A DNA stretch of 64,000 nt from Haliscomenobacter sp. (GTDB lineage: Bacteria; Bacteroidota; Bacteroidia; Chitinophagales; Saprospiraceae): contig JADKCX010000021.1 of the NCBI GenBank assembly GCA_016718685.1, positions 1,650 through 65,649 of the forward strand. The letters are read 5' to 3'. The translations under genes and the position numbers were made by a program. Positions 1 through 64,000 of the stretch are shown here, piece after piece; position 1 is the first letter of the stretch; each line of letters starts with the position of its first letter. Below the pieces are notes generated by a model. That model saw only the letters and a list, made by a program, of their open reading frames with translations, ran no database searches and was not told the DNA's origin.

Positions 1-95
1 ACCAAAAATACCTTGAAGTTCAGGTCATGGAGCCTGGAGTAGGTATCCTTTGGTTTATTTTCAGCCAACAGGAAGAGCTCATCGAATTTGAAATA

Positions 96-737
96 CTACC
101 AGCCTACCAAAAGTAAGACCCGAACCAATAATACCACCCCAAATACAATCAGGGCCGCCCCCGAGATTCTTCTCAACCAAAGCAAATGCACCGGGCGCAG
201 GGAATACCTGATCCTTTTGGCCAAAATCACCTTGAGCAGGTCGGTTAAAATAATCGTCCCAAGTACGCCTCCAAAAAAGATGGAAGCCTGATTTCCATCA
301 AATCCATCTTTGATTACTACTGTACCCATCAAGCTGGTCCAAAAAAACACCGTGAAAGGATTGATGGTATTGATCAAAAAACCTTTGACAAAGAGCGATG
401 GATAACTTGAACTACGTTTGTAGTCGGGCACGGTATTGTTCAATAGCCCTTTGGGGATGGTCAGCAGGGAGGCTAGTCCAAAACCGGCCAGTAAAATACT
501 GCCCCCAATACCCAGAATCAACGTAAAACTTTGGGTATTCACAATATCGGCGAGGTAAGACACCCCGAAGTACACCGCCAGTACAAATAAAAAATCACTC
601 ATCCAGATGCCTAATGCAACCATTGCACCCGCGCGAAATCCCTCCTCAACACTGGTTTGAACCAATGCGAAAAAGATGGGGCCAATCATAAAGCTAAGGA
701 TAAGTCCTATTTTTATGCCGTCAAAGAGCATGTTCAT
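96..737 (-). CDS. LysE/RhtB-family amino-acid exporter
   Basis: 213-aa ORF with about 6 hydrophobic helices. The N-terminal pattern GLILSFMIGPIFFALVQTS is typical of LysE translocators. Confidence 0.75.
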   Translation of the reverse strand: MNMLFDGIKIGLILSFMIGPIFFALVQTSVEEGFRAGAMVALGIWMSDFLFVLAVYFGVSYLADIVNTQSFTLILGIGGSILLAGFGLASLLTIPKGLLNNTVPDYKRSSSYPSLFVKGFLINTINPFTVFFWTSLMGTVVIKDGFDGNQASIFFGGVLGTIILTDLLKVILAKRIRYSLRPVHLLWLRRISGAALIVFGVVLLVRVLLLVGW

Positions 738-880
738 TGTTGTTGCCAGATTTTTCCGCTAACGAGTGGTAGTCTTAGTACACAATCAGTAACAAATAAG
801 CGCTCAAGATAAATAGATATTGTATAAACTTAAGCAGTAGTACTCCCCTTCAATGGTATGCATACCTGGGCAGCCCCCCT

Positions 881-1636
881 TCACTTGTGTCTGAACCAAC
901 AATCCCTCCGATCCAACTCATACGCTTTAAAAACGGTATTACAAGGCTCACCATGAATTACCCGCTCATTGAACTGGGTGCGCATGAGGTAATTGAAAGC
1001 GCCCATGTCGCCAGTGTATGCCGTTTGGTTGTCATGATTGTATTGCTCATGAATCTGAGCTAATTGTTCAATGAACTCCTGCATGACCTGGATGTGTCCA
1101 CCAATGATGCCACAATTCAGCATGGGAGCATCCAGAAAACGCTGTTCAAAATTGGCATAATCGGCAATTTTGCTGCGCAAATGTTCCGAATGATCGTGCA
1201 TCCAACCATCATCGAGGCTTTTGGGTTCATCCCCACAAAAAATGGCGTCAGGGTGGTTCCTAAACAGCACTTGAACAAAGGGATTGTTGAGAACAACTAC
1301 ATCCGTAAAGTCGGTAACAAACACATGCTCAATCGCAGTTGAATGTGCTCGCAGAAAATCGCGGTAAATCAAGTAGCGAAAAACATTGGGATTGAATTGA
1401 GGATTGTAAGCAATTTTTACAAAAGAAATATGCTCGTTTTGATGTTTTGCACAGCTTTCCTCCGTGAAATTGTTGTGAAAAATGATTCCGCGTAAATTTT
1501 GGGCTGCAATGGATTCCGCCCAATCTCTGACCAGTTCGTAGTCGTTGCCTTCCAGCGTAGTGCGGCGGTTTACATCGTAAATACCCGTGATGTGGCAAGC
1601 CAGAATCAGGTCTTTATGGCCGGATACAGAAAACAT
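881..1636 (-). CDS. Hypothetical protein, possibly a GT-A-fold nucleotide-diphospho-sugar transferase
   Basis: 251-aa ORF directly downstream of a GT2 gene. The pattern VFVTDFTDVVVLNNPF...GDE...LNCGIIGG resembles the DxD / N.G layout of nucleotide-diphospho-sugar transferases. The assignment is by eye only. Confidence 0.4.
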   Translation of the reverse strand: MFSVSGHKDLILACHITGIYDVNRRTTLEGNDYELVRDWAESIAAQNLRGIIFHNNFTEESCAKHQNEHISFVKIAYNPQFNPNVFRYLIYRDFLRAHSTAIEHVFVTDFTDVVVLNNPFVQVLFRNHPDAIFCGDEPKSLDDGWMHDHSEHLRSKIADYANFEQRFLDAPMLNCGIIGGHIQVMQEFIEQLAQIHEQYNHDNQTAYTGDMGAFNYLMRTQFNERVIHGEPCNTVFKAYELDRRDCWFRHK

Positions 1637-1645
1637 AACGAGGGG

Positions 1646-2302
1646 CTAGGAAAAGGTGGATAAAACGGCTTTCTTTAACTTGTCACAGGTACTATCCTCA
1701 TAGTTCCGGTAGTAGACATAGGTCCTTAAGTCCAACTTATTTACCGTGTATTTTTGCCCGGCACGCTCATAAAAATCTGCATCCGCAGCATATCCATCCT
1801 TAAATTGAATGTCGGCAAAAACCTCTTTTTTGCCAAAAAGTGTAGCAAACAGAATACACTCATCCAAATGGATCATTTGGTAATTGTCAAACCGATCGGG
1901 CACGTAGTAATCGTCTTCAGTATCTACAATAATGTAGGCGTTGGAGGCAATCAAGTCGCTGGTGCCGATTGAATCAATGCACGCCAGGAGGTGATTCGGC
2001 TTGTATTCATCATCCCCATCGAGAATGGTGATGTATGTTCCAGTGCTGTTGTAGATGCCCAGATTGATTGATCTGGCTTGCCCACAGTTCTTATGGCGAA
2101 AGTAGGTGATCTTGTCTTCATGCTTTTTGACGTAATCAAGCAATAAATTTTGCTCATCATTGGTACTGCCATCATCAATGATGAGTAATTCATAGTCTTG
2201 AAAAGTCTGCTGCAGTACGGAATCAATTGCCCTTTTTAATAACACAAAATCAGTGTTGTATACAGCCATCAAGACAGATACGCTCGGCTTACTCATTTCC
2301 AT
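1646..2302 (-). CDS. Glycosyltransferase family 2
   Basis: N-terminus VSVLMAVYN...AIDSVLQQTFQDYELLIIDDGSTND and a downstream ILDGDDEY (DxD) motif, the classic GT2/GT-A signature. Confidence 0.85.
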   Translation of the reverse strand: MEMSKPSVSVLMAVYNTDFVLLKRAIDSVLQQTFQDYELLIIDDGSTNDEQNLLLDYVKKHEDKITYFRHKNCGQARSINLGIYNSTGTYITILDGDDEYKPNHLLACIDSIGTSDLIASNAYIIVDTEDDYYVPDRFDNYQMIHLDECILFATLFGKKEVFADIQFKDGYAADADFYERAGQKYTVNKLDLRTYVYYRNYEDSTCDKLKKAVLSTFS

Positions 2303-2337
2303 GGATAATCAAGTATTTAAAATGAATTTTATAATGT

Positions 2338-3879
2338 TTAGTTGACCAAATTCCTCCGCACAAACTCCTCCCAATCCCGAAACCGCTCTTTTTTCATCAC
2401 CCGAGGGAACTTGTGCTGCCCGCCCATTTTGCCCTGGTGCTCGTGCCATTTGTAAAAAATATTGGCCGGAATCACTTCTACCTCAATTTCGCGTAGCACA
2501 GAAGCCCGTTCAACCCGATAGTCGTCGTTGATCTCTTTGAGTTTGGCATCCAGCAAGGTTTTGATTTTTTCCACATTGTGGCTGGCATCACTACCGATGT
2601 ACCATTTGTGGGCATAAAAACTGCCAACCTCCACGGCAGCTACCGTAAACTCCGGTATACTGATGTCCAGCTCCTCCTCCACATGTTGAATACCCCGGTT
2701 CATGTTGTCTACAGATAGATGCTCGCCACAAATGCTCAGGTAGTGCTTGGTGCGGCCCGTAATGATGATTTCCGAGCGCCGTTTGTCTGTAAACCGTACC
2801 GTATCGCCAATGAGATACCGCCAGGCGCCACCGCTGGTGCTGGTGAGCAAGGCATAGTCTTCTCCTTCTATTACCTGATCAATGGTCAGGGTTTCGATGC
2901 TGGGGCGCAGGTTACCTTCGGCGTCAAAATTTTTTTCATTAAAAGGGACAAACTCAAAAAAGATGCCGTTGTCCATTAAGAGGTGCATCGAACTCGTTTC
3001 GGGACGATCCTGAATGGCGATGAAGCCTTCCGAAGCGAGATAGGAGTCCATGTACACCAGGGGGCGGGCCATCAATTTTTCGAAACCCTTGCGGTACGGC
3101 TCAAAATGTATGCCTCCGTGTACACATACCGATAAATTAGGCCAAATGTCGTGGATGTTTTTTACCTGATGGTACTCAATGATTTTTTCCATCATCAGTT
3201 GCAACCAGGAAGGAATGCCCACAATGAAGCCTACGTCCCAATTGGGGGCATTTTTGGCAATTTCGGCAATCCGCTCGTCCCAGCTCCGAATGCTGGCAAT
3301 TTTGTTGCCCGGCTTATAATACGAACGCAACCAAAAAGGTGGACGACTGGCGTTGATTCCACTCAAATCCCCGGCAAAATACCCGTTTCCTTGCTCCAAA
3401 TCTGTGGAGCCACCCAACATCATCATGTCTTTGGTGAAAATATCCGGATCGACATTAAATCGCGACAACGCAAAAAACATGCGCATTCCTGCCCGACTAT
3501 TGAATCGGAACAGGTCATTGGTGATGGGGATGTGTTTGCTGGGTGCGCCGGAGGTGCCTGAGCTCAGGGCAAAATATTTGACTTGGCCAGGCCAGGTGAC
3601 GTCAGGTACCTGGTTGAGGGTCATGTGCCACCAACGGTCATAAATGGTGTTGTAATCGTAAGTTGGAACATGATGTTTGAACGCCTCAATTGGATTTTCA
3701 CTATTGAGGACATCATTGAAATGGTAATATCGTCCAAACGAGGTATTCCGTGCTTTGCGCAACAGCCAGCGCAAGGTTCTAATCTGATGTTGGATGGGTT
3801 TGATTCTTTGCCCGCGGCGGCTGTCCAGAATTTGTCCCAAACGTGCTCCTCGTTTGATTAGGGCCCCGAATATCGACAT
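2338..3879 (-). CDS. GH3 (auxin-responsive promoter) family protein, putative acyl-acid amido synthetase
   Basis: 513 aa. The size and motifs (FALSSGTSGAPSKHIP, YLASEG, adenylate-forming-like layout) match the GH3-domain proteins common in Bacteroidota. Confidence 0.75.
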   Translation of the reverse strand: MSIFGALIKRGARLGQILDSRRGQRIKPIQHQIRTLRWLLRKARNTSFGRYYHFNDVLNSENPIEAFKHHVPTYDYNTIYDRWWHMTLNQVPDVTWPGQVKYFALSSGTSGAPSKHIPITNDLFRFNSRAGMRMFFALSRFNVDPDIFTKDMMMLGGSTDLEQGNGYFAGDLSGINASRPPFWLRSYYKPGNKIASIRSWDERIAEIAKNAPNWDVGFIVGIPSWLQLMMEKIIEYHQVKNIHDIWPNLSVCVHGGIHFEPYRKGFEKLMARPLVYMDSYLASEGFIAIQDRPETSSMHLLMDNGIFFEFVPFNEKNFDAEGNLRPSIETLTIDQVIEGEDYALLTSTSGGAWRYLIGDTVRFTDKRRSEIIITGRTKHYLSICGEHLSVDNMNRGIQHVEEELDISIPEFTVAAVEVGSFYAHKWYIGSDASHNVEKIKTLLDAKLKEINDDYRVERASVLREIEVEVIPANIFYKWHEHQGKMGGQHKFPRVMKKERFRDWEEFVRRNLVN

Positions 3880-4017
3880 ACAGTTTTGGTTTTAGAAAGC
3901 AACCGAAACCCGTAAGCACAAGTGTAAATAGCGTTACGAGAGGCTAAAGGTACACAGTTATTCCTTATCCGTTAGTAGTTATCGACCAGAAACCATCGAA
4001 TGGGAACTGTAGAAAAG

Positions 4018-7000
4018 CTATCTCACCAATGTGACATCACCCTTATATGTTTTTCTGCGGCCACCCAGTTGCTCTATTTCCACCCAATAAACGTATACAC
4101 CCGGAATCGGAGTTTGCCCATCAATACGGCCATCCCAGCCGCTGAGGTTGTCCATATCAAAATTTTCTTTTTCAAAAACCATCTCCCCCCAACGGGTGTA
4201 AATGCGTAGGGTAAGGATTTTAGTTGCGCTAAAAGGCCCCCCGTAAACGGTGAAATAATCGTTTAATCCATCACCATTTGGCGAAAAGGCATTGGGGATA
4301 AATGCACCGCAGTCATCAGCATTTATGGCATCATCCAGGCGGAAAGTATCGAGGCAAACCCCTTCGTAGGAAGCGATCAAGGTAATGTCGTAAGCACCAG
4401 TATCGTATACCGTACCCGGATTTTCCAGGGTAGAGGTCTTGCCGTCGCCAAAATCCCATTCCCAGCGGTTGGAGTTGCGGGAGAGGTTTTGTAGCAGTAC
4501 GGGAAAAGGCGCACAGCCCGTAGAATCCCCATTGATTTGGAACATGGCCTCTGGTCGCGATCGAATCAAGAGCGATTTGGTAATGGTGTTTTCACAACCA
4601 TTGGGAAAGTCCCTGATGGTCAAACTGACATTGGCCATCATGCCGCCGTTTTGGTAACGGTGTTGTGGAGAATACGAAACCGAATCGATCTGACCATCGC
4701 CAAAATCCCAGCGGAAAGCGGCACGTTCATTGGAACGGTTGATGAACGTGGTAGGCTGTTGCGCACAAGCGTACCGATCGGTGGCAAAATTGACATCCGG
4801 AAGCGGGTAAATGTTGATTTTTCGACTCAAAGAATCGTAGCCACAGCCTGTAATCGAGACTAAAGTGACCGTAAGTGTGGTATCGCTATCGCGGTAAATA
4901 TAAGTCGGATTGCGTTCCTGTGAAGCTCCTCCATCGCCAAATTTCCAGAACACTCTGGTTGGTAAAGGGGTAGAAGCATCGCGGAACTGGATGGGTTTAT
5001 TTGGACAAATGTTGTAATCGTCTAAAGAGAAAAAGGTCTGAACCCCTGGTGAAGTCACCGTCAAGGGAAAGGAGTCCCTCGAAATGCCACAAGCATTGCT
5101 CACCTGTAACTTAATCAGGTATTCAAGTGTAGTTGTATCCGCACTATAACGTTGGACGTATATATTGCGACAAGTATTGTCGGTAATGCCATTGCCAAAA
5201 TCCCAAAAACAAGCATCCGGAGATCCAGTTGACCGATTGGTAATCGTCGCTTCTACCGGTGAGCATTGGTTGCTCAAAGAGTCGAGTCCAATCCGTGCTT
5301 TGGGAAGAGGAAATACGGAGATCTCGCTTTGATCGATGCTGTTCCCACATTGGTTCACGATATTGAGCGTAACCGTGTAGCGCAGAAAAATGGTACTATC
5401 GTTGGTGAATGTAAAAGCCGAATCGGGCAAATATGTAGCTAAGGAATCCCCAGCTGAACGGCCAAAATTCCAGATGTAGGTCAACCCGTCTCTTTGGGGT
5501 TCATTGGGACGAAAAGAAATGTTTACGGGCGAACAACCTTCGGTCGCACTTGGCGTGAAGGCCGCAGAAGGGGGAGGAGCGACCACCGTAAGCATTTGAC
5601 TAAGCGTATCTGCACAATTGCCAATGAGGGCGATTTGGGTGATGCGTTGTTCTCCCGCAGGAATGAACTGGAAAGGAGGCGGATCAAGGGGAATATCTCC
5701 CAAAAGCCAGCGCGAGCGTTCCGCATTGGTTCCGCTCAGATCTATCTGTACCAATCGGTTGGAACAAATGTTGCCCTGGGGTTGAAAACTGGCCTTGGGC
5801 CTGGTAACCCGTACAAAAGCAGCATCCGTATTCCTACACCCAATGGGGTTGGTTACGGTATAGACTACTTCTACCGAATCCAGCGGAGTAGTGAGTTTAC
5901 TTGCGTCAAAATTATTGCCCACTATACAGTCTGGACAAACTGTAGCGCTCCAACTTCCCCCCAATGGCAAACCTTGTAAAGGTGTGGCAGAATTGAAACA
6001 AACATCGCCAGCCTGGGCCTCCAGAGTTACCCTTTGTACATCAATGATCACGGAGTCTTGTTGGGCACAAGTTCCCGTTCCATTGTTGTAAATGATTTTA
6101 AAAGAACCCGCTTCCTGGGGATCAAAAGTAAATCTTCCGGCCTGATTGCCAATAAAACGTGCATCTTGCCAGGTGCCTCCAAGAGCAGATACCTCCAACG
6201 CAAAAGATCCCGAGCCTTCACAAACCGAGGTGTCGCGTGCCGGGGTCGTAATTTTTAGGGGGTCGGGAGTACGCACAAAAAAAGTGTCGGTCAATACCTG
6301 CGTACCACACACATCGCTAAGCGTAGCTTCTACAACGTATGGAGCGGAGGTCGCTCCTAATTCTACAGGGAAAGTGGTTGCCCGTACGCCATTGATGCTG
6401 TACACCGCATTGGGGATAACGGGAGAAGGCGTATAACGAATTTGATTGCATTCATCTACTTGATGGTTAAGGCTGAGTACAACCTTAGCCTGCACCTCAA
6501 AGGTAGTGGTATCTCGGCGTTCGCAGCTGCCATCTCCACGCACATAAAAAATCGGAAAAGTACCGGCAGTTGCAGGGTTAAAGGCAAAACCTGAGCCTAC
6601 CTGAATGACATTGTCGCCTTGAAAAGTACCTCCGGCGGGCAATGCAGACAGCATGCGGGCAGAATCGCCAACGCAAACCTGGGTAAGCGGTAAAAGCGGT
6701 TGCGTAATCCCTACTGGTAGGGCACCAGTCACCACAAACGTATCTAAGGCCTCCTGCCGGCCACAAGTGTTTTCAAAGGTAGCCCTAACCGTATACACAT
6801 CCCGATTGGTACTCACCATAATGGGGACAGGAAAATTGCCAATTGGATTGCCATTGAGGCTATACTGCGCATTGTTGATCAAGGGAACCGTGGTATACTC
6901 AAAATCAAGACATTCATCCGTTTGGGGCCGAATACTGAGGCGAACATTTTCTTCCACGGTAACATTTACGGTATCGCGTCGTTCACAAGTCCCATTGCCA

Positions 7001-8347
7001 CGCACATAAATTAGGGGAAAAACTCCAGCGCGACTGGGCGTAAAACGGCTAATATTTCCTTGTCTGCTGACGTTTTCGCCCAACCAGCGTCCACCCTCTG
7101 GCCCCGCATTAAGGGCAATAGCTGTGGTACGTTCACATACAGTGGTATCTTTGCTTGGGGTAGATATAGACACCGTTTCGGGCTGTAATACATAAAAGGT
7201 ATCGGCGCGCATTTGATTGCCACATTCATTGTTCAGACGCACTTCTACGATATAAGGCGAAGGCAAGGATGGCAAGGTTGTTGGAAAATTGGCGGGGGCA
7301 ATGTTGATGCCGTTGAGGGTATAAGTAGCATTCAAATTGAGTGGATCCGGGCGGTAGTTGAGCGAAATACAACCATCTTCCTGCTCCTTTAAGGGAAGTA
7401 ATCCCTCGGCAGATTTTACATCGATCGTCAGTGTCTTCGTGCTGGGGTTCATACAATTGTTGTCAACGCTCAGGGTCACGGTATATATACCCGCCTCAAA
7501 AATATCCAATCGGCTAATTTGTTGGCGATTGCTGTTGTTCAACCATTGGGTTCTACCCGGTCCTGAGACCGTCCAGGTGTACAAGCTTGCATTTAAGCTA
7601 CCTGCCCCCGTCAGGCGAATGATGTTCCCGCGCGACAAACAGACGATATAGCGATCGGGAGCTACTTCAATAACGCCTGAATCGGCTCTGGCCATGGCCA
7701 ATGGCTCTCCAAGTACCCGAATGGGTTAGTGAAGCCGAGACGGTTCCACAAGCGTTTTTGGCCGTCAGTTGCACTGTTTGGTTGCCCAGATTCGTGTAGG
7801 TGTGCTTGGGACTGCGCTCTATGCTCGTCGTTCCATCTCCAAAATCCCAGATGTATTCCATTTTGGGGTCGTTGCTCGGACAAGTTTGGTTGTTGAACTG
7901 TACCTCATTCCCTGTACAAACTACATTGTTGTCATTGATCCGTATCTCTGGCCGAGGCGGCATTTGGTAGGTCAAAAATTTGCTGACATTTTCTAAATCA
8001 TTATTGGTATAACTGGCCAATACGGTGACCTGCACACAAAATCCGCCTACATCGCCCAATGGACAAGCGTAAGCGCATTCTTTCAAATAATCGCTTGTAT
8101 TGTATTTGTGGGAGAGGGTCAGGGAATCTCCTTTGACAATGGTTACCGGAGCGGTGCCATCACCCCAATTGAGGGTGATCGATCTTATCTCCAGGCTCGG
8201 GTTGGGGGTAATCTGCACCTCTACCACACTATCAGCAACGCAGCGCACTTCAGTGCCATTCAACACGGTGACTTGTACCGTTTGAGCTTTTACAATACAA
8301 GTGATGGACATCAAGACTAAAATGCCTGAAACTAGCTTCAGTGACAT
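4018..8347 (-). CDS. Large PKD-repeat cell-surface protein with T9SS type B (CHU_C) sorting domain; frame disrupted near 7725
   Basis: Two overlapping ORFs make one gene. 7667..8347 carries signal peptide MSLKLVSGILVLMSITCIVKAQ and a WDFGDG PKD-like unit. 4018..7701 has no signal peptide, three ~150-aa tandem modules, at least 6 W.FGDG PKD-like units, and the C-terminus FIPNAFSPNGDGLNDYF...GVYVYWVEIE...GDVTLVR. The homologous reading continues ...SASLT / PIRVLGEPLAMARADSG across a 1-nt shift at about 7724-7730. Confidence 0.8.
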
Positions 8348-8618
8348 GATTCATATGGGTTTTGGTTGCGCAAAGGTGCGACAATTAAACAGAGGGAAGC
8401 AAGACTAGATTATTAGGCATCTGTAGTTATAACGCAAAGAAAGTACATTTATTTATTTCATATAATTAGAAAGCTTGTTGTTTTGTGGTTTTTTTAAAAA
8501 AAAAAGACACATTTACTACAAATGGGTAGAGGGCTAAATACAGTGTAAGGTATGATGACTCAATTAAGGTGAGATCGCCCAGCTGTGGGCAGCAAAAACA
8601 GTTGAATGGTTTTTCCTT

Positions 8619-9155
8619 TTACTGCTTCACCTCCAAGCTCCCATCCACCGCACTAAAGCGGATATTCGAAAAATCCTGATTGGCGGTAAAACCGTGGCTG
8701 CGGATAGTATCCTTGAGGGTCGTGACGACTACAAAGCGGTTGGTGGATACTTGTTGATCTCGTTCGTTCCAGGTGAGTTCTGGTGATTCCAACTTTTTGC
8801 CATCTACACTTTTCCATACTACACTGTCCCGCACAAGGGTCAGCCCCTTGTACTCGTAACGCACGGCATATTTAGCCGTTAGTGTGCCCGCCAGTGCGCC
8901 CGTTGTATTAAAAAAATCCACCTTAATGCCCTTAATGAATTCCTGACGGGGGTCATCCGTCACCAAATGACGCAGCATGACCGGACCACGAATGCGCACC
9001 CGGATCAGGGCTGAATCGCTGTACAGCATGTCTACATCATTGATGGTTTCCAGGTATACAGCTTCCTTCGAAAACGTTTCTACTTGTTCTTCTTTACCTG
9101 CACAGCCTTGCAAAAACAAGATGGCCAATGCGGTGAGGGTAAGGATATTGCGCAT
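8619..9155 (-). CDS. lptC: LptC-like periplasmic lipoprotein
   Basis: I start the gene at the internal Met (MRNILTLTALAILFLQGCAGK, lipobox). The upstream part of ORF 8619..9284 is translation of a word-repeat hairpin. The body (D..YSDSA.I...G.V...EF.KG..V.F....G...L.A.YA......L..V.W.......L...ELTW......T...V......G.GF.A.QDFS) resembles Bacteroidota LptC. Confidence 0.5.
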   Translation of the reverse strand: MRNILTLTALAILFLQGCAGKEEQVETFSKEAVYLETINDVDMLYSDSALIRVRIRGPVMLRHLVTDDPRQEFIKGIKVDFFNTTGALAGTLTAKYAVRYEYKGLTLVRDSVVWKSVDGKKLESPELTWNERDQQVSTNRFVVVTTLKDTIRSHGFTANQDFSNIRFSAVDGSLEVKQ

Positions 9156-9165
9156 ATTGAAGGAA

Positions 9166-9295
9166 GTTGAAAAGATGAGGGTTGAAAAGTTGAAAAGTAG
9201 TTGAAAAGTTAGTGCGTTTAAAAGTTTTTTGCAAAGATCGCAAATCTTGCAGTACCCACAACTTTTCAACTTTTCAACCTTCAACTTTTCAACTT
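9166..9295. repeat. Word-repeat palindrome (GTTGAAAA / TTTTCAAC family)
   Basis: The left arm 9166-9210 holds 4 GTTGAAAA-like words. The unique centre has its own small stem. The right arm 9260-9295 reads AACTTTTCAACTTTTCAACCTTCAACTTTTCAACTT. The element sits 2 nt after the stop of adhesin gene 9297..12293. Confidence 0.85.
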
Positions 9296-9296
9296 A

Positions 9297-12293
9297 TTAT
9301 CGTACCAAAGTGATATCCCCTTTAAAAAGCAACACTTCGTCGTCGATGAATTCAATCTCGGCCACATACACGTATACCCCTGAGGGCATAAGCTGGTCGC
9401 GATAGGTGCCATTCCAGCCCAAGGGCTCTTGTCCCATCGGAAGATCCTTTCCATCGAACATCTGTTCCCCCCAACGATCAAAAACTTGCAGGCGCCGAAT
9501 TTTTCGGGCCGCCGGGCCACCGTATAAAGTAAAAAAATCATTTTGCCCATCCTGGTCGGGCGTAAATGCATTAGGAGTATAAATGGGTCGGTTTTTAATC
9601 ACGGTTACCAATAATTCATCTTCCGCTTTACACCCCACCCCATCGGTCACTTCAATCCGAAAACGTACGGTACGCAAAGGACCGGCCAAGGTGGTTTGGC
9701 AAGTAGAACAAGTCACCAAATCAGCAGGAGACCATTGGTAAGTCACCCCAGCATTACTCGATGAAGCCGAAAGGGTGATTTTTTGACCCAAATCAATCGA
9801 TAAGTCCAAACCAGCATCAACCAATAAGGGCAAGGGCTGGTTGATTACCACATCCTGTGTGGCCGTGCAACCTCCTCCATCTTCTACGGCCACGGTATAA
9901 TTGCCAGCTAATAAACCAATAAACCTATTGTCACTTTGGAAAGGACCTCCATTGATGCCATATTTATAAGGAGGCCGCCCCCCCCGCACCAAGCAGGCTA
10001 ATGATGCCTGATGCATCCCCATAACATATCACGTCAATGGGCTGGATGTCACCAATACTTAGCAGAGGAGGGTCTACCAAAGTAGCAAGGGTATCTCGGT
10101 TACACCCGTTGGCGTCGGTCAGGGTTACCCGGTATGTGCCTGCCAGCAAATCGGAACGAAAAGGGGCTATTGAGCCATTGTCCCATACATAAGTATAGGT
10201 TCCGGTTCCACCTTCACCCGCAATGTCTACGGCACCGTCTTTGGCTCCAAAACAACTGGGGTCACTGCTATTCATTTGTAAAACCAGGCGCGGAAAATCT
10301 TCCACCGAAAAATTGAACTCCCCTTTGCACAAGTTTTGATCCTGCACGGCAACCCGGTAAGTGCCCGCTCGAATGTTGCGCAGCGAATTGTCTCCTCGAA
10401 AACCTTGCCCATCGTTCCAGTTGTACTGGTAAGGTCCTTGGCCATTGCCCAGGTTGACGATGATGGAACCGTTATCAAACCCAAAACAGGTAGGCCGGGT
10501 AATGGCGTCTACCGAAGGGTCCAGGCGTAAGGTGATTTCGCGCACCTTGAGCAAGGTATCTTTTTCACAGCCATTTTGGTCGCGCCAACGCAAGGTATAA
10601 TCCCCTGCAGCGACGTTGCGAAGGAATGGATTGGGACTTAAAGGCCCATTGTTCCAGCTGTATTGATACGGCGCGGTACCACCAGTAAGTTGAACGGAAA
10701 GTTCACCATCTCGGCCACCATTACAGGTTGCTTCTTTGTCTTGTGCGGCGAGCACAAATGGCGTTGGGCCTTTTATGGTGAAAGTAAGGGTAGTATCACA
10801 AGTGGCTTGATCTGTGATGTTGATGGAGTAGGTGCCCGGCGCGAGGTTTTGCAAGTCTTCGTTGCGGGTACCATTGTTCCAGGCATAAATATAGGGCCCA
10901 TAATCATTACTCACGCCTACGTCAATGGACCCAGTAAGACTACCCGGGCAGTTCTCGTCCCGGGTTTGGCCACTGAGGGTAAAATGATCCCTGCAACATT
11001 CTACTTCAATCTCTTTAACCTGGGTAACCTGACAGCCGTCTGTGCTGGTTACGTTCAGCACCACATTTTTTTTGCCTGGCCGGGTAAATTCTACTTTATG
11101 AGGGCCCTGGCCATTTACCACACCACTTTGGTTAGATGTCGGGCCAAAAACCCATTCCCATTTGGTGAATCCCCCATTAAAGCTAGACGCATCGGTAAAA
11201 CTCACTTCCTGTCCAATACAGGCTGGGCTGGAATCTAGGTTAAAATCGGCTTTGGGGCCTACAAAAGTACCCGTACCTCCGAAAGTAATGGTGTAGCCTG
11301 AGCCAGATTGGCTATAGTTATTGATTACCAAAGCATAGGCTTTGCCTTTTTCCATTGCTACAGCGGATAGAAAATTATTATAGCCTGTTTCACAACCGCA
11401 ATATTCAACATTTCCTTGTTCTCCTTCTCTCAATCCAGTGGCACCAGTACACCGGATCCAGGTACTCATAGGGCGATCTACGTTTTCCCCTGCTGACATA
11501 CAGCTAATGGCCCGCTTTCCTGAGCAACTATTCACGCCATTGGGAAGCTCAAAAAGTACAAAATCAATATCATCATCTGGGTTAAGTGGATTGATGTTGA
11601 AAGTTAAGGTTCCCGATACATCACAAGTCCATTTGAACCAGTTTGATTGGGATTCACTAGGGTTACAGCCCAGCCTGCCACAAACGCCGTCAATTTCAGT
11701 AGTGTCCAAACCTTCCCCTCGCACAAAAGGGATGCTAAGGGCTTTTTTGCTACAAAGGATGTTGCCAGTGGGGCAATCACTACTGGGTTGTTGCGTAGCA
11801 GAATAGTTATTGATACAAAGTTGAAAAGTACCATTCCCATTTACACGCGAGCTGACGCGAATGTAATAACGCTGTCCAATAATCAATCTGGATGAAAACT
11901 TTGAATGGAATTACGATTGAATGCATCCGAGATACAAGTATTGGCCTCTCTTAAATTACCACAAGTACCTGTATAAAGTGCAAACTGTGGCGATCGTAAA
12001 GTCCCACCTGCATTTAGCCGTGTAGCACCAGAGATACTAATATTGACATCAGAACCAATTGCATCAAACGCAAACCAAACATCATTTGGAACATTAGATG
12101 CTGGCATACACCCCGGAGTGGCAAGCCCAACGGTGGGCGTTGCCCCAACAGTAGTATATTGCCTTACCATCGAACACCACCCATCTAAACTATCCAACAC
12201 AATTGCATTGGCACAATTGTCGTTTACAGGAGCCTGAGCATGTAGACTACTCAGCGCACAACAGCAAAAAAACAGCATAAATATTTTTCTCAT
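9297..12293 (-). CDS. SprB-repeat/PKD cell-surface protein with T9SS type B sorting domain; two frame disruptions
   Basis: Three serial ORFs make one gene. 11883..12293 has signal peptide MRKIFMLFFCCCALSSLHAQ. 9964..11886 has PKD-like WEWVFG and SprB-type repeats (C.G..DG.......GG..PY.Y.WN.G). 9297..10022 has the last SprB repeat and the CTD (YTPNAFTPDQDGQNDFF...GVYVYVAEIE...GDITLVR). The first shift is near 11886-11900. The second is at the C8 (coding strand G8) run 9978..9985, where G7 would restore ...LLGAGGRPPYKYGINGGPF. Confidence 0.8.
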
Positions 12294-12409
12294 AGCCTAA
12301 CGATTTGGCCTCTCAATTTAAAAATTTTACCGAAGCTCTTACAAATAACGCCATTACCCGATATTTATATCACTCGAATTGCAAAGAGGATGATATTTTT
12401 GTGCATTGA

Positions 12410-13141
12410 ATGACAAAAAAAAGCCAAATGCTCCATCACTTGCCCAACGCTGTTACACTATTGAATCTTTTTTGTGGTGCTTGTGCAAGCCTTTGCATCA
12501 TCTACGGACGTTTGGAATGGGCCATCGGGTTGGTAGCACTTGGGGCATTGTTCGATTTATTGGACGGAATGGTGGCGCGATGGTTAAATGTGCACTCCGA
12601 ATTGGGCAAACAACTGGATTCACTGGCCGACATGGTCTCTTTTGGTTTGGTGCCGGGATTGATTGTATATGGACTTATTGCTGCAGCATGGCAGGGACAT
12701 TGGCCAAAAGATTTGGAACTACGGGCGCTCCCGGCTTTTTTACTCACGCTTTTTGCTGCCCTGCGCTTAGGCAAATTCAACCTGGATGAACGCCAAACGG
12801 AAGGTTTCTTGGGTTTGCCTACTCCGGGATGTACCCTGTTTATGATTGGATTACTGGGTTTGTACCTTTCTCCAGCGCCTGGTTTGGCTTTTCTTTTTAA
12901 TGTTGGCGTGCTTTATGGCATCACTTTGCTCTTTTCCGTCCTGATGGTGGTAGAAATTCCCATGTTCAGTTTTAAATTCAAAACCTTACAATGGACAGGC
13001 AATGAGATAAGGATTATCTTTGCGGCGATTTCAGTAGCATTGGTAGTTAGCTGGCAGGTGGCTGGCTTATCTGCTGTGGTGCTGCTGTACATCATATCTT
13101 CTTGTTTCATTCATTTCTTTAAGCGTAAACCATTGCCATGA
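12410..13141 (+). CDS. pssA: CDP-diacylglycerol--serine O-phosphatidyltransferase
   Basis: CDP-alcohol phosphatidyltransferase motif DLLDGMVARWLNVHSELGKQLDSLADMVSFG (DG..AR...G..LD...D). Multi-pass membrane protein of 243 aa. Confidence 0.85.
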   Translation: MTKKSQMLHHLPNAVTLLNLFCGACASLCIIYGRLEWAIGLVALGALFDLLDGMVARWLNVHSELGKQLDSLADMVSFGLVPGLIVYGLIAAAWQGHWPKDLELRALPAFLLTLFAALRLGKFNLDERQTEGFLGLPTPGCTLFMIGLLGLYLSPAPGLAFLFNVGVLYGITLLFSVLMVVEIPMFSFKFKTLQWTGNEIRIIFAAISVALVVSWQVAGLSAVVLLYIISSCFIHFFKRKPLP

Positions 13142-13392
13142 AATTTGTTGCAGAAATTGACATTATGCCCCATAAAGAATTGCTCGACCCCCAGGGTAAA
13201 GCAGTCTCCCATAACCTCAAAAACATCAACATCCAGGAAGTATCCGATGTGCGCATCGGCAAACACATCACCCTCACCCTGGAAGCCGAAACGGAAGATG
13301 CTGCCCGCGAAATCGTTGACAACGCCTGCCGCAAACTATTGGCCAACCTGATTATGGAAACCTTTACGTTTGAATTAAGCTCACAGGAATAG
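13138..13392 (+). CDS. purS: Phosphoribosylformylglycinamidine synthase subunit PurS
   Basis: 84 aa. MKFVAEIDIMPHKELLDPQGKAV...L matches the PurS pattern. ATGA overlap with the pssA stop. Confidence 0.9.
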   Translation: MKFVAEIDIMPHKELLDPQGKAVSHNLKNINIQEVSDVRIGKHITLTLEAETEDAAREIVDNACRKLLANLIMETFTFELSSQE

Positions 13393-13476
13393 GGTTTGAA
13401 GGTTCGGGAGTTCGAAGGTTCGAGGGTTTATGGCTCAGAACTCCCGAACCCCCGAACCTTCAACCCCCCGAACTCT
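13392..13476. repeat. Word-repeat palindrome (GGTTCGRG / CYCGAACC family)
   Basis: TTGAAGGTTCGGGAGTTCG (left) pairs with CGAACCCCCGAACCTTCAA (right) with one mismatch. The element fills the spacer from the purS stop to the rsmI start. Confidence 0.85.
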
Positions 13477-13483
13477 CCTCCAC

Positions 13484-14164
13484 ATGACCCTCTACCTCGT
13501 TCCAACCCCCATCGGTAACCTTGAAGACATCACCCTCCGTGCCATCCGGGTACTCAAAGAGGTGGATCTCATTCTTGCCGAAGATACCCGAACCTCGCGC
13601 AAGTTGTTGGATCACTATGGGATAGGAACTCCCCTCTGGGCCCATCACGCGCACAATGAGCATACGGCCATCAGCAGTATCCTGCGCGAAATGCAAGGGG
13701 GTAAAAATATTGCCCTGATTTCGGATGCTGGAACCCCTGGTATATCTGACCCCGGGTTTTTATTGGTACGGGAATGTGTGCGCAACGGAATTAAAGTGGA
13801 GTGTTTGCCCGGGGCGTCGGCGCTGGTTCCCGCCCTGGTTGTATCGGGTTTACCTTGTGATCGGTTCCATTTCGAGGGGTTTTTACCCCACAAGAAAGGG
13901 CGACAAACCCGCGTTCAATACCTGTCGGTTTTACCCAATACTTTTGCCTTGTACGAGTCACCACACCGGCTGGTCAAATGTTTGGAGCAACTGATCCCTT
14001 TTTGTGGTGTCGAACGCAGCGCTTGTGTGGTACGCGAACTCAGTAAATTACACGAAGAGGCTCATCGTGGTACTTTGGAATCGCTGGCAGCGTTTTTTAA
14101 ACAACATCCCGAAAAAGTCAAAGGGGAAATTGTCATTGTTGTAGCTGGAAGTACTGAAACATGA
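13484..14164 (+). CDS. rsmI: 16S rRNA (cytidine1402-2'-O)-methyltransferase RsmI
   Basis: MTLYLVPTPIGNLEDITLRAIRVLKEVDLILAEDTR is the canonical RsmI N-terminus. The 18-aa upstream extension in the ORF track is hairpin translation. Confidence 0.9.
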   Translation: MTLYLVPTPIGNLEDITLRAIRVLKEVDLILAEDTRTSRKLLDHYGIGTPLWAHHAHNEHTAISSILREMQGGKNIALISDAGTPGISDPGFLLVRECVRNGIKVECLPGASALVPALVVSGLPCDRFHFEGFLPHKKGRQTRVQYLSVLPNTFALYESPHRLVKCLEQLIPFCGVERSACVVRELSKLHEEAHRGTLESLAAFFKQHPEKVKGEIVIVVAGSTET

Positions 14165-14214
14165 TAAGAGGACGCAGAGAAAGGGGGGGCTGCAGCCAAT
14201 GTTTAGCTTAGAAG

Positions 14215-15240
14215 ATGAAAAAAATGAAAAAGATGAAAAATAAATTGGCCCTTTTAGGTGGACTTTTGTGCACACTGGCTCTGGTATTCACTTTTTGCAA
14301 AAACCCGGCAAAAGAGCCTGTTGTTGATGAAAAACCAGCACAGACCGTAAAAGTTCCTGCCTTCAACCGTGATTCCGCATTTCAATACGTGGTTAAACAA
14401 ACTGAGTTTGGTCCGCGTGTACCCAATACCGCCGCCCACCAGGCTTGTAAAGCCTGGATCTCCACTCAACTTAAAACCTTCGGCATGGAGGTGATTGAAC
14501 AAAATTTTCAAGCTAAAGCCTATACCGGTACCACACTCAACGGTACCAACATCATTGGGCAGTACAAGCCCGAACTCAGCCGCCGCATTTTGTTGGCCGC
14601 ACACTGGGATTCACGTCCTTTTGCCGACTCTCCCCTGTTTAAAGGAGATAAAACCCAACCGGTTATGGGGGCTGACGATGGTGGCAGTGGTGTAGGTGTA
14701 CTCCTGGAAATTGCCCGTCAGTTGCAAGCCAATCCAGTGGAGATTGGCGTGGACATCGTCTTTTTTGATGCTGAAGATTACGGCGACGGCAGCGACAACC
14801 CCAAAGCACATAGCTGGTGTCTGGGTGCGCAGCACTGGTCCAAAAACTTACACTACAAAAATAAGATTAGACCCGAGTACGGCATCTTGCTCGATATGGT
14901 TGGAGCATCCTCCGCTCGTTTTGGCTTTGATGCTATCTCCTACAAACAGGCTAGCGATGTATTACAAAAAGTATGGGGTTTGGCCAAGGAAATGGGGTAT
15001 GGACAATATTTTGTGGAGGAGATAACTGGCGAAATTACCGATGATCACGTGTATGTCAATTACATCGCAGGCATAAAAATGATCGACATCATCAATAAGC
15101 CAAAAGGCAGTGAAACTGGGTTTGTGCCACACTGGCATACCGATGAAGATACCATCGATAAAATTGACCCTTATACCCTGCGTGCCGTCGGTCAGGTGTT
15201 ATTAGCGGTGATCTATCGAGAATTCAATGGGGAACTGTAA
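14215..15240 (+). CDS. M28-family peptidase / glutaminyl-cyclase-like protein
   Basis: Signal/lipoprotein N-terminus. M28 metal-ligand context AHWDSRPFAD...GADDGGSGVGVLLEIARQL...DIVFFDAEDYG...HWHTDEDT. Confidence 0.75.
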   Translation: MKKMKKMKNKLALLGGLLCTLALVFTFCKNPAKEPVVDEKPAQTVKVPAFNRDSAFQYVVKQTEFGPRVPNTAAHQACKAWISTQLKTFGMEVIEQNFQAKAYTGTTLNGTNIIGQYKPELSRRILLAAHWDSRPFADSPLFKGDKTQPVMGADDGGSGVGVLLEIARQLQANPVEIGVDIVFFDAEDYGDGSDNPKAHSWCLGAQHWSKNLHYKNKIRPEYGILLDMVGASSARFGFDAISYKQASDVLQKVWGLAKEMGYGQYFVEEITGEITDDHVYVNYIAGIKMIDIINKPKGSETGFVPHWHTDEDTIDKIDPYTLRAVGQVLLAVIYREFNGEL

Positions 15241-15343
15241 TTGTTAGTTTAAAAAAGCACCAAACCCTGGAACGGAAGAACTTTGTGCAAACACATCAAC
15301 GTGATGTAGCAATATTGCTGCTTGTGCTAAAACCTCTTCCTTT

Positions 15344-16699
15344 ATGAAAACACCTTTAGCAGGTCTTTGGAGTCTGGCACAGACGCTATTGACCCAAAAA
15401 CCGATGTTGAAAAACCTACCTGTATTTTCTGCCTACCTTGCGATGCTTGTTCTTGTTTGCAACAGCTTACAACTTACCGCTCAGGAAACGTATGCCCCCA
15501 ACCTTCAGGCCATCCAGCGCCAATTGTCGATCAAACTACCTTTTGCCAGAGTAGCCCAAAACCTGAACGTTGAGGTCATCAACAACCTCGTTATCGTTGA
15601 AGGTGACATCATCCTGGGGCCACTCGTGAGTTTTGAAGGCGATAATGCCGTAGCCATTGATGGCGCACAATACCGCTGGCCAGGTTCGGTGATTCCGTAC
15701 ACCATTGCTCCTGGCCATCCACAAATGGCTGCCATTCAGTGGGCCATCAACCACGTGAACAGCAATACCAACATCTGCTTAGTGCCCCGTACCAACCAGG
15801 GGGATTTTGTTCGATTCGTTTCCGGTTCGGGCTGCGCCTCTTACGTAGGTAGGCAAGGTGGAATGCAGGACATCGTGATTGGCAACTGCTCTCAGGGCAG
15901 CATTGCCCACGAAATTTGTCATGCCGCCGGACTTTGGCATGAGCATTCGCGCGCCGATCGCGACAACTTCATTACCGTCAATTGGGCCAACATTACCGCT
16001 GGGAAAGAGCACAATTTCAACAAACACGTAGCCGACGGTACAGACATTGGTACTTATGACTATGGCTCGATCATGCATTATGGAACGCATGGTTTTTCCA
16101 AAAACGGACAGCCTACCATTTCGATTCGCAAACCTCCGGGCACCAATGCGACTACAATTGGCCAACGCAATGCCATGAGTCCGAAGGATAAAGCCGCAAT
16201 CAATAATCTGTATGCACCTGGTCCTTGTAAGTCGACCGATTGTGGTACAGAAGATTGTTTAACTTTTAATCCAGGAGGCCTTATGGTCAAACAAAACGGC
16301 AATATTTGGCAAGTGATCAGCGGCAATAGTGCCATGTTTGCAGCCCCAAACAAAACCGAAGCTGACCGCATTGTACAATTGCTCAAGCACCTGGGTTTCA
16401 CCCGCAACTGTTATGTGGGACGCCCCGCACCTTCATTCCAGTACAGTTTGGTCAATGCGGCTGCGTCCAATGCGCCTATGCTGGCTGGCGAAGATTGTAT
16501 CAGTTTTAATCCGGCCAACCTGAAAATTCAAACCATTAGCGGGCGCATTAAAATCACCGATGGCAATAGCCTGCTCTTCGATTTTGGCACCTCAATGGCT
16601 GAAGCACAATTGGCACTCTGTTTGATCAAAAAGTACAAATTCACCAAAACCTGCTACGTAGGCCGCCCCGATCCTTCATTCCAATACATGCGCAAATGA
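15344..16699 (+). CDS. Astacin-family (M12A) zinc metallopeptidase with duplicated C-terminal module
   Basis: Exact astacin signature HEICHAAGLWHEHSRADRD plus Met-turn SIMHY. Signal peptide present. The C-terminal ~150 aa is two copies of a ~75-aa module, each ending CYVGRP.PSFQY. Confidence 0.85.
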   Translation: MKTPLAGLWSLAQTLLTQKPMLKNLPVFSAYLAMLVLVCNSLQLTAQETYAPNLQAIQRQLSIKLPFARVAQNLNVEVINNLVIVEGDIILGPLVSFEGDNAVAIDGAQYRWPGSVIPYTIAPGHPQMAAIQWAINHVNSNTNICLVPRTNQGDFVRFVSGSGCASYVGRQGGMQDIVIGNCSQGSIAHEICHAAGLWHEHSRADRDNFITVNWANITAGKEHNFNKHVADGTDIGTYDYGSIMHYGTHGFSKNGQPTISIRKPPGTNATTIGQRNAMSPKDKAAINNLYAPGPCKSTDCGTEDCLTFNPGGLMVKQNGNIWQVISGNSAMFAAPNKTEADRIVQLLKHLGFTRNCYVGRPAPSFQYSLVNAAASNAPMLAGEDCISFNPANLKIQTISGRIKITDGNSLLFDFGTSMAEAQLALCLIKKYKFTKTCYVGRPDPSFQYMRK

Positions 16700-17220
16700 T
16701 AAAAATGGCTCATTGCTTAGTATTGGCATTGATGGCCGGTACAGCTCTCAGTTGTACGAGTCCAGCCAAAACCGAAACACTCGTCGTGCAGCACTACAAA
16801 GTACCCTGCCAAGGCGAATCTACCATGATGTGTTATTTGGTGAAAAAACAAGGCCAAGAAGACTGGGAGTATTTTTATGACGAAATCCAGGGCCTGGATT
16901 ACGAATGGGGACACGTTTATACGCTTGAAGTATCTACCGAAACCATCGCCAATCCACCGCAGGATGGATCTTCCTTTTCGACCAAGGTTGAAAAAGTACT
17001 GAAAAAAGAGAAGGTTGCCGAAGGGACGACTTTTGAACTGCCTTTAACCGTAGAAGGTGCACCAATGCTGACGCAAAAGGGACAAAGCTGGACTTACTTC
17101 AATACCATTGAGGTTGTTTCATCACCGTCCCTCGATTCTTTGATCCAAAAATCCAGCACGGGCGTATTTGCGCAACAAACGGGAAAATCGAACATTTTGC
17201 GTTTGGTAAGTGTGAAATGA
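16696..17220 (+). CDS. DUF4377-like lipoprotein
   Basis: Lipobox LMAGTALSC. The segment VVQHYKVPCQGESTMMCYLVKK...WEYFYDEIQGLDYEWGHVYTLEV resembles DUF4377. ATGA overlap with the astacin stop suggests translational coupling. Confidence 0.55.
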   Translation: MIKMAHCLVLALMAGTALSCTSPAKTETLVVQHYKVPCQGESTMMCYLVKKQGQEDWEYFYDEIQGLDYEWGHVYTLEVSTETIANPPQDGSSFSTKVEKVLKKEKVAEGTTFELPLTVEGAPMLTQKGQSWTYFNTIEVVSSPSLDSLIQKSSTGVFAQQTGKSNILRLVSVK

Positions 17221-17241
17221 CCACTACTGACAAATAGAATC

Positions 17242-17285
17242 AACAGCCCTCAAAGTGCATCTGGCCTTTGGGGGCTGTTCTTTTG
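17242..17285 (+). terminator. Rho-independent terminator after the astacin/DUF4377 pair
   Basis: AACAGCCCTCAAAG (17242-17255) pairs 13/14 with CTTTGGGGGCTGTT (17266-17279), followed by CTTTTG. Confidence 0.6.
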
Positions 17286-17319
17286 ACAAGAATCGAAAAA
17301 AGTATGCTATTTTTCGGGA

Positions 17320-18132
17320 ATGCAAAAAAACATACTTCAGCTTTCCGGCGGGCAACTGCAATACCTCCAGTATGGAACCGGCTCCCGCTTGTGGATTGCC
17401 TTTCACGGCTTTGCACGGGAAGGCAGTAGTTTTGCCTCTTTAGCTCAATTTTTACCGAAAAACACTTGTTTGATTGCCCTGGATTTACCCTGGCACGGAG
17501 GAACGGAGTGGCGTGAAACCAACTTTACGGTTGCAGATATCGTTCAAGCGATCGATCAATTGTTGCGCCTCAGGCAACAGACTCATTACACGGCCCTGGG
17601 TTTTAGTTTTGGTGCCCGGCTTTGTTTAGCCTTGGCCAGTGTTGAAGCACGGCGTTGGGAGCGCCTGATTTTACTAGCACCAGATGGATTGCCCCGAGGC
17701 GGGTGGTATCAATTCGTAGATCAAGTTCCGTTGGGATTCAAAAAACAGGTAGTCAAGCTATTCGCTCAGGCCCAAGTATTGTTGCGATTGGCCAGCACCT
17801 TGTACAATTGGAAATTATTGGATGGACTCAGCTATCGCTTTTTGCGTTTGCATTTGCAGTCTGAATCCAGTTGCAAACGCTTGGCTGGAATCTGGATTTC
17901 GGCAGCGGCCTTTCCTTCTTTGCGAAAATCCTTTAAACAGATAGCTGCTACGCCACACTTGCCGGTGCAATTGGTTACAGGAAATGAAGATTCAGTTATT
18001 CCTCAAACTGCTTTTGCCCATTTGGCTCAACACATTCCCCAGCTACAGTGGACAAAACTTGCCCATGCTGATCATGACCTACTCAGTGCTGCAGTATTGC
18101 CCCGATGGGGAAACATTATTCAAGAATCCTGA
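17320..18132 (+). CDS. Alpha/beta-fold hydrolase
   Basis: HGF oxyanion-type start (WIAFHGFAREGSSF), nucleophile elbow GFSFG, C-terminal AHADHDLL (His). 270 aa. Confidence 0.75.
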   Translation: MQKNILQLSGGQLQYLQYGTGSRLWIAFHGFAREGSSFASLAQFLPKNTCLIALDLPWHGGTEWRETNFTVADIVQAIDQLLRLRQQTHYTALGFSFGARLCLALASVEARRWERLILLAPDGLPRGGWYQFVDQVPLGFKKQVVKLFAQAQVLLRLASTLYNWKLLDGLSYRFLRLHLQSESSCKRLAGIWISAAAFPSLRKSFKQIAATPHLPVQLVTGNEDSVIPQTAFAHLAQHIPQLQWTKLAHADHDLLSAAVLPRWGNIIQES

Positions 18133-19570
18133 CCCGAATTCCCGTCCAGAGTGACATCGTGCTGATGCGGTCGCGGCTAGGACCAAAACCATCCGAAAAA
18201 TGCCCCATCGAATGTTGATAGGTGGGCTGCACAAAAAGACTCCAGCGATCGGACATAAAATGCTCTACGCCCAGGCCAAGGTTGCCCGTGATGTAGCCAT
18301 TTTCTTTGATCGATCCCCCTTCTAAAACACCTCCAGAGGTATTGTCGAAAGGTACATTTCGCATCTCTGGTTTCAGCGGCCCCGTGACGGAAGACGCAGT
18401 GGTAATGAAATACGAAGTTGAAGCCGCAACCTGTAGTGATGCGCCCATCACTGCATACAAGCGGGTACGTTTGTGGAGGTAAAAATTGTACCGCGCATGG
18501 AAAGGAATGTTGATGATGTCGAGCGCCACCTGATTGAAGTAAGCCGCCGTATAACCTTGAGCTGAGTTGCCCTGATATTTCACAATTTGACGTGGATTGT
18601 AGGGTTTTGCAGCATAAATTAAACCGGTACCCAATTCCCAACGACCACGTTCGGCCGAAAAGAGGATACCACCCCCGTAACCCATGGCGTAACGCTCAAA
18701 AGCGTCGGTTCGGGTCTCTTGATTAGGAGGAGTAATGATGCGGTTGTAATCCGGGCCCCCAAACATGGCGGCACTCAGGATGGTTTTTTTGCGGAAGGGT
18801 TTAAGTGTATTGGCTTCAAAAATGCTCAAGCGGCGTTCCAATACTGCGTTAGAACGTTGTTGAGCCAAAGGGGTCAACTGATTGCCAAAAACATAATAAT
18901 TGGACATTGCCTCGGCGTGCTTTTCGTCTTCCACCATCGGGTTTTGTGCCTCCAATTCGGGCGTTTTGCCCTGGATTTGCCGATTGGCAGACTCAAGGGT
19001 AGCCAGGGACATATTGGGATGAGATACAATTTCTATTTCAGGAGCATCAGAAGACAAGTACGTTTCGTGGGCGTTGAAGCCATCATTGGAGCTGGTCTGC
19101 TTCCGGTTCTGGTGATGGTTCGCGGATGAACGTGACCCAGACGATGCTGCAATACTTGATTTATTCGGCTGTTGCTCGGCAATAACCTTAGGCGTAGAAT
19201 CAGAAATAGGCATCGGGAAAATAGCCTTGTTTTCGGGATTGGACAAGGGCAACTGGATAAAGAGCAGCAACACCAGGGTAAAAACTAGGATTTCACTCAC
19301 TTTAGATCCCAAAATGAGGTTGCGCAGGTAGATGGCTTCTTCCATGCGCCTACGCAAACGAGCCCAATGGCGAGGTACAGCACCTACGTTAAAATGGCGC
19401 ATCTGCAGAAATACCTCCCGGTCAAAAGCCGTTTCATTTGCGTTTAGTGGCTCCAGTTCTTCATCAGAAGCCAACGCTTCTTGCATCCGTTGCCAATGGT
19501 CGGCACGGAACTCCGGATTCAGGTTCTCCAGTTTTTCGCGAATGAGTCGGTCAAATTGCGGCTGCTCCAT
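18116..19570 (-). CDS. Putative anti-sigma factor / membrane protein with beta-barrel-like C-terminal domain
   Basis: Overlaps the upstream ECF sigma gene by 20 nt. It has a cytoplasmic N-domain, one TM segment (SEILVFTLVLLLFIQLPL), a low-complexity linker and a C-terminal region of alternating beta pattern. The function is inferred from context only. Confidence 0.45.
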   Translation of the reverse strand: MEQPQFDRLIREKLENLNPEFRADHWQRMQEALASDEELEPLNANETAFDREVFLQMRHFNVGAVPRHWARLRRRMEEAIYLRNLILGSKVSEILVFTLVLLLFIQLPLSNPENKAIFPMPISDSTPKVIAEQQPNKSSIAASSGSRSSANHHQNRKQTSSNDGFNAHETYLSSDAPEIEIVSHPNMSLATLESANRQIQGKTPELEAQNPMVEDEKHAEAMSNYYVFGNQLTPLAQQRSNAVLERRLSIFEANTLKPFRKKTILSAAMFGGPDYNRIITPPNQETRTDAFERYAMGYGGGILFSAERGRWELGTGLIYAAKPYNPRQIVKYQGNSAQGYTAAYFNQVALDIINIPFHARYNFYLHKRTRLYAVMGASLQVAASTSYFITTASSVTGPLKPEMRNVPFDNTSGGVLEGGSIKENGYITGNLGLGVEHFMSDRWSLFVQPTYQHSMGHFSDGFGPSRDRISTMSLWTGIRVRILE

Positions 19571-20147
19571 TTTCGTCGTAGTTGCGAGACATCAACATCT
19601 CTTTCAGTTTGAGGCGCGCCTTCACCAGGTTAGACCGGGAGGTGCTTTCGGTAATGTTCAACAGGTCGGCAATTTCCTTGTGGGAATAACCTTCCAGAAT
19701 GTACAGGTTGAAAACGGTTCGGTATGCAGGCGTGAGCTTTTGGATGGCCTCCAGGATTTCCTTTTGGCTGCACATGCTCACTGCATCGGCGTCGTCTGTG
19801 CTTAGTTGGATAGCTTGGTCAATGTCTTCTGTACGGCGTCGAATGCTTTTTCGATAAAAATCGATCGCAGTATTGACCATAATGCGGCGCATCCAGGCCG
19901 TAATTGACGTACCAGGTTGAAATTTGTTCACGTTTTTGAAGACCTTGATGAAGCCTTCGTGCAAAATATCCAGGGCATCTTCTTCTCCGTTTGAGTAACG
20001 CAGACAGACACCCATCATTTTGCCGTAGTACTCCTCATAGAGCGCTTGTTGGGCCCAGCGTTCGCGACGAACACAGGCTTGTATCAAGTCGTCTTCTCCA
20101 TAGTGGGCAGGCCATGCTATCTCCATAGACCATAAAAATTTATCCAA
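19551..20147 (-). CDS. ECF-type RNA polymerase sigma-70 family factor
   Basis: Region 2 (EDALDILHEGFIKVFKNVNKF) and region 4 HTH (LEGYSHKEIADLLNITESTSRSNLVKARLKLKE). Confidence 0.85.
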   Translation of the reverse strand: MDKFLWSMEIAWPAHYGEDDLIQACVRRERWAQQALYEEYYGKMMGVCLRYSNGEEDALDILHEGFIKVFKNVNKFQPGTSITAWMRRIMVNTAIDFYRKSIRRRTEDIDQAIQLSTDDADAVSMCSQKEILEAIQKLTPAYRTVFNLYILEGYSHKEIADLLNITESTSRSNLVKARLKLKEMLMSRNYDENGAAAI

Positions 20148-20250
20148 GCTACGAAGATTTTTTCAGACTGCCAATAGCCAGCTCCAATTGGTCATTAATT
20201 CGACAATTGAGAAACAATGGATGTGAGAATGTGGCGTTGGAGAAAGGAAT

Positions 20251-20283
20251 GAAAAGTGAAAAACTAAAGTGAAAAGTGAAAAG
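20251..20283. repeat. Single-arm tandem word run (GTGAAAAG)
   Basis: GAAAAGTGAAAAACTAAAGTGAAAAGTGAAAAG. I found no reverse-complement partner nearby. Confidence 0.6.
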
Positions 20284-20326
20284 AATTTTGGAGGATATAT
20301 ATAATTGGAGTTATAATGTGCCGATG

Positions 20327-20395
20327 GCTTCTGACCACATTCCGCTCAATTTGCATGCGATATTGGTGGGCGCAGGGGAAGATGTAGTCAGAAGC
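20327..20395. repeat. 14-bp inverted repeat just downstream of the trpB2 stop
   Basis: GCTTCTGACCACAT (20327-20340) and ATGTAGTCAGAAGC (20382-20395) pair 13/14 across a 41-nt loop. No T-tract follows. Confidence 0.5.
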
Positions 20396-20404
20396 ACAGA
20401 TGAA

Positions 20405-21766
20405 CTAAATCACCGGCGTATCCAACATCGCCAATGACTGCTCAATATCCGCATTCGTCACCTCGTGCTTCACCAGGCGGTTGTTGAAATAATCATCATA
20501 CGCTTGCAAGTCAAAATGCCCATGACCACAAAGGTTGAACAAGATCGTGCGCGATTTGCCCTCTTCTTTGGCGGCCTGCGCTTCCGCAAATACCGTTGCC
20601 AGTGCGTGGCTTGCTTCCGGAGCCGGGATGATGCCTTCGGTTTTGGCAAAAAGTACCCCGGCTTCAAAGCACTCCAGTTGGTGATGCGCCCGCGCTTCGA
20701 TCAATTGGTCTTTGAGCAACTGGCTCACGATGACCCCGGCACCGTGGTAGCGCAAACCTCCCGCGTGAATGGGCGCAGGTACAAAGTTGTGCCCCAGCGT
20801 ATACATCGGCAGTAGTGGCGTCATCCCCACGGTGTCGCCAAAATCGTAGCGGAAAACCCCACGCGTTAGTTTAGGGCAGGAGGCAGGTTCACTCGCCACA
20901 AAGCGGATGTTGCGGCCTTCATCAAAATTGAGGCGCAAAAAAGGGAAAGAAATACCCGCAAAATTGGACCCGCCCCCAAAAGGTGCCACCACCACATCGG
21001 GCATGTCACCCACTTTTTTCATTTGTTCAACTGCCTCCAGGCCGATAATGGTCTGGTGCATCAACACGTGATTGAGCACACTGCCGAGGGCGTACTTGGT
21101 GTTTTCGTCCGTGGCAGCGCGTTCTACGGCTTCGGAGATGGCGATCCCCAAACTACCGGGAGAGTTGGGATCCTGGGCCAGGATTTGCCGTCCGGCTGCT
21201 GTATGATCAGTGGGCGAGGAATACACTTTAGCGCCCCAGGTATTCATCATCATTTTGCGGTAGGGTTTGCCATCGTAGCTGACCTTGACCATGTACACCT
21301 CACACTCGATGCCGAAATGTTGGCAGGCAAAGGATAGGGCGCTGCCCCATTGTCCTGCTCCAGTTTCGGTGGTGATGCGTTTTACCCCTTCCATCTTGTT
21401 GTAGTAGGCTTGGGGAACAGCAGTATTCGGTTTGTGCGAACCAGCAGGGCTGACGCCTTCGTATTTGTAGTAGATTTTGGCCGGAGTATCCAGCGCTTTT
21501 TCCAGGGCGTAAGCACGGTAAAGCGGTGTGGGCCGCCACATCGTGTAAATATCCCGCACCGCATCAGGAATGGGTACCCATTTGTCGGTACTTACTTCTT
21601 GTTTGATGAGTTCCATGGGAAATAGAGGGGCCAAAGCTTCCGGGCCAATTGGCTCCCTGGTGCCAGGGTGCAAAGGTGGCAATGGTTTATTGGGCATGTC
21701 GGCCACAATGTTGTACCACTTGTCTGGAATTTCTTGCTCGCTCAATAAAGTTTTGCGGTTTTGCAT
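20405..21766 (-). CDS. trpB: TrpB-like PLP-dependent enzyme (tryptophan synthase beta, TrpB2 type)
   Basis: 453 aa. The TrpB2-type N-terminus is ...[25 protein letters not shown]... and the PLP-lysine context is GSHKPNTA. No trpA or other trp genes lie nearby. Confidence 0.85.
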
Positions 21767-21977
21767 AAATCTGGTTTTTAAATCTTGAAAAAGCTCCGGA
21801 AAGTAGTAATTTATTGCGCATTTGTGCGTAAAGCATCCTCCTTTTTTTGTGCATAAACCCTCGCCAACTTTTTGGACTCCAATTCTGTTTTCATCAAAAC
21901 TTTGAAAAAAAGTAACTTAGCGTGGTTTTTACAAAAACTGCTCTTTCTGCTTTTATTTTACTTCAAAAAAAATCGAC

Positions 21978-22250
21978 ATGGACAAGGAACAATTGAAAGA
22001 ACAACTGGTCGCCACTAAAGAAAAAGCCCAGGAAAAATTGGCGCAACTGACGGAAATGGCCAAAGAAGGTGCCGCCGAAGCCAAAGAAGAAATTCAGGAG
22101 CAAATCGAATTTTTGAAAGGAGCAACCAGCAACCTCGGTGAAAAACTCGAAGAGCTGGGTGCTGAAGCCAGCGAAGAGTTCGGCGAGCTGAAAGAAAAAG
22201 CCATCAGTGGCATCAATGCCTTGAAAGAGCGTTTTAAGGATTGGTTTTAA
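21978..22250 (+). CDS. Hypothetical coiled-coil protein (E/K/A-rich)
   Basis: 90-aa ORF on its own in the spacer, with strongly helical E/K/L composition. No recognisable family. Confidence 0.45.
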   Translation: MDKEQLKEQLVATKEKAQEKLAQLTEMAKEGAAEAKEEIQEQIEFLKGATSNLGEKLEELGAEASEEFGELKEKAISGINALKERFKDWF

Positions 22251-22260
22251 TACTTCAGTT

Positions 22261-22382
22261 GAGAAGGTTGAGAAGTTGAGGAGGTTGAGTGGGTTTTACG
22301 CCAGCTGACTCTGCCTCCAAACTCTTCAACCTTCTTCAACTCTCTCAACTCTAACTCTCAACTCTAAACTCTTCAACTTTTA
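22261..22382. repeat. Word-repeat palindrome (GTTGAGAA / TTCTCAAC variant), asymmetric
   Basis: The left arm is about 32 nt (GAGAAGGTTGAGAAGTTGAGGAGGTTGAG). The right arm is about 62 nt of CTCTTCAAC/CTCTCAACT words and ends 4 nt before the GTG start at 22387. Pairing is imperfect. Confidence 0.75.
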
Positions 22383-22386
22383 CAAT

Positions 22387-23684
22387 GTGATTACATACCA
22401 CCGTTTTGTGCTCGACAATGGTTTGCGGGTATTGGTACATGAAGATCCAAGCACACCAATGGCGGCAGTCAATGTACTGTACAATGTAGGCTCGCGCGAC
22501 GAGCACCCTGCCAAGACTGGCTTTGCCCACCTTTTTGAACACCTGATGTTTGGGGGCTCGGCGAACATTCCAGATTTTGACGATCCCCTACAATTGGCCG
22601 GAGGAGACAATAACGCCTTTACCAATAACGATTTCACCAACTTTTACGAAGTACTACCTGCTCAGAATCTGGAGGTGGCTTTTTGGCTGGAATCAGACCG
22701 TATGCTCAGCCTTAATTTTGATCCTCAGGTATTGGAAGTCCAACGTAAGGTAGTAGTGGAGGAGTTCAAAGAAACTTGCCTCAATCAGCCTTATGGCGAC
22801 ATGTGGCACCACCTTTCCGAGATGGCCTACCAACCCACCCTTACCGTTGGCCGGTCATTGGGCAAGTGCCGGAGCATGTGGAGAGTGCTACCATGGACGA
22901 TGTGCAGGATTTTTATTTCAAGCACTACCGCCCCAATAATGCTGTACTGGCCGTTTGTGGCAACGTCAAATTGAGCCAGGTAAAAAGGCTGGCCAAAAAA
23001 TGGTTTGCCGATATCCCTGCGGGTGACATTCCCGAACGCAGTATTGCCAGAGAAGCACCCCAACTGCGCCTGCAGCAAAAAATTCAGGAAACCAATGTTC
23101 CGGTGGATGCCTTGTACATTGCCTTCCACTGTTGCGATCGTACCCACCCGGATTTTTACCTGACCGATTTGTTGTCGGATGTGCTGAGCAACGGGCCTTC
23201 TTCAAGGTTATACCGACGTTTGTTGAAGGAAAAACAGCTGTTTACTCAAATCGACGCTTACATCACAGGCACTCTGGACCCCGGACTGTTCATCATTGAA
23301 GGCCGACCATCTGAAGGTGTCACCTTGGAAGCAGCCGAGGCGGCCGTGTGGGAAGAACTGCAATTGCTGCTCGACGAACCCATCGGGGAAGAGGAACTAC
23401 AGAAATGTAAAAACCGCGCTGAGAGTGCCCTGATTTTTTCGGAATTGAGTGCCTTGGGCAAAGCCATGAACCTGGCGTTTTTTGAATTGCTGGGCGATGC
23501 CGATCTCATCAATCGCGAGCCCGATCTGTATGCTCAAATTACGGCGGAAGACATGCACCGGGTAGCCAAAACCTTATTCCGTGAGGAAAATTGTAGCAAG
23601 TTGTACTACAAAGCAATCCCGGGCGCTGCGGCCATGGCCGGATTTTCGGGAGGCATGGATGATGATGACGACGATGATTATTAG
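22387..23684 (+). CDS. M16 (pitrilysin) family zinc peptidase; one frame disruption
   Basis: Inverted zincin motif HLFEHLMFGGS, with N-terminus ...NGLRVLVHEDPSTPMAAVNVLYNVGSRDE. ORFs 22387..22974 and 22776..23684 join at about 22826-22845 (...SEMAYQ / HPYRWPVIGQ) by a 1-nt shift. The C-terminus ends in D7-Y. Confidence 0.85.
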
Positions 23685-23806
23685 TGCCCACTGCGCCGTT
23701 CACCGTAAAATTCACTCAGCTCTGTGATCGATGTCACTTTTTCAGCGCCCCAATCCCCGTAACTTTCCATAAAGTTCTTCATTCACGCACACAATGCAAA
23801 GGCTTT

Positions 23807-25075
23807 ATGGAAAAGCACCATCAAATCGTCATCATTGGAGCAGGAACGGCGGGGATTACCGTTGCTGCCCAACTCTTACGGAAAGACCGAAAACTTGATA
23901 TCGCCATCATCGATCCGGCCAAAAAGCACTATTATCAAGCGGCATGGACCCTGGTGGGAGCGGGCACTTTCAATTACAAATCGACAGAACGAGAGATGGC
24001 TTCGCTGATTCCCAAGGGGGCAACCTGGATTCAGGAAGCGGTACAGGATGTCGATCCGGATGCCAATAAAGTTACACTACAAGGTGGTGATGTGCTGACT
24101 TACGACTATCTCGTGGCTTGCCCTGGCATCCAGTACAACCTTAATGCGATAGAAGGTCTGGCCGAAACCATCAATAAAAACAACGTTTGTAGCAATTACA
24201 TCGACCCCAATTACACTTGGGAGGTATTGCAGAAAATAGAAAAGGGCACTGCCCTGTTTACTCTTGCCCCTACCACCATCAAATGTGGTGGCGCGCCCCA
24301 AAAAATCATGTACCTGGCCGACGATTATTTCCGCAGGACCCGGAAACGGGATAAAATTGATGTGACTTATTTCCTGCCCGGCGGGGTGATTTTTGGCGTT
24401 GAGCCTTTCAAAAGTACCATTATGAAGGTGGTGGACCGCAAGGACATTCAACTAAGGTTCTTCCATGCCTTGACCAGAATTGACGGGCCGAACCACAAAG
24501 CCTATTTCAAAATCACGGCCAATCAGGATGACCCCAACAAGTTGTTCTACCACCACCGGCCATTGCAAGAAAAGATGGTCTCCGAAACCGAAGTAGAAGT
24601 AGCGTTTGATATGCTGCACCTGGCTCCGCCTCAATCGGCACCGGACTTCATCATGCGTTCTAAAATTGCTGCGCAGGAAGGGCCACAGAAGGGCTGGATC
24701 AACGTGAATCTATACACCCTGCAACACAACGTGTATGCCAATGTATTTGCACTGGGCGACGCGGCTGGGCTCCCTACAGGTAAAACGGGCGCGGCGGTAC
24801 GCAAGCAGGCTCCGATAGTTGTGGAAAACTTGTTGCACGTGATCAAACACGACGGCGCAGTGCAACCCGATTACCACGGCTATTCTTCTTGCCCAATCGT
24901 AACGGGTTACGGCAAAATGGTCTTGGCAGAGTTTGATTACGACAACAAACGGGCGAGTGACCCGATGATCTCCCGACTCTTCGATACCTCGAAAGAGCTT
25001 TTTGCCATGTGGATTTTGAAAAAATATGGCCTGCCCTTTATGTATTGGAATTTGATGTTGAAGGGTAAGGCGTAA
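23807..25075 (+). CDS. sqr: Sulfide:quinone oxidoreductase, type II (SQRDL-like)
   Basis: Starts at MEKHHQIVIIGAGTAGITVA (FAD GxGxxG). It is collinear with eukaryote-type SQR: IKCGGAPQKIMYL, FALGDAAGLPTGKTGAAVRKQ, YSSCPIVTGYGKMVLAEFDY, YWNLMLKG. The 41-aa upstream extension in the ORF track has no support. Confidence 0.85.
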   Translation: MEKHHQIVIIGAGTAGITVAAQLLRKDRKLDIAIIDPAKKHYYQAAWTLVGAGTFNYKSTEREMASLIPKGATWIQEAVQDVDPDANKVTLQGGDVLTYDYLVACPGIQYNLNAIEGLAETINKNNVCSNYIDPNYTWEVLQKIEKGTALFTLAPTTIKCGGAPQKIMYLADDYFRRTRKRDKIDVTYFLPGGVIFGVEPFKSTIMKVVDRKDIQLRFFHALTRIDGPNHKAYFKITANQDDPNKLFYHHRPLQEKMVSETEVEVAFDMLHLAPPQSAPDFIMRSKIAAQEGPQKGWINVNLYTLQHNVYANVFALGDAAGLPTGKTGAAVRKQAPIVVENLLHVIKHDGAVQPDYHGYSSCPIVTGYGKMVLAEFDYDNKRASDPMISRLFDTSKELFAMWILKKYGLPFMYWNLMLKGKA

Positions 25076-25120
25076 AAAAAAAGGTGTTACTTCAACGACT
25101 GAGGTAACACCTTTCTTTTT
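25073..25120. terminator. Bidirectional rho-independent terminator between sqr and the TlpA-like gene
   Basis: A8 then AAAGGTGTTAC (25079-25089), a 13-nt loop, GTAACACCTTT (25103-25113), then a T-rich run. Both convergent genes end here. Confidence 0.8.
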
Positions 25121-25626
25121 TACTTTTTTGCCAACATTTTAATCCTCTCCTCCATATCCAACTCATCCCCTGGATTGTACCCCGTGTGTTCGTACACGAT
25201 GTTTCCTTTCTGATCGATCAGGTAGGTTTGTGGGATGGTCTGAAAATTCAGGGCATTTTTCAACTGATTGGCTGCATCACTCAAAATGGTGTATTCCCAG
25301 CCTTTGGTGGCCACCATGGGTTTTACTTTGGGCAGATCCCTTTGGGTATCGATGGTTACGGCCAGGTATTGTACGTCGTAGTTGTCTTTCCAATCGCCGT
25401 ACACTTCGGCAATCGCGTCCATCTCCCGCTTGCAAGGGGCGCACCAGGTAGCCCAAAAACTCAGGATCGTGATTTTCCCTTTGCCCACATAATTTTTGAT
25501 CTGCACACTCTTTCCATCCAGGGTTTTGACCGTGGCATCGGGGAGGGTTTTACTATTTTGGGCGGACAATACAATCGTCAAAAGCGTCGCGGCGGCGAAC
25601 ATCCCGTATTTCATTATTTTCATCAT
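25120..25626 (-). CDS. TlpA-family thiol:disulfide oxidoreductase (thioredoxin fold)
   Basis: Signal peptide, then FWATWCAPCKREMD (CxxC) and a redoxin layout. The start was chosen at MMKIMKYGMFAAATLL and the exact Met is uncertain. Confidence 0.8.
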   Translation of the reverse strand: MMKIMKYGMFAAATLLTIVLSAQNSKTLPDATVKTLDGKSVQIKNYVGKGKITILSFWATWCAPCKREMDAIAEVYGDWKDNYDVQYLAVTIDTQRDLPKVKPMVATKGWEYTILSDAANQLKNALNFQTIPQTYLIDQKGNIVYEHTGYNPGDELDMEERIKMLAKK

Positions 25627-25721
25627 TTCTGTTTTTGTTAAGTTTGATGCACAAAATAGCGGCTTTTTCCACAACGCCGCCAAATGTACCCCTGATTAAG
25701 TCACCATCAAGACAATTCCAA

Positions 25722-27419
25722 ATGAACCGTTTAAGTATTCCGTTCGGGATAATATCGCTGTTGTTGCTGTTTTGTCCGCTACAAACCAAAGCCCAGGAAC
25801 AAGCTCCGCCCTCTGGTGGCCAAGTTTCTGGAAGTTTACAAACCAATGCCAACTTCTTTATCCGCGATTCCTTGATCGGAGCAGCCAATACACCGCAGTA
25901 CGATCGGCAACTGTACGGGGCGGAAGCATGGCTCAACCTCAATTACAACAACTGGGGTTTTGATTTTGGCTTGCGTTTTGATGCGTTCAACAACTCCAAT
26001 TTGCTCAATCCCACCGATTCTTATTCCGACCAGGGCATCGGCATGTGGTTCATCAAAAAGCAGGTTGACAAATTGGGCATTACCGCCGGATACATTTATG
26101 ACCAGATAGGCAGCGGCATCATTTTTCGTGCTTTTGAGGAACGTCCCCTGCTGATTGACAATGCGCTGATTGGCCTACGCTTGGATTATAGCCTGGGTGA
26201 AAACTGGAAAATCAAAGGTTTTACCGGGCGGCAAAAACAGCAGTTCAGCAGTTACCGCCCCATCATCAAGGGGGTCAATGTAGAAGGTTTCGTCAGCACT
26301 GAGGATGAAAATGCCTGGACTTTGGCTCCCGGCCTGGGAATTGTAAATCGTACCCTCGACGACCAGGCGATGAACTCCCTGGTGTCAGTACTCAATACCT
26401 ATGGTCAGGACTACATTTTTATCCCTAAGTTCAATACGTATGCGTTCAGTGCCTACAACACCCTCAGCAAAGGTGCTTGGTCCTGGTATTTGGAAGGCGC
26501 TTATAAAACGCCTGATGCCCAAAACGATCCTTTTGCCGAAACCATCATCAATCAGGACACCATTACCGGGGATCGTTTTTTCCAAAAAGCGGGATCGGTG
26601 TTGTACAGCAACCTGAGCTATGCTGGAGATCGATTCGGGGTGAGTGTGGAAGGGAAACGCACTGAAAACTTCTCCTGGCGCACTCGCCCGCAAGAGCAGG
26701 CCAATCGGGGAACCCTCAATTTTATTCCCCCTATGGCTCGCTCCAATACCTACCGCTTGACTTCGCGGTACAATGCGGCTACTCAAGAGCTGGGGGAATT
26801 GTCTTTCCAGGTGGATTTGCGCTATGCACCCAGCAAAAAATTGAGTTTTAACCTCAACGCTTCAAACATCCAAAACCTGGACAATGAATTGCTCTATCGC
26901 GAGATTTATGCAGAAATGACGGTAAAAATCAAAAGAAATACCACCATTATTGCCGGTGTGCAGCGACAGGAATACAACCAGGAGCGATTTGAAGTGAAAC
27001 CCAACGTGCCTTTGGTGCGCACCATCACGCCCTTTTTTGAGTATCAATACAAGTTTACGCCCCGCAAGTTGTTGCGGGTAGAAGTACAGTACATGCACAT
27101 GGAAGAGGATGTGGTAGCCAACGCGGGTGCTGATTTTGGCTCCTGGGCCTGGATTCAGGCCGAGTATACACTAGCTCCGCACTGGACTTTTGCGGCGGCG
27201 AATATGTTCAACGCCGTTCCGGGTGTAGCCAGTCCAGTCGAAAATGGACAACGCAAAGCCTTGTACTACCCGCGCTTTGACGTGTTTTACACCATAAAAT
27301 CCAATCGATTTTCATTGAGCTACATCAAACAAGTGGAGGGTGTGGTTTGCACCGGAGGGATATGCAGGTTGGAACCTGCTTTTAGCGGATTTCGCTTTGC
27401 GGTGACGAGCACGTTCTAG
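25722..27419 (+). CDS. Putative outer-membrane beta-barrel protein (DUF6029-like)
   Basis: Starts at MNRLSIPFGIISLLLLFCPLQTKAQ (signal peptide). 565 aa of alternating beta pattern with C-terminal ...FRFAVTSTF (terminal Phe). Divergent from the TlpA-like gene. The family name is from memory and unverified. Confidence 0.5.
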   Translation: MNRLSIPFGIISLLLLFCPLQTKAQEQAPPSGGQVSGSLQTNANFFIRDSLIGAANTPQYDRQLYGAEAWLNLNYNNWGFDFGLRFDAFNNSNLLNPTDSYSDQGIGMWFIKKQVDKLGITAGYIYDQIGSGIIFRAFEERPLLIDNALIGLRLDYSLGENWKIKGFTGRQKQQFSSYRPIIKGVNVEGFVSTEDENAWTLAPGLGIVNRTLDDQAMNSLVSVLNTYGQDYIFIPKFNTYAFSAYNTLSKGAWSWYLEGAYKTPDAQNDPFAETIINQDTITGDRFFQKAGSVLYSNLSYAGDRFGVSVEGKRTENFSWRTRPQEQANRGTLNFIPPMARSNTYRLTSRYNAATQELGELSFQVDLRYAPSKKLSFNLNASNIQNLDNELLYREIYAEMTVKIKRNTTIIAGVQRQEYNQERFEVKPNVPLVRTITPFFEYQYKFTPRKLLRVEVQYMHMEEDVVANAGADFGSWAWIQAEYTLAPHWTFAAANMFNAVPGVASPVENGQRKALYYPRFDVFYTIKSNRFSLSYIKQVEGVVCTGGICRLEPAFSGFRFAVTSTF

Positions 27420-27420
27420 T

Positions 27421-27515
27421 TGAAGAGTTTAAGGTTGAAAAGTTGAAAAGTTGGTCACTTACCGAAGCTAAGGTGTAAGTCTTTTCAACTTTTCAACTAT
27501 AAACTTTTCAACTCC
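27421..27515. repeat. Word-repeat palindrome (GTTGAAAA / TTTTCAAC), best example
   Basis: GTTGAAAAGTTGAAAAG pairs perfectly (17 bp) with CTTTTCAACTTTTCAAC. There is an inner stem ACTTAC/GTAAGT. The element occupies the entire gap between convergent stops at 27419 and 27516. Confidence 0.9.
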
Positions 27516-27776
27516 CTAAGAGTGTGGTGCGTCGATATTAGAATTAGACGGAGCAGAAGCAGAAGGCTGTTGTTGCTGAGCTTTGTTGTCAGCTTCGCGG
27601 ATACCTTCCTTCAACTCGGATTCAATCGTTGATTTTGCAGCGTTGAACTCACGAATACCCTTACCAATGCCACGCATCAGTTCTGGAATTTTTCTACCAC
27701 CAAACAAAAGCAGGATCGCAAAGAAAATCAGTAAGACTTCCGATCCGCCCAAAGCAAACAACATCATTGTTTTCAT
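27516..27776 (-). CDS. tatA: Twin-arginine translocase subunit TatA/E
   Basis: 86 aa. LFALGGSEVLLIFFAILLLFGGRKIPELMRGIGKGIREFNAAK is the TatA TM plus amphipathic helix signature. Confidence 0.9.
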   Translation of the reverse strand: MKTMMLFALGGSEVLLIFFAILLLFGGRKIPELMRGIGKGIREFNAAKSTIESELKEGIREADNKAQQQQPSASAPSNSNIDAPHS

Positions 27777-27960
27777 GACGATCTTTTTTATTGTTTAGGG
27801 CAACCACCAGTGGTTCCCCAAAGTTACTTTACTTGACGACTACATCAAGTCGCCCGCATATTAGACAGCCCGCAAGATACAAAGGTTTAAACAGCCGCGT
27901 CAGAAAAAATATGCTGAAACGGGCAGATTTTTGCCGTGGAGCGGGCATTTTTGCAGTTGC

Positions 27961-28911
27961 TTATTTTTTCAGGCCAATTTCGCGCAAGCGTTCATCCAGA
28001 TATTCCCCGGCGGTAATTGGTTCGTAATGCAGCGGGTTGTCTGCCGTTACACAGGAAGGCAAGCAGCTTAAATCCATGTCGCTAACCGGGTGCAAGAAGA
28101 ATGGAATGGACAAGCGCGGCAAGTGCCAATCTTCACGCGGCGGATTGACTACACGGTGTGTGGTTGATTTGAGGTAGTTGTTCGTCAACCTTTGTAGCAT
28201 GTCCCCTACATTGATCACGATCTCGTCTTCTTCGGGTACAATGGCCATCCACTGGTTCTCCTTGTTCAACAATTCCAGGCCACCTGCCGAAGCGCCAACC
28301 AGTAAGGTGATGAGGTTGATGTCTTCGTGTTGTTCAGCCCGAATGGCCGAAGCAGGCTCCTGGGTAATAGGCGGATAAAAGATCGACCGCAGGATGCTGT
28401 TTCCGTAGGTAATTTTAGGGTCAAAATACATTTCTCCCAATCCCAGGTGAATGGAAATGGCCTTCAACAATTGCGCACCAGCACCCTCAAACGCACGGTA
28501 TAGCTGAAATCCCAAGCTGGCATATTCTGGTTCCTCGGCAACTTGTACATTGTCCGGGTATTTGACCTTGAAGGGATGCCCAGCAGGTACTTCTTGTCCA
28601 ATTTGAAAAAACTCTTTCAAATCAGCAACTTGTGATTGTTTGGCGTGTTCCTTTCCAAAGGAAGTGTACCCTCTTTGGCCAGCCATGCCCGCCACTTCGT
28701 ACTTTTTCTTGATGTCGACGGGTAGGGCAAAAAACCGTTTGGAGGCGGCATAAAAGTCGTCAATTAATGCCTTTGGAATGCCGTGATTGATCACCCCAAC
28801 AAAACCAATATTGTGAAAGGCATCGCCTAGCGCTTGTACAAATGCCATGCGTTCGGTAGCACTGCCACTTACAAATTTGGAAAGATCAACTAATGGAATT
28901 GCACGTTTCAT
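27961..28911 (-). CDS. 2OG-Fe(II) oxygenase (isopenicillin N synthase family)
   Basis: 316 aa. N-terminus IPLVDLSKF, H.D...TLL facial-triad context (EQHEDINLITLL), ...STTHRVVNP. Confidence 0.8.
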   Translation of the reverse strand: MKRAIPLVDLSKFVSGSATERMAFVQALGDAFHNIGFVGVINHGIPKALIDDFYAASKRFFALPVDIKKKYEVAGMAGQRGYTSFGKEHAKQSQVADLKEFFQIGQEVPAGHPFKVKYPDNVQVAEEPEYASLGFQLYRAFEGAGAQLLKAISIHLGLGEMYFDPKITYGNSILRSIFYPPITQEPASAIRAEQHEDINLITLLVGASAGGLELLNKENQWMAIVPEEDEIVINVGDMLQRLTNNYLKSTTHRVVNPPREDWHLPRLSIPFFLHPVSDMDLSCLPSCVTADNPLHYEPITAGEYLDERLREIGLKK

Positions 28912-28933
28912 GCTGATGGTGATTAAGAGGATA

Positions 28934-29979
28934 TTATAATTTGGGTTTGTACCGCGCCCCTTTAAGGATGGCCTGGCTATCGGTCAAGCGTAGCAGGTCT
29001 TTCATCTGGGTATTGGGGTTTTGCTCCATGTACGCCTTGATGATTTGCCAACCCAGCCAATCACCAGTCCGTCCGGGAGCTTCCGCAGGCATTCCTGGGG
29101 AATTGGGGCTATACTCTACAAATTTGCGAATCTTTTGCCAATCGGTATTGTAAAGCAGGTTTTGTTGTAAAAAAAAGGCCCAGATGTTGTTTTCGTTTTC
29201 GCTTAGCCATTTCCATTGAGGGGCGGATACTTCCATTTTTGCAGTATCAGCAGCGTAGGGCAACAAATGGTCGAGCAGGTACATCCTTTTGCCGTTGTGG
29301 ATCATGTAGTCCAACAAATTTTCACCCGGCGGGGCTTCACCAACCAGGTCGTTGACCAGAGGCAGTAATGTTTTTACGGCAAGGTGCTCTTTGTTAAAGC
29401 TCCGGGTCAGGTATTGTGAAAAGTTAGGATTGTCGGGGCTGTAGTTGAGGTATGGGTAGTTTTCTCCCAAAAAAAAGTCCAGGCCAATGGCGAGGTCGTC
29501 GTTTTTGTACACAAAATTGCCGACGGTATACTCAGAAATAAAAGTGGTCAGGGTCGGGATTCGGCGTTGCGGAAAGTAATACTTGTAGTAGCGCATGGCC
29601 TCTTCCAATTGACTGATTGTCGATTCTGGCAATTGTGGATAAAGGACCTGGCAGGTGTCGTACAATTTGCGCACTGCGGGGTGGGTAATGAAACCTTTTA
29701 CATAGGCGGCCTCACCTTGTGGAGCCACCTCAGCAGAAGTAGAATTCAGGATTTGGTCAAAAAAGATATTGGCGAATTCCCCGTATTTGGATTTCAAAAA
29801 AGGCAGTTCGCTGGCGATTTTAAGCGTATCCAGTTTGAATAAATCTTGCTCGAAGCGTCGAATTTTCAATTTTACAGGCGAAATGCCCGACACATCAGGT
29901 AAATCGTCACGTTTTCAGACTTACAGCCTGCAAAAAACGTTAATACAACTAGTAAAACAAATGCGTTATGCCAACTCAT
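28934..29979 (-). CDS. gldB: Gliding motility lipoprotein GldB; one frame disruption near the 5' end
   Basis: The body matches GldB (KIRRFEQDLF..., GRTGDWLGWQIIKAYMEQN..., C-terminal ARYKPKL). The lipoprotein signal MSWHNAFVLLVVLTFFAGCKSEN starts at 29979 in another frame and joins ...DDLPDVSGISPVKLK by a 1-nt shift at about 29908-29918 (T4/A4 run). Confidence 0.75.
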
Positions 29980-30020
29980 ACCGGATCAAGCTTTTTTTTT
30001 ATTTGTGAGCACGTAAATTT

Positions 30021-30120
30021 GTAGTTGAAAAGTTGGTGGTTGAAGTGTTGAAAAGTAGTCGGAAGTTCAAGTTAGGGTCACTAAACTTGAACTTCCGACT
30101 ACTCAACCTTCAACTCAACT
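30021..30120. repeat. Word-repeat palindrome (GTTGAAAA family) with 20-bp perfect unique inner stem
   Basis: The outer arms are GTTGAAAAGTTGG.GGTTGAAG.GTTGAAAAG / CTCAACCTTCAACTCAAC. The inner stem AGTAGTCGGAAGTTCAAGTT pairs perfectly with AACTTGAACTTCCGACTACT. The element lies between divergent gldB (start 29979) and the OMP gene (start 30147). Confidence 0.85.
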
Positions 30121-30146
30121 TACTCCGCCACCAAAACAATCGAAAT

Positions 30147-30872
30147 ATGAAAAAAATTATTGCAGTAGCAGCATTTTTATGCATCGCGCTAACGCAGTTG
30201 TCTGCCCAGTTTGAAGATGTAAGGTTTGGATTTCAGTTAAGCCCTGCTTTTACGGGCATGGGAACCGACAACAACCGCATCAACCGCAATGGCACCAACC
30301 TCGGGCTGAAACTGGGGATGATGACCGAGTTGTACTTTCGTCAAAACTACGCCATTTCCAGTGGAATTGGGTTCGCGTTCAACCACGGCGGATCCCTGAC
30401 TTATGAATACGGCGGCAAGTATTGGGTACAATCCGATTTGGGCCCCAATCTGGATACCCTGCCGGATGGAGTTAAACTAAAATACAGCTTGCAGTTCATT
30501 GAAATTCCACTGCTGGTCAAAATGCGAACCCGTGAATTCGGTCGGGTGCGCTATTTCCTGGAACCCGGGGTATTCTTGAATTTTAAATCCAAATCCACCG
30601 GAAGTATTGAAGGGCGCGGTATCGGCTCTGATGCCGAAAAAATCAACATCCGCAAAGACATCAATGGCATCAGTATGCTCTGGGGGATGAACGGCGGGAT
30701 TGAATACAGCCTGGCGGAAACCACCTCCCTGGTCGCGGGCCTGGGATTCCAATCTGGCTTTACCGATCTTACGGAAGACAAAGGCACCATTTTTGATCCC
30801 GCTGGTAACAAACGTGAAAACTCCAAGGCAACGGGGAGTGCGATTGTGATAAAATTGGGGATTATTTTTTAG
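30147..30872 (+). CDS. Outer-membrane beta-barrel protein (porin/OmpA-beta-barrel-like family)
   Basis: Starts at MKKIIAVAAFLCIALTQLSAQ. About 240 aa of alternating beta strands, ending ...AIVIKLGIIF. The upstream 38 aa of the track ORF is hairpin translation. Confidence 0.7.
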   Translation: MKKIIAVAAFLCIALTQLSAQFEDVRFGFQLSPAFTGMGTDNNRINRNGTNLGLKLGMMTELYFRQNYAISSGIGFAFNHGGSLTYEYGGKYWVQSDLGPNLDTLPDGVKLKYSLQFIEIPLLVKMRTREFGRVRYFLEPGVFLNFKSKSTGSIEGRGIGSDAEKINIRKDINGISMLWGMNGGIEYSLAETTSLVAGLGFQSGFTDLTEDKGTIFDPAGNKRENSKATGSAIVIKLGIIF

Positions 30873-30938
30873 GGTTCGAAGGTTCGTGGGTTCGGGAGTT
30901 GGGGAGGTCTAATCCTTTGAGTCTCGAATCCACGAGCG
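30872..30938. repeat. Degenerate word-repeat palindrome (GGTTCGRG family)
   Basis: The left arm is GGGTTCGAAGGTTCGTGGGTTCGGGAGTTGGGG. The right arm is only CTCGAATCCACGAGCG, about 12/16 complementary. It lies between convergent gene ends. Confidence 0.6.
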
Positions 30939-30953
30939 ATGTTCTCTTTTTTA

Positions 30954-31502
30954 TCAAACGACAGGGGCTCTATCTAAGTCGCTATAAGGGTAATGCCCTG
31001 CTTGCTTCAATTTTTCAAATAACTGATCAGCGCCATTTTTTCTAGCATATTCCATTTCGCTTCTAAAAACTTGAATGCACAGCAGCAAATGATGTTGCCT
31101 GTCGCCAATTTTAAATTTCTTGTTTTCAGGTTCATATAAGTCAAAGATTAAACAAGTATTTTCTTTGCCTTCATCGTTGGGGATTTCGCAAGTTTCATTT
31201 GGGTTTATAATAGCTTGCCTTGAATAATCCCCAATTGTTGTGAAAAAACCACAGACCTTTCGTTCAATAAAATTAAAAGGGGTCTGTGTATCACTGTTGT
31301 GCTCGTAATTGTGCTTGGTAAAAGCCACAAGTTCATATGTCCCATGCCTGTTTGGCAAAGGGCCAGTTCCATCTGGTTCTAAAAGTTCCATCGTCACAAA
31401 ACCTGTGCCCTTGATATGATTGGGGAAATAATACATGTCAACTGCGCCTCCAACTGCAAAAGAAATGATTGCATGCCCAACCAAGTCGTGCATTTTACCC
31501 AA
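30954..31502 (-). CDS. SUFU-like (suppressor-of-fused domain) protein, possible orphan immunity protein
   Basis: 182-aa ORF. The layout and composition resemble bacterial SUFU-domain proteins (by eye). The same frame stays open and protein-like upstream (...FKKLFGIAEQQTAKEFTEQEYETDYELKVQGLENVLGK) to about 31620. An ATG at 31629 is in another frame, so the true start is unresolved. GC is low (about 34% in one 100-nt sample). Confidence 0.45.
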   Translation of the reverse strand: MGKMHDLVGHAIISFAVGGAVDMYYFPNHIKGTGFVTMELLEPDGTGPLPNRHGTYELVAFTKHNYEHNSDTQTPFNFIERKVCGFFTTIGDYSRQAIINPNETCEIPNDEGKENTCLIFDLYEPENKKFKIGDRQHHLLLCIQVFRSEMEYARKNGADQLFEKLKQAGHYPYSDLDRAPVV

Positions 31503-31654
31503 AACATTTTCAAGTCCTTGTACTTTGAGTTCATAATCCGTTTCATATTCTTGTTCAGTAAATTCTTTTGCTGTTTGTTGTTCTGCTATTCCGAATAATT
31601 TTTTAAAAAAGTTAGCATATTTCAGTCATTGGATTGTTAACGTTGTGGTTGTCT

Positions 31655-31717
31655 AAGGTTCGGAGATAATCAGTACCTCGGCTTCGCTCGGCGACTTAGT
31701 TGAACTCCCGAACCCTT
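31655..31717. repeat. Degenerate word-repeat palindrome (GGTTCGRG family)
   Basis: AAGGTTCGGAG ... AACTCCCGAACCCTT. Immediately downstream of the stop at 31718. Confidence 0.5.
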
Positions 31718-32089
31718 TTACTTCTGCTTAGGTTGCCTGGCTCCTTTCCCCTTCTTCGGCCGATTCGCCTTCATGGCATCCAGCTTCGCCTTTTGTTCCT
31801 CGTTCAACACGGTGCGAATTTCTTCTTGCATGGCCTGCATGAGCGGTGCCATAGCCTCGCGACGGGCTGTTTGGTCCGTATTGCCATCACGGGCTTCCTT
31901 CATTTTAGGTCGGTAGTTACCAATGATATTTTTGATGCTGGTTTCCTGTTGGGTGCTGAGACTCAGCTTGATTTTCATGGAGTCCATGTTCATCATCGGG
32001 AAACGTCCAACCCCTTTTTGTTGGGCACTTGCGTTCAAGGAGCCCAGTAGTAAAAATGCAAAAAACAGACTGATTTTTAGCAGTTTCAT
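31718..32089 (-). CDS. Periplasmic LTXXQ-motif (Spy/CpxP-like) protein
   Basis: Signal peptide. Two L(S/N)..Q motifs (LSTQQ, LNEEQ) in a helical K/E-rich 123-aa protein with a basic tail. Confidence 0.55.
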   Translation of the reverse strand: MKLLKISLFFAFLLLGSLNASAQQKGVGRFPMMNMDSMKIKLSLSTQQETSIKNIIGNYRPKMKEARDGNTDQTARREAMAPLMQAMQEEIRTVLNEEQKAKLDAMKANRPKKGKGARQPKQK

Positions 32090-32110
32090 GGTTTATATGT
32101 TTTTTAAAAA

Positions 32111-33307
32111 TTACACAAGATCAATCCCTTTAAAAGACTGGCCCAAAATCTGGGGTGCCGGAGCATCCAGCCAGCGGTTGAGCAGCGTGGTGTAAATGTC
32201 GCGGAAGTCGACCTGGTACTTGAGGTCGCCATCGTCCAGATCGCTCAAATTGGGGGAGCCATTGAAGAAGCCCGCTTTTTTGAGGTTTCCGCCCATCAGG
32301 AACAGGTTGTTTGCCGTACCGTGGTCGGTGCCCACGCTGGCGTTTTGTTTTACCCGCCGCCCAAATTCCGAAAAAGTCATGATCAGGACATCGTTCAGCA
32401 GGTTGTTCTGCTTGAGGTCTTGCACAAAAGCTTTCATGCCCTCGGCGTATTGTTGCAACAGGCGCTCCTGGCGATTGCGTTGGTTGGCATGGGTATCAAA
32501 GCCAGTCAAGGACGCATAATAAATACGCGTATCCGTATCGGCGGTGATCAACTGCGAAATCATTTTCAAATCCTTGGCAAACTCACTTTGTGGATAAGCC
32601 ACAGTGGTGCGGTACACCTTCGATTTTTCGAACAAATAGTCCGCTGAAGACTGTGTCTCTACCAGGGTTTTGTACAGGTAGGCCACATTTTCCTCGTGGT
32701 GAACCGAACTTGGCGTTTTGCCTACGGCCTGCAGGATTTTGTTGTCGGTGGTGCGTTTGAGTTGCGCCGGATCGCTCATGGCAAAACCCCGCCGTTGGTT
32801 GCCTTTGAGGGCCAGGCTCAAGGTATCGTCCAATTCAATGGCGTGATAGGGCGAGGTGCAACCCTGGCAATTGCTGTCCAGGTAACGACCCAGCCAGCCC
32901 GAGTTGAGGTATTCGGTACTCTCGCTGGCGGTATGCCAAATGTCCATCGAGCGGAAGTGCGAGCGATCGGGGTTGGGATATCCCACACTGTTGACGATGC
33001 TCATTACCCCATCATCGTACAGCCCTTGTAGTGCTTGCAAGGCAGGATTGAACCCCAGGTCGCTGCTCACTTTCAGGACTTCGGTTTTTGGGATGGCCAG
33101 ACTTGGTCGGTTTTGGTAGTACAAGTCGTTTTGATAAGGCACAATGGTATTGAGGCCGTCGTTTCCACCCGAAAACTGAACAACCACCAGTACTTTTCCG
33201 CTCCGGCGTGCCATCAATTGGCCGAAGGCGATATCGTTGAGGAAGGCCGGAATCATCATGGCGGTGCTGGCCAGTGCCGACTGCTTCAAAAAATTTCTTC
33301 TTTTCAT
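32111..33307 (-). CDS. DUF1501 domain protein (sulfatase/phosphatase-like, Tat-exported)
   Basis: Starts at MKRRNFLKQSALASTAMMIPAF (twin-arginine signal). The body GGNDGLN...DTHANQ...FSEFGRR...GTDHG is typical of DUF1501. Confidence 0.85.
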   Translation of the reverse strand: MKRRNFLKQSALASTAMMIPAFLNDIAFGQLMARRSGKVLVVVQFSGGNDGLNTIVPYQNDLYYQNRPSLAIPKTEVLKVSSDLGFNPALQALQGLYDDGVMSIVNSVGYPNPDRSHFRSMDIWHTASESTEYLNSGWLGRYLDSNCQGCTSPYHAIELDDTLSLALKGNQRRGFAMSDPAQLKRTTDNKILQAVGKTPSSVHHEENVAYLYKTLVETQSSADYLFEKSKVYRTTVAYPQSEFAKDLKMISQLITADTDTRIYYASLTGFDTHANQRNRQERLLQQYAEGMKAFVQDLKQNNLLNDVLIMTFSEFGRRVKQNASVGTDHGTANNLFLMGGNLKKAGFFNGSPNLSDLDDGDLKYQVDFRDIYTTLLNRWLDAPAPQILGQSFKGIDLV

Positions 33308-33339
33308 CTTGGTTAAAGTTGTGAGAAGGTTAAGCAACT

Positions 33340-34736
33340 TTAAGCCATCAGCCTTAACCACAATTGGTATTCCGGTAAAGTCATCAAACGCAAGGTCATC
33401 TGCCGGATGATCGATTCTCGGTCGGTTGCGGCCAATTCTTTGGTGTAGGACTCAATGGGCAGCGCGGGTTGAGCGGACAGCAGGTATTTTGCCAACTCGG
33501 CGGCAATGTCATTGGCGGACGATCCTTTAACGCTGCCGCTGAGGGGTGCCATGTTGAGGGTGTTGCTCAGGCGACGACCACCTTTTTCGCGCGTTTCGTC
33601 TTCAAATTCCCCTTTGGTGCGCAGGCTGAATTCGGTGGCATTGAACAAATAACCCGGCAGGTTCAGGCGCAGCATCAAGGTCGAGTTGTCGATCCAGGTT
33701 TTGCCGCCCGGCCAACCCGCTACGTTGGGCGGATTGAAGAGGATTTGTCCCAAAGCCCGCTGAATGAACAGCATGCCCATTGGCTGGTCAAATTTCATAT
33801 CGACCGTACGCATCAAACCTGCGGTAAATTCAATGGGCGACTTGATGCGGTTGCCCATATTTGGGGGGGCGTAAAACCATTCGCTGGAAAAAATACTGTG
33901 CATCAGCTTGCCGATGTCGTAACCTGATTGGTAAAACTGCTTGCTCAAGGTTGAGACCACCACTTCATCCACTTGCTCATTTACAAAGTGTTTGTACACT
34001 TTACGCACGATGAATTGTGCCGTTTCGGGTCTCTCCAAAATGATGTTGATGATGTCGGCTCCATCAAAATTGCCCGTTTTCCAAAAAAAGTTTTGCTGCC
34101 GTAATCGTGCCAGAAAGGCCGGAAAAGATAGTCTCCACGAAGGTCGCTCGACCAACCCGTAAAGGCCCTTGCCGCCTCTTTGATGTCTTTTTCACTGTAC
34201 TTGCCCCGACCTAGGGTAAAGAGTTCCATCAATTCACGGGCGAAGTTTTCATTTGGTTTTTCCTTGCGGTTTTGTTGGTTATTCAGGTAACGAATCATGG
34301 CAGGGTCTTGCGCGACGGCCAGCAACATGTCTTTAAAATTGCCTAGGGCATGTTTGCGTAAGGTATTGAGATACTGCATGCTGAGCTTGCCGAAGTCTGG
34401 CTTACAAGCAAAGTGGCCATGCCAAAAAAAGGTCATGCGCTCTAGCAGGGCACTTTCTTTTGGGTTGGCCATGCGGTACACCCAGTTGACATTGTATTCA
34501 AAGATGCGACGTTTTTCTTCGCGCAAAACCTGTTCAAATAGCTCGCGGTTTTCGCGCTTTTTTTCCATGTCTTCCGGCAAACCCATTTCGGCCATCGGAA
34601 GCGCAACTTGTGCCTGCCGCGCTTGGGTAAACAGCTCGTCAATGGCCTTGCTGATGGGCCATTCGCGTCTTTGTTGCCACTCTGTTGGGCTCAGGCCAAA
34701 ACCTGCGCGCCAGTAGAGGTGTTTGATCTTCTCCAT
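33340..34736 (-). CDS. DUF1800 domain protein; one homopolymer frame disruption
   Basis: ORFs 33981..34736 and 33340..34155 are one gene (...HDYGSKTFFGK / TGNFDGADIINIILERPETAQFIVRKVYKHFV). The shift is at the A7 run 34083..34089 (T7 on the coding strand). This is the classic partner of DUF1501. Confidence 0.85.
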
Positions 34737-34895
34737 GTCCAGCGATTTGTGTTTGTGAAAGCTTAGACTGTAGGAAATGTAAGGAGTTTAATGCAACATT
34801 CTTAAGGTGATGTTAAAAAAAAGGCTCAACGAAAAAATTCAGTCTTGCTTACAAAATGGAGCGTAATTTTGCAGCGGCATTAAAAGTTAAAACCT

Positions 34896-35447
34896 ATGCA
34901 AGGATCACTACGGGCTGTTTTATGGATGGGATTGAGTATTTTGTTGCTGTTTAGCGCATGCACCGTCAAGGAGAAAGGAGCAAGCACGGCAACGCAAGCA
35001 CAACTGGTCAGTACTTTGGGGCAATTGGAAACCCAACTGCGCCAAGCGCCTGAACAAGACCTGGATACCGCAAAAGTGGCTACTTTTGTGGATTACGCGC
35101 AGGCCTTAGCTGAGCGTTTTCCGCAAGATTCTTTGGCTCCACTCTATTTGTTTCGGGCTGCCGAGCTGAGTTATGCCACCGGGCAACTGAATGCGGCGAT
35201 TGATTTGTGGGGCAAAATCAGCAGCAGTTTCAACAAATACAACCGCAGTCCCGAAGCCGCTTTTATGCAAGGCTTTGTAGCCGAAAACGATCTGAAGGAC
35301 AAAGAAAAAGCCATCAATTTTTATCAGGCTTTTTTGACCCAATACCCCGAACACCCCATGGCAAAAGACGCCCAGGTACTGATGGACAACCTAAAAAAAG
35401 GCATCTCGGATCGGGAACTCATTGAACAATTTGAACAACAACAATAG
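34896..35447 (+). CDS. TPR-like lipoprotein
   Basis: Lipobox LLLFSAC. Helical repeats with A/L/Y spacing (YLFRAAELSYATGQLNAAIDLW..., NFYQAFLTQYPEHPMAKDA). Confidence 0.55.
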   Translation: MQGSLRAVLWMGLSILLLFSACTVKEKGASTATQAQLVSTLGQLETQLRQAPEQDLDTAKVATFVDYAQALAERFPQDSLAPLYLFRAAELSYATGQLNAAIDLWGKISSSFNKYNRSPEAAFMQGFVAENDLKDKEKAINFYQAFLTQYPEHPMAKDAQVLMDNLKKGISDRELIEQFEQQQ

Positions 35448-35497
35448 TTTACATAAAGTACGGCAACAGATCGCACGGCTTTTTAAAAATAATTCCA

Positions 35498-36673
35498 ATG
35501 AAAAAAATAGTCTCAACGCTAGCAGTATCGCTACTCTTGCTCAGTGCAGTAATTGGCCAGGGCATTGAATTTTTTCACGGCAGCTGGGAAGAAGCACTGG
35601 CCGAGGCCAAAAAGCAGGAAAAGCCCATTTTTGTGGATGCTTTTACCACCTGGTGTGGGCCCTGTAAAATGATGTCCCGCAGCGTATTCACCGCGGAAGA
35701 AGTGGGTACTTTTTTCAACGAAAATTTCATCAGCCTTAAAATTGACATGGAGAAGCCGGAAGGACTGAGTTTTCAAAAAACCTATCCCGTATCGGCTTAC
35801 CCTACCTTGTATTTTATTGGCAATGACGGCAAAGTGATCAAAAGAGTGGTGGGCGCCAAGCAGGCTGAGGAGTTCATTCAGGTGGCCAAAAGCACTTTGG
35901 GGCGGGCCGACAACATTGAAGATTATGTGAAGGCTTATGAAGGAGGCGACCGCAAACCCGAACTGGTGTACAAATACGTGCGGGCATTGAACCGCTCCGG
36001 CAAACCCAATCCGCGCATTGTCAACGATTTTTTGCGCACGCAAAAAGACTTTGATTCCGACTTCAGCCGCAAAATTATTTTTGAAGGCACCAGTGAAGCC
36101 GATAGCCGCGCCTTCGAACTATTGGTGCAGCACCGCAGCGCCATTGCCCCTCTGGTTGGTGGCGAAGAAGCCGTAAAAAATAAAATTATCGCGGCTTGCA
36201 AAGCGACTGCCCAAAAAGGCATCACCATGCAAAACGAGGACTTGATCAAAGAGGCTAAGAAAAAAATACAAACCCACCTGCCGGATCGTGCGCAAGCCTT
36301 TGCTGCCCGCATGGACATGGACATGGCCGACAAACAAGACAATGCCAAGGATTACCTGAAAGCCGCCAAAGCCTACGCCAAAGCCGCTGCCAGTGAGCCC
36401 GTAACTGAGCTGCGCACTGTTGCTTTTGAACTCAAAAAACGCAGCGCCAATACCCCGGATGCCCTCGATGCAGCCATTGAACTGATGAAGGTGGCTTCCG
36501 AAAAAAGTGATCAATCCATTTACGCCCTCAGCTATGCTGATCTGCTGCTCAGCAAAGGAAAAGTTGCCGAAGCAAAAGCGGCGGCTGAAAAAGCGGTCAA
36601 GCTCTCCGAAAAAGAAGGAGAAGACAACCTGATCCGGGCCAAAGGGTATTTGGATAAATTGATGCAGCCGTAA
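35498..36673 (+). CDS. Thioredoxin-fold protein with helical C-terminal domain
   Basis: Signal peptide, FVDAFTTWCGPCKMM (CxxC), YPTLYFIG. The C-terminal ~250 aa is helical and A/K-rich. Confidence 0.8.
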   Translation: MKKIVSTLAVSLLLLSAVIGQGIEFFHGSWEEALAEAKKQEKPIFVDAFTTWCGPCKMMSRSVFTAEEVGTFFNENFISLKIDMEKPEGLSFQKTYPVSAYPTLYFIGNDGKVIKRVVGAKQAEEFIQVAKSTLGRADNIEDYVKAYEGGDRKPELVYKYVRALNRSGKPNPRIVNDFLRTQKDFDSDFSRKIIFEGTSEADSRAFELLVQHRSAIAPLVGGEEAVKNKIIAACKATAQKGITMQNEDLIKEAKKKIQTHLPDRAQAFAARMDMDMADKQDNAKDYLKAAKAYAKAAASEPVTELRTVAFELKKRSANTPDALDAAIELMKVASEKSDQSIYALSYADLLLSKGKVAEAKAAAEKAVKLSEKEGEDNLIRAKGYLDKLMQP

Positions 36674-36775
36674 CAAAGGATTAGCGTAAGTAAACGGTTC
36701 ATTCAGTGCTGATCCTTTGGCCTAAAAAAATGAACACTTAATTTTGCCCCACTACTCATCGCACAACCACACTTC

Positions 36776-37822
36776 ATGCAAGACCAAGCAGAACAACGCA
36801 CTGACATCAATACCCTCGGCGAGTTTGGACTCATCGAACACCTGACCCGCCAATTTCCGCTGGAAAACAGCTCATCCATCAAAGGGGTAGGCGATGATGC
36901 TGCGGTGATCGACAATGCCGGTTTTTTGACCGTAGTCTCTACCGATATGCTGGTGGAAGGCATCCACTTTGACCTGATGTATTCGCCGCTCAAACACCTG
37001 GGATACAAATCCGTGGCAGTCAACGTGTCGGACATCTACGCCATGAATGCACAGCCCAAACAAATCACGGTGAGCATCGCGCTGTCCAACCGCTTTTCAT
37101 TGGAGGCTTTGGATGAATTGTACGAAGGCATTCGGCTGGCGTGCAAGCATTATGGGGTTGACTTGGTCGGGGGCGATACCAGTTCTTCCAACCGTGGCCT
37201 GATTTTGTCGATTACTGCGATTGGCCAGGGCACTGCAGAAAAAATGGTTTACCGCAATACCGCCAAAATTGGTGACCTGATTTGTATCACGGGCGACCTC
37301 GGTGCCGCCTACCTCGGCTTGCAGATTCTGGAGCGGGAAAAACAATTGTTCCTGTCCAACCCCGGCATTCAACCCGATCTGGAAGCCCAGAACTACATCA
37401 TTGGCCGCCAACTGAAACCCGAAGCGCGCAAGGACATCATCGAGATGTTTGAAAAAAACCAACTGGTGCCTACTTCGATGATCGACATCTCGGATGGACT
37501 GGCTTCAGAGTTGTTTCACATTTGCACCCAGTCGGGTGTAGGAGCATTTTTGGAGGAATCGGGCATTCCGATTCACCCCGACACTGAATTACAGGCCATC
37601 AAATTCGGCCTGGATCCGGCGACCTGTGCGCTCAATGGTGGCGAAGATTATGAACTGCTCTTTACCATCAATCCGAAGGATGTGGACAAAATCCGCTTTT
37701 TACCGGATATCTACATTGCGGGGGAAATTGTGGAGGCCAAAGATGGCATCAATTTGCATACAAAAGGCGGGAATATTCATGCGCTGAAGGCGCAGGGTTG
37801 GCGGCATTTTGAGGGAGAGTGA
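36776..37822 (+). CDS. thiL: Thiamine-monophosphate kinase
   Basis: LGEFGLIEHLTRQF...GVGDDAAVID...STDMLVEGIHFDL...GGDTSSS, the AIR-synthase-like ThiL pattern. Confidence 0.9.
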   Translation: MQDQAEQRTDINTLGEFGLIEHLTRQFPLENSSSIKGVGDDAAVIDNAGFLTVVSTDMLVEGIHFDLMYSPLKHLGYKSVAVNVSDIYAMNAQPKQITVSIALSNRFSLEALDELYEGIRLACKHYGVDLVGGDTSSSNRGLILSITAIGQGTAEKMVYRNTAKIGDLICITGDLGAAYLGLQILEREKQLFLSNPGIQPDLEAQNYIIGRQLKPEARKDIIEMFEKNQLVPTSMIDISDGLASELFHICTQSGVGAFLEESGIPIHPDTELQAIKFGLDPATCALNGGEDYELLFTINPKDVDKIRFLPDIYIAGEIVEAKDGINLHTKGGNIHALKAQGWRHFEGE

Positions 37823-37928
37823 TAAGTCAGACTTGAGGCATCCCGTTAAAGCTTTGTGATTGTCCAATGATTTTGCAAGGCTTTTTGAGTTACGTTTTCA
37901 CCATGGATTGCACAGATGAACACAGAAC

Positions 37929-40187
37929 TTAGACAAAATCTGTCTTCATAAACTGTAAGTCATGACCATGTACTGTCACCTTGAAGCCAAAGAAATTATT
38001 ACTTCCCGGAGGGCAATTTTCCCTCAAAAACTTTGTAAACATCGTCCCCAAATGCTTGGAGGTTCCCTCGCCTTCACTGATGCCGTGTGAACGGTTGGGA
38101 TAAGCCATCATCTGGAACTGTTTGTTGTGTTTGATCAGCTCGTTGATCAACAGCTCTGCATTTTGGTAATGCACGTTGTCGTCTCCGGTGCCGTGTACGT
38201 AGAGCAATTTACCCTTGAGGTTTTTGGCGTACGTGATCGGCGAACCTTTCACAAAATCCTCCATATTTTCTTGTGGCAAACCCATGTAACGTTCCTGGTA
38301 AATGTTGTCGTAGCACAACTGATTCGCTACTGCGGCTACGGAGAAGCCCGCTTTGTAAATTTCAGGATGTTGGAACAGGAGGTTGAGCGTGGCACTGCCG
38401 CCGCCGCTCCAGCCCCATACCGCAACCCTGGAAGTATCGATGTATCCCCACTTGAAAATTTCTTTGGCGCCCATCGCCTGATCATGGATGTTGACCAGAC
38501 CAATTTTGCGGTAAATGGATTTGCGCCAGGCTCGGCCTTTGGGAGCAGGAGTCCCCCGATTGTCTAGCGAGACGTAGACGTAGCCATCATCGGCCATGCT
38601 GCCCTGGTACATATTGGCATTCCCGGTGCCCCAGGAATTGTTTACGGTTTGTCCGGCGGGTTCGGTGTACACGTAAAACACCACCGGGTATTTTTTTTGT
38701 GGATCAAAATTAGTGGGTTTGACCACCCAGCCGTCCATGGTTACATTGTCGGGGGTGGTGACCTGAAAAAACTCCACCTTCGGGCCAACACTTTCCGTTT
38801 TCACCGCTTCTGCTTTAGGCTTAAGGGGTTTGCAATCGGGAATAGAGACCCAGTCGCTTTGCGGACGGGTATTGACATTGGAAAAGCGCTGCTGCGCAAA
38901 ACGGCCGCTGGGTGAAAACTGATAGCCATATGTGCCCTGCGTATTGGCGGGTGAGAGGCGTTCCGCTTTGCCGCTGCCATCCAAATTTGTTTTGTAGAGG
39001 TATTTTTCGGCGGCGTTGTCCGGGGAGGCAATGAAATACACCACGTTGTTTTTTTCATCAATCAACCCCGGATCAATCACATCGTAATTGCCTGCGGTGA
39101 TCAGTTTTTCCTGTTTGCCATCGCGGCTGATGCGGTAGTAGTGGCGCCAGCCATCCTTTTCGGTCAACCACAAGAATTCCTTCCCGCCGTTGATCCAATC
39201 CCAATCCTGATTGGGATCAAGTTGTACATCCACCCAAGCTTCATCTTTTTCTTCCAAAATAACCTTGGCCGTTCCATTGGTGATGTTGCACAGGAAAATT
39301 TTGCTCACCTGTTGTTTGCGGTCCAGTTGTTGCAGGACGATTTCGGTAGCATTCGCCGCCCAGCTCATGCGGGGGATGTAATGCTGCCGATTGTCGCCGG
39401 GCACGTTCATCCAGCGGGTAGCGCCCCCTTTGACGGGTACAATGCCAACGCGACAAGCTGAAGGCGTCTCGCCAACTTTGGGGTATTCTACGGGAATGGT
39501 GTACGAATAAATAGAATCGGTGGTATTCATCATCAGGAAGTACTTCACCGCAGTGGCGTCGATTTGCCAGTAGGCAATGTTGTTGCCATCAGGGCTCCAG
39601 CGAAAGCCATCGCGACAGAAAAATTCTTCTTCATAGGCCCAATCAAAGGTGCCATTGATGATTTTGTCGGTACCGTCCTTGGTCAATTGGGTGGTTTTGT
39701 TGTCCGCCAGATTTTCCACATAAAGGTTGTGTTTACTGACATAGGCCACTTTGCTGCCATCGGGCGAAAATTTGGCGAACATCAGCGAAGAAACTGGAAG
39801 GTTTGCCCCCAATTGTTTGAGTGTTTTTTTATCCAGGTCCAATACCCAGTAATCACCCCGGGTATCCATCCGCCAAACCCGGACGGAATTGGTATAAATC
39901 AATGCTTTGCGGTTGTCTTTCGAAAGTTGGAAAGAGCGCACCCGCAAGGCCTGGGTTTTTCCCGCAGGCGTAAGCATCGCCGCGTCGGCAATGACACTCC
40001 GGGTCTGTTCGGGTAGGGTGTATTGTACAATCTCGCTTTTTTCGCTGGTCCAATAGGCATTGCCATCCTTGGTCCATTGATTTCCGCCCCCTTGGGCAGA
40101 TAAGTTGGTGTGGACTAAAGCCAGCAGCACCACAATGATACACACGCGCTGATATACAGCAGAAATGAGTAGGGTAAACTTATTCAT
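37929..40187 (-). CDS. Dipeptidyl-peptidase IV-type S9 serine peptidase
   Basis: Starts at MNKFTLLISAV... (signal). DPPIV N-terminal beta-propeller region, catalytic VAVWGWSGGGS, later GTGDDNVHYQN and PNRSHGI. The upstream 52 aa of the track ORF is unsupported. Confidence 0.9.
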   Translation of the reverse strand: MNKFTLLISAVYQRVCIIVVLLALVHTNLSAQGGGNQWTKDGNAYWTSEKSEIVQYTLPEQTRSVIADAAMLTPAGKTQALRVRSFQLSKDNRKALIYTNSVRVWRMDTRGDYWVLDLDKKTLKQLGANLPVSSLMFAKFSPDGSKVAYVSKHNLYVENLADNKTTQLTKDGTDKIINGTFDWAYEEEFFCRDGFRWSPDGNNIAYWQIDATAVKYFLMMNTTDSIYSYTIPVEYPKVGETPSACRVGIVPVKGGATRWMNVPGDNRQHYIPRMSWAANATEIVLQQLDRKQQVSKIFLCNITNGTAKVILEEKDEAWVDVQLDPNQDWDWINGGKEFLWLTEKDGWRHYYRISRDGKQEKLITAGNYDVIDPGLIDEKNNVVYFIASPDNAAEKYLYKTNLDGSGKAERLSPANTQGTYGYQFSPSGRFAQQRFSNVNTRPQSDWVSIPDCKPLKPKAEAVKTESVGPKVEFFQVTTPDNVTMDGWVVKPTNFDPQKKYPVVFYVYTEPAGQTVNNSWGTGNANMYQGSMADDGYVYVSLDNRGTPAPKGRAWRKSIYRKIGLVNIHDQAMGAKEIFKWGYIDTSRVAVWGWSGGGSATLNLLFQHPEIYKAGFSVAAVANQLCYDNIYQERYMGLPQENMEDFVKGSPITYAKNLKGKLLYVHGTGDDNVHYQNAELLINELIKHNKQFQMMAYPNRSHGISEGEGTSKHLGTMFTKFLRENCPPGSNNFFGFKVTVHGHDLQFMKTDFV

Positions 40188-40588
40188 ATGCCTGACAATT
40201 TTGGGAAAGTTAAGAGAAATAATAAGCAATAAGCGCGCTGGAAACCAAAAACTGCCGTGTGCAGGGAATTGGTCGACGAAGGAAGGATTGGCGTTGGAAG
40301 CCGGAGGCATAAAAAAAGAGCATCCTCCAAGAGGATGCTCCAAGATTCCCTAAAATCACCCGAATTATTAATCAATAATAGCGATTAACTGTCACAAATA
40401 AACAGGTTTTGAACAGGGTATTCGATGACATTTATCATGAATCCCTTTTGATTTTCATCATGCACGAAATAATGCTGCAATTTTTTTATTTCAATTCCTG
40501 AAAGTCACCCCTTTACTTTGATTTTGCTCATTGTCTTCCGATCAGGTTTTTGGCTTTTTTGCAACAAGTTCAACTTCAACTTACGATC

Positions 40589-41440
40589 ATGAGCCAAATA
40601 AAAAAGATACTGTTCCCGACCGATTTTTCGCCAACTGCGCAAAATGCTTTCAAACACTGTTTGATTCTGGCCGACTACTACGAGGCGAAGGTCGAAGTTG
40701 TCCACGTGGTTTTTCCTGAATATGCCGCGCTGGACATGCCTGTGGTATCCATGACTACAACCCGCGAAAAAGCTGAAGCAGCCCTGACTGTTCTTGGTTC
40801 TTTTGTAGAATTGGGGATGACCCAAACCCAGGAATTTTACACGTTTAAAAATTCACCCAGCGTTGAGCAAATGGTGGAAATTGGGGTTCCCATTGGCACC
40901 ATCTTAAAACTGGCCGATGAAAAGCACATCGACTTAATCATGCTCGGCACCAAAGGCGAACACAATACCCTGGAAAGAGCCTTTGGCAGTGTAAGCACCG
41001 GGGTGCTCGAACACGCCCTTTGTCCGGTGATGGTCATACCTGAGTTTGCCCACTGGAAACCTACCCATATCGTAGCTTATGCCAGCGATTTATCGGAATC
41101 TGATCCCTACCATTTTTGGAAAGCAGCAGATATCTTGACGCCCTTTCATCCGCTGGTGCATGTGGTGAACATCCACAAAGGGGAAGCCCACGATGAAGTA
41201 GCCATTGATGAGTTGAAAAAGATTTTCAGCAGCAATACCCCCGCCGTACAAATTTCTTTTCACCAGGAAAAACACGATTCCATTACCGCAGGCATAGAAA
41301 CCTTTGTAGACAATTATGGCGTAGATTTATTGATGATGTATTCCCCGCATCGTTCCTGGATTGAACGTTTGTTTCACCACAGTCAAACCCGCGATCTGGC
41401 TTTTACCACTCGGATTCCCATGCTGGTGATTAAGCGTTGA
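40589..41440 (+). CDS. Universal stress protein, tandem UspA domains
   Basis: MSQIKKILFPTDFS... and a second half HIVAYASDLSE...; LIMLGTKG / LLMMYS and C-terminal ...TRIPMLVIK. Confidence 0.85.
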   Translation: MSQIKKILFPTDFSPTAQNAFKHCLILADYYEAKVEVVHVVFPEYAALDMPVVSMTTTREKAEAALTVLGSFVELGMTQTQEFYTFKNSPSVEQMVEIGVPIGTILKLADEKHIDLIMLGTKGEHNTLERAFGSVSTGVLEHALCPVMVIPEFAHWKPTHIVAYASDLSESDPYHFWKAADILTPFHPLVHVVNIHKGEAHDEVAIDELKKIFSSNTPAVQISFHQEKHDSITAGIETFVDNYGVDLLMMYSPHRSWIERLFHHSQTRDLAFTTRIPMLVIKR

Positions 41441-41444
41441 GGGA

Positions 41445-41508
41445 GCTTGAGAAGTTGAGTTTTAAGTTCGGCGAGCGACATGCACTACTTAATCAACTTT
41501 CAACTTTA
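41445..41508. repeat. Degenerate word-repeat palindrome (GTTGA-word family)
   Basis: CTTGAGAAGTTGAGTTTTAAGTT ... ACTTAATCAACTTTCAACTTT. Lies between the usp stop and the HDAC start. Confidence 0.6.
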
Positions 41509-41525
41509 AATCCTATTTTTAAGCC

Positions 41526-42488
41526 ATGAAACTATTGTACAACAGCGTTTGCCAACGCCACGATACGGGAATGCATCCAGAAAACAAGAAGCGGCTGGAG
41601 GTGTTTTCCGACATTCCGGAAACCGTTTTTTTAGATGGGGAACCCTATCTGGAGTTGATTCACGATCCAAAATACATCCAACAAGTTCGTGAAACCTCAC
41701 ACCTGGGTGGGCATTTGGACGAAGACACCGTCGTTTCGGAAGGAAGTTTTATGGCTGCCTGTCACGCCGTAGGCGCTACCATCCAGGCCATGCACAACCA
41801 GGATTTTGCGCTGGTGCGGCCACCGGGCCACCATGCATATCGCGATCGGGCCAGTGGTTTTTGCCTGTTCAACAATGTGGCCATCGCCGCCCAACTGGCG
41901 GTGAATGAAGGAAAAAAAGTACTCATTTTTGATTTTGATGGCCATTTGGGTGATGGCACGTCGGATATATTTTATGGCTCCAATCAGGTCATGTACTGGT
42001 CTATGCACCAATATCCAGCGTTTCCTGGACACGGTTTTGTCAATGAACTGGGTGCAGGTGAAGGCTTGGGTTACACCCTCAACATGCCCTTGCCTCCCGG
42101 CAGTGCCGACGATATTTTTTTGGATGCAGTAGGGCATTTTTTGCCCATCGCCGAGCAGTTCCAACCCGATGTGGTGGCAGTTTCCGCTGGTTTTGACGCA
42201 CACCAATACGACTTGTTGCTGGATTTAAAAGTAAGCACCAATACGTACTACCGCATTGGCCAGTTGCTCAGCGAAAATTTTGCCCATGTTTTTGCTGTAT
42301 TGGAAGGGGGGTACAACATCCCTGAACTGCAAAAATGTGTTTATGCTTTTGAAGCGGGCATCAACGGCCTGAATCTGCCTCCTCCTTGTGAAGAAGTGCG
42401 TACAACCTCCGGTATGCGCGTGTGGGAAACGTACGAAATGTACTTGCACGGCGCATTGGGGAAATTGAAAAGCAATTGGAGAATTTAA
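41526..42488 (+). CDS. Histone deacetylase-family (acetoin utilisation/acetylpolyamine amidohydrolase-like) protein
   Basis: RPPGHHA, FCLFNNVAIAA, DFDGHLGDGT, SAGFDAH, LEGGYN - the full HDAC active-site series. Confidence 0.9.
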   Translation: MKLLYNSVCQRHDTGMHPENKKRLEVFSDIPETVFLDGEPYLELIHDPKYIQQVRETSHLGGHLDEDTVVSEGSFMAACHAVGATIQAMHNQDFALVRPPGHHAYRDRASGFCLFNNVAIAAQLAVNEGKKVLIFDFDGHLGDGTSDIFYGSNQVMYWSMHQYPAFPGHGFVNELGAGEGLGYTLNMPLPPGSADDIFLDAVGHFLPIAEQFQPDVVAVSAGFDAHQYDLLLDLKVSTNTYYRIGQLLSENFAHVFAVLEGGYNIPELQKCVYAFEAGINGLNLPPPCEEVRTTSGMRVWETYEMYLHGALGKLKSNWRI

Positions 42489-42490
42489 CA

Positions 42491-42606
42491 GGGTTCGGGG
42501 TTTTCGTCGTTCGAGGTTCTGGGAGCAATGCTCGCCACGACCCCGAACCCTGAACCCGAAACCCTGAACCCCCGAACCCAAACTCAAACCCTAAAACCCT
42601 CGAACC
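42491..42606. repeat. Word-repeat palindrome (GGTTCGRG / CYCGAACC), strongly asymmetric
   Basis: CAGGGTTCGGGGT pairs perfectly (13 bp) with ACCCCGAACCCTG. The right side then continues for about 55 nt of (A/C)CCCGAAC / CCCTGAAC / CCCTAAAAC words up to the mnmE ATG at 42607. Confidence 0.85.
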
Positions 42607-43982
42607 ATGCCCACTGATACCATCGTTGCCCTCGCTACCCCGCCCGGAATTGGGGCCATTGGCGTCATCCGTTTGTCTGGGCCACAAGCCATCCAGATTG
42701 TTGATGCAGTTTTTTATGGAAAAAAACTCGACAAACAAGCCAGCCATACCATCCATTTTGGCACCATTCGGGATGAGCAAGATCACATTTTGGACGAAGT
42801 CCTGGCTTCACTTTTTGTGGAACCCCGCTCATATACTGGAGAAAATGTAGTAGAAATCTCCTGCCACGGCTCCAATTACATCATCCAGGAGTTGATTCGA
42901 TTGTTCATTCGGAAGGGTGCCCGTTTGGCGCAGCCGGGGGAATTCACCTTGCGGGCCTTCCTCAACGGGCAGATGGACCTCTCGCAAGCCGAGGCGGTGG
43001 CCGATCTCATTGCGTCGAGTTCCGAAGCTGCGCAACAAGTGGCCATCAAACAACTGCGGGGCGGGATTTCGAGCGAGATCAAAAAACTGCGCCAAGAGCT
43101 GATCGATTTTGCCAGTTTGATTGAATTGGAACTGGACTTTGGCGAGGAAGACGTGGAGTTTGCCAACCGTGATCAATTGCGGAATCTGGTGGAAAAACTG
43201 ATCCGCCTGATGCACAAATTGCTCGATTCCTTCCAATTGGGCAACGCCATCAAAGAAGGGGTGAATACCGTAATTGCCGGGCGGCCCAACGCCGGGAAGT
43301 CAACGTTACTCAACGCTCTGCTCAATGAAGAGCGCGCCATTGTCAGCGAAATTGCGGGCACGACGCGGGACACCATCGAGGAGTCGCTCAACATTCAGGG
43401 CATCCAGTTTCGGATCATCGACACAGCGGGCATCCGCGAGGCCTCGGATACCATTGAGGCGATCGGAATCAAAAAACCCTGGAAAAAGTGCGGCAATCCG
43501 CCGTACTCCTCTATATTTTTGACGTGATCAAGACCCAACCTGCCCAGTTGGAAGCCGACCTCGCCCAACTGCTGCATCCCAATACCCAACTCCTGGTGGT
43601 GGCCAACAAAATGGACCTCAACCCCTACACCGAATACAAGCATTACGCCAACCCCCACTTCACGGCCGAGCAATGGATTCCCATCTCGGCAGCCAATGAA
43701 ATGAACATCGAATACCTCAAAGAACGCCTCTACCAAACCGTAGTAAGCAACGAAGTGAGCATGGACGCCGCCATTGTGAGCAACGTCCGGCATTACGAGG
43801 CCTTGCAAAAGGCCAAAGAAAGCCTGGAAGCCGTCATTCAAGGCTTGGGCAGCGCGGTGACCACCGATTTTATCGCCATGGACATCCGGCATTCCCTGGC
43901 CTATTTGGGTGAAATTACCGGGGAGATTTCGACGGAAGATTTGCTGGACAATATTTTTTCGAGGTTCTGTATCGGAAAATAA
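42607..43982 (+). CDS. mnmE: tRNA modification GTPase MnmE; one homopolymer frame disruption
   Basis: N-terminus [23 protein letters not shown]-domain [14 protein letters not shown]...DTAGIR, C-terminus FCIGK. ORFs 42607..43527 and 43488..43982 join at the A6 run 43471..43476. A7 would give ...[23 protein letters not shown]. Confidence 0.9.
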
Positions 43983-44120
43983 GCTCATCGACATAATTAC
44001 TTTTTTCGAATTCCAAAAAATATTATGTTTTAATCTTGAAACCTGTGGTACCACTTCTCCGTATAAGCCATTTATACCGTGCGTATTAAGTGCACAACTT
44101 ATTTACACCTGGATCATACT

Positions 44121-45047
44121 ATGGAGAACACCACCATCAAAAGCGGCTACGCCTTTCCGGCGCAACTGCCTACCTACAGCCCTCAGCACTGGTTTACCTT
44201 TTTGTTTCGCTTCAACCAGACCGACACCATTCGCAAGCTTTATCCGATGATCATTTTGATCTGTATTTATTCGGGTTTGGTGGCTTATTTGGAGATGGAG
44301 GTTTGGCAACTCACCGAAAAGAGCTACGTGCGCAACATTTCGGTGATGCATTCCCTGTTGGGTTTTGTCATTTCCTTTTTGCTGGTTTTTCGCACCAACA
44401 CGGCCTATGAACGTTGGTGGGACGGACGCCGATTGTGGAGCCAGCAAGTGCAACACAGCCGCAACCTCGCCATTAAGCTGGCGGCTATGCTGCCGGACGA
44501 TGCCAAAGAACGCGGGTATTTCCGGATTTTGATTCCCGCCTATGCCAGTGCTTTGTTGCGACACCTCAACAAAAGAGTGCCAGATCAAGGCAATGAAATG
44601 GATGCCTTGCCAGGTGATTTACAAGTTCAACTGGATTATGAAAAACACATCCCCAACCAATACGTTGGTTTGATGCACCAATATTTGCAAAACATGTTTC
44701 GCGAGGGGCGATTGCAGTGGGGTCAAGTACTGTTCGTCAACCCCGAATTGCAGGCATTTACCGAAATATGCGCCAGTTGTGAGCGCATCCGCTACACGCC
44801 CATCCCGCGCTCGTACAGCAGTTTTCTCAAAAAATTCATTTTTATTTACATCATGACCCTGCCCTTTGGGTACGTGTTCAATCTGGGTTATTTCATCATT
44901 CCCATCGTGGCTTTTGTGTTTTATGTACTGGCCAGTTTGGAGCTGATTGCCGAAGAAATTGAAGATCCTTTTGGCGGGGATGACAATGATTTGCCCCTCC
45001 TGCGGATTGTGCAGGGCATCAAAAGCCAGGTGGAAGAGGTATTGTAG
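44121..45047 (+). CDS. Bestrophin-family (UPF0187/YneE) anion channel
   Basis: Starts at MENTTIKS. LLVFRTNTAYERWWDGRRLW and C-terminal IAEEIEDPFGGDDNDLPL are the family hallmarks. Confidence 0.8.
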   Translation: MENTTIKSGYAFPAQLPTYSPQHWFTFLFRFNQTDTIRKLYPMIILICIYSGLVAYLEMEVWQLTEKSYVRNISVMHSLLGFVISFLLVFRTNTAYERWWDGRRLWSQQVQHSRNLAIKLAAMLPDDAKERGYFRILIPAYASALLRHLNKRVPDQGNEMDALPGDLQVQLDYEKHIPNQYVGLMHQYLQNMFREGRLQWGQVLFVNPELQAFTEICASCERIRYTPIPRSYSSFLKKFIFIYIMTLPFGYVFNLGYFIIPIVAFVFYVLASLELIAEEIEDPFGGDDNDLPLLRIVQGIKSQVEEVL

Positions 45048-45052
45048 CTTTA

Positions 45053-45166
45053 GTTGAAGGATTTAAGGGTTGAAAAGTTTGGGCGCTACAAGGCATTACA
45101 GTGGTAATGGAAATTGTGCATTATCTAACATTTCCAACTTTTCGGCGCAGCAACTTTTCAACTTTT
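45053..45166. repeat. Word-repeat palindrome (GTTGAAAA / TTTTCAAC)
   Basis: GTTGAAGGATTTAAGGGTTGAAAAGTTTGG ... CCAACTTTTCGGCGCAGCAACTTTTCAACTTTT, with inner stem CATTAC/GTAATG. Lies between the bestrophin stop and the pepP start. Confidence 0.8.
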
Positions 45167-45207
45167 ACCAATATCTTTTATAACTTAAGGCCCAAAGGAG
45201 AGCGACC

Positions 45208-46509
45208 ATGAAATACGATCCGATCAATCCGGAATTTTTTACCACCAACCGCAAGCGCTTCATGCGCAAAATGCAGCCCGATTCACTGGCAATTTTTTAC
45301 GCCAATGACTTGATGCCCCGCAGTGGTGATACCTTTTTTCCTTTCCGACAGAATTCGGGTTTGTTTTACCTCAGTGGCTTGGATCAGGAAGAGACCATCG
45401 TGGTGTTGTTCCCGGATTGCATCAAGGAAGGATTTCAAGAATTGGCTTTTGTCAAACGCACCAGTGACTACATCGCCATTTGGGAGGGTGAAAAATACAG
45501 CAAAGAGCAAGCTCGAGCGGTATCGGGCATCCAAAAAATTTATTGGCTGGATGAAATGCCCGCCATTTTGCACGAACTCATTTTGCTCGCCAAACGGGTC
45601 TACATCAATACCGAAGAACACGATCGTTTCATCCCCGAGTTGCCTACCCGCAACATGCGCATGGCTCGCGAACTCATGGAGCGTTACCCCGGGCACAAAT
45701 ACCACCGCTCGCAACCCATCCTCAAAAAACTGATGATGAACAAGCAGCCAGTGGAAGTGGAACTCATCCAGCAGGCCATTGGCATCACCGGAAAAGCCTT
45801 CCGCCGGGTGCTCGAATTTGTACGCCCAGGCGTAATGGAATACGAAATAGAAGCAGAAATTGCCCATGAGTTTTTGCGCAACCGCGCCAGTGGCCATTCC
45901 TACGATCCCATCATTGCTTCCGGTTCCAATAGTTGTGTGTTGCATTATACCCGCAACAACCAACAGTGTAAGGCTGGCGATATGTTGTTGATGGATTTTG
46001 GAGCTGAATATGCCCACTATGCTTCCGACCTGACGCGAACCATTCCGGTCAGTGGTCAATTTACGACCCGCCAACGCAGTGTATACGAGTCCGTCTTGCG
46101 CATCATGCGCGATGCTCAGCAGTTGTTGGTACCCGGCACCACCCTGGAAGAATACAGCAAAGAAGTGGTGAAAATGATGGAGAGCGCACTGATTGACCTG
46201 AAATTGCTAACCCGCAAGGACATCGATCAGCAAAACCCGGAATTACCGCTCTACAAACAATACTTCATGCACGGCACTTCCCACCATTTGGGGATGGACG
46301 TTCACGATCTGGCCGATCGCTACGTGCCCATTCAGGAGGGCATGGTCTTCACTTGTGAGCCGGGCATTTACATCCGCAATGAAAACCTTGGCATCCGCAT
46401 TGAAAATGACATTTTGGTCACCGAGAATGGCCCCGTGGATTTGATGGCCAGCATCCCCGTTGAAGCGGAGGAAATAGAAGAATTGATGTCGGTGATGATT
46501 TCGGAGTAA
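45208..46509 (+). CDS. pepP: Xaa-Pro aminopeptidase (M24B)
   Basis: Creatinase/prolidase N-domain plus M24 metal ligands (LLMDFGAEY..YASDLTRT, HGTSHHLGMDVHD, FTCEPGIY, IRIENDILVTE). Confidence 0.9.
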   Translation: MKYDPINPEFFTTNRKRFMRKMQPDSLAIFYANDLMPRSGDTFFPFRQNSGLFYLSGLDQEETIVVLFPDCIKEGFQELAFVKRTSDYIAIWEGEKYSKEQARAVSGIQKIYWLDEMPAILHELILLAKRVYINTEEHDRFIPELPTRNMRMARELMERYPGHKYHRSQPILKKLMMNKQPVEVELIQQAIGITGKAFRRVLEFVRPGVMEYEIEAEIAHEFLRNRASGHSYDPIIASGSNSCVLHYTRNNQQCKAGDMLLMDFGAEYAHYASDLTRTIPVSGQFTTRQRSVYESVLRIMRDAQQLLVPGTTLEEYSKEVVKMMESALIDLKLLTRKDIDQQNPELPLYKQYFMHGTSHHLGMDVHDLADRYVPIQEGMVFTCEPGIYIRNENLGIRIENDILVTENGPVDLMASIPVEAEEIEELMSVMISE

Positions 46510-46521
46510 GTATGTTTTCAC

Positions 46522-46589
46522 CACAGATGGCCACAGATTAACACAGATTTTTTCTCATTTAAATCTGTGCAAATCTGTGGCCATCTGTG
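46522..46589. repeat. Word-repeat palindrome built from CACAGAT words
   Basis: The left arm CACAGATGGCCACAGATTAACACAGATTT pairs with AAATCTGTGCAAATCTGTGGCCATCTGTG as 18 + 9 bp around a 2-nt mismatch, with a 10-nt loop. Lies between convergent gene ends. Confidence 0.9.
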
Positions 46590-46626
46590 ACAATCACTAG
46601 TGAAAAAAGCCACTGTAGGCTGATAT

Positions 46627-49461
46627 TTAAAACTTCACCACGCGCTCGATCCGCTGCCGCCCATTGGCCTGTAAACGAACAAAATACATGCCCGCCGGCA
46701 ATTGCGCCAGGTTGATCGGAACATCTGCTTGCTGCACCCCGCTCAATTGCACTTGATTCAATACTTGCCCAATCGGACTGATCAGCTGTACCTGCAAATT
46801 GCTTCTTTCACGGAGCGTTACCCGCAACAAGGCCTGATCATTCGTAGGATTCGGCGCGATGCTCAGTTTGTCTACTGGCAAATCCTGATCCCGTGTCGAA
46901 ACCGTAAATTTCACTTCCAAATCCAGTACCGAAGAACAGCCAAAACGATCAGTTACGGTGACGCTGTACAAACCGGCTTGCAACTGGGCAAGACTGGCCG
47001 TAGTCGCCCCGGTTGTCCAGCGGTATTTGTACGGCGCCCCATTGGCCGCGCCACGTACGCTGATCGAGCCATTGCGCAGGGTTGCGCCAGTGGCGTTGCG
47101 AATGGTGCTGGCCAGATCCAATTTGGCCGGGCAACGGTTCAGATTGATGTTGTCGATATCGATCCAATAATCACCTCCGCCGCGGGTAGCCACCAAACGA
47201 ATCTGGATGAATCGGGTCGCGTAAGCGCCCAATTTTACCGTAACGCGGCGCAGCTGGGTTGAAGTCACGTGATTGGTCGAAGTGATGGATTGCAACAAGA
47301 CAAAGTTGCGACCGCAGTCAATCGACACAAACACATCCAGGCGGTCGTTCGCCGTAAGCTGGGTAGCCGTCACATTGCTGCCCGACACGTTGACATACCG
47401 GTATTCAAAAGTAAGGCTATCGTTGGCAGCGATGGGACCAAACGTAGGACTTGTAGCCCGTAAGCTGGCGTCGCCGCTGAACAAATTATCAGAAAGGGTA
47501 AAACTGCTGTTGCCCCGGTCTTTTACCACCACGGCGTCGGCGTCGATTGTCCAGTCGCGGGGAATCCCTCCTCTTTCAAAGTCTTCCCCGAAAGGAACTG
47601 GATAAGCCGAATTGAAGGTAAAATACGCTGTATCATTGGAGGCCTGCACATCACCTACGATCCAGGCTTTGATGTTGTAGGTGCCGGGCGTAGCCGTGTT
47701 GAACGTTCCGCGGAAGGTGTAGGCATTTTTGGCGTTTGGCTGCAAGGTAAATCCACCTACGTTTTCTGTAACCACCGGGCCATTGTTGATGCGGTAAGCC
47801 ACATTAAAACCAGTGGAGTTGTTCCGACTGAGGTTGCCAATCGAAAACGCCAATTGATCATTGGCATTGCCGCAGGGATCAGCGCTGGTATTGCGGACGC
47901 TCAAGGCCAACAAATCGCGGGTGGGAACGTGTACTTGAATGTTGTCGATCAGCGCGCCTTCGAGGTTATTGGCAAAATCGGACAAAAAGGCAAAACGAAT
48001 GCGCACATTAGGCGCAGTTGCAGTACCGGGCAATGGATGCGAGGCGGTAAACCAACCGCGTACGCCCCCATTGCCATTCCAGATTTGGCGGGTAACGTCG
48101 TTGTACCAGTTGATGCCGCTGGTATTGTCGCCTAGTTTTGCCCAGGAAACGCCTCCATCCGTACTCAGTTCCACCCACAGTCCATCACAGCAGCCTTCCA
48201 TGTCTAGCTGGAGGGCAAAAGTCAAAACAGGATCAGCACTCAGGTTGGAAAAATCGAAACAAGGTGAGGCCAGATAAGATACCTCGCTGCTATTATAGCT
48301 TCCGCTCAGGCTGGTGGCCCAAACCTGCGAGCCACTGAAAGCCTGATTGAGCAGCCGTTTATTGGGGTTGCCCAATTGCCAGCTGGGGTTGACACTACTT
48401 TGGTCTACGGTCCAGCCCGTGAAACGATCTTCGAGCAGGTTCACGTGCGGGTAAGACACAATGGTAGGTAAGCTGGTGAAGGTATAACGCAGGGTATCAT
48501 TTTCAGGTATACTGTCCCCCTTCATCTCCGTCCAGGCATCAATCACATAATCTCCCGGAGGAAAAGCATATTGGTTGTCAAATTCGGCTACATCAGCACT
48601 ATCGCGCCCAACCACACCGGTATAAACGCCATCCTGGGGCATTTGAATGGGTACGGGCATGCCATTTACCGCATATTTAAAGGGAACCAGCGATTGAGGT
48701 TCGCCGCCATAGTTGCTGATCAATACCTGTACGGTATCGCCACCTTCCAACCCACATCCGGTAGTCGGGCTTAGTACTCCCGAAATGCCCAAATCAATGG
48801 CAAAGCGGGTATTAAACGCAAAGGGCCCCAACACCAAACTGGTGTCGGCCGGATTGCTACAAATGACACTCAAATAAAGCTCGTAGCTGGTATTTTGGGT
48901 CAGGCCACGCAAAATAGTACGGGTAGCCGTGCTGCGCACTACTGTACCTGCTCCCTTATTGGGAAGGAAACCTTTTTTGCCGTATTCAAGCAGATAAGTT
49001 CCCCCAGGGACATTGCCCACCCAACTCAGTTGAGCACTGAAGGCACGTACATCTTCAAAGGTGACGCTGGGCCCCGGAGGTGGAGCACAAGTCGGGCAAA
49101 TGATTTTACTGCGCAAAACTATGCCAGCCGCAGGTTTATTGCTACCCGTAGTGTACACAACTTTACCTTCCTGATCCAGTAAGGAGTAAGCAACTTCCTG
49201 ATCAAAAGGACCGGGTTTGTAGCTGAGCCGCAGGCTGTCACCATTGTTCAAGGCCAGATAATGCCGCGCCTGAGCCCCATTGGTCAGGGTATACACCGTG
49301 GCCGTAGTATTGATGCGTACTTCCAATTGGGCGCCATTCCAACCATCGCCAAGTTGATCATTCAAATCTAGCGTGTAGACACAGGGGTTAGCTTGGGCGT
49401 AAACCTGCTGGGCAAGGCAAGTAAGGGAAAAGAGAAAAAGTAGAGCCTTAATCCACTTCAT
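46627..49461 (-). CDS. Large secreted protein with T9SS type A (Por_Secre_tail) sorting domain
   Basis: Starts at MKWIKALLFLFSLTCLAQQVYAQ. FN3-like unit (...SAQLSWVG...TSYELYLSVIC). C-terminus LSIAPNPTNDQALLRV...LPAGMYFVRLQANGRQRIERVVKF. Confidence 0.8.
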   Translation of the reverse strand: MKWIKALLFLFSLTCLAQQVYAQANPCVYTLDLNDQLGDGWNGAQLEVRINTTATVYTLTNGAQARHYLALNNGDSLRLSYKPGPFDQEVAYSLLDQEGKVVYTTGSNKPAAGIVLRSKIICPTCAPPPGPSVTFEDVRAFSAQLSWVGNVPGGTYLLEYGKKGFLPNKGAGTVVRSTATRTILRGLTQNTSYELYLSVICSNPADTSLVLGPFAFNTRFAIDLGISGVLSPTTGCGLEGGDTVQVLISNYGGEPQSLVPFKYAVNGMPVPIQMPQDGVYTGVVGRDSADVAEFDNQYAFPPGDYVIDAWTEMKGDSIPENDTLRYTFTSLPTIVSYPHVNLLEDRFTGWTVDQSSVNPSWQLGNPNKRLLNQAFSGSQVWATSLSGSYNSSEVSYLASPCFDFSNLSADPVLTFALQLDMEGCCDGLWVELSTDGGVSWAKLGDNTSGINWYNDVTRQIWNGNGGVRGWFTASHPLPGTATAPNVRIRFAFLSDFANNLEGALIDNIQVHVPTRDLLALSVRNTSADPCGNANDQLAFSIGNLSRNNSTGFNVAYRINNGPVVTENVGGFTLQPNAKNAYTFRGTFNTATPGTYNIKAWIVGDVQASNDTAYFTFNSAYPVPFGEDFERGGIPRDWTIDADAVVVKDRGNSSFTLSDNLFSGDASLRATSPTFGPIAANDSLTFEYRYVNVSGSNVTATQLTANDRLDVFVSIDCGRNFVLLQSITSTNHVTSTQLRRVTVKLGAYATRFIQIRLVATRGGGDYWIDIDNINLNRCPAKLDLASTIRNATGATLRNGSISVRGAANGAPYKYRWTTGATTASLAQLQAGLYSVTVTDRFGCSSVLDLEVKFTVSTRDQDLPVDKLSIAPNPTNDQALLRVTLRERSNLQVQLISPIGQVLNQVQLSGVQQADVPINLAQLPAGMYFVRLQANGRQRIERVVKF

Positions 49462-49747
49462 AGTAATTGTTTTGTAGAAATTTAAGCATTGAGCGTATCT
49501 TCGAGGCTGTTCCAATTTTATCTTTGCGCGCGATATGGCTAAATTTGGACAAGCTCTAGCGACCTGCTAAAGTTAGTAATTTAATCCATATTGCACTTTC
49601 TTTAACGTCAGGAGTGAAAACAGACGACACTATTTTACCGCAAAAATAAACCTTTTGACGGGTCTGATGTTAGCTATTGGTGAATTTAAAAGTGCAATTC
49701 ACGTTAAAGTCAAGATTCTAAATCACTGAAAAAAAACGCCTTAACAA

Positions 49748-50689
49748 GTGGCAGTATACTCTATTCGGGACTTGGAAAAACTTTCAGGGATCAAAGCACA
49801 CACGATCCGCATCTGGGAGCAACGTTACGGAGTCATTGCTCCTAAGCGGACCAAGACCAATATTCGTTACTACCAGGATGACGACCTCAAGTTCCTGCTC
49901 AATGTGGCCTTGCTCAACAAGAATGGCATCAAAATTTCCAAAATTGCCCTCATGACCCGGCAGGCTGTGGCCGAAAAGGTGGCGGCCATTTCCGAAATCA
50001 ATTTTGAATACAGCACCCAACTAGACGCCCTGACCATTTCGATGATTGAAATGGATGAGCAAAAATTTGACCGCATCATTTCTACCAATATCCATCAATT
50101 GGGCTTTGAGCGCACCATGCTCGAAGTCATCTACCCTTTCCTCGATAAATTGGGGGTGCTTTGGCTGACGGGTTCGATCAATCCGGTACAGGAAAATTTC
50201 ATCAGTTACCTCATTCGCCAAAAAATCATTGTTGCCATCAACAATGAACCCATTCCTCAAGGAAGCCACGTCAAAAAATTCATTGTCTATTTGCCTGAGG
50301 GAGAGAAACAGGAATTGAGTTTGCTCTTCATGCACTACATCCTCAAGTCACGCCGCAACCAGGTGCTTTATCTGGGACAGGACATTTCATTGTCCGATCT
50401 GCGCGATGCCTGCAAAGTGCACAAGCCTGATTTCATTTTTACCATGATCAGCGAAACTTTCTCCAAAGAACCAGTGCAACGCTACGTTGACAAACTGTCC
50501 GAAACCTTCCCCGATTCCCAGATCTTGTTATCGGGTTATCAGGTTGTGGCGCAAAAAGTATCTCCTTCACACAATGTCCGAGTACTGCGCAGTTTGGACC
50601 ATACCCTGGAATTTCTAGAATTGTTGACCCAGCCGGAGCCCCGGCGAAGTGGGGGAGTTGCTCAAGCTTCCATGGCCAGTCCGCAATAA
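49748..50689 (+). CDS. MerR-family regulator with B12-binding-like C-terminal domain (CarH/LitR architecture)
   Basis: GTG start. HTH YSIRDLEKLSGIKAHTIRIWEQRYGVIAPKRTKTNIRYY. The C-terminal Rossmann-like half is (KKFIVYLPEGEKQELSLLFMHYIL...VLYLGQD...PDFIFT). Confidence 0.7.
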   Translation: MAVYSIRDLEKLSGIKAHTIRIWEQRYGVIAPKRTKTNIRYYQDDDLKFLLNVALLNKNGIKISKIALMTRQAVAEKVAAISEINFEYSTQLDALTISMIEMDEQKFDRIISTNIHQLGFERTMLEVIYPFLDKLGVLWLTGSINPVQENFISYLIRQKIIVAINNEPIPQGSHVKKFIVYLPEGEKQELSLLFMHYILKSRRNQVLYLGQDISLSDLRDACKVHKPDFIFTMISETFSKEPVQRYVDKLSETFPDSQILLSGYQVVAQKVSPSHNVRVLRSLDHTLEFLELLTQPEPRRSGGVAQASMASPQ

Positions 50690-50735
50690 TGAAAGGTCAT
50701 TTCAAGGTGAGCCTAAATCAATTTCATTTGATAGA

Positions 50736-51869
50736 TCAAAGCCGTGTCTCCAACTTGGGCACCATCATCTCCTTCCAGGCCCGGAAATCCCCCGCCTGAA
50801 TGTGTGCCCGCGCTTCTCCTACCAACCACAAGAAAAAAGACAAATTCTGCAAGGTAGCAATCTGCATCCCCAAAATTTCACTGCTGTGGATCAGGTGCCG
50901 CAGGTAGGCTTTAGAATAAAAGCGGCTACTATGGCAAGGGCTATTGGCATCAATGGGTGAAAAATCGTCCTTCCACTTGGCGTTGCGCATGTTCAGGATG
51001 CCCTCAGCCGTATACAATAGCCCATGACGGGCATTGCGGGTGGGCAATACGCAGTCAAACATATCGATGCCCAGGGCAATACTTTCCAGGATGTTCACCG
51101 GTGTACCCACCCCCATGAGGTAGCGCGGTTTGTCGGCGGGTAAAACGCCACAAACCAGCTCGGTCATGGCGTACATGTCTTCAGCGGGTTCGCCTACCGA
51201 AAGTCCTCCAATCGCGTTGGCTGGCCGGTTGAACGCCGCAATGGCCTCTGCCGACTGAATCCGCAAATCCGTATAAGTACTCCCTTGTACGATCGGGAAC
51301 AAGGTCTGTTCGTACCCATAAAGCCCTTCCGTTTGGTCAAAACGCTCACAGCAACGCGCCAACCAACGATGGGTCATTTCCATCGATTTTTTGGCGTAGC
51401 CATATTCACACGGGTACGGGGTACACTCGTCAAAAGCCATGATGATGTCGGCACCAATGATGCGCTGGATGTCGATGGCGCGTTCAGGCGAAAAAAAGTG
51501 GGGAGAACCATCGATGTGGGAATTAAAAGTAACCCCTTCTTCTTTGATTTTGCGGGTATTGCCCAGTGAATACACCTGATAGCCCCCGCTATCGGTTAAA
51601 ATGGGATGATTCCAACCATTGAATTTGTGCAAACCACCCACCTGCTGTAAAATATCGATACCCGGGCGCAAGTACAAATGGTAGGTATTCCCCAAAATAA
51701 TTTGTGCTTTGATCTCCGTTTCCAATTCATGCTGATGCACCGCCTTGACGGTACCTGCGGTACCCACGGGCATAAAAATGGGAGTTTGGATCTCCCCATG
51801 AGCAGTTTGAATGACCCCGGCACGAGCTGAGGATTGAGGGTCTTTATGGTCGATGTTGAACGAAAACAT
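50736..51869 (-). CDS. tgt: tRNA-guanosine(34) transglycosylase
   Basis: Starts at MFSFNIDHKDPQSSARAGVIQTAHGEIQTPIFMPVGT. LGNTYHL, TDSGGYQV, DECT and CDC-type zinc site context (FDCVLPTRNARHG) are all present. Confidence 0.95.
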   Translation of the reverse strand: MFSFNIDHKDPQSSARAGVIQTAHGEIQTPIFMPVGTAGTVKAVHQHELETEIKAQIILGNTYHLYLRPGIDILQQVGGLHKFNGWNHPILTDSGGYQVYSLGNTRKIKEEGVTFNSHIDGSPHFFSPERAIDIQRIIGADIIMAFDECTPYPCEYGYAKKSMEMTHRWLARCCERFDQTEGLYGYEQTLFPIVQGSTYTDLRIQSAEAIAAFNRPANAIGGLSVGEPAEDMYAMTELVCGVLPADKPRYLMGVGTPVNILESIALGIDMFDCVLPTRNARHGLLYTAEGILNMRNAKWKDDFSPIDANSPCHSSRFYSKAYLRHLIHSSEILGMQIATLQNLSFFLWLVGEARAHIQAGDFRAWKEMMVPKLETRL

Positions 51870-51883
51870 GGATGATGAAGATT

Positions 51884-53281
51884 TTACAGGCGGTATCGAT
51901 CGCGGTCCATTTTCAACACAATGCCCATCATGGCCGAGAAGGCCAGGAAAGAGGAGCCACCCCGACTGATAAACGGCAGGGGAATTCCGATCATGGGGGT
52001 TACCCCGATGGTCATGCCAATGTTGATGAAAAAGTGGATGAATAAAATCCCGACGAAACAATACGTATAGACCCGCGCGAAATTAGACCGTTGCCGCTCA
52101 GCGATGATGGTGAGCCGCAGCATCAACACCAAAAACAGCGCTACAATGCCCAAGGCCCCAATAAAACCTTGCTCTTCGCCTACGGTACAAAAAATGAAAT
52201 CGGTAGGTTGTTCGGGCACATAGCTGTACCGCGTCATACTTCCTTGCAAAAATCCTTTGCCCAGAAAGCCCCCCGAGGTAATAGCGGTTTTGGACTGCAT
52301 GAAGTTGTACATCGATTTACAGTCGGCACAGGATTCGGGTTTGAGCCACACCAAAATGCGGTCGGCCTGGTGGGGTTTGAGTACCTTGAATACCGCATAG
52401 TTGGCCGAAAAACACATCCCTACACCCAGCGCAATGGCAATTGCTGCCGTACCTACTTCCCGCACCCCTTTGCGGCTGGCATAAATCAGGCCCCACAACA
52501 AATAAACTCCGCCCAAAGTCGCCAGGCTGTACAGCCCGAGCTCAAAGTACCAAGCAACTACTGCTGCCAGACCCAAAACCGCAACCATTCGTTTCAGCTG
52601 GGTGGATTCTTTATACAAGCTGGACAGGTACCATAATCCGATGCTCAAAATCAGTATAGACACAATCACCGGATCAAAAATCAGCCCCAGCAACAAAATG
52701 GCCAGAATGGTAAATGCCGCGAGGTAATAGTTGGGAGATAGTCCTTCGCGGTACATCGCAATAAAAAACGATACAAATACAATCGCGGATCCCAAGTCCC
52801 CTTGCATCAAAATCAGCGCCATGGGGATGAGCAACATGCCAAAGGCGATGAATTGGCTCCTGAAACTTTTTAAATTGGTGCTGGGTGTACTCAGAAAAGC
52901 GGCCATGGCCATGGCCGTGCCCACCTTCGCAAACTCCGAAGGCTGGAGTGACAAACCAGCAAAAGTATACCAGGAACGGTTGCCGTGAATTTCGGTGCCA
53001 AAAAAGGGTACCCCCAACAGCAAGACCATGGTAAGCGTATAGAGGGGATAGGCCAGCAATTGCCAGATTTTCCAGTCGAGGGTCAGAATGGTACCCATTG
53101 CCACGAAGGAAATGGCCATCCAGATCAACTGTTTGCCCACCGATGAACGGAGGAAACCTACCTTTTCGAATTCAATGTAGGTAGAGGCGTAAATCATCAT
53201 CACCCCAAAAACCACCAAACCCAAATAAACGGAAAAAACAACCCAATCGATTGTTTTTGTACCAGTGAATTTACCTAGCAT
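51884..53281 (-). CDS. rodA: Rod shape-determining protein RodA (SEDS peptidoglycan glycosyltransferase)
   Basis: 10-TM FtsW/RodA/SpoVE pattern: LQPSEFAK, ...DLGSA..., TDFIFCTVGEEQGFIGA, PLPFISRGGSS. Confidence 0.9.
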   Translation of the reverse strand: MLGKFTGTKTIDWVVFSVYLGLVVFGVMMIYASTYIEFEKVGFLRSSVGKQLIWMAISFVAMGTILTLDWKIWQLLAYPLYTLTMVLLLGVPFFGTEIHGNRSWYTFAGLSLQPSEFAKVGTAMAMAAFLSTPSTNLKSFRSQFIAFGMLLIPMALILMQGDLGSAIVFVSFFIAMYREGLSPNYYLAAFTILAILLLGLIFDPVIVSILILSIGLWYLSSLYKESTQLKRMVAVLGLAAVVAWYFELGLYSLATLGGVYLLWGLIYASRKGVREVGTAAIAIALGVGMCFSANYAVFKVLKPHQADRILVWLKPESCADCKSMYNFMQSKTAITSGGFLGKGFLQGSMTRYSYVPEQPTDFIFCTVGEEQGFIGALGIVALFLVLMLRLTIIAERQRSNFARVYTYCFVGILFIHFFINIGMTIGVTPMIGIPLPFISRGGSSFLAFSAMMGIVLKMDRDRYRL

Positions 53282-53296
53282 AATGTTTTACAAGGG

Positions 53297-53704
53297 CTAA
53301 TAACCAATGAAATCACTCGGACTAATTTGATTGTCCTGTACCATATAAGACCCTGGATAGGCACCGCGTACAAGTTCCTGCAAACGCATGGCTTCCAGTT
53401 TGGTATGGTAAGCGCCCACCCGCAACAGGTAATACGGACGCTCGTGTAGCCAGGTTATCGGAACAAACGGATATTGTGCTTTGAAATTGCTCAGTACCTC
53501 GTCCAGTTTTGGTCGGTCGGTAGTGGCCAAGATTTGCAGGCGCCACCCACGGATGTAAGGCTTTTGTTTGTTGTTTTCGGTGTATTGACTCAGCAAAGTG
53601 CTGATTGCTGGATCTTCCACGATTTGAATGTGCTGAAGCCCCTGCGCCCGAACAGCGCAGCAAGCCCAAAAGACGAGGAACAAAACCCCAAAGGCGCGCT
53701 GCAT
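53297..53704 (-). CDS. SPOR-domain protein
   Basis: Starts at MQRAFGVLFLVFWACCAVRAQ. The C-terminal GWRLQILATTDR...LLRVGAYHTKLEAMRLQELV fits a SPOR fold pattern. Confidence 0.65.
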   Translation of the reverse strand: MQRAFGVLFLVFWACCAVRAQGLQHIQIVEDPAISTLLSQYTENNKQKPYIRGWRLQILATTDRPKLDEVLSNFKAQYPFVPITWLHERPYYLLRVGAYHTKLEAMRLQELVRGAYPGSYMVQDNQISPSDFIGY

Positions 53705-53747
53705 GTTTTTTTTTGCGAAAATACGAAAAATTGCCGAAAAATGATGC

Positions 53748-54424
53748 TTAATACGCGGCACTATCCCCACTTCCTCCCTTGACGATGGCTACGCCAGAAG
53801 AGGTGCCGATGCGGCTGGCGCCCGCCTCGATCATGGCTTTGGCATCGGCAAAATTGCGGATACCGCCCGAGGCCTTGATGGCTATTTTATGTTGAAGTAA
53901 AGTCCCCATCCGGTGTACGGCCTCCAACGTAGCCCCTCCGCCATTGAAACCAGTAGAGGTTTTGGCAAAATCTGGCTCCAAATCTGCCAGGATTACACAA
54001 GCCTTTTCCAATTCATCTGGTGTGAGCAAAGCAGTTTCTAAAATGATTTTTATTTTTTTGCCCTTCATACGTGTCGCGGTAACCAGGCTATCAAGGTCGC
54101 TACGTACATGCGACCACAACTGGCTTTTCACCGCACAGAGGTTGATTACGGCGTCAATTTCATCTGCTCCATCTTCGATGGCTCTTTTGATTTCTTCCAC
54201 TTTTGCGGCAGTACTGGAATACCCCAAAGGGAACCCCACTACGGTAGCTACTTGTACTTTTTCGGGGCAGATTCCAACCAGCGAAAGGCATCGTGTACAT
54301 AGTAAGGTGGAATACACACCGCAGCAAAACCGTATTCCTGCGCCTCGCCACAAAGTTGGCGGATGTTTTCCAAAGTGGAATCGGGCTTAAGTAGCGTATG
54401 GTCAATGTATTCAGCAACGTTCAT
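53748..54424 (-). CDS. deoC: Deoxyribose-phosphate aldolase; one homopolymer frame disruption
   Basis: The N-terminal 56 codons from 54424 (MNVAEYIDHTLLKPDSTLENIRQLCGEAQEYGFAAVCIPPYYV...) end at a TAG. The rest (VATVVGFPLGY...KIILET..., KTSTGF, IKASGGIR) is ORF 53748..54353. The shift is at the T5/G4 runs 54258..54267. Confidence 0.9.
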
Positions 54425-54572
54425 TTCAGGATGTATAATTTGTAACTTAATTTGTTAAAATCAATGCAACATGCAATATTAAGTTGCCCGAAAGATAGGG
54501 TAAATTAACCTAGCGAAATAGATAATTAACATTTAATTTGTGGAACGCAAAATCTACCGAAAGTCTCGTTTT

Positions 54573-55598
54573 ATGAACACCACCGATAATCAAGTGCTGT
54601 TGGAGTGCGTGCCAAATTTTAGTGAAGGACGCAATCCGGTCGTCATCGAGTCCATTGCGGCGGCAATTCGCCAAATTGCCGGCGTCAAATTGTTGCACGT
54701 AGATCCCGGTTACGACGCCAACCGAACCGTCATGACCTTCGTGGGTGCGCCTTTGGCCGTGGTAGAAGCCGCGTTTCAAAGCATCAAAACCGCCAGCCAA
54801 CTGATCGATATGCGCCAACAACAGGGTACCCATCCCCGCATGGGGGCTACCGATGTCTGCCCTTTGGTACCCATAGCCGGAATGTCCCTCAATGAGGCCG
54901 TAGTACTGGCCCGTGCATTAGGGCAAAGGGTGGGCAGTGAATTGAACATCCCGGTATACCTGTACGAGGATGCGGCCCAGGACCCCCAACGGCGCAACTT
55001 GGCCACGATCCGCCAGGGAGAATACGAAGGTTTGGCCCAAAAAATCCGTCAGCCGGAATGGACACCCGACTACGGCCCGACCCAAGAACCATTTCCTGCC
55101 GGAGCCACGGTCATTGGTGCCCGTAAGTTCCTCATTGCCTACAACGTCAATTTGAATACCACCGACGTCAGTTTGGCCAAGCGCATCGCTGAAAAAGTGC
55201 GCGCGAGTGGCTACAAGGTTAAAGACGAACAGGGAAACATCCAGCAGATACCAGGGCGTTGCCCCGGCGTAAAAGCCATTGGCTGGTACATGCCCGGCTA
55301 TGGCAAAGCCCAGGTGTCGATGAACATTACCGACCTAGACCTCACGCCTGTCCACGCGGCGTTTGTAGCTTGCCAGCAGGAAGCCCAACACCTGGGCGTG
55401 GAAGTTAGTGGATCAGAGTTGATTGGCCTGGCCCCACTCCGGGTATTCCTGGAGGCCGGGCATTACTTTGCCCCTAACGAATCCGCTGCCGATCGTTTGA
55501 TTGAAATTGCCATTGTACATTTAGGATTGAGGGAGCTTAAAGGATTTGATCCTGCACATAGGATCCTGGAACAGTGTATACAAAACGAGGAAGGGTAA
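54573..55598 (+). CDS. ftcD: Glutamate formimidoyltransferase
   Basis: The N-terminus LLECVPNFSEGRN is the family hallmark. 341 aa. Confidence 0.85.
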   Translation: MNTTDNQVLLECVPNFSEGRNPVVIESIAAAIRQIAGVKLLHVDPGYDANRTVMTFVGAPLAVVEAAFQSIKTASQLIDMRQQQGTHPRMGATDVCPLVPIAGMSLNEAVVLARALGQRVGSELNIPVYLYEDAAQDPQRRNLATIRQGEYEGLAQKIRQPEWTPDYGPTQEPFPAGATVIGARKFLIAYNVNLNTTDVSLAKRIAEKVRASGYKVKDEQGNIQQIPGRCPGVKAIGWYMPGYGKAQVSMNITDLDLTPVHAAFVACQQEAQHLGVEVSGSELIGLAPLRVFLEAGHYFAPNESAADRLIEIAIVHLGLRELKGFDPAHRILEQCIQNEEG

Positions 55599-55603
55599 AA
55601 AAG

Positions 55604-55921
55604 TTACCACGAAAAAAATTTGGTGCTGCGCAAAAAGTTTTTCTTAGGTTCAGGTTTAAGGGGTTTAGACGTGTTCACTTTAAAGGATACCATTTTAGTA
55701 AGGTTCCCATAATGCAACCACACAAAATAACTGCCAGGCTTTAGACCCTCAACTGGAAACTGTAAGGTTTGACTGCCTTTTTCCAAATTGATTTGTTGCT
55801 CAAAACAGGGTGTTCCCAGTTTGTCTTGCACGATTAAGCTCACGCTTTGTGGTTTGTCACTTTTCACATCTAGTACAGCAGTTCTTTCTTCGGTCAAAAT
55901 GTAGATTTCTCCTAGCTCCAT
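55604..55921 (-). CDS. Hypothetical small protein (resembles an isolated T9SS-CTD-like beta sandwich)
   Basis: 105-aa ORF. The internal ...LKPGSYFVWLHYGNLTKMVSFKV resembles the tail of Por-type sorting domains, but there is no signal peptide or cargo. GC is lower than the neighbours. Confidence 0.35.
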   Translation of the reverse strand: MELGEIYILTEERTAVLDVKSDKPQSVSLIVQDKLGTPCFEQQINLEKGSQTLQFPVEGLKPGSYFVWLHYGNLTKMVSFKVNTSKPLKPEPKKNFLRSTKFFSW

Positions 55922-56047
55922 CCAATTTTTTTTTCTTGTGACGAAAAAACAGGTAAAAGGTCATGCTTTTTTGGGAAAAGAAAAAATGATAAGAAGTATA
56001 AATATGTTACAAATATGATAAAAATATAGTTTAGTAAAGGTATATAC

Positions 56048-56080
56048 ATAAAAAAAGCCTTCCGGAGAACCGAAAGGCTT
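56048..56080 (-). terminator. Rho-independent terminator after tRNA-Val
   Basis: On the minus strand, AAGCCTTTCGG-TTCT-CCGGAAGGCTT (11-bp stem including one G.U) followed by T6. Confidence 0.8.
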
Positions 56081-56083
56081 GGG

Positions 56084-56158
56084 TGGGTAATGACGGATTC
56101 GAACCGCCGACCCTCTGCTTGTAAGGCAGATGCTCTAAACCAGCTGAGCTAATCACCC
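56084..56158 (-). tRNA. tRNA-Val (anticodon TAC)
   Basis: Hand-folded 75-nt cloverleaf GGGTGATTAGCTCAGCTGGTTTAGAGCATCTGCCTTACAAGCAGAGGGTCGGCGGTTCGAATCCGTCATTACCCA. Acceptor 7 bp (one G.U), D stem GCTC/GAGC, anticodon stem TCTGC/GCAGA with loop CTTACAA, T arm GGCGG-TTCGAAT-CCGTC. CCA is not encoded. Confidence 0.9.
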
Positions 56159-56199
56159 TCTTTTTATTTGCCCTGAACACATTTGCTCAAAAGCGTGCG

Positions 56200-56207
56200 C
56201 AAATATA
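56200..56207 (-). promoter_or_regulatory. Candidate Bacteroidota -7 promoter box (TAnnTTTG) for tRNA-Val
   Basis: The minus strand reads TATATTTG about 42-49 nt upstream of the tRNA 5' end. This is a motif match only. Confidence 0.3.
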
Positions 56208-56322
56208 TGCCCACATTTTAGTTTGCGCAAGTCCTGACCGCATTTTTTTTGGAAAAAATAAAAAAGCCGATGAAATAGCAATCTCCACCGGCATCATATG
56301 TGAACAAAAGTATAAGCTTATT

Positions 56323-56904
56323 CTATTCTTCCTCCAGGAAGAGATCTTGCCGCCAATCGTTGAATTCCTGCAAGATTTCATTGGTTTCCCCCATGTCAAA
56401 ATCTTCAGGATCAAACTCTTCGATCCAATCGATAATTTCTTCGTGTTGGGGGTGGTTGGGGTTTTTAAGGGCATCCAGAAAATCTGCATATCCAGGTGCT
56501 CCACCACAATCTTCGGGTGGGCAATTGCGAGCGCCGCCCAGGCAAATGGGGCAATCCGTTTCTTCCGTCGTGATTTTTTCCACCGTCAACAAATGTCCCC
56601 AATGGTCACCAAAATCGTAAATGTACCGTATGGTATCGCCTACTTGTAAATTGAGATCGATCAGCATAATCGATTCACTGTCTTACAAATTGGCATCCGT
56701 ATCCCACATTTCTTCTTCATCAGGCAACAAACCGATTTTGCGCTCTTTGATTTGAAATTCAAATAAATGGGCATTTTCCCAACCCATGACGATTTGAAGA
56801 ATCTCGTGCAGATCAAAAAAAGTCTCGGTTTGATCTATCTGAAAAGTACGCCAGATGAGCGGATTGATTCCCTCCAACTGGACTTTTAATTGTAAGCTCG
56901 CCAC
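56323..56904 (-). pseudogene. pRiA4b ORF-3-like family protein interrupted by an in-frame TAA
   Basis: ORFs 56683..56904 (LQLKVQLEGINPLIWRTFQI...LHEILQIVMGWENAHLFEF) and 56323..56667 (...YIYDFGDHWGHLLTVEKI...CPPEDCGG) are in the same frame, separated by TAA at 56683-56685 plus 5 codons. Confidence 0.7.
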
Positions 56905-56952
56905 TGTTAAAAATTTTGGTTCAATCTACGAGTAATTTGGCAAAGATAGGTA

Positions 56953-57044
56953 AGAATGATGAATTATGAATGAGGAATGATGAATGTAAGCAAGCCTCCT
57001 TAAGTCTAAGAATAAAATCAATTCATCATTCATCATTCATCATT
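56953..57044. repeat. Word-repeat palindrome built from GAATGAT / ATCATTC words
   Basis: The left arm is AGAATGATGAATTATGAATGAGGAATGATGAATG. The right arm is AATTCATCATTCATCATTCATCATT. The centre is about 33 nt. The right arm overlaps the fcl stop codon by 2 nt. Confidence 0.8.
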
Positions 57045-57974
57045 AATACCACTCCTCTCCTCCCAAAGCTGCCGCCCTGATCCCCTCTTCCAGTCCGATT
57101 TTGGCTTTCCAGCCCGCTGCCTGTATTTTGCTTACGTCCATGAGTTTGCGTGGCGTACCGTCGGGTTTGGACAAATCGTGGATGATGTCCCCCTGGTAAC
57201 CAACAATATCGCGGATCAGCAGTGCCAGGTCTTTGATGCTCAAATCGGTGCCGACGCCAATATTAATCAGGCCGGGTTCATGGTAATGGTGCATTAAAAA
57301 CAAACACATCAGCCAGGTCGTCTACGTGCAAAAATTCGCGCAGGGGTGTTCCAGAGGCCCCCTAGCGTAACGTTGGGTGCTGCATGGCGTTTGTGCGCGT
57401 GAAACTTGCGCAACAAGGCTGGCAAAACGTGTGATTTTTCGAGGTCGTAATTGTCGTTGGGGCCGTACAAATTAGTGGGCATCACCGAGATAAAATTGCA
57501 ACCATATTGTGCGCGGTAGGCATCACACAGCTTAATGCCCGCGATCTTGGCAATGGCATAAGGTTCGTTAGTGGGTTCCAGCAACCCTGTCAACAGGTAT
57601 TCTTCCCGCAGGGGTTGAGGGGCCATTTTGGGGTAAATGCAAGAGGAACCGAGGAACAACAACTTTTTCACCCCATATTTCCAGGCACAATGGATGACAT
57701 TGTTCTGGATCATCAGGTTTTCGTACAAAAAATCGGCGCGATAGGTATTGTTGGCCATGATGCCCCCTACTTTGGCCGCAGCCAAAAACACGTACTCGGG
57801 TTGCTCCAGCCGGAAGAACTGCTCGACTTCCGCCTGATTGCGCAGATCCAGCTCGCGCGGGGCAAAGCAGCTCTGAAATCCCTCCGCGCTCAATTTGCGC
57901 TGGATGGCCGAGCCTACCATTCCCCGATGGCCAGCATAAATATTTTGGCGTTGGTTTCCATTGTCCTTATTCAA
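57043..57974 (-). pseudogene. fcl: GDP-L-fucose synthase with at least 2 frame disruptions
   Basis: [11 protein letters not shown]..., [33 protein letters not shown]. The frame then changes at C5 57358..57362 (...VTL / [21 protein letters not shown]) and at A5 57296..57300 (.../ LMHHYHEPGLINIGVGTDLSIKDLA...). Confidence 0.85.
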
Positions 57975-59042
57975 ATTCGCGTTTTACCTCAAATCCACTG
58001 CGCAGCAGTACCGCATCGCGTTGAAACAAATGTACATCCGCCTGCACCATTTCCTGCACCAGCGCCGGCAGGTCGTAGGTTGGTACCCAGCCCAGTTTTT
58101 CTTTGGCTTTACGCGGATCACCCACCAGCAAATCTACTTCGGCAGGCCGAAAATAACGGGGATCTACGGCAATCACGGTCTTCCCGATAGGCACCTGATA
58201 TGCGGGGATTACGGTACCACCCCGGTTTCGGCAATACCCTCGCCCTGAAAGGCCAAACTGATGCCAATTTCGGCAAATGCCAGGCGCACAAATTCCCGCA
58301 CACGGGTGGTAACCCCGGTGGCCACCACATAATCCTCAGGACTGGGCTGCTGCAACATGAGCCACATGGCCTCACAATAGTCTTTGGCATGCCCCAGTCG
58401 CGTTGGGGCATCAGGTTTGCCCAGCCATAATTTTCTTCCAAACCCAGCCCAATTTTGGCCACGGCACGGGTGATTTTGCGGGTCACGAAGGTTTCTCCCC
58501 GCAACGGCGATTCGTGGTTGAACAAGATGCCATTGCAAGCATACATGCCATACGACTCGCGGTAATTCACCGTAATCCAGCCCGCTAACGGCGGCATAGG
58601 TGAACGCGGATAAAAGAGGTGGTTTCCGTTTGGGGCATGAACCTTGCCGTAAAGCTCCGGGTAGAGCCTGATAAAAACGCTCATCTTTGAGCCCCCAATC
58701 GAATGGCTTCCAAAATGCGCCAAGCGCCTACCGCGTCCGAGTTGGCGGTGTATTCTGGTGCTTCAAAGCTGACCTGGACGTGCGACTGTGCACCGAGGTT
58801 GTAAATCTCATCCGGCTGCACTTCCTGCAACACCCGGATGATGCTAGAGCTGTCGGTCAAATCGCCATAGTGCAAGATGAAGCGTTGGTCTTCATCGTGC
58901 GGATCCTGGTACAAATGGTCGATTCGAGCGGTATTGAACAGAAGGGGGGCTTGCCGTGGACTTCATAACCCTTTCAGGAGAAGTTCTGAATAGGCACCAT
59001 CTTGCCCTGTCACCCCTTATCAACAATGCGTTTCTTCTTCAT
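57967..59042 (-). pseudogene. gmd: GDP-mannose 4,6-dehydratase with many (at least 8) frame disruptions
   Basis: Near-perfect Gmd peptide blocks are scattered over all three frames: MKKK / ALLI / GVTGQDGAYSELLLKG / YEVHG / [27 protein letters not shown]...NLGAQSHV / ELYGKV...FYPRSP / [36 protein letters not shown] / DWGHAKDY-like / [29 protein letters not shown]. There are four shifts in the first ~130 nt alone. Confidence 0.85.
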
Positions 59043-59440
59043 GGAGATTGGTGGATTTACTACTGTTTTTACAAAAATAGCTTTTTTTTAGTGCCTGGAT
59101 GCCTCTTTCGACAAAGCTTTTCTGGGCACCACCGCGCTAAAATTTAAAACGCCAAGTGTTAAACTTTAAAAAAAAATAAGAAAATATTAAAAATTAGATT
59201 ATCTTGACCCAATGTCATCATTGATTAGCTGATTTTTTGAATTACCTCTTTTCAGGTTAAACATTCACCTAATACTTCTTGAATAAGTTTTATTTGCCAA
59301 ATTTTGTATACTTCAAATCGTATTCTCTAAAATCATTCTCACTTTATTTTGGCTAATTAATCCTGAAATTGACAATTTGTCTTTTTCAGCGTTTTTTCCT
59401 CTCACTTATTTTAATTAACACCAACACAAGAAAAAAGAAT

Positions 59441-59591
59441 TTGGTATGGGGTAACACCTCTAGCAACAGTGATATTGTTATGGGATAATACCATATAACA
59501 ATACTGCTATTCTATTGTACAAAGCCATAACACCATGCAATTGTATTGGATAATACCTCTAACAATAACCCCATTGTATTGGGTTTTTTTT
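59441..59591. repeat. Degenerate ~33-bp direct-repeat array (4.5 units) ending in hairpin + T8
   Basis: Units start at about 59441, 59474, 59509, 59540 and 59573, with core ATTGT(A/T)(A/T)TGG(G)ATAA(T/C)ACC..TAACAAT. Unit 2 contains the dyad TATTGTTAT-N13-ATAACAATA. The last unit forms AACCC-N9-GGGTT followed by T8, about 35 nt before the ATG at 59626. Confidence 0.7.
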
Positions 59592-59625
59592 ATTTGCATT
59601 TTAACCACAAATAAATTATAATGCC

Positions 59626-60854
59626 ATGAAAAATCTATTGATTGTAGCCATGTGTGCTACCTTCTTCTTGCCAATTCTTTGCAAGGCAAGACCTCAAAAC
59701 CTACACCCCACTTTTCAAATCGCTTAGTCGGCCAGAACGAATACAATTCTGGTCTAACTTAAGGAGTCTGACGAATAGTGTACAAGTAGGAGCACAGTTG
59801 CAGGATGATATCTTCAAAGACCTCAAGAATGGGCTTCCGGTGGCCAATCCGACCGCGGGTATTGATTCTATTCTGGGGGCCTGGTCAGGTGGACGTGCGG
59901 ACTTGAACACCTTTTTGTTAGGAAATCCAAAAGAATTTGACGCACTGGAGATTGAGCGCATTCTCGGCGCTTACGATCAAGCCAACGCGGGCTGGATTGA
60001 AAAGCTCCAGGTCATCCAAACGGGATTTACCCAATTTAAGGACATTCGTAAGTTGACCCTGCTACCATTGCCGAAGCCGAAGTTGCCTACGACGCCAATA
60101 CTGTACTGATGGAAGACGCGCTTCACGAACAATACCAGGTATTTGTGGGTAGCCTGATGAGTACTTACAATGTTTCGAATGAGCGCTCCTGGACTAAAAT
60201 TGTGGATAATTTATTCAACGATTTTGGCGCGCTGGAAATAGGCGCAGGGTTTCAGTCCTTGTTTGCTACCTATTACACAGAAACCCCCGACAGCACTACC
60301 GCAATACTGGTTCGGTTTGGTTCTGCACCCAAATACAATCAACTTTGGGGCGCAGAATGGAACGTTTGGGCCTCATTTAAAGGTTCCATCAACGCCCAAC
60401 AATCAGAAACGCGCACCACCACTGGGCAGGGGTTCCAACCATTTTTGGCTGGTGGGAGTGTATCTTTCCAATATCGTCCGGAGATTCCTTTTGCAAAAGG
60501 AGTCATGCGGCTCATCACGGGGGTAGGAGCCAATATCGAGGCTTATATGCCTGCCCGCATCAATCCGAACCTTCCTGCTCTTTTGACAACAAAGGAAGAA
60601 CTACCGGGTTTGGGCCAGAAGTGAGGTTAGGATTTGCCGTAAATACAGGCAGTGTGAGTTTTTATGGCTACTCCAACCGCAGCAAGGGATACGTCTTGCG
60701 CTGCCCTGATTATCCCTTCAATAGCTGGCAGGTGGTCAGTGGAATTCAGTGGCAAGCCTTGCATTTGAGGATGCTGAGTGGAAATACGAGTTGGGCTAAA
60801 AGCGGCAATCGCACCGCAAAATACAATGAAATTTCTCTGAGTGTACGCATCTAA
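59626..60854 (+). CDS. Secreted protein of unknown function (helical N-half, beta-rich C-half); about 3 frame disruptions
   Basis: Signal peptide MKNLLIVAMCATFFLPILCKA at 59626 is out of frame with ORF 59654..60109. That ORF, 60109..60624 and 60621..60854 read as one protein when joined (...FKDIRK / DPATIAEAEVAYDANTVLMEDALHEQ... ; ...LPGLGQ / RLGFAVNTGSVSFYGY...). Confidence 0.45.
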
Positions 60855-61020
60855 TCGGGCTTGCCTATGCTGTGATTTTACGATCAAAATGATTTAATTT
60901 TGTTCGGATAGTCATGCTGAATTCAAAATTCGCATGACCCTTCAGCGGGGACAGTATTAACCAGCGCTTGTCACTTTTTGGGTGGGTTGTTTGTTTTCTG
61001 GGAGCTGGAATCATTCGCTT

Positions 61021-61767
61021 TTACCTTATAAAAGGAAAATATTGTGTGATTTTGCGGACAGGTTTCACTAGCTGTGAAAAATAAGGGCGCAGCTTATTCA
61101 TTTTTCAGGACAAGCGATCTTCCCAATTGGCAATGAGCCGCTTTTGAATGGATTGATTACTTTCCCCTCCGGTACGCATTCTCACCAGCAATTCTGGCAA
61201 ATAATGACTGGATACTTTGTGCTTGTACAAAATGCGCAGCATAAATTCACAATCCGCCGATGTCTTTAGGCGCGTATCAAAAAAGCCCAAGGCCTGGTAA
61301 ATTTTTCTTTTTACAAAAAAGCAGGATGTGGGGCATCCAACCGAATAAAAAATTGTGCTTTAGGACACCCAGCAACCCAGTTTCGAACAATTTTTTGGGT
61401 ATTGTACGGGCATACATATTGGAGGTCGCCGTAAATGGAATCGGCTTTGGTTCTTTTGAAATGGGCTACCACCTGGCTGATCACTTCTGAATGGACATAA
61501 AAATCATCCGAATTTAAAATGGCAACCACATCGCCCGTAGCCAAACGAATCCCTTTGTTCATCGCATCGTAGATGCCTTGATCGGGTTCAGAAACCCAAT
61601 AATGGATGTGCGCAGCATTCGCCTGAATGATGTCGAGTGTACCGTCACTCGAAGCACCATCTACTATAATGTACTCAATATCTGGATAATGCTGAGCAGC
61701 CACACTATCAATGGTATCTTGAATGGTGTGCACTATTAAATGAGACGGTAATTATGGAAACTTTCAT
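61021..61767 (-). pseudogene. Glycosyltransferase family 2, disrupted paralog of 62175..62843
   Basis: MKVSIITVSFNS / AHTIQDTIDSVAAQHYPDIEYIIVDGASSDGT...NSDDFY...GDLQYV / GWMP.HP.FF.KK / GFFDTRLKTSADCEFMLRILYKHK... At least 3 shifts at C/T/A runs, plus an in-frame TGA at 61105-61107. Confidence 0.7.
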
Positions 61768-62174
61768 GAGGAGAGGTGTTATACCATCACACGGGGATGA
61801 CAGGTGATTTTGGCTCTTTTTTTTCGCCAAAATTTCCCAGCCCATTCCGTGTGGGGTTTACTGTATTGAATGATAAAAAATCAAAATAATTATTAGGTGT
61901 GTGATATGATTTAACTACGGACGATCAAAAAATGGATACAACAAACAACAACTGTTCATTGGAAAATATCATTGTTGGCTTAAAATTGCTCAATTAAAAC
62001 GGCTATGGCTCAACGCATCTGCTGCTCATGCAAAACTTCGACGGATCCTGACATATATCTCAGGAATGTTGTTAGCTACCGTGAAGCGCTGATGTGGACG
62101 ATAATAGAGTTGGCGCAATTTACGCAAAGGTTTTAATATAGTAGTATAAAAATGTGGAGTTAATCCATTAATTT

Positions 62175-62843
62175 TCAGGCGAGCCGGTCCTCGCGATTGG
62201 CCCGCCAGCGATTGCTCCAACTGGCGTTGCTCAAACCACCAGCGCGCATGCGCACGAGCACATCGGGAACGTATGCCGTACTGACCTCGTGTTTGTACAA
62301 AAAGCGCAACATCAATTCGTAGTCTGCCGAACTTTTTAGGGCCAGGTTGAACAAACCGTGCCGCTTGTACACTTCCCTTTTGACGAAAAAAGTGGGGTGT
62401 GGAGGCATCCAACCCGCCAAAAAACTCCGCCGTTGATAATCTCCCGACTCCCAGTGGCGGATCACCTGATGGGTATTTTCCGGATCCACGTATTGCAAAT
62501 CGCCGTAAATGGAATCAGCCTTTGACTGCTGAAAAGCCGCCACGATTTGTTCCAATACATGCGAATGGGTGTAAAAATCGTCAGAATTGAGAATGGCGAT
62601 GACGTCGCCAGTAGCTGCTCGGATGCCTTTGTTCATGGCATCGTAAACGCCCCGATCGGGCTCAGAAATAAACACGTCCACAACATCGGAATACCGGTTA
62701 ACAATGGCTGCGGTAGCATCTCGTGAACCTCCATCTACAACAATGTATTCAACATTCGGGTAGGTTTGTCTGGCCACACTCTCCATGGTGTGTCGAATCG
62801 TCTTCGCGCTGTTGAACGCAGGAGTAACTATCGATATCTTCAT
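62175..62843 (-). CDS. Glycosyltransferase family 2 (WcaE-like)
   Basis: Starts at MKISIVTPAFNSAKTIRHTMESVARQTYPNVEYIVVDGGSRD...NSDDFY. After the TGA at 62175, the -1 frame continues with a sequence homologous to the paralog tail (LKINGLTPHFYTTILKPLRKLRQLYY, to 62026), so the true 3' end may be 62026. Confidence 0.8.
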   Translation of the reverse strand: MKISIVTPAFNSAKTIRHTMESVARQTYPNVEYIVVDGGSRDATAAIVNRYSDVVDVFISEPDRGVYDAMNKGIRAATGDVIAILNSDDFYTHSHVLEQIVAAFQQSKADSIYGDLQYVDPENTHQVIRHWESGDYQRRSFLAGWMPPHPTFFVKREVYKRHGLFNLALKSSADYELMLRFLYKHEVSTAYVPDVLVRMRAGGLSNASWSNRWRANREDRLA

Positions 62844-63164
62844 CCTTCGGTTTTTGGTTCTTGGGATCAAAAGGGCATTGCCCTCATGTGTGTTTGGGAA
62901 TAAGTGAATAAGACAAATTGACCGGACTACAAGATAACGCTACGGGTCTCCAGAAGATTTTGTAGTTGCAAAGTTAATTTAGAAGGTTTTATAATTGGAG
63001 TAGAAATGGGTTTGATTTTGAATATTTTTAGATCACTCTTTTTTTTAGCTGAAAATCAATTACTTATTCAAAATTTAACACACACGTCCGAATGGCTTGC
63101 GCAGGGTTTTTCATACAATTTCCGAGGAAATTTGATTTGCACACTGGGCTTAGCGCTTGCTTAA

Positions 63165-64000
63165 TTATGGTTTTGAATACTTCCTTTTGGATAAATATCC
63201 ACTTAATTTATGCAAGGTCCAACATATGGCCAAAGTGAAAAGGGTTGCTTTGAAGCCGTGGTTGAGCATCGTGATGAAATCATTCTCCTGATCCATTAAA
63301 GGATAAAAAATCAATGGGGTCCACAACCACAGCAATGGATAATGTTGAGTGGCCAGTTTGCGCAACCAGTGGTAGACACTATACAACAAGCGCACCCAAG
63401 CAAATACGATCAAAGGGGCCAACCAGGGCCAAAATTGGCATAGGCCTCACCCGCCGCTCCGATGTTCATGGAACAATTCGGGCTGGGGGATGCCGGTAAA
63501 ACGGTACCAAATGTGTGCGCCCCCGGCTCCGGGTTTATCTGGCCAAAATATGCGTGGAACAAGCGCAGCTTGCAAGGCCAGCCAAATGGTTGCTCCCCTG
63601 GCGTAAGGCTCGTGGGCAGGAACCCATTGGTAGACCTGAGCCAGGTGATTGCCTTGATTTAACCGATCCAAGGCTTGTTGCCAACGGTTGTTGTTCCACG
63701 GATTTTTTGCCCAATCCTGGGTAGTTTTCGAAAACAAACGCCAATGATCCTCCGCAGCGGATTGCTTTACGCGTTCCCGATAGTCGTATTTCCAAACGAG
63801 GATGAGGAATAAAAACAACAGACCAATGCCCCCCGCACGCCACAATGCTCGGCTTGACCAACGGTAATACAGTTGTGCGTAAAAGGTGAGCCAAACCGGC
63901 CACAAAAACAGATCGCCAAACATCGTGCTTTGTAGTGCCCGATAAGCCATAAAGATGAACAAGAGGAGTAAAATACCCAGCTTGATTGGCCAGGAGTACG
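63165..64000 (-). CDS. Polytopic membrane protein, possibly an O-antigen/repeat-unit polymerase or ligase; partial, 2 frame disruptions
   Basis: ORFs 63447..63962 (open to the window edge), a short MNIGAAGEAYANFGPGW frame and 63165..63422 form one hydrophobic protein with a large loop. The assignment rests on locus context and weak motif resemblance only. Confidence 0.35.

Follow-up and report, generated by a model that had tools for sequence, protein, structure and literature searches.

REP-like repeats are well studied in Proteobacteria, and the BIMEs of the E. coli system bind IHF and gyrase. In cyanobacteria, the heptamers known as STRR are reportedly short tandem words in intergenic positions, often capable of forming hairpins, in which small dispersed repeats are nested. 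A REP is an imperfect palindrome of 20-40 bp with a stem of 5-13 bp and an unpaired GTAG/CGTC tag at one end; REPs adjoin or overlap stop codons, mRNA stabilisation has been proposed for them, and one survey reported CGTC-tagged REPs in the phylum Bacteroidetes (PMC3733652). Convergent arrays of the heptamer GGGAATC have been described in Xanthomonas campestris and X. axonopodis pv. citri, with 70-75 inverted pairs per genome (Rehm et al. 2015, PMC4692102). These arrays are intergenic, lie on average 28 nt from the upstream ORF versus 160 nt from the downstream ORF, vary in length between species while usually preserving the repeat type (single or inverted pair), and are absent from both plasmids of X. 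axonopodis pv. citri; formation of G-quadruplexes has been proposed for them (PMC4692102). TAACTGA direct repeats, with one inverted pair, are found just upstream of start codons in Beggiatoaceae, some Cyanobacteria and five Bacteroidetes (MacGregor 2015, PMC4679880).

The locus considered here is a stretch of 64,000 nucleotides, referred to in full as the window. Its proteins point to Haliscomenobacter, i.e., to a member of the Saprospirales within the Bacteroidota; the 2OG-oxygenase is 97% identical at the protein level to its counterpart in Haliscomenobacter hydrossis DSM 1100, and the window, chromosomal DNA, shares ~92% nucleotide identity with that genome (CP002691.1) by blastn. A look-up of one window protein by exact sequence returned no recorded entry. 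The high-scoring segment pairs (HSPs) of the blastn comparison are interrupted exactly at the elements beginning at 27421, 30021 and 31655. A cyanobacterial origin of the window was rejected, because HIP1 (GCGATCGC) has zero copies in it and its proteins place it in Haliscomenobacter.

The window holds 11-12 hairpin-forming palindromes, whose arms are built of the words GTTGAAAA, GTTGAGAAG, GGTTCGRG and GAATGAT. Judged from sequence comparison, and with slightly better than even confidence, we regard these as part of a REP/BIME-like population of extragenic palindromes that is specific to the lineage of Haliscomenobacter and related Saprospiraceae and that would act as 3'-end or intercistronic hairpins. 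No description of this palindrome family in Haliscomenobacter or other Saprospiraceae was found in the literature. The elements of the window are listed below; the palindromes and the relics carry no strand assignment.

27418-27513: the flagged element, arms (GTTGAAAA/GTTGAAGA)n and (TTTTCAAC)n, 30-nt centre
9164-9295: GTTGAAAA/TTTTCAAC palindrome, dG -50.1, z -8.6; located 1 nt past the stop of 9297..10022 (-) and ahead of the next gene on that strand
13393-13473: GGTTCGRG/CYCGAACC palindrome, dG -45.6, z -4.7; immediately after the stop of ORF 13138..13392 (+), co-directional context
22258-22378: GTTGAGAAG/CTYCTCAAC palindrome with unequal arms (32 + 59 nt), dG -47.5, z -5.2; follows ORF 21978..22250 (+; 90 aa), 7 nt past its stop; in the orthologous H. 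hydrossis copy the stem is perfect over 32 bp and half of the conserved core described below is present
30021-30120: outer arms of GTTGAA words with a unique 19-bp inner palindrome, dG -53.6, z -9.8; separates the divergent GldB-like (-) and OMP_b-brl_2 (+) genes, the latter with its true start near 30137
30873-30938: GGTTCGRG array with an imperfect partner, dG -33.3, z -5.2; directly after the stop of the OMP_b-brl_2 gene (+), convergent context, near-identical in H. hydrossis
31655-31717: degenerate GGTTCGG/CCGAACC element, weak fold; abuts the stop codon of 31718..32089 on the minus strand; this element and 30873-30938 may be the two halves of one ancestral palindrome; the orthologous copy in H. 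hydrossis is more complete
33331-33359: decayed GTTGAG-word relic in the DUF1800/DUF1501 spacer
41445-41508: decayed GTTGAG-word element with the core remnant GGCGAGCGAC; flanked by a Usp gene and a gene of the histone-deacetylase family, both on the plus strand; the same site has a stronger hairpin in L248 and no hairpin in L250
42491-42606: GGTTCGGG/CCCGAACC element with a much longer 3' array, dG -43.8, z -4.3; fills the whole spacer from the stop at 42488 to the ATG at 42607
45053-45166: GTTGAAAA/TTTTCAAC outer arms around a 60-nt structured centre, dG -33.9, z -3.5; extends from 5 nt past the stop at 45047 to 41 nt short of the start at 45208
56954-57044: (GAATGAT)n...(ATCATTC)n palindrome of a third word family, inverted-partner score 18
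20250-20283, plus strand: single-arm (TGAAAAG)5 array without an inverted partner (partner scores 5 and 7)

The flagged element occupies the entire 96-nt gap between the TAG at 27417-27419, which ends a DUF6029-type outer-membrane protein gene (+), and the convergent stop codon of tatA (-) at 27516-27518. Its arms (27418-27450 and 27481-27513) are 33 nt each and 91% complementary, and they contain a perfect inner stem of 17 bp, in which 27434-27450 pairs with 27481-27497. The first-pass annotation of the sequence had described, at 27421-27515, a perfect 17-bp stem that fills the gap between two convergent stops, and both the stem and the stop coordinates agree with this description. The element folds with dG -44.6 kcal/mol on the plus strand and -39.4 kcal/mol on the minus strand, corresponding to z-scores of -7.9 and -6.3, respectively. 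A strong hairpin, built of other words, is also present in the orthologous tatA/DUF6029 spacer of three relatives.

It had also been proposed that the window contains a whole family of intergenic palindromes with arms of tandem 7-8-nt words, and probe counts, tandem-repeat arrays and folding all bear this out. The probe GTTGAAAAGTTGAAAA, allowing up to two mismatches, occurs 6 times in the window versus 0.08 expected, and the two-word probe GGTTCGRGGGTTCGRG occurs 10 times versus 0.12 expected. Tandem Repeats Finder (TRF) reports arrays of period 7-9 at all of the two-arm loci named earlier, each with a downstream reverse-complement array. This combination of a TRF tandem array with an inverted partner served as the element detector, replacing local folding of the whole window (Lfold), which was far too unspecific. 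The hairpins of the window elements are real and non-random: most fold far better than shuffled sequences, with nine of 11 RNA folds better than all 200 dinucleotide shuffles (z -3.5 to -9.8). The two exceptions, at 41445-41508 (z -1.5) and 31655-31717 (z -1.3), fold weakly; comparison suggests that both are decayed copies. While every two-arm locus of the earlier list stands, the list was incomplete, as the palindrome at 56954-57044 and the relic at 33331-33359 had been overlooked. The spurious ORF extensions that it mentioned are indeed found, since the ORFs 8619..9284, 13430.. and 30033.. begin inside elements. No catalogued Rfam family matched, either in the window, where the search returned one tRNA only and no element at or above the gathering score, or among the elements of relatives, for which only sub-threshold matches to eukaryotic miRNA-precursor models, i.e., to generic long hairpins, were obtained.

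The elements extend well beyond the window. In many copies of relatives, the same arms enclose a hypervariable centre that is bordered by a conserved inner stem of 14 bp, GCTACCGCGAGCGA/TCGCTCGCGGTAGC, and this core is often extended by another conserved palindromic stretch. A 19-nt probe across the last word and the core located the arm-plus-core motif in a minimum of 120 metagenome stretches; one activated-sludge assembly (9-14x coverage) alone supplied at least 29. Identical arms and core also occur at different loci in several genomes. Thus, the elements are a dispersed repeat family, not an architecture alone. Among 93 complete copies, 74 different centres were counted, 5-118 nt in length; CA opens and TG closes half of the centres, 18 of the 93 hold a nested or second half-core, and one complete nested element is present in L140. 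Outside the core, an arm measures 27 nt (median), equivalent to some three words, the stems span 17-45 bp and whole elements measure 60-160 nt. The window copies are without an intact core. In species-representative genomes searched with a three-word probe, the arrays of Haliscomenobacter and other Saprospiraceae are always accompanied by a downstream reverse complement, and those of most other taxa in the scan are single. An independent census of 923 kb of metagenome contigs yielded 171 word palindromes, 88 of them without the bait core (~1 per 10 kb), and these core-less palindromes use many words, including CACGACGA, ACGCGGATT and CGAATGA. With roughly one copy per 5-10 kb, the family is abundant, and the short-read contig L002 terminates within two elements, as repeats present in many copies would be expected to cause. 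Because the elements break short-read assemblies and create false ORF starts, they matter for the annotation of Haliscomenobacter and related sludge bacteria.

Among the known systems, the cyanobacterial STRR, as reportedly described, resemble the present elements in their tandem words and in the small cassettes at their centres, and differ in period (7 there, mostly 8-9 here), in sequence and in lineage. The REP/BIME/REPIN repeats of Enterobacteria and Pseudomonas are likewise high-copy extragenic palindromes at the 3' ends of genes or between cistrons, which often touch or supply the stop codon, form species-specific families, are inherited vertically at fixed sites and have variable centres (PMC3733652, PMC3116915). 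However, the stems found here (17-45 bp vs. 5-13 bp) are 2-5 times longer, the arms are tandem words of 7-9 nt and the host phylum is Bacteroidota. No conserved unpaired GTAG/CGTC tag was evident at the outer ends in 45 inspected boundary pairs, GTAG being found only inside the paired core (GGTAGC), and the RAYT signature (Y..NP + HUH) was not detected in six-frame translations of ~0.3 Mb of Haliscomenobacter/Saprospiraceae loci, a tiny sample. The closest published parallel is the convergent GGGAATC arrays of Xanthomonas, so the architecture has already been published: tandem G-rich words followed by their reverse complement, in intergenic positions near the upstream ORF, with an array length that varies between species and a repeat type that is usually preserved (PMC4692102). 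We note several differences between the two. First, the Xanthomonas arrays consist of one 7-nt word with no inner stem reported, whereas many words are used here, in a different phylum. Second, GTTGAAAA, GTTGAGAAG and GAATGAT contain no G-runs, and runs of three or more G occur only in some GGTTCGGG copies. As to plasmids, the Xanthomonas arrays are absent from the two of X. axonopodis pv. citri, and the present elements have a lower density, but not zero, on the one H. hydrossis plasmid examined. Tandem-word convergent arrays being known from Xanthomonas, it is the Saprospiraceae family that appears to be previously undescribed. The TAACTGA repeats (PMC4679880) share the short tandem words in spacers, the forward orientation next to genes and a patchy spread that includes Bacteroidetes; however, they are direct repeats before start codons, whereas inverted pairs after stop codons are the rule here.

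The position of the elements relative to genes is highly constrained. Window elements start -2 to +7 nt from a stop codon, and those in co-directional pairs end 0-41 nt ahead of the next start; most lie between co-directional genes and fill the spacer, mostly leaving ~0-15 nt before the next start. Where an ORF of 100 aa or more reads into an element, its stop lies a median of 3 nt away (89 ORF-facing sides), in agreement with the earlier observation that the elements usually follow directly after a stop. The outer arm itself contains the stop in 31 of these 89 cases, and in 24 of the 31 this stop is the TGA that the word supplies. Core-carrying copies with both flanks on metagenome contigs (n = 66) are found in 49 co-directional (74%), 11 convergent and 6 divergent spacers, compared with 179, 39 and 53, respectively, for background spacers at the same loci, corresponding to an about two-fold depletion of elements in divergent spacers.

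A second regularity concerns orientation. In 20 of 20 Haliscomenobacter copies, the 5' arm is formed by the array rich in G/purines, and this is true of both strands because the elements are palindromes. The same preference was observed for the 88 core-less palindromes of the 923-kb census (75 vs. 11, p = 7e-13) and for words unrelated to the two main families (38 vs. 11, p = 1e-4), with a mean C content of 10-16% in the 5' arms. The rule thus extends to unrelated words, is stated for Xanthomonas, whose GGGAATC pairs are likewise convergent, and offers a simple testable regularity. It points to a constraint from translation or transcription, for which there are two candidate causes. Outward purine-rich words may supply stops, so that no protein extension arises where an element abuts a gene, which fits the 24 TGA stops inside arms and does not fit the GGTTCSRG words. 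Alternatively, a C-poor first arm may avoid presenting C-rich RNA for Rho loading before the hairpin closes. Extra G-U pairs, the mark by which selection on RNA of the sense strand was sought, give no sign of it, as there is no strand asymmetry: in 23 co-directional copies, the mean difference in free energy between sense and antisense folds is -0.1 kcal/mol (Wilcoxon p = 0.81), with 68 vs. 65 G-U pairs and 22 vs. 22 A-C mismatches. Such strand symmetry is compatible with maintenance at the DNA level, or with stems that are too perfect to carry a signal.

Orthologous spacers were compared in six genomes, whose 2OG-oxygenase genes are 76-92% identical in nucleotides. The hairpin is retained while words, core and centre are replaced or deleted, as seen at the following sites.

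tatA/DUF6029 spacer: GTTGAAAA hairpin in the window; GTTGAGAAG and core in H. hydrossis and L123; GGTTCCAAG hairpin in L124; contig ends in L126; synteny broken in L003
Beside the OMP gene stop: GGTTCGRG words in the window and H. hydrossis; GGTTCCAGG palindrome in L123 and L126; gene outside the contig in L124
OMP/GldB divergent spacer: hairpin in the window, H. hydrossis and L126; absent from L123 and L003; genes outside the contig in L124
DUF1800/DUF1501 spacer: relic in the window; H. hydrossis and L126 have the full element of ~100-115 nt with core; L123 has an empty spacer of 19 nt; genes outside the contig in L124 and L003

The hairpins of the tatA/DUF6029 spacer range from -40 to -78 kcal/mol, the GGTTCCAGG palindromes beside the OMP stop are strong in both L123 and L126, and the three hairpins of the OMP/GldB divergent spacer have common outer words and unrelated interiors. 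Presence or absence differs at three orthologous sites, and relics and losses are seen; on a rough tree of gene identities, each of these polymorphisms is accounted for if an ancestral copy was lost or decayed. Contigs that are 99.4-100% identical showed no change in the copy number of words, so that turnover is visible at the species level, not the strain level, and mobility and slippage can be read from deeper comparisons only. An alignment of arms from 12 copies found independently of the core revealed co-variation: 90.7% of cells are paired versus 81.9% in shuffles, with none of 500 shuffles reaching the observed value, 14 of 26 pairs are changed on both sides, and slid controls are 33-47% paired. 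Since the co-variation exceeds that of all shuffles, palindromic symmetry is actively kept, by selection or by copying from arm to arm.

Under the reading that we favour, that of a REP/BIME-like population, the elements are palindromes of 60-160 nt lodged within a few bases after a stop codon, with the purine-rich word array on the 5' side of either strand; less decayed copies, such as those of relatives, carry the 14-bp inner stem between the arms and a hypervariable centre. Copies may have spread to many sites in the past and would now be inherited vertically at fixed sites. Each site would then turn over through slippage of words, arm-to-arm copying or correction (or selection that favours pairing), exchange of the centre and internal deletions. 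Such turnover would lead the arms to become tandem words, as pairing alone matters and words pair despite unequal copy numbers. Most copies would be co-transcribed with the upstream gene and form RNA hairpins of 17-45 bp, the base of which would fall within the ribosome footprint at termination. There they may act in the manner of REPs, as a barrier to 3' exonucleases, possibly as an RNase III site, or by decoupling neighbouring cistrons, and not as canonical intrinsic terminators. The orthologous series from six genomes shows how a palindrome can persist for long while its own sequence is replaced, and this series, together with the orientation rule, is the part most worth following up.

A bolder proposal, which we consider unlikely, is that the elements constitute a new class of self-propagating palindromes in Bacteroidota, copied to positions after stop codons by a putative enzyme, with slippage-prone word ends that carry outward stops and a centre that accepts foreign DNA. 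If this were true, the outward stops would let an element abut or overlap genes harmlessly, which would explain the purine-first rule, and the centre could take up nested copies and possibly whole genes, as suggested for 30873/31717 in the window.

The first-pass annotation read the elements as terminators or 3'-end stabilisers. A 3'-end role stands as the most natural functional guess; the plain-terminator part of this reading is not supported, given the filled co-directional spacers, the divergent copy, the missing T-tract and the equal folding of both strands. A more specific version, to which we assign a rather low probability, holds that the elements are intrinsic, often bidirectional terminators with long stems, in which the TTTTCAAC words give short U-runs in every register. 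Placement directly after stop codons, the 11 of 66 copies between convergent genes, the two-fold depletion in divergent spacers, and the A-rich left and T-rich right arms of the GTTGAAAA/TTTTCAAC elements, as in bidirectional terminators, all agree with it. However, 74% of the copies are co-directional and end ~0-15 nt before the next start, leaving no room for a promoter, and one hairpin is conserved in a divergent spacer. The GGTTCGRG, GGTTCCAGG and GAATGAT families are without a T-run, and termination needs no stem sequence that is conserved across more than 100 loci. Moreover, a terminator-like scan of the window lists none of the elements, the T-tract being absent, in line with the earlier remark that most of them lack one; yet it does list normal terminators, and canonical ones with a GC-rich stem and a T-tract coexist with the elements in the window at 25080-25114, 56055-56080 and 56266-56292. 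The elements thus share with Rho-independent terminators the hairpin downstream of a stop codon, and differ from them in the missing T-tract, in stems several times longer, in large loops and in their location mostly inside co-directional pairs.

A local mutational origin, in our estimate just as improbable, would attribute the growth of ordinary 3' hairpins to slippage during replication and to template switching within a strand; the copies would not have dispersed, and the tandem words would be functionless. This would account for the use of unrelated words in the same architecture (CACGACGA, ACGCGGATT and CGAATGA), for unequal arms, for words that change in concert at orthologous sites, for the lack of strand asymmetry and for the recurrence of the architecture in other phyla and in Xanthomonas (PMC4692102). 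The 14-bp core is nevertheless common to more than 100 loci in several species, for which an independent origin at each site is impossible, and the strong orientation rule demands a selective or mechanistic cause. A further argument comes from the 140-kb plasmid pHALHY01 of H. hydrossis, which has three palindromes of other words and one truncated GTTGAG/core half-copy; by the same criterion, the density is lower on the plasmid (3 per 140 kb) than on the chromosome (7 per 85 kb).

Dispersal raises the question of whether the elements are still-active, non-autonomous mobile elements (MITE- or REPIN-like), in which the arrays and the core would be terminal inverted repeats with several sites for a putative transposase or HUH nuclease. 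Conserved ends with a hypervariable interior, high copy number, the presence/absence differences at orthologous sites, the nested or duplicated core halves in 18 of 93 centres and the complete nested element in L140 are what such elements would leave. We nevertheless hold this to be very improbable. Inverted arms are present but variable in length, and neither a target-site duplication nor a fixed terminus was found at the 45 boundary pairs inspected (88 determined). All polymorphism seen could be explained by loss of ancestral copies, as described above, no Y1/HUH motif is present in ~0.3 Mb of loci, the only nearby insertion sequence (IS), next to this region in H. hydrossis, has ends unrelated to the elements, and phages gave no match to them. 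Finally, the view that the elements are protein-binding or structural sites in DNA, with a nucleoid protein, gyrase or a regulator on the words or G-quadruplexes in G-rich arrays, draws on the conserved stem sequence, on strand symmetry, on the G-quadruplexes proposed for the Xanthomonas arrays and on the binding of IHF and gyrase to BIMEs, but has hardly any probability in our judgement, as GTTGAAAA and GAATGAT are incapable of forming G-quadruplexes, the many unrelated words that share one architecture argue against a single sequence-specific binder, and the close association with stop codons speaks for transcripts or translation.

Two smaller observations concern the remainder of the window. 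For the interval from 40 to 46 kb, in which H. hydrossis orthologs were sought, the deacetylase gene reaches only 81-86% identity with its best relatives, and the gene order is conserved only in part. As to the runs that had been classed as single-arm, 37911-37927 and 40568-40582 are two-copy runs that TRF does not report at its lowest score threshold and that give no evidence of family membership, whereas 20250-20283 is a true (TGAAAAG)5 array. This array, which is conserved in H. hydrossis, is related to the palindromes in style only.

In two loci of relatives from the six-genome comparison of orthologous spacers, L123 (5042-5121) and L126 (7992-8080), a single GGTTCCAGG palindrome links the stop codon of the LTXXQ-like gene to that of the OMP_b-brl_2 (OMP) gene. 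In the window, the OMP and LTXXQ-like stops are each followed by their own G-rich arm (30873-30938 and 31655-31717), and the two arms are separated by gene 30954..31502. The same arrangement is seen in H. hydrossis, where two additional genes lie between the G-rich arms; one of the two encodes an Imm44 domain. The layout shared by the window and H. hydrossis looks as if an ancestral palindrome had received gene insertions at its centre.

Several elements have a recurring 21-nt motif, CTTCGGCTTCGCTCAGTGACC, at their centres, in one orientation or the other. The motif is also present in L003, a further locus of a relative, where the site is without arms. The motif sites among the comparison loci are as follows:
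L001 (H. hydrossis chromosome region), 8830 and 6058
L115, 7895
L064, 4929
L003, 3607 and 4468
L126, 8799-8949

A half-element on the H. hydrossis plasmid and a single-arm array in the window were also recorded:
pHALHY01 record 127976-128041 (L251 19995-20060), truncated half-element lacking the right arm, with GTTGAG words and the left half of the core, i.e., the conserved inner stem
Window 20250-20283, single-arm array (TGAAAAG)5 without an inverted partner, kept in H. hydrossis

Next to the plasmid half-element is a site-specific integrase gene; the half-element begins 12 nt past the start-codon end of this gene. The single-arm array has a PALP-domain enzyme gene on one side and an ECF sigma factor gene on the other, and it is pyrimidine-rich when read along the direction of transcription.

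A giant version, at L035 4452-4820 in a Saprospiraceae metagenome-assembled genome, consists of an array of CGATTGGAC in about 23 copies and then the reverse-complement array, 369 nt in total; this locus also holds 11 copies of AAGGTTGAG. Distant phyla likewise have inverted pairs of tandem-word arrays, built from other words (L055, L057, L104, L116, L094 and L119, from Acidobacteria, Verrucomicrobia, Desulfobacterales, Flavobacteriales and Prevotellaceae), and in nearly all of these pairs the G-rich array comes first. In L057, several different words are found inside 8 kb.

Both ends of L002, a Logan short-read contig identical to H. hydrossis, fall inside an element (L001 4326 and 11455), and many metagenome matches are located at contig ends. 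Assemblies are broken by the repeats.

H. hydrossis also carries a 1.46-kb DDE-transposase insertion sequence (L001 1394-2854), with inverted ends CTGGACTTTATCCC and a CTTAA-type target duplication, which is not in the window (about 34800). It was considered as a relative of the palindromes and rejected as unrelated.

Canonical terminator-like hairpins, each combining a GC-rich stem with a T-tract, are located in the window at:
25080-25114
56055-56080 (-)
56266-56292 (-)
40317-40341 (-)

The last of these is inside the longest ORF call, 37929..40343, at its 5′ end, and the real start of this ORF is probably further downstream.
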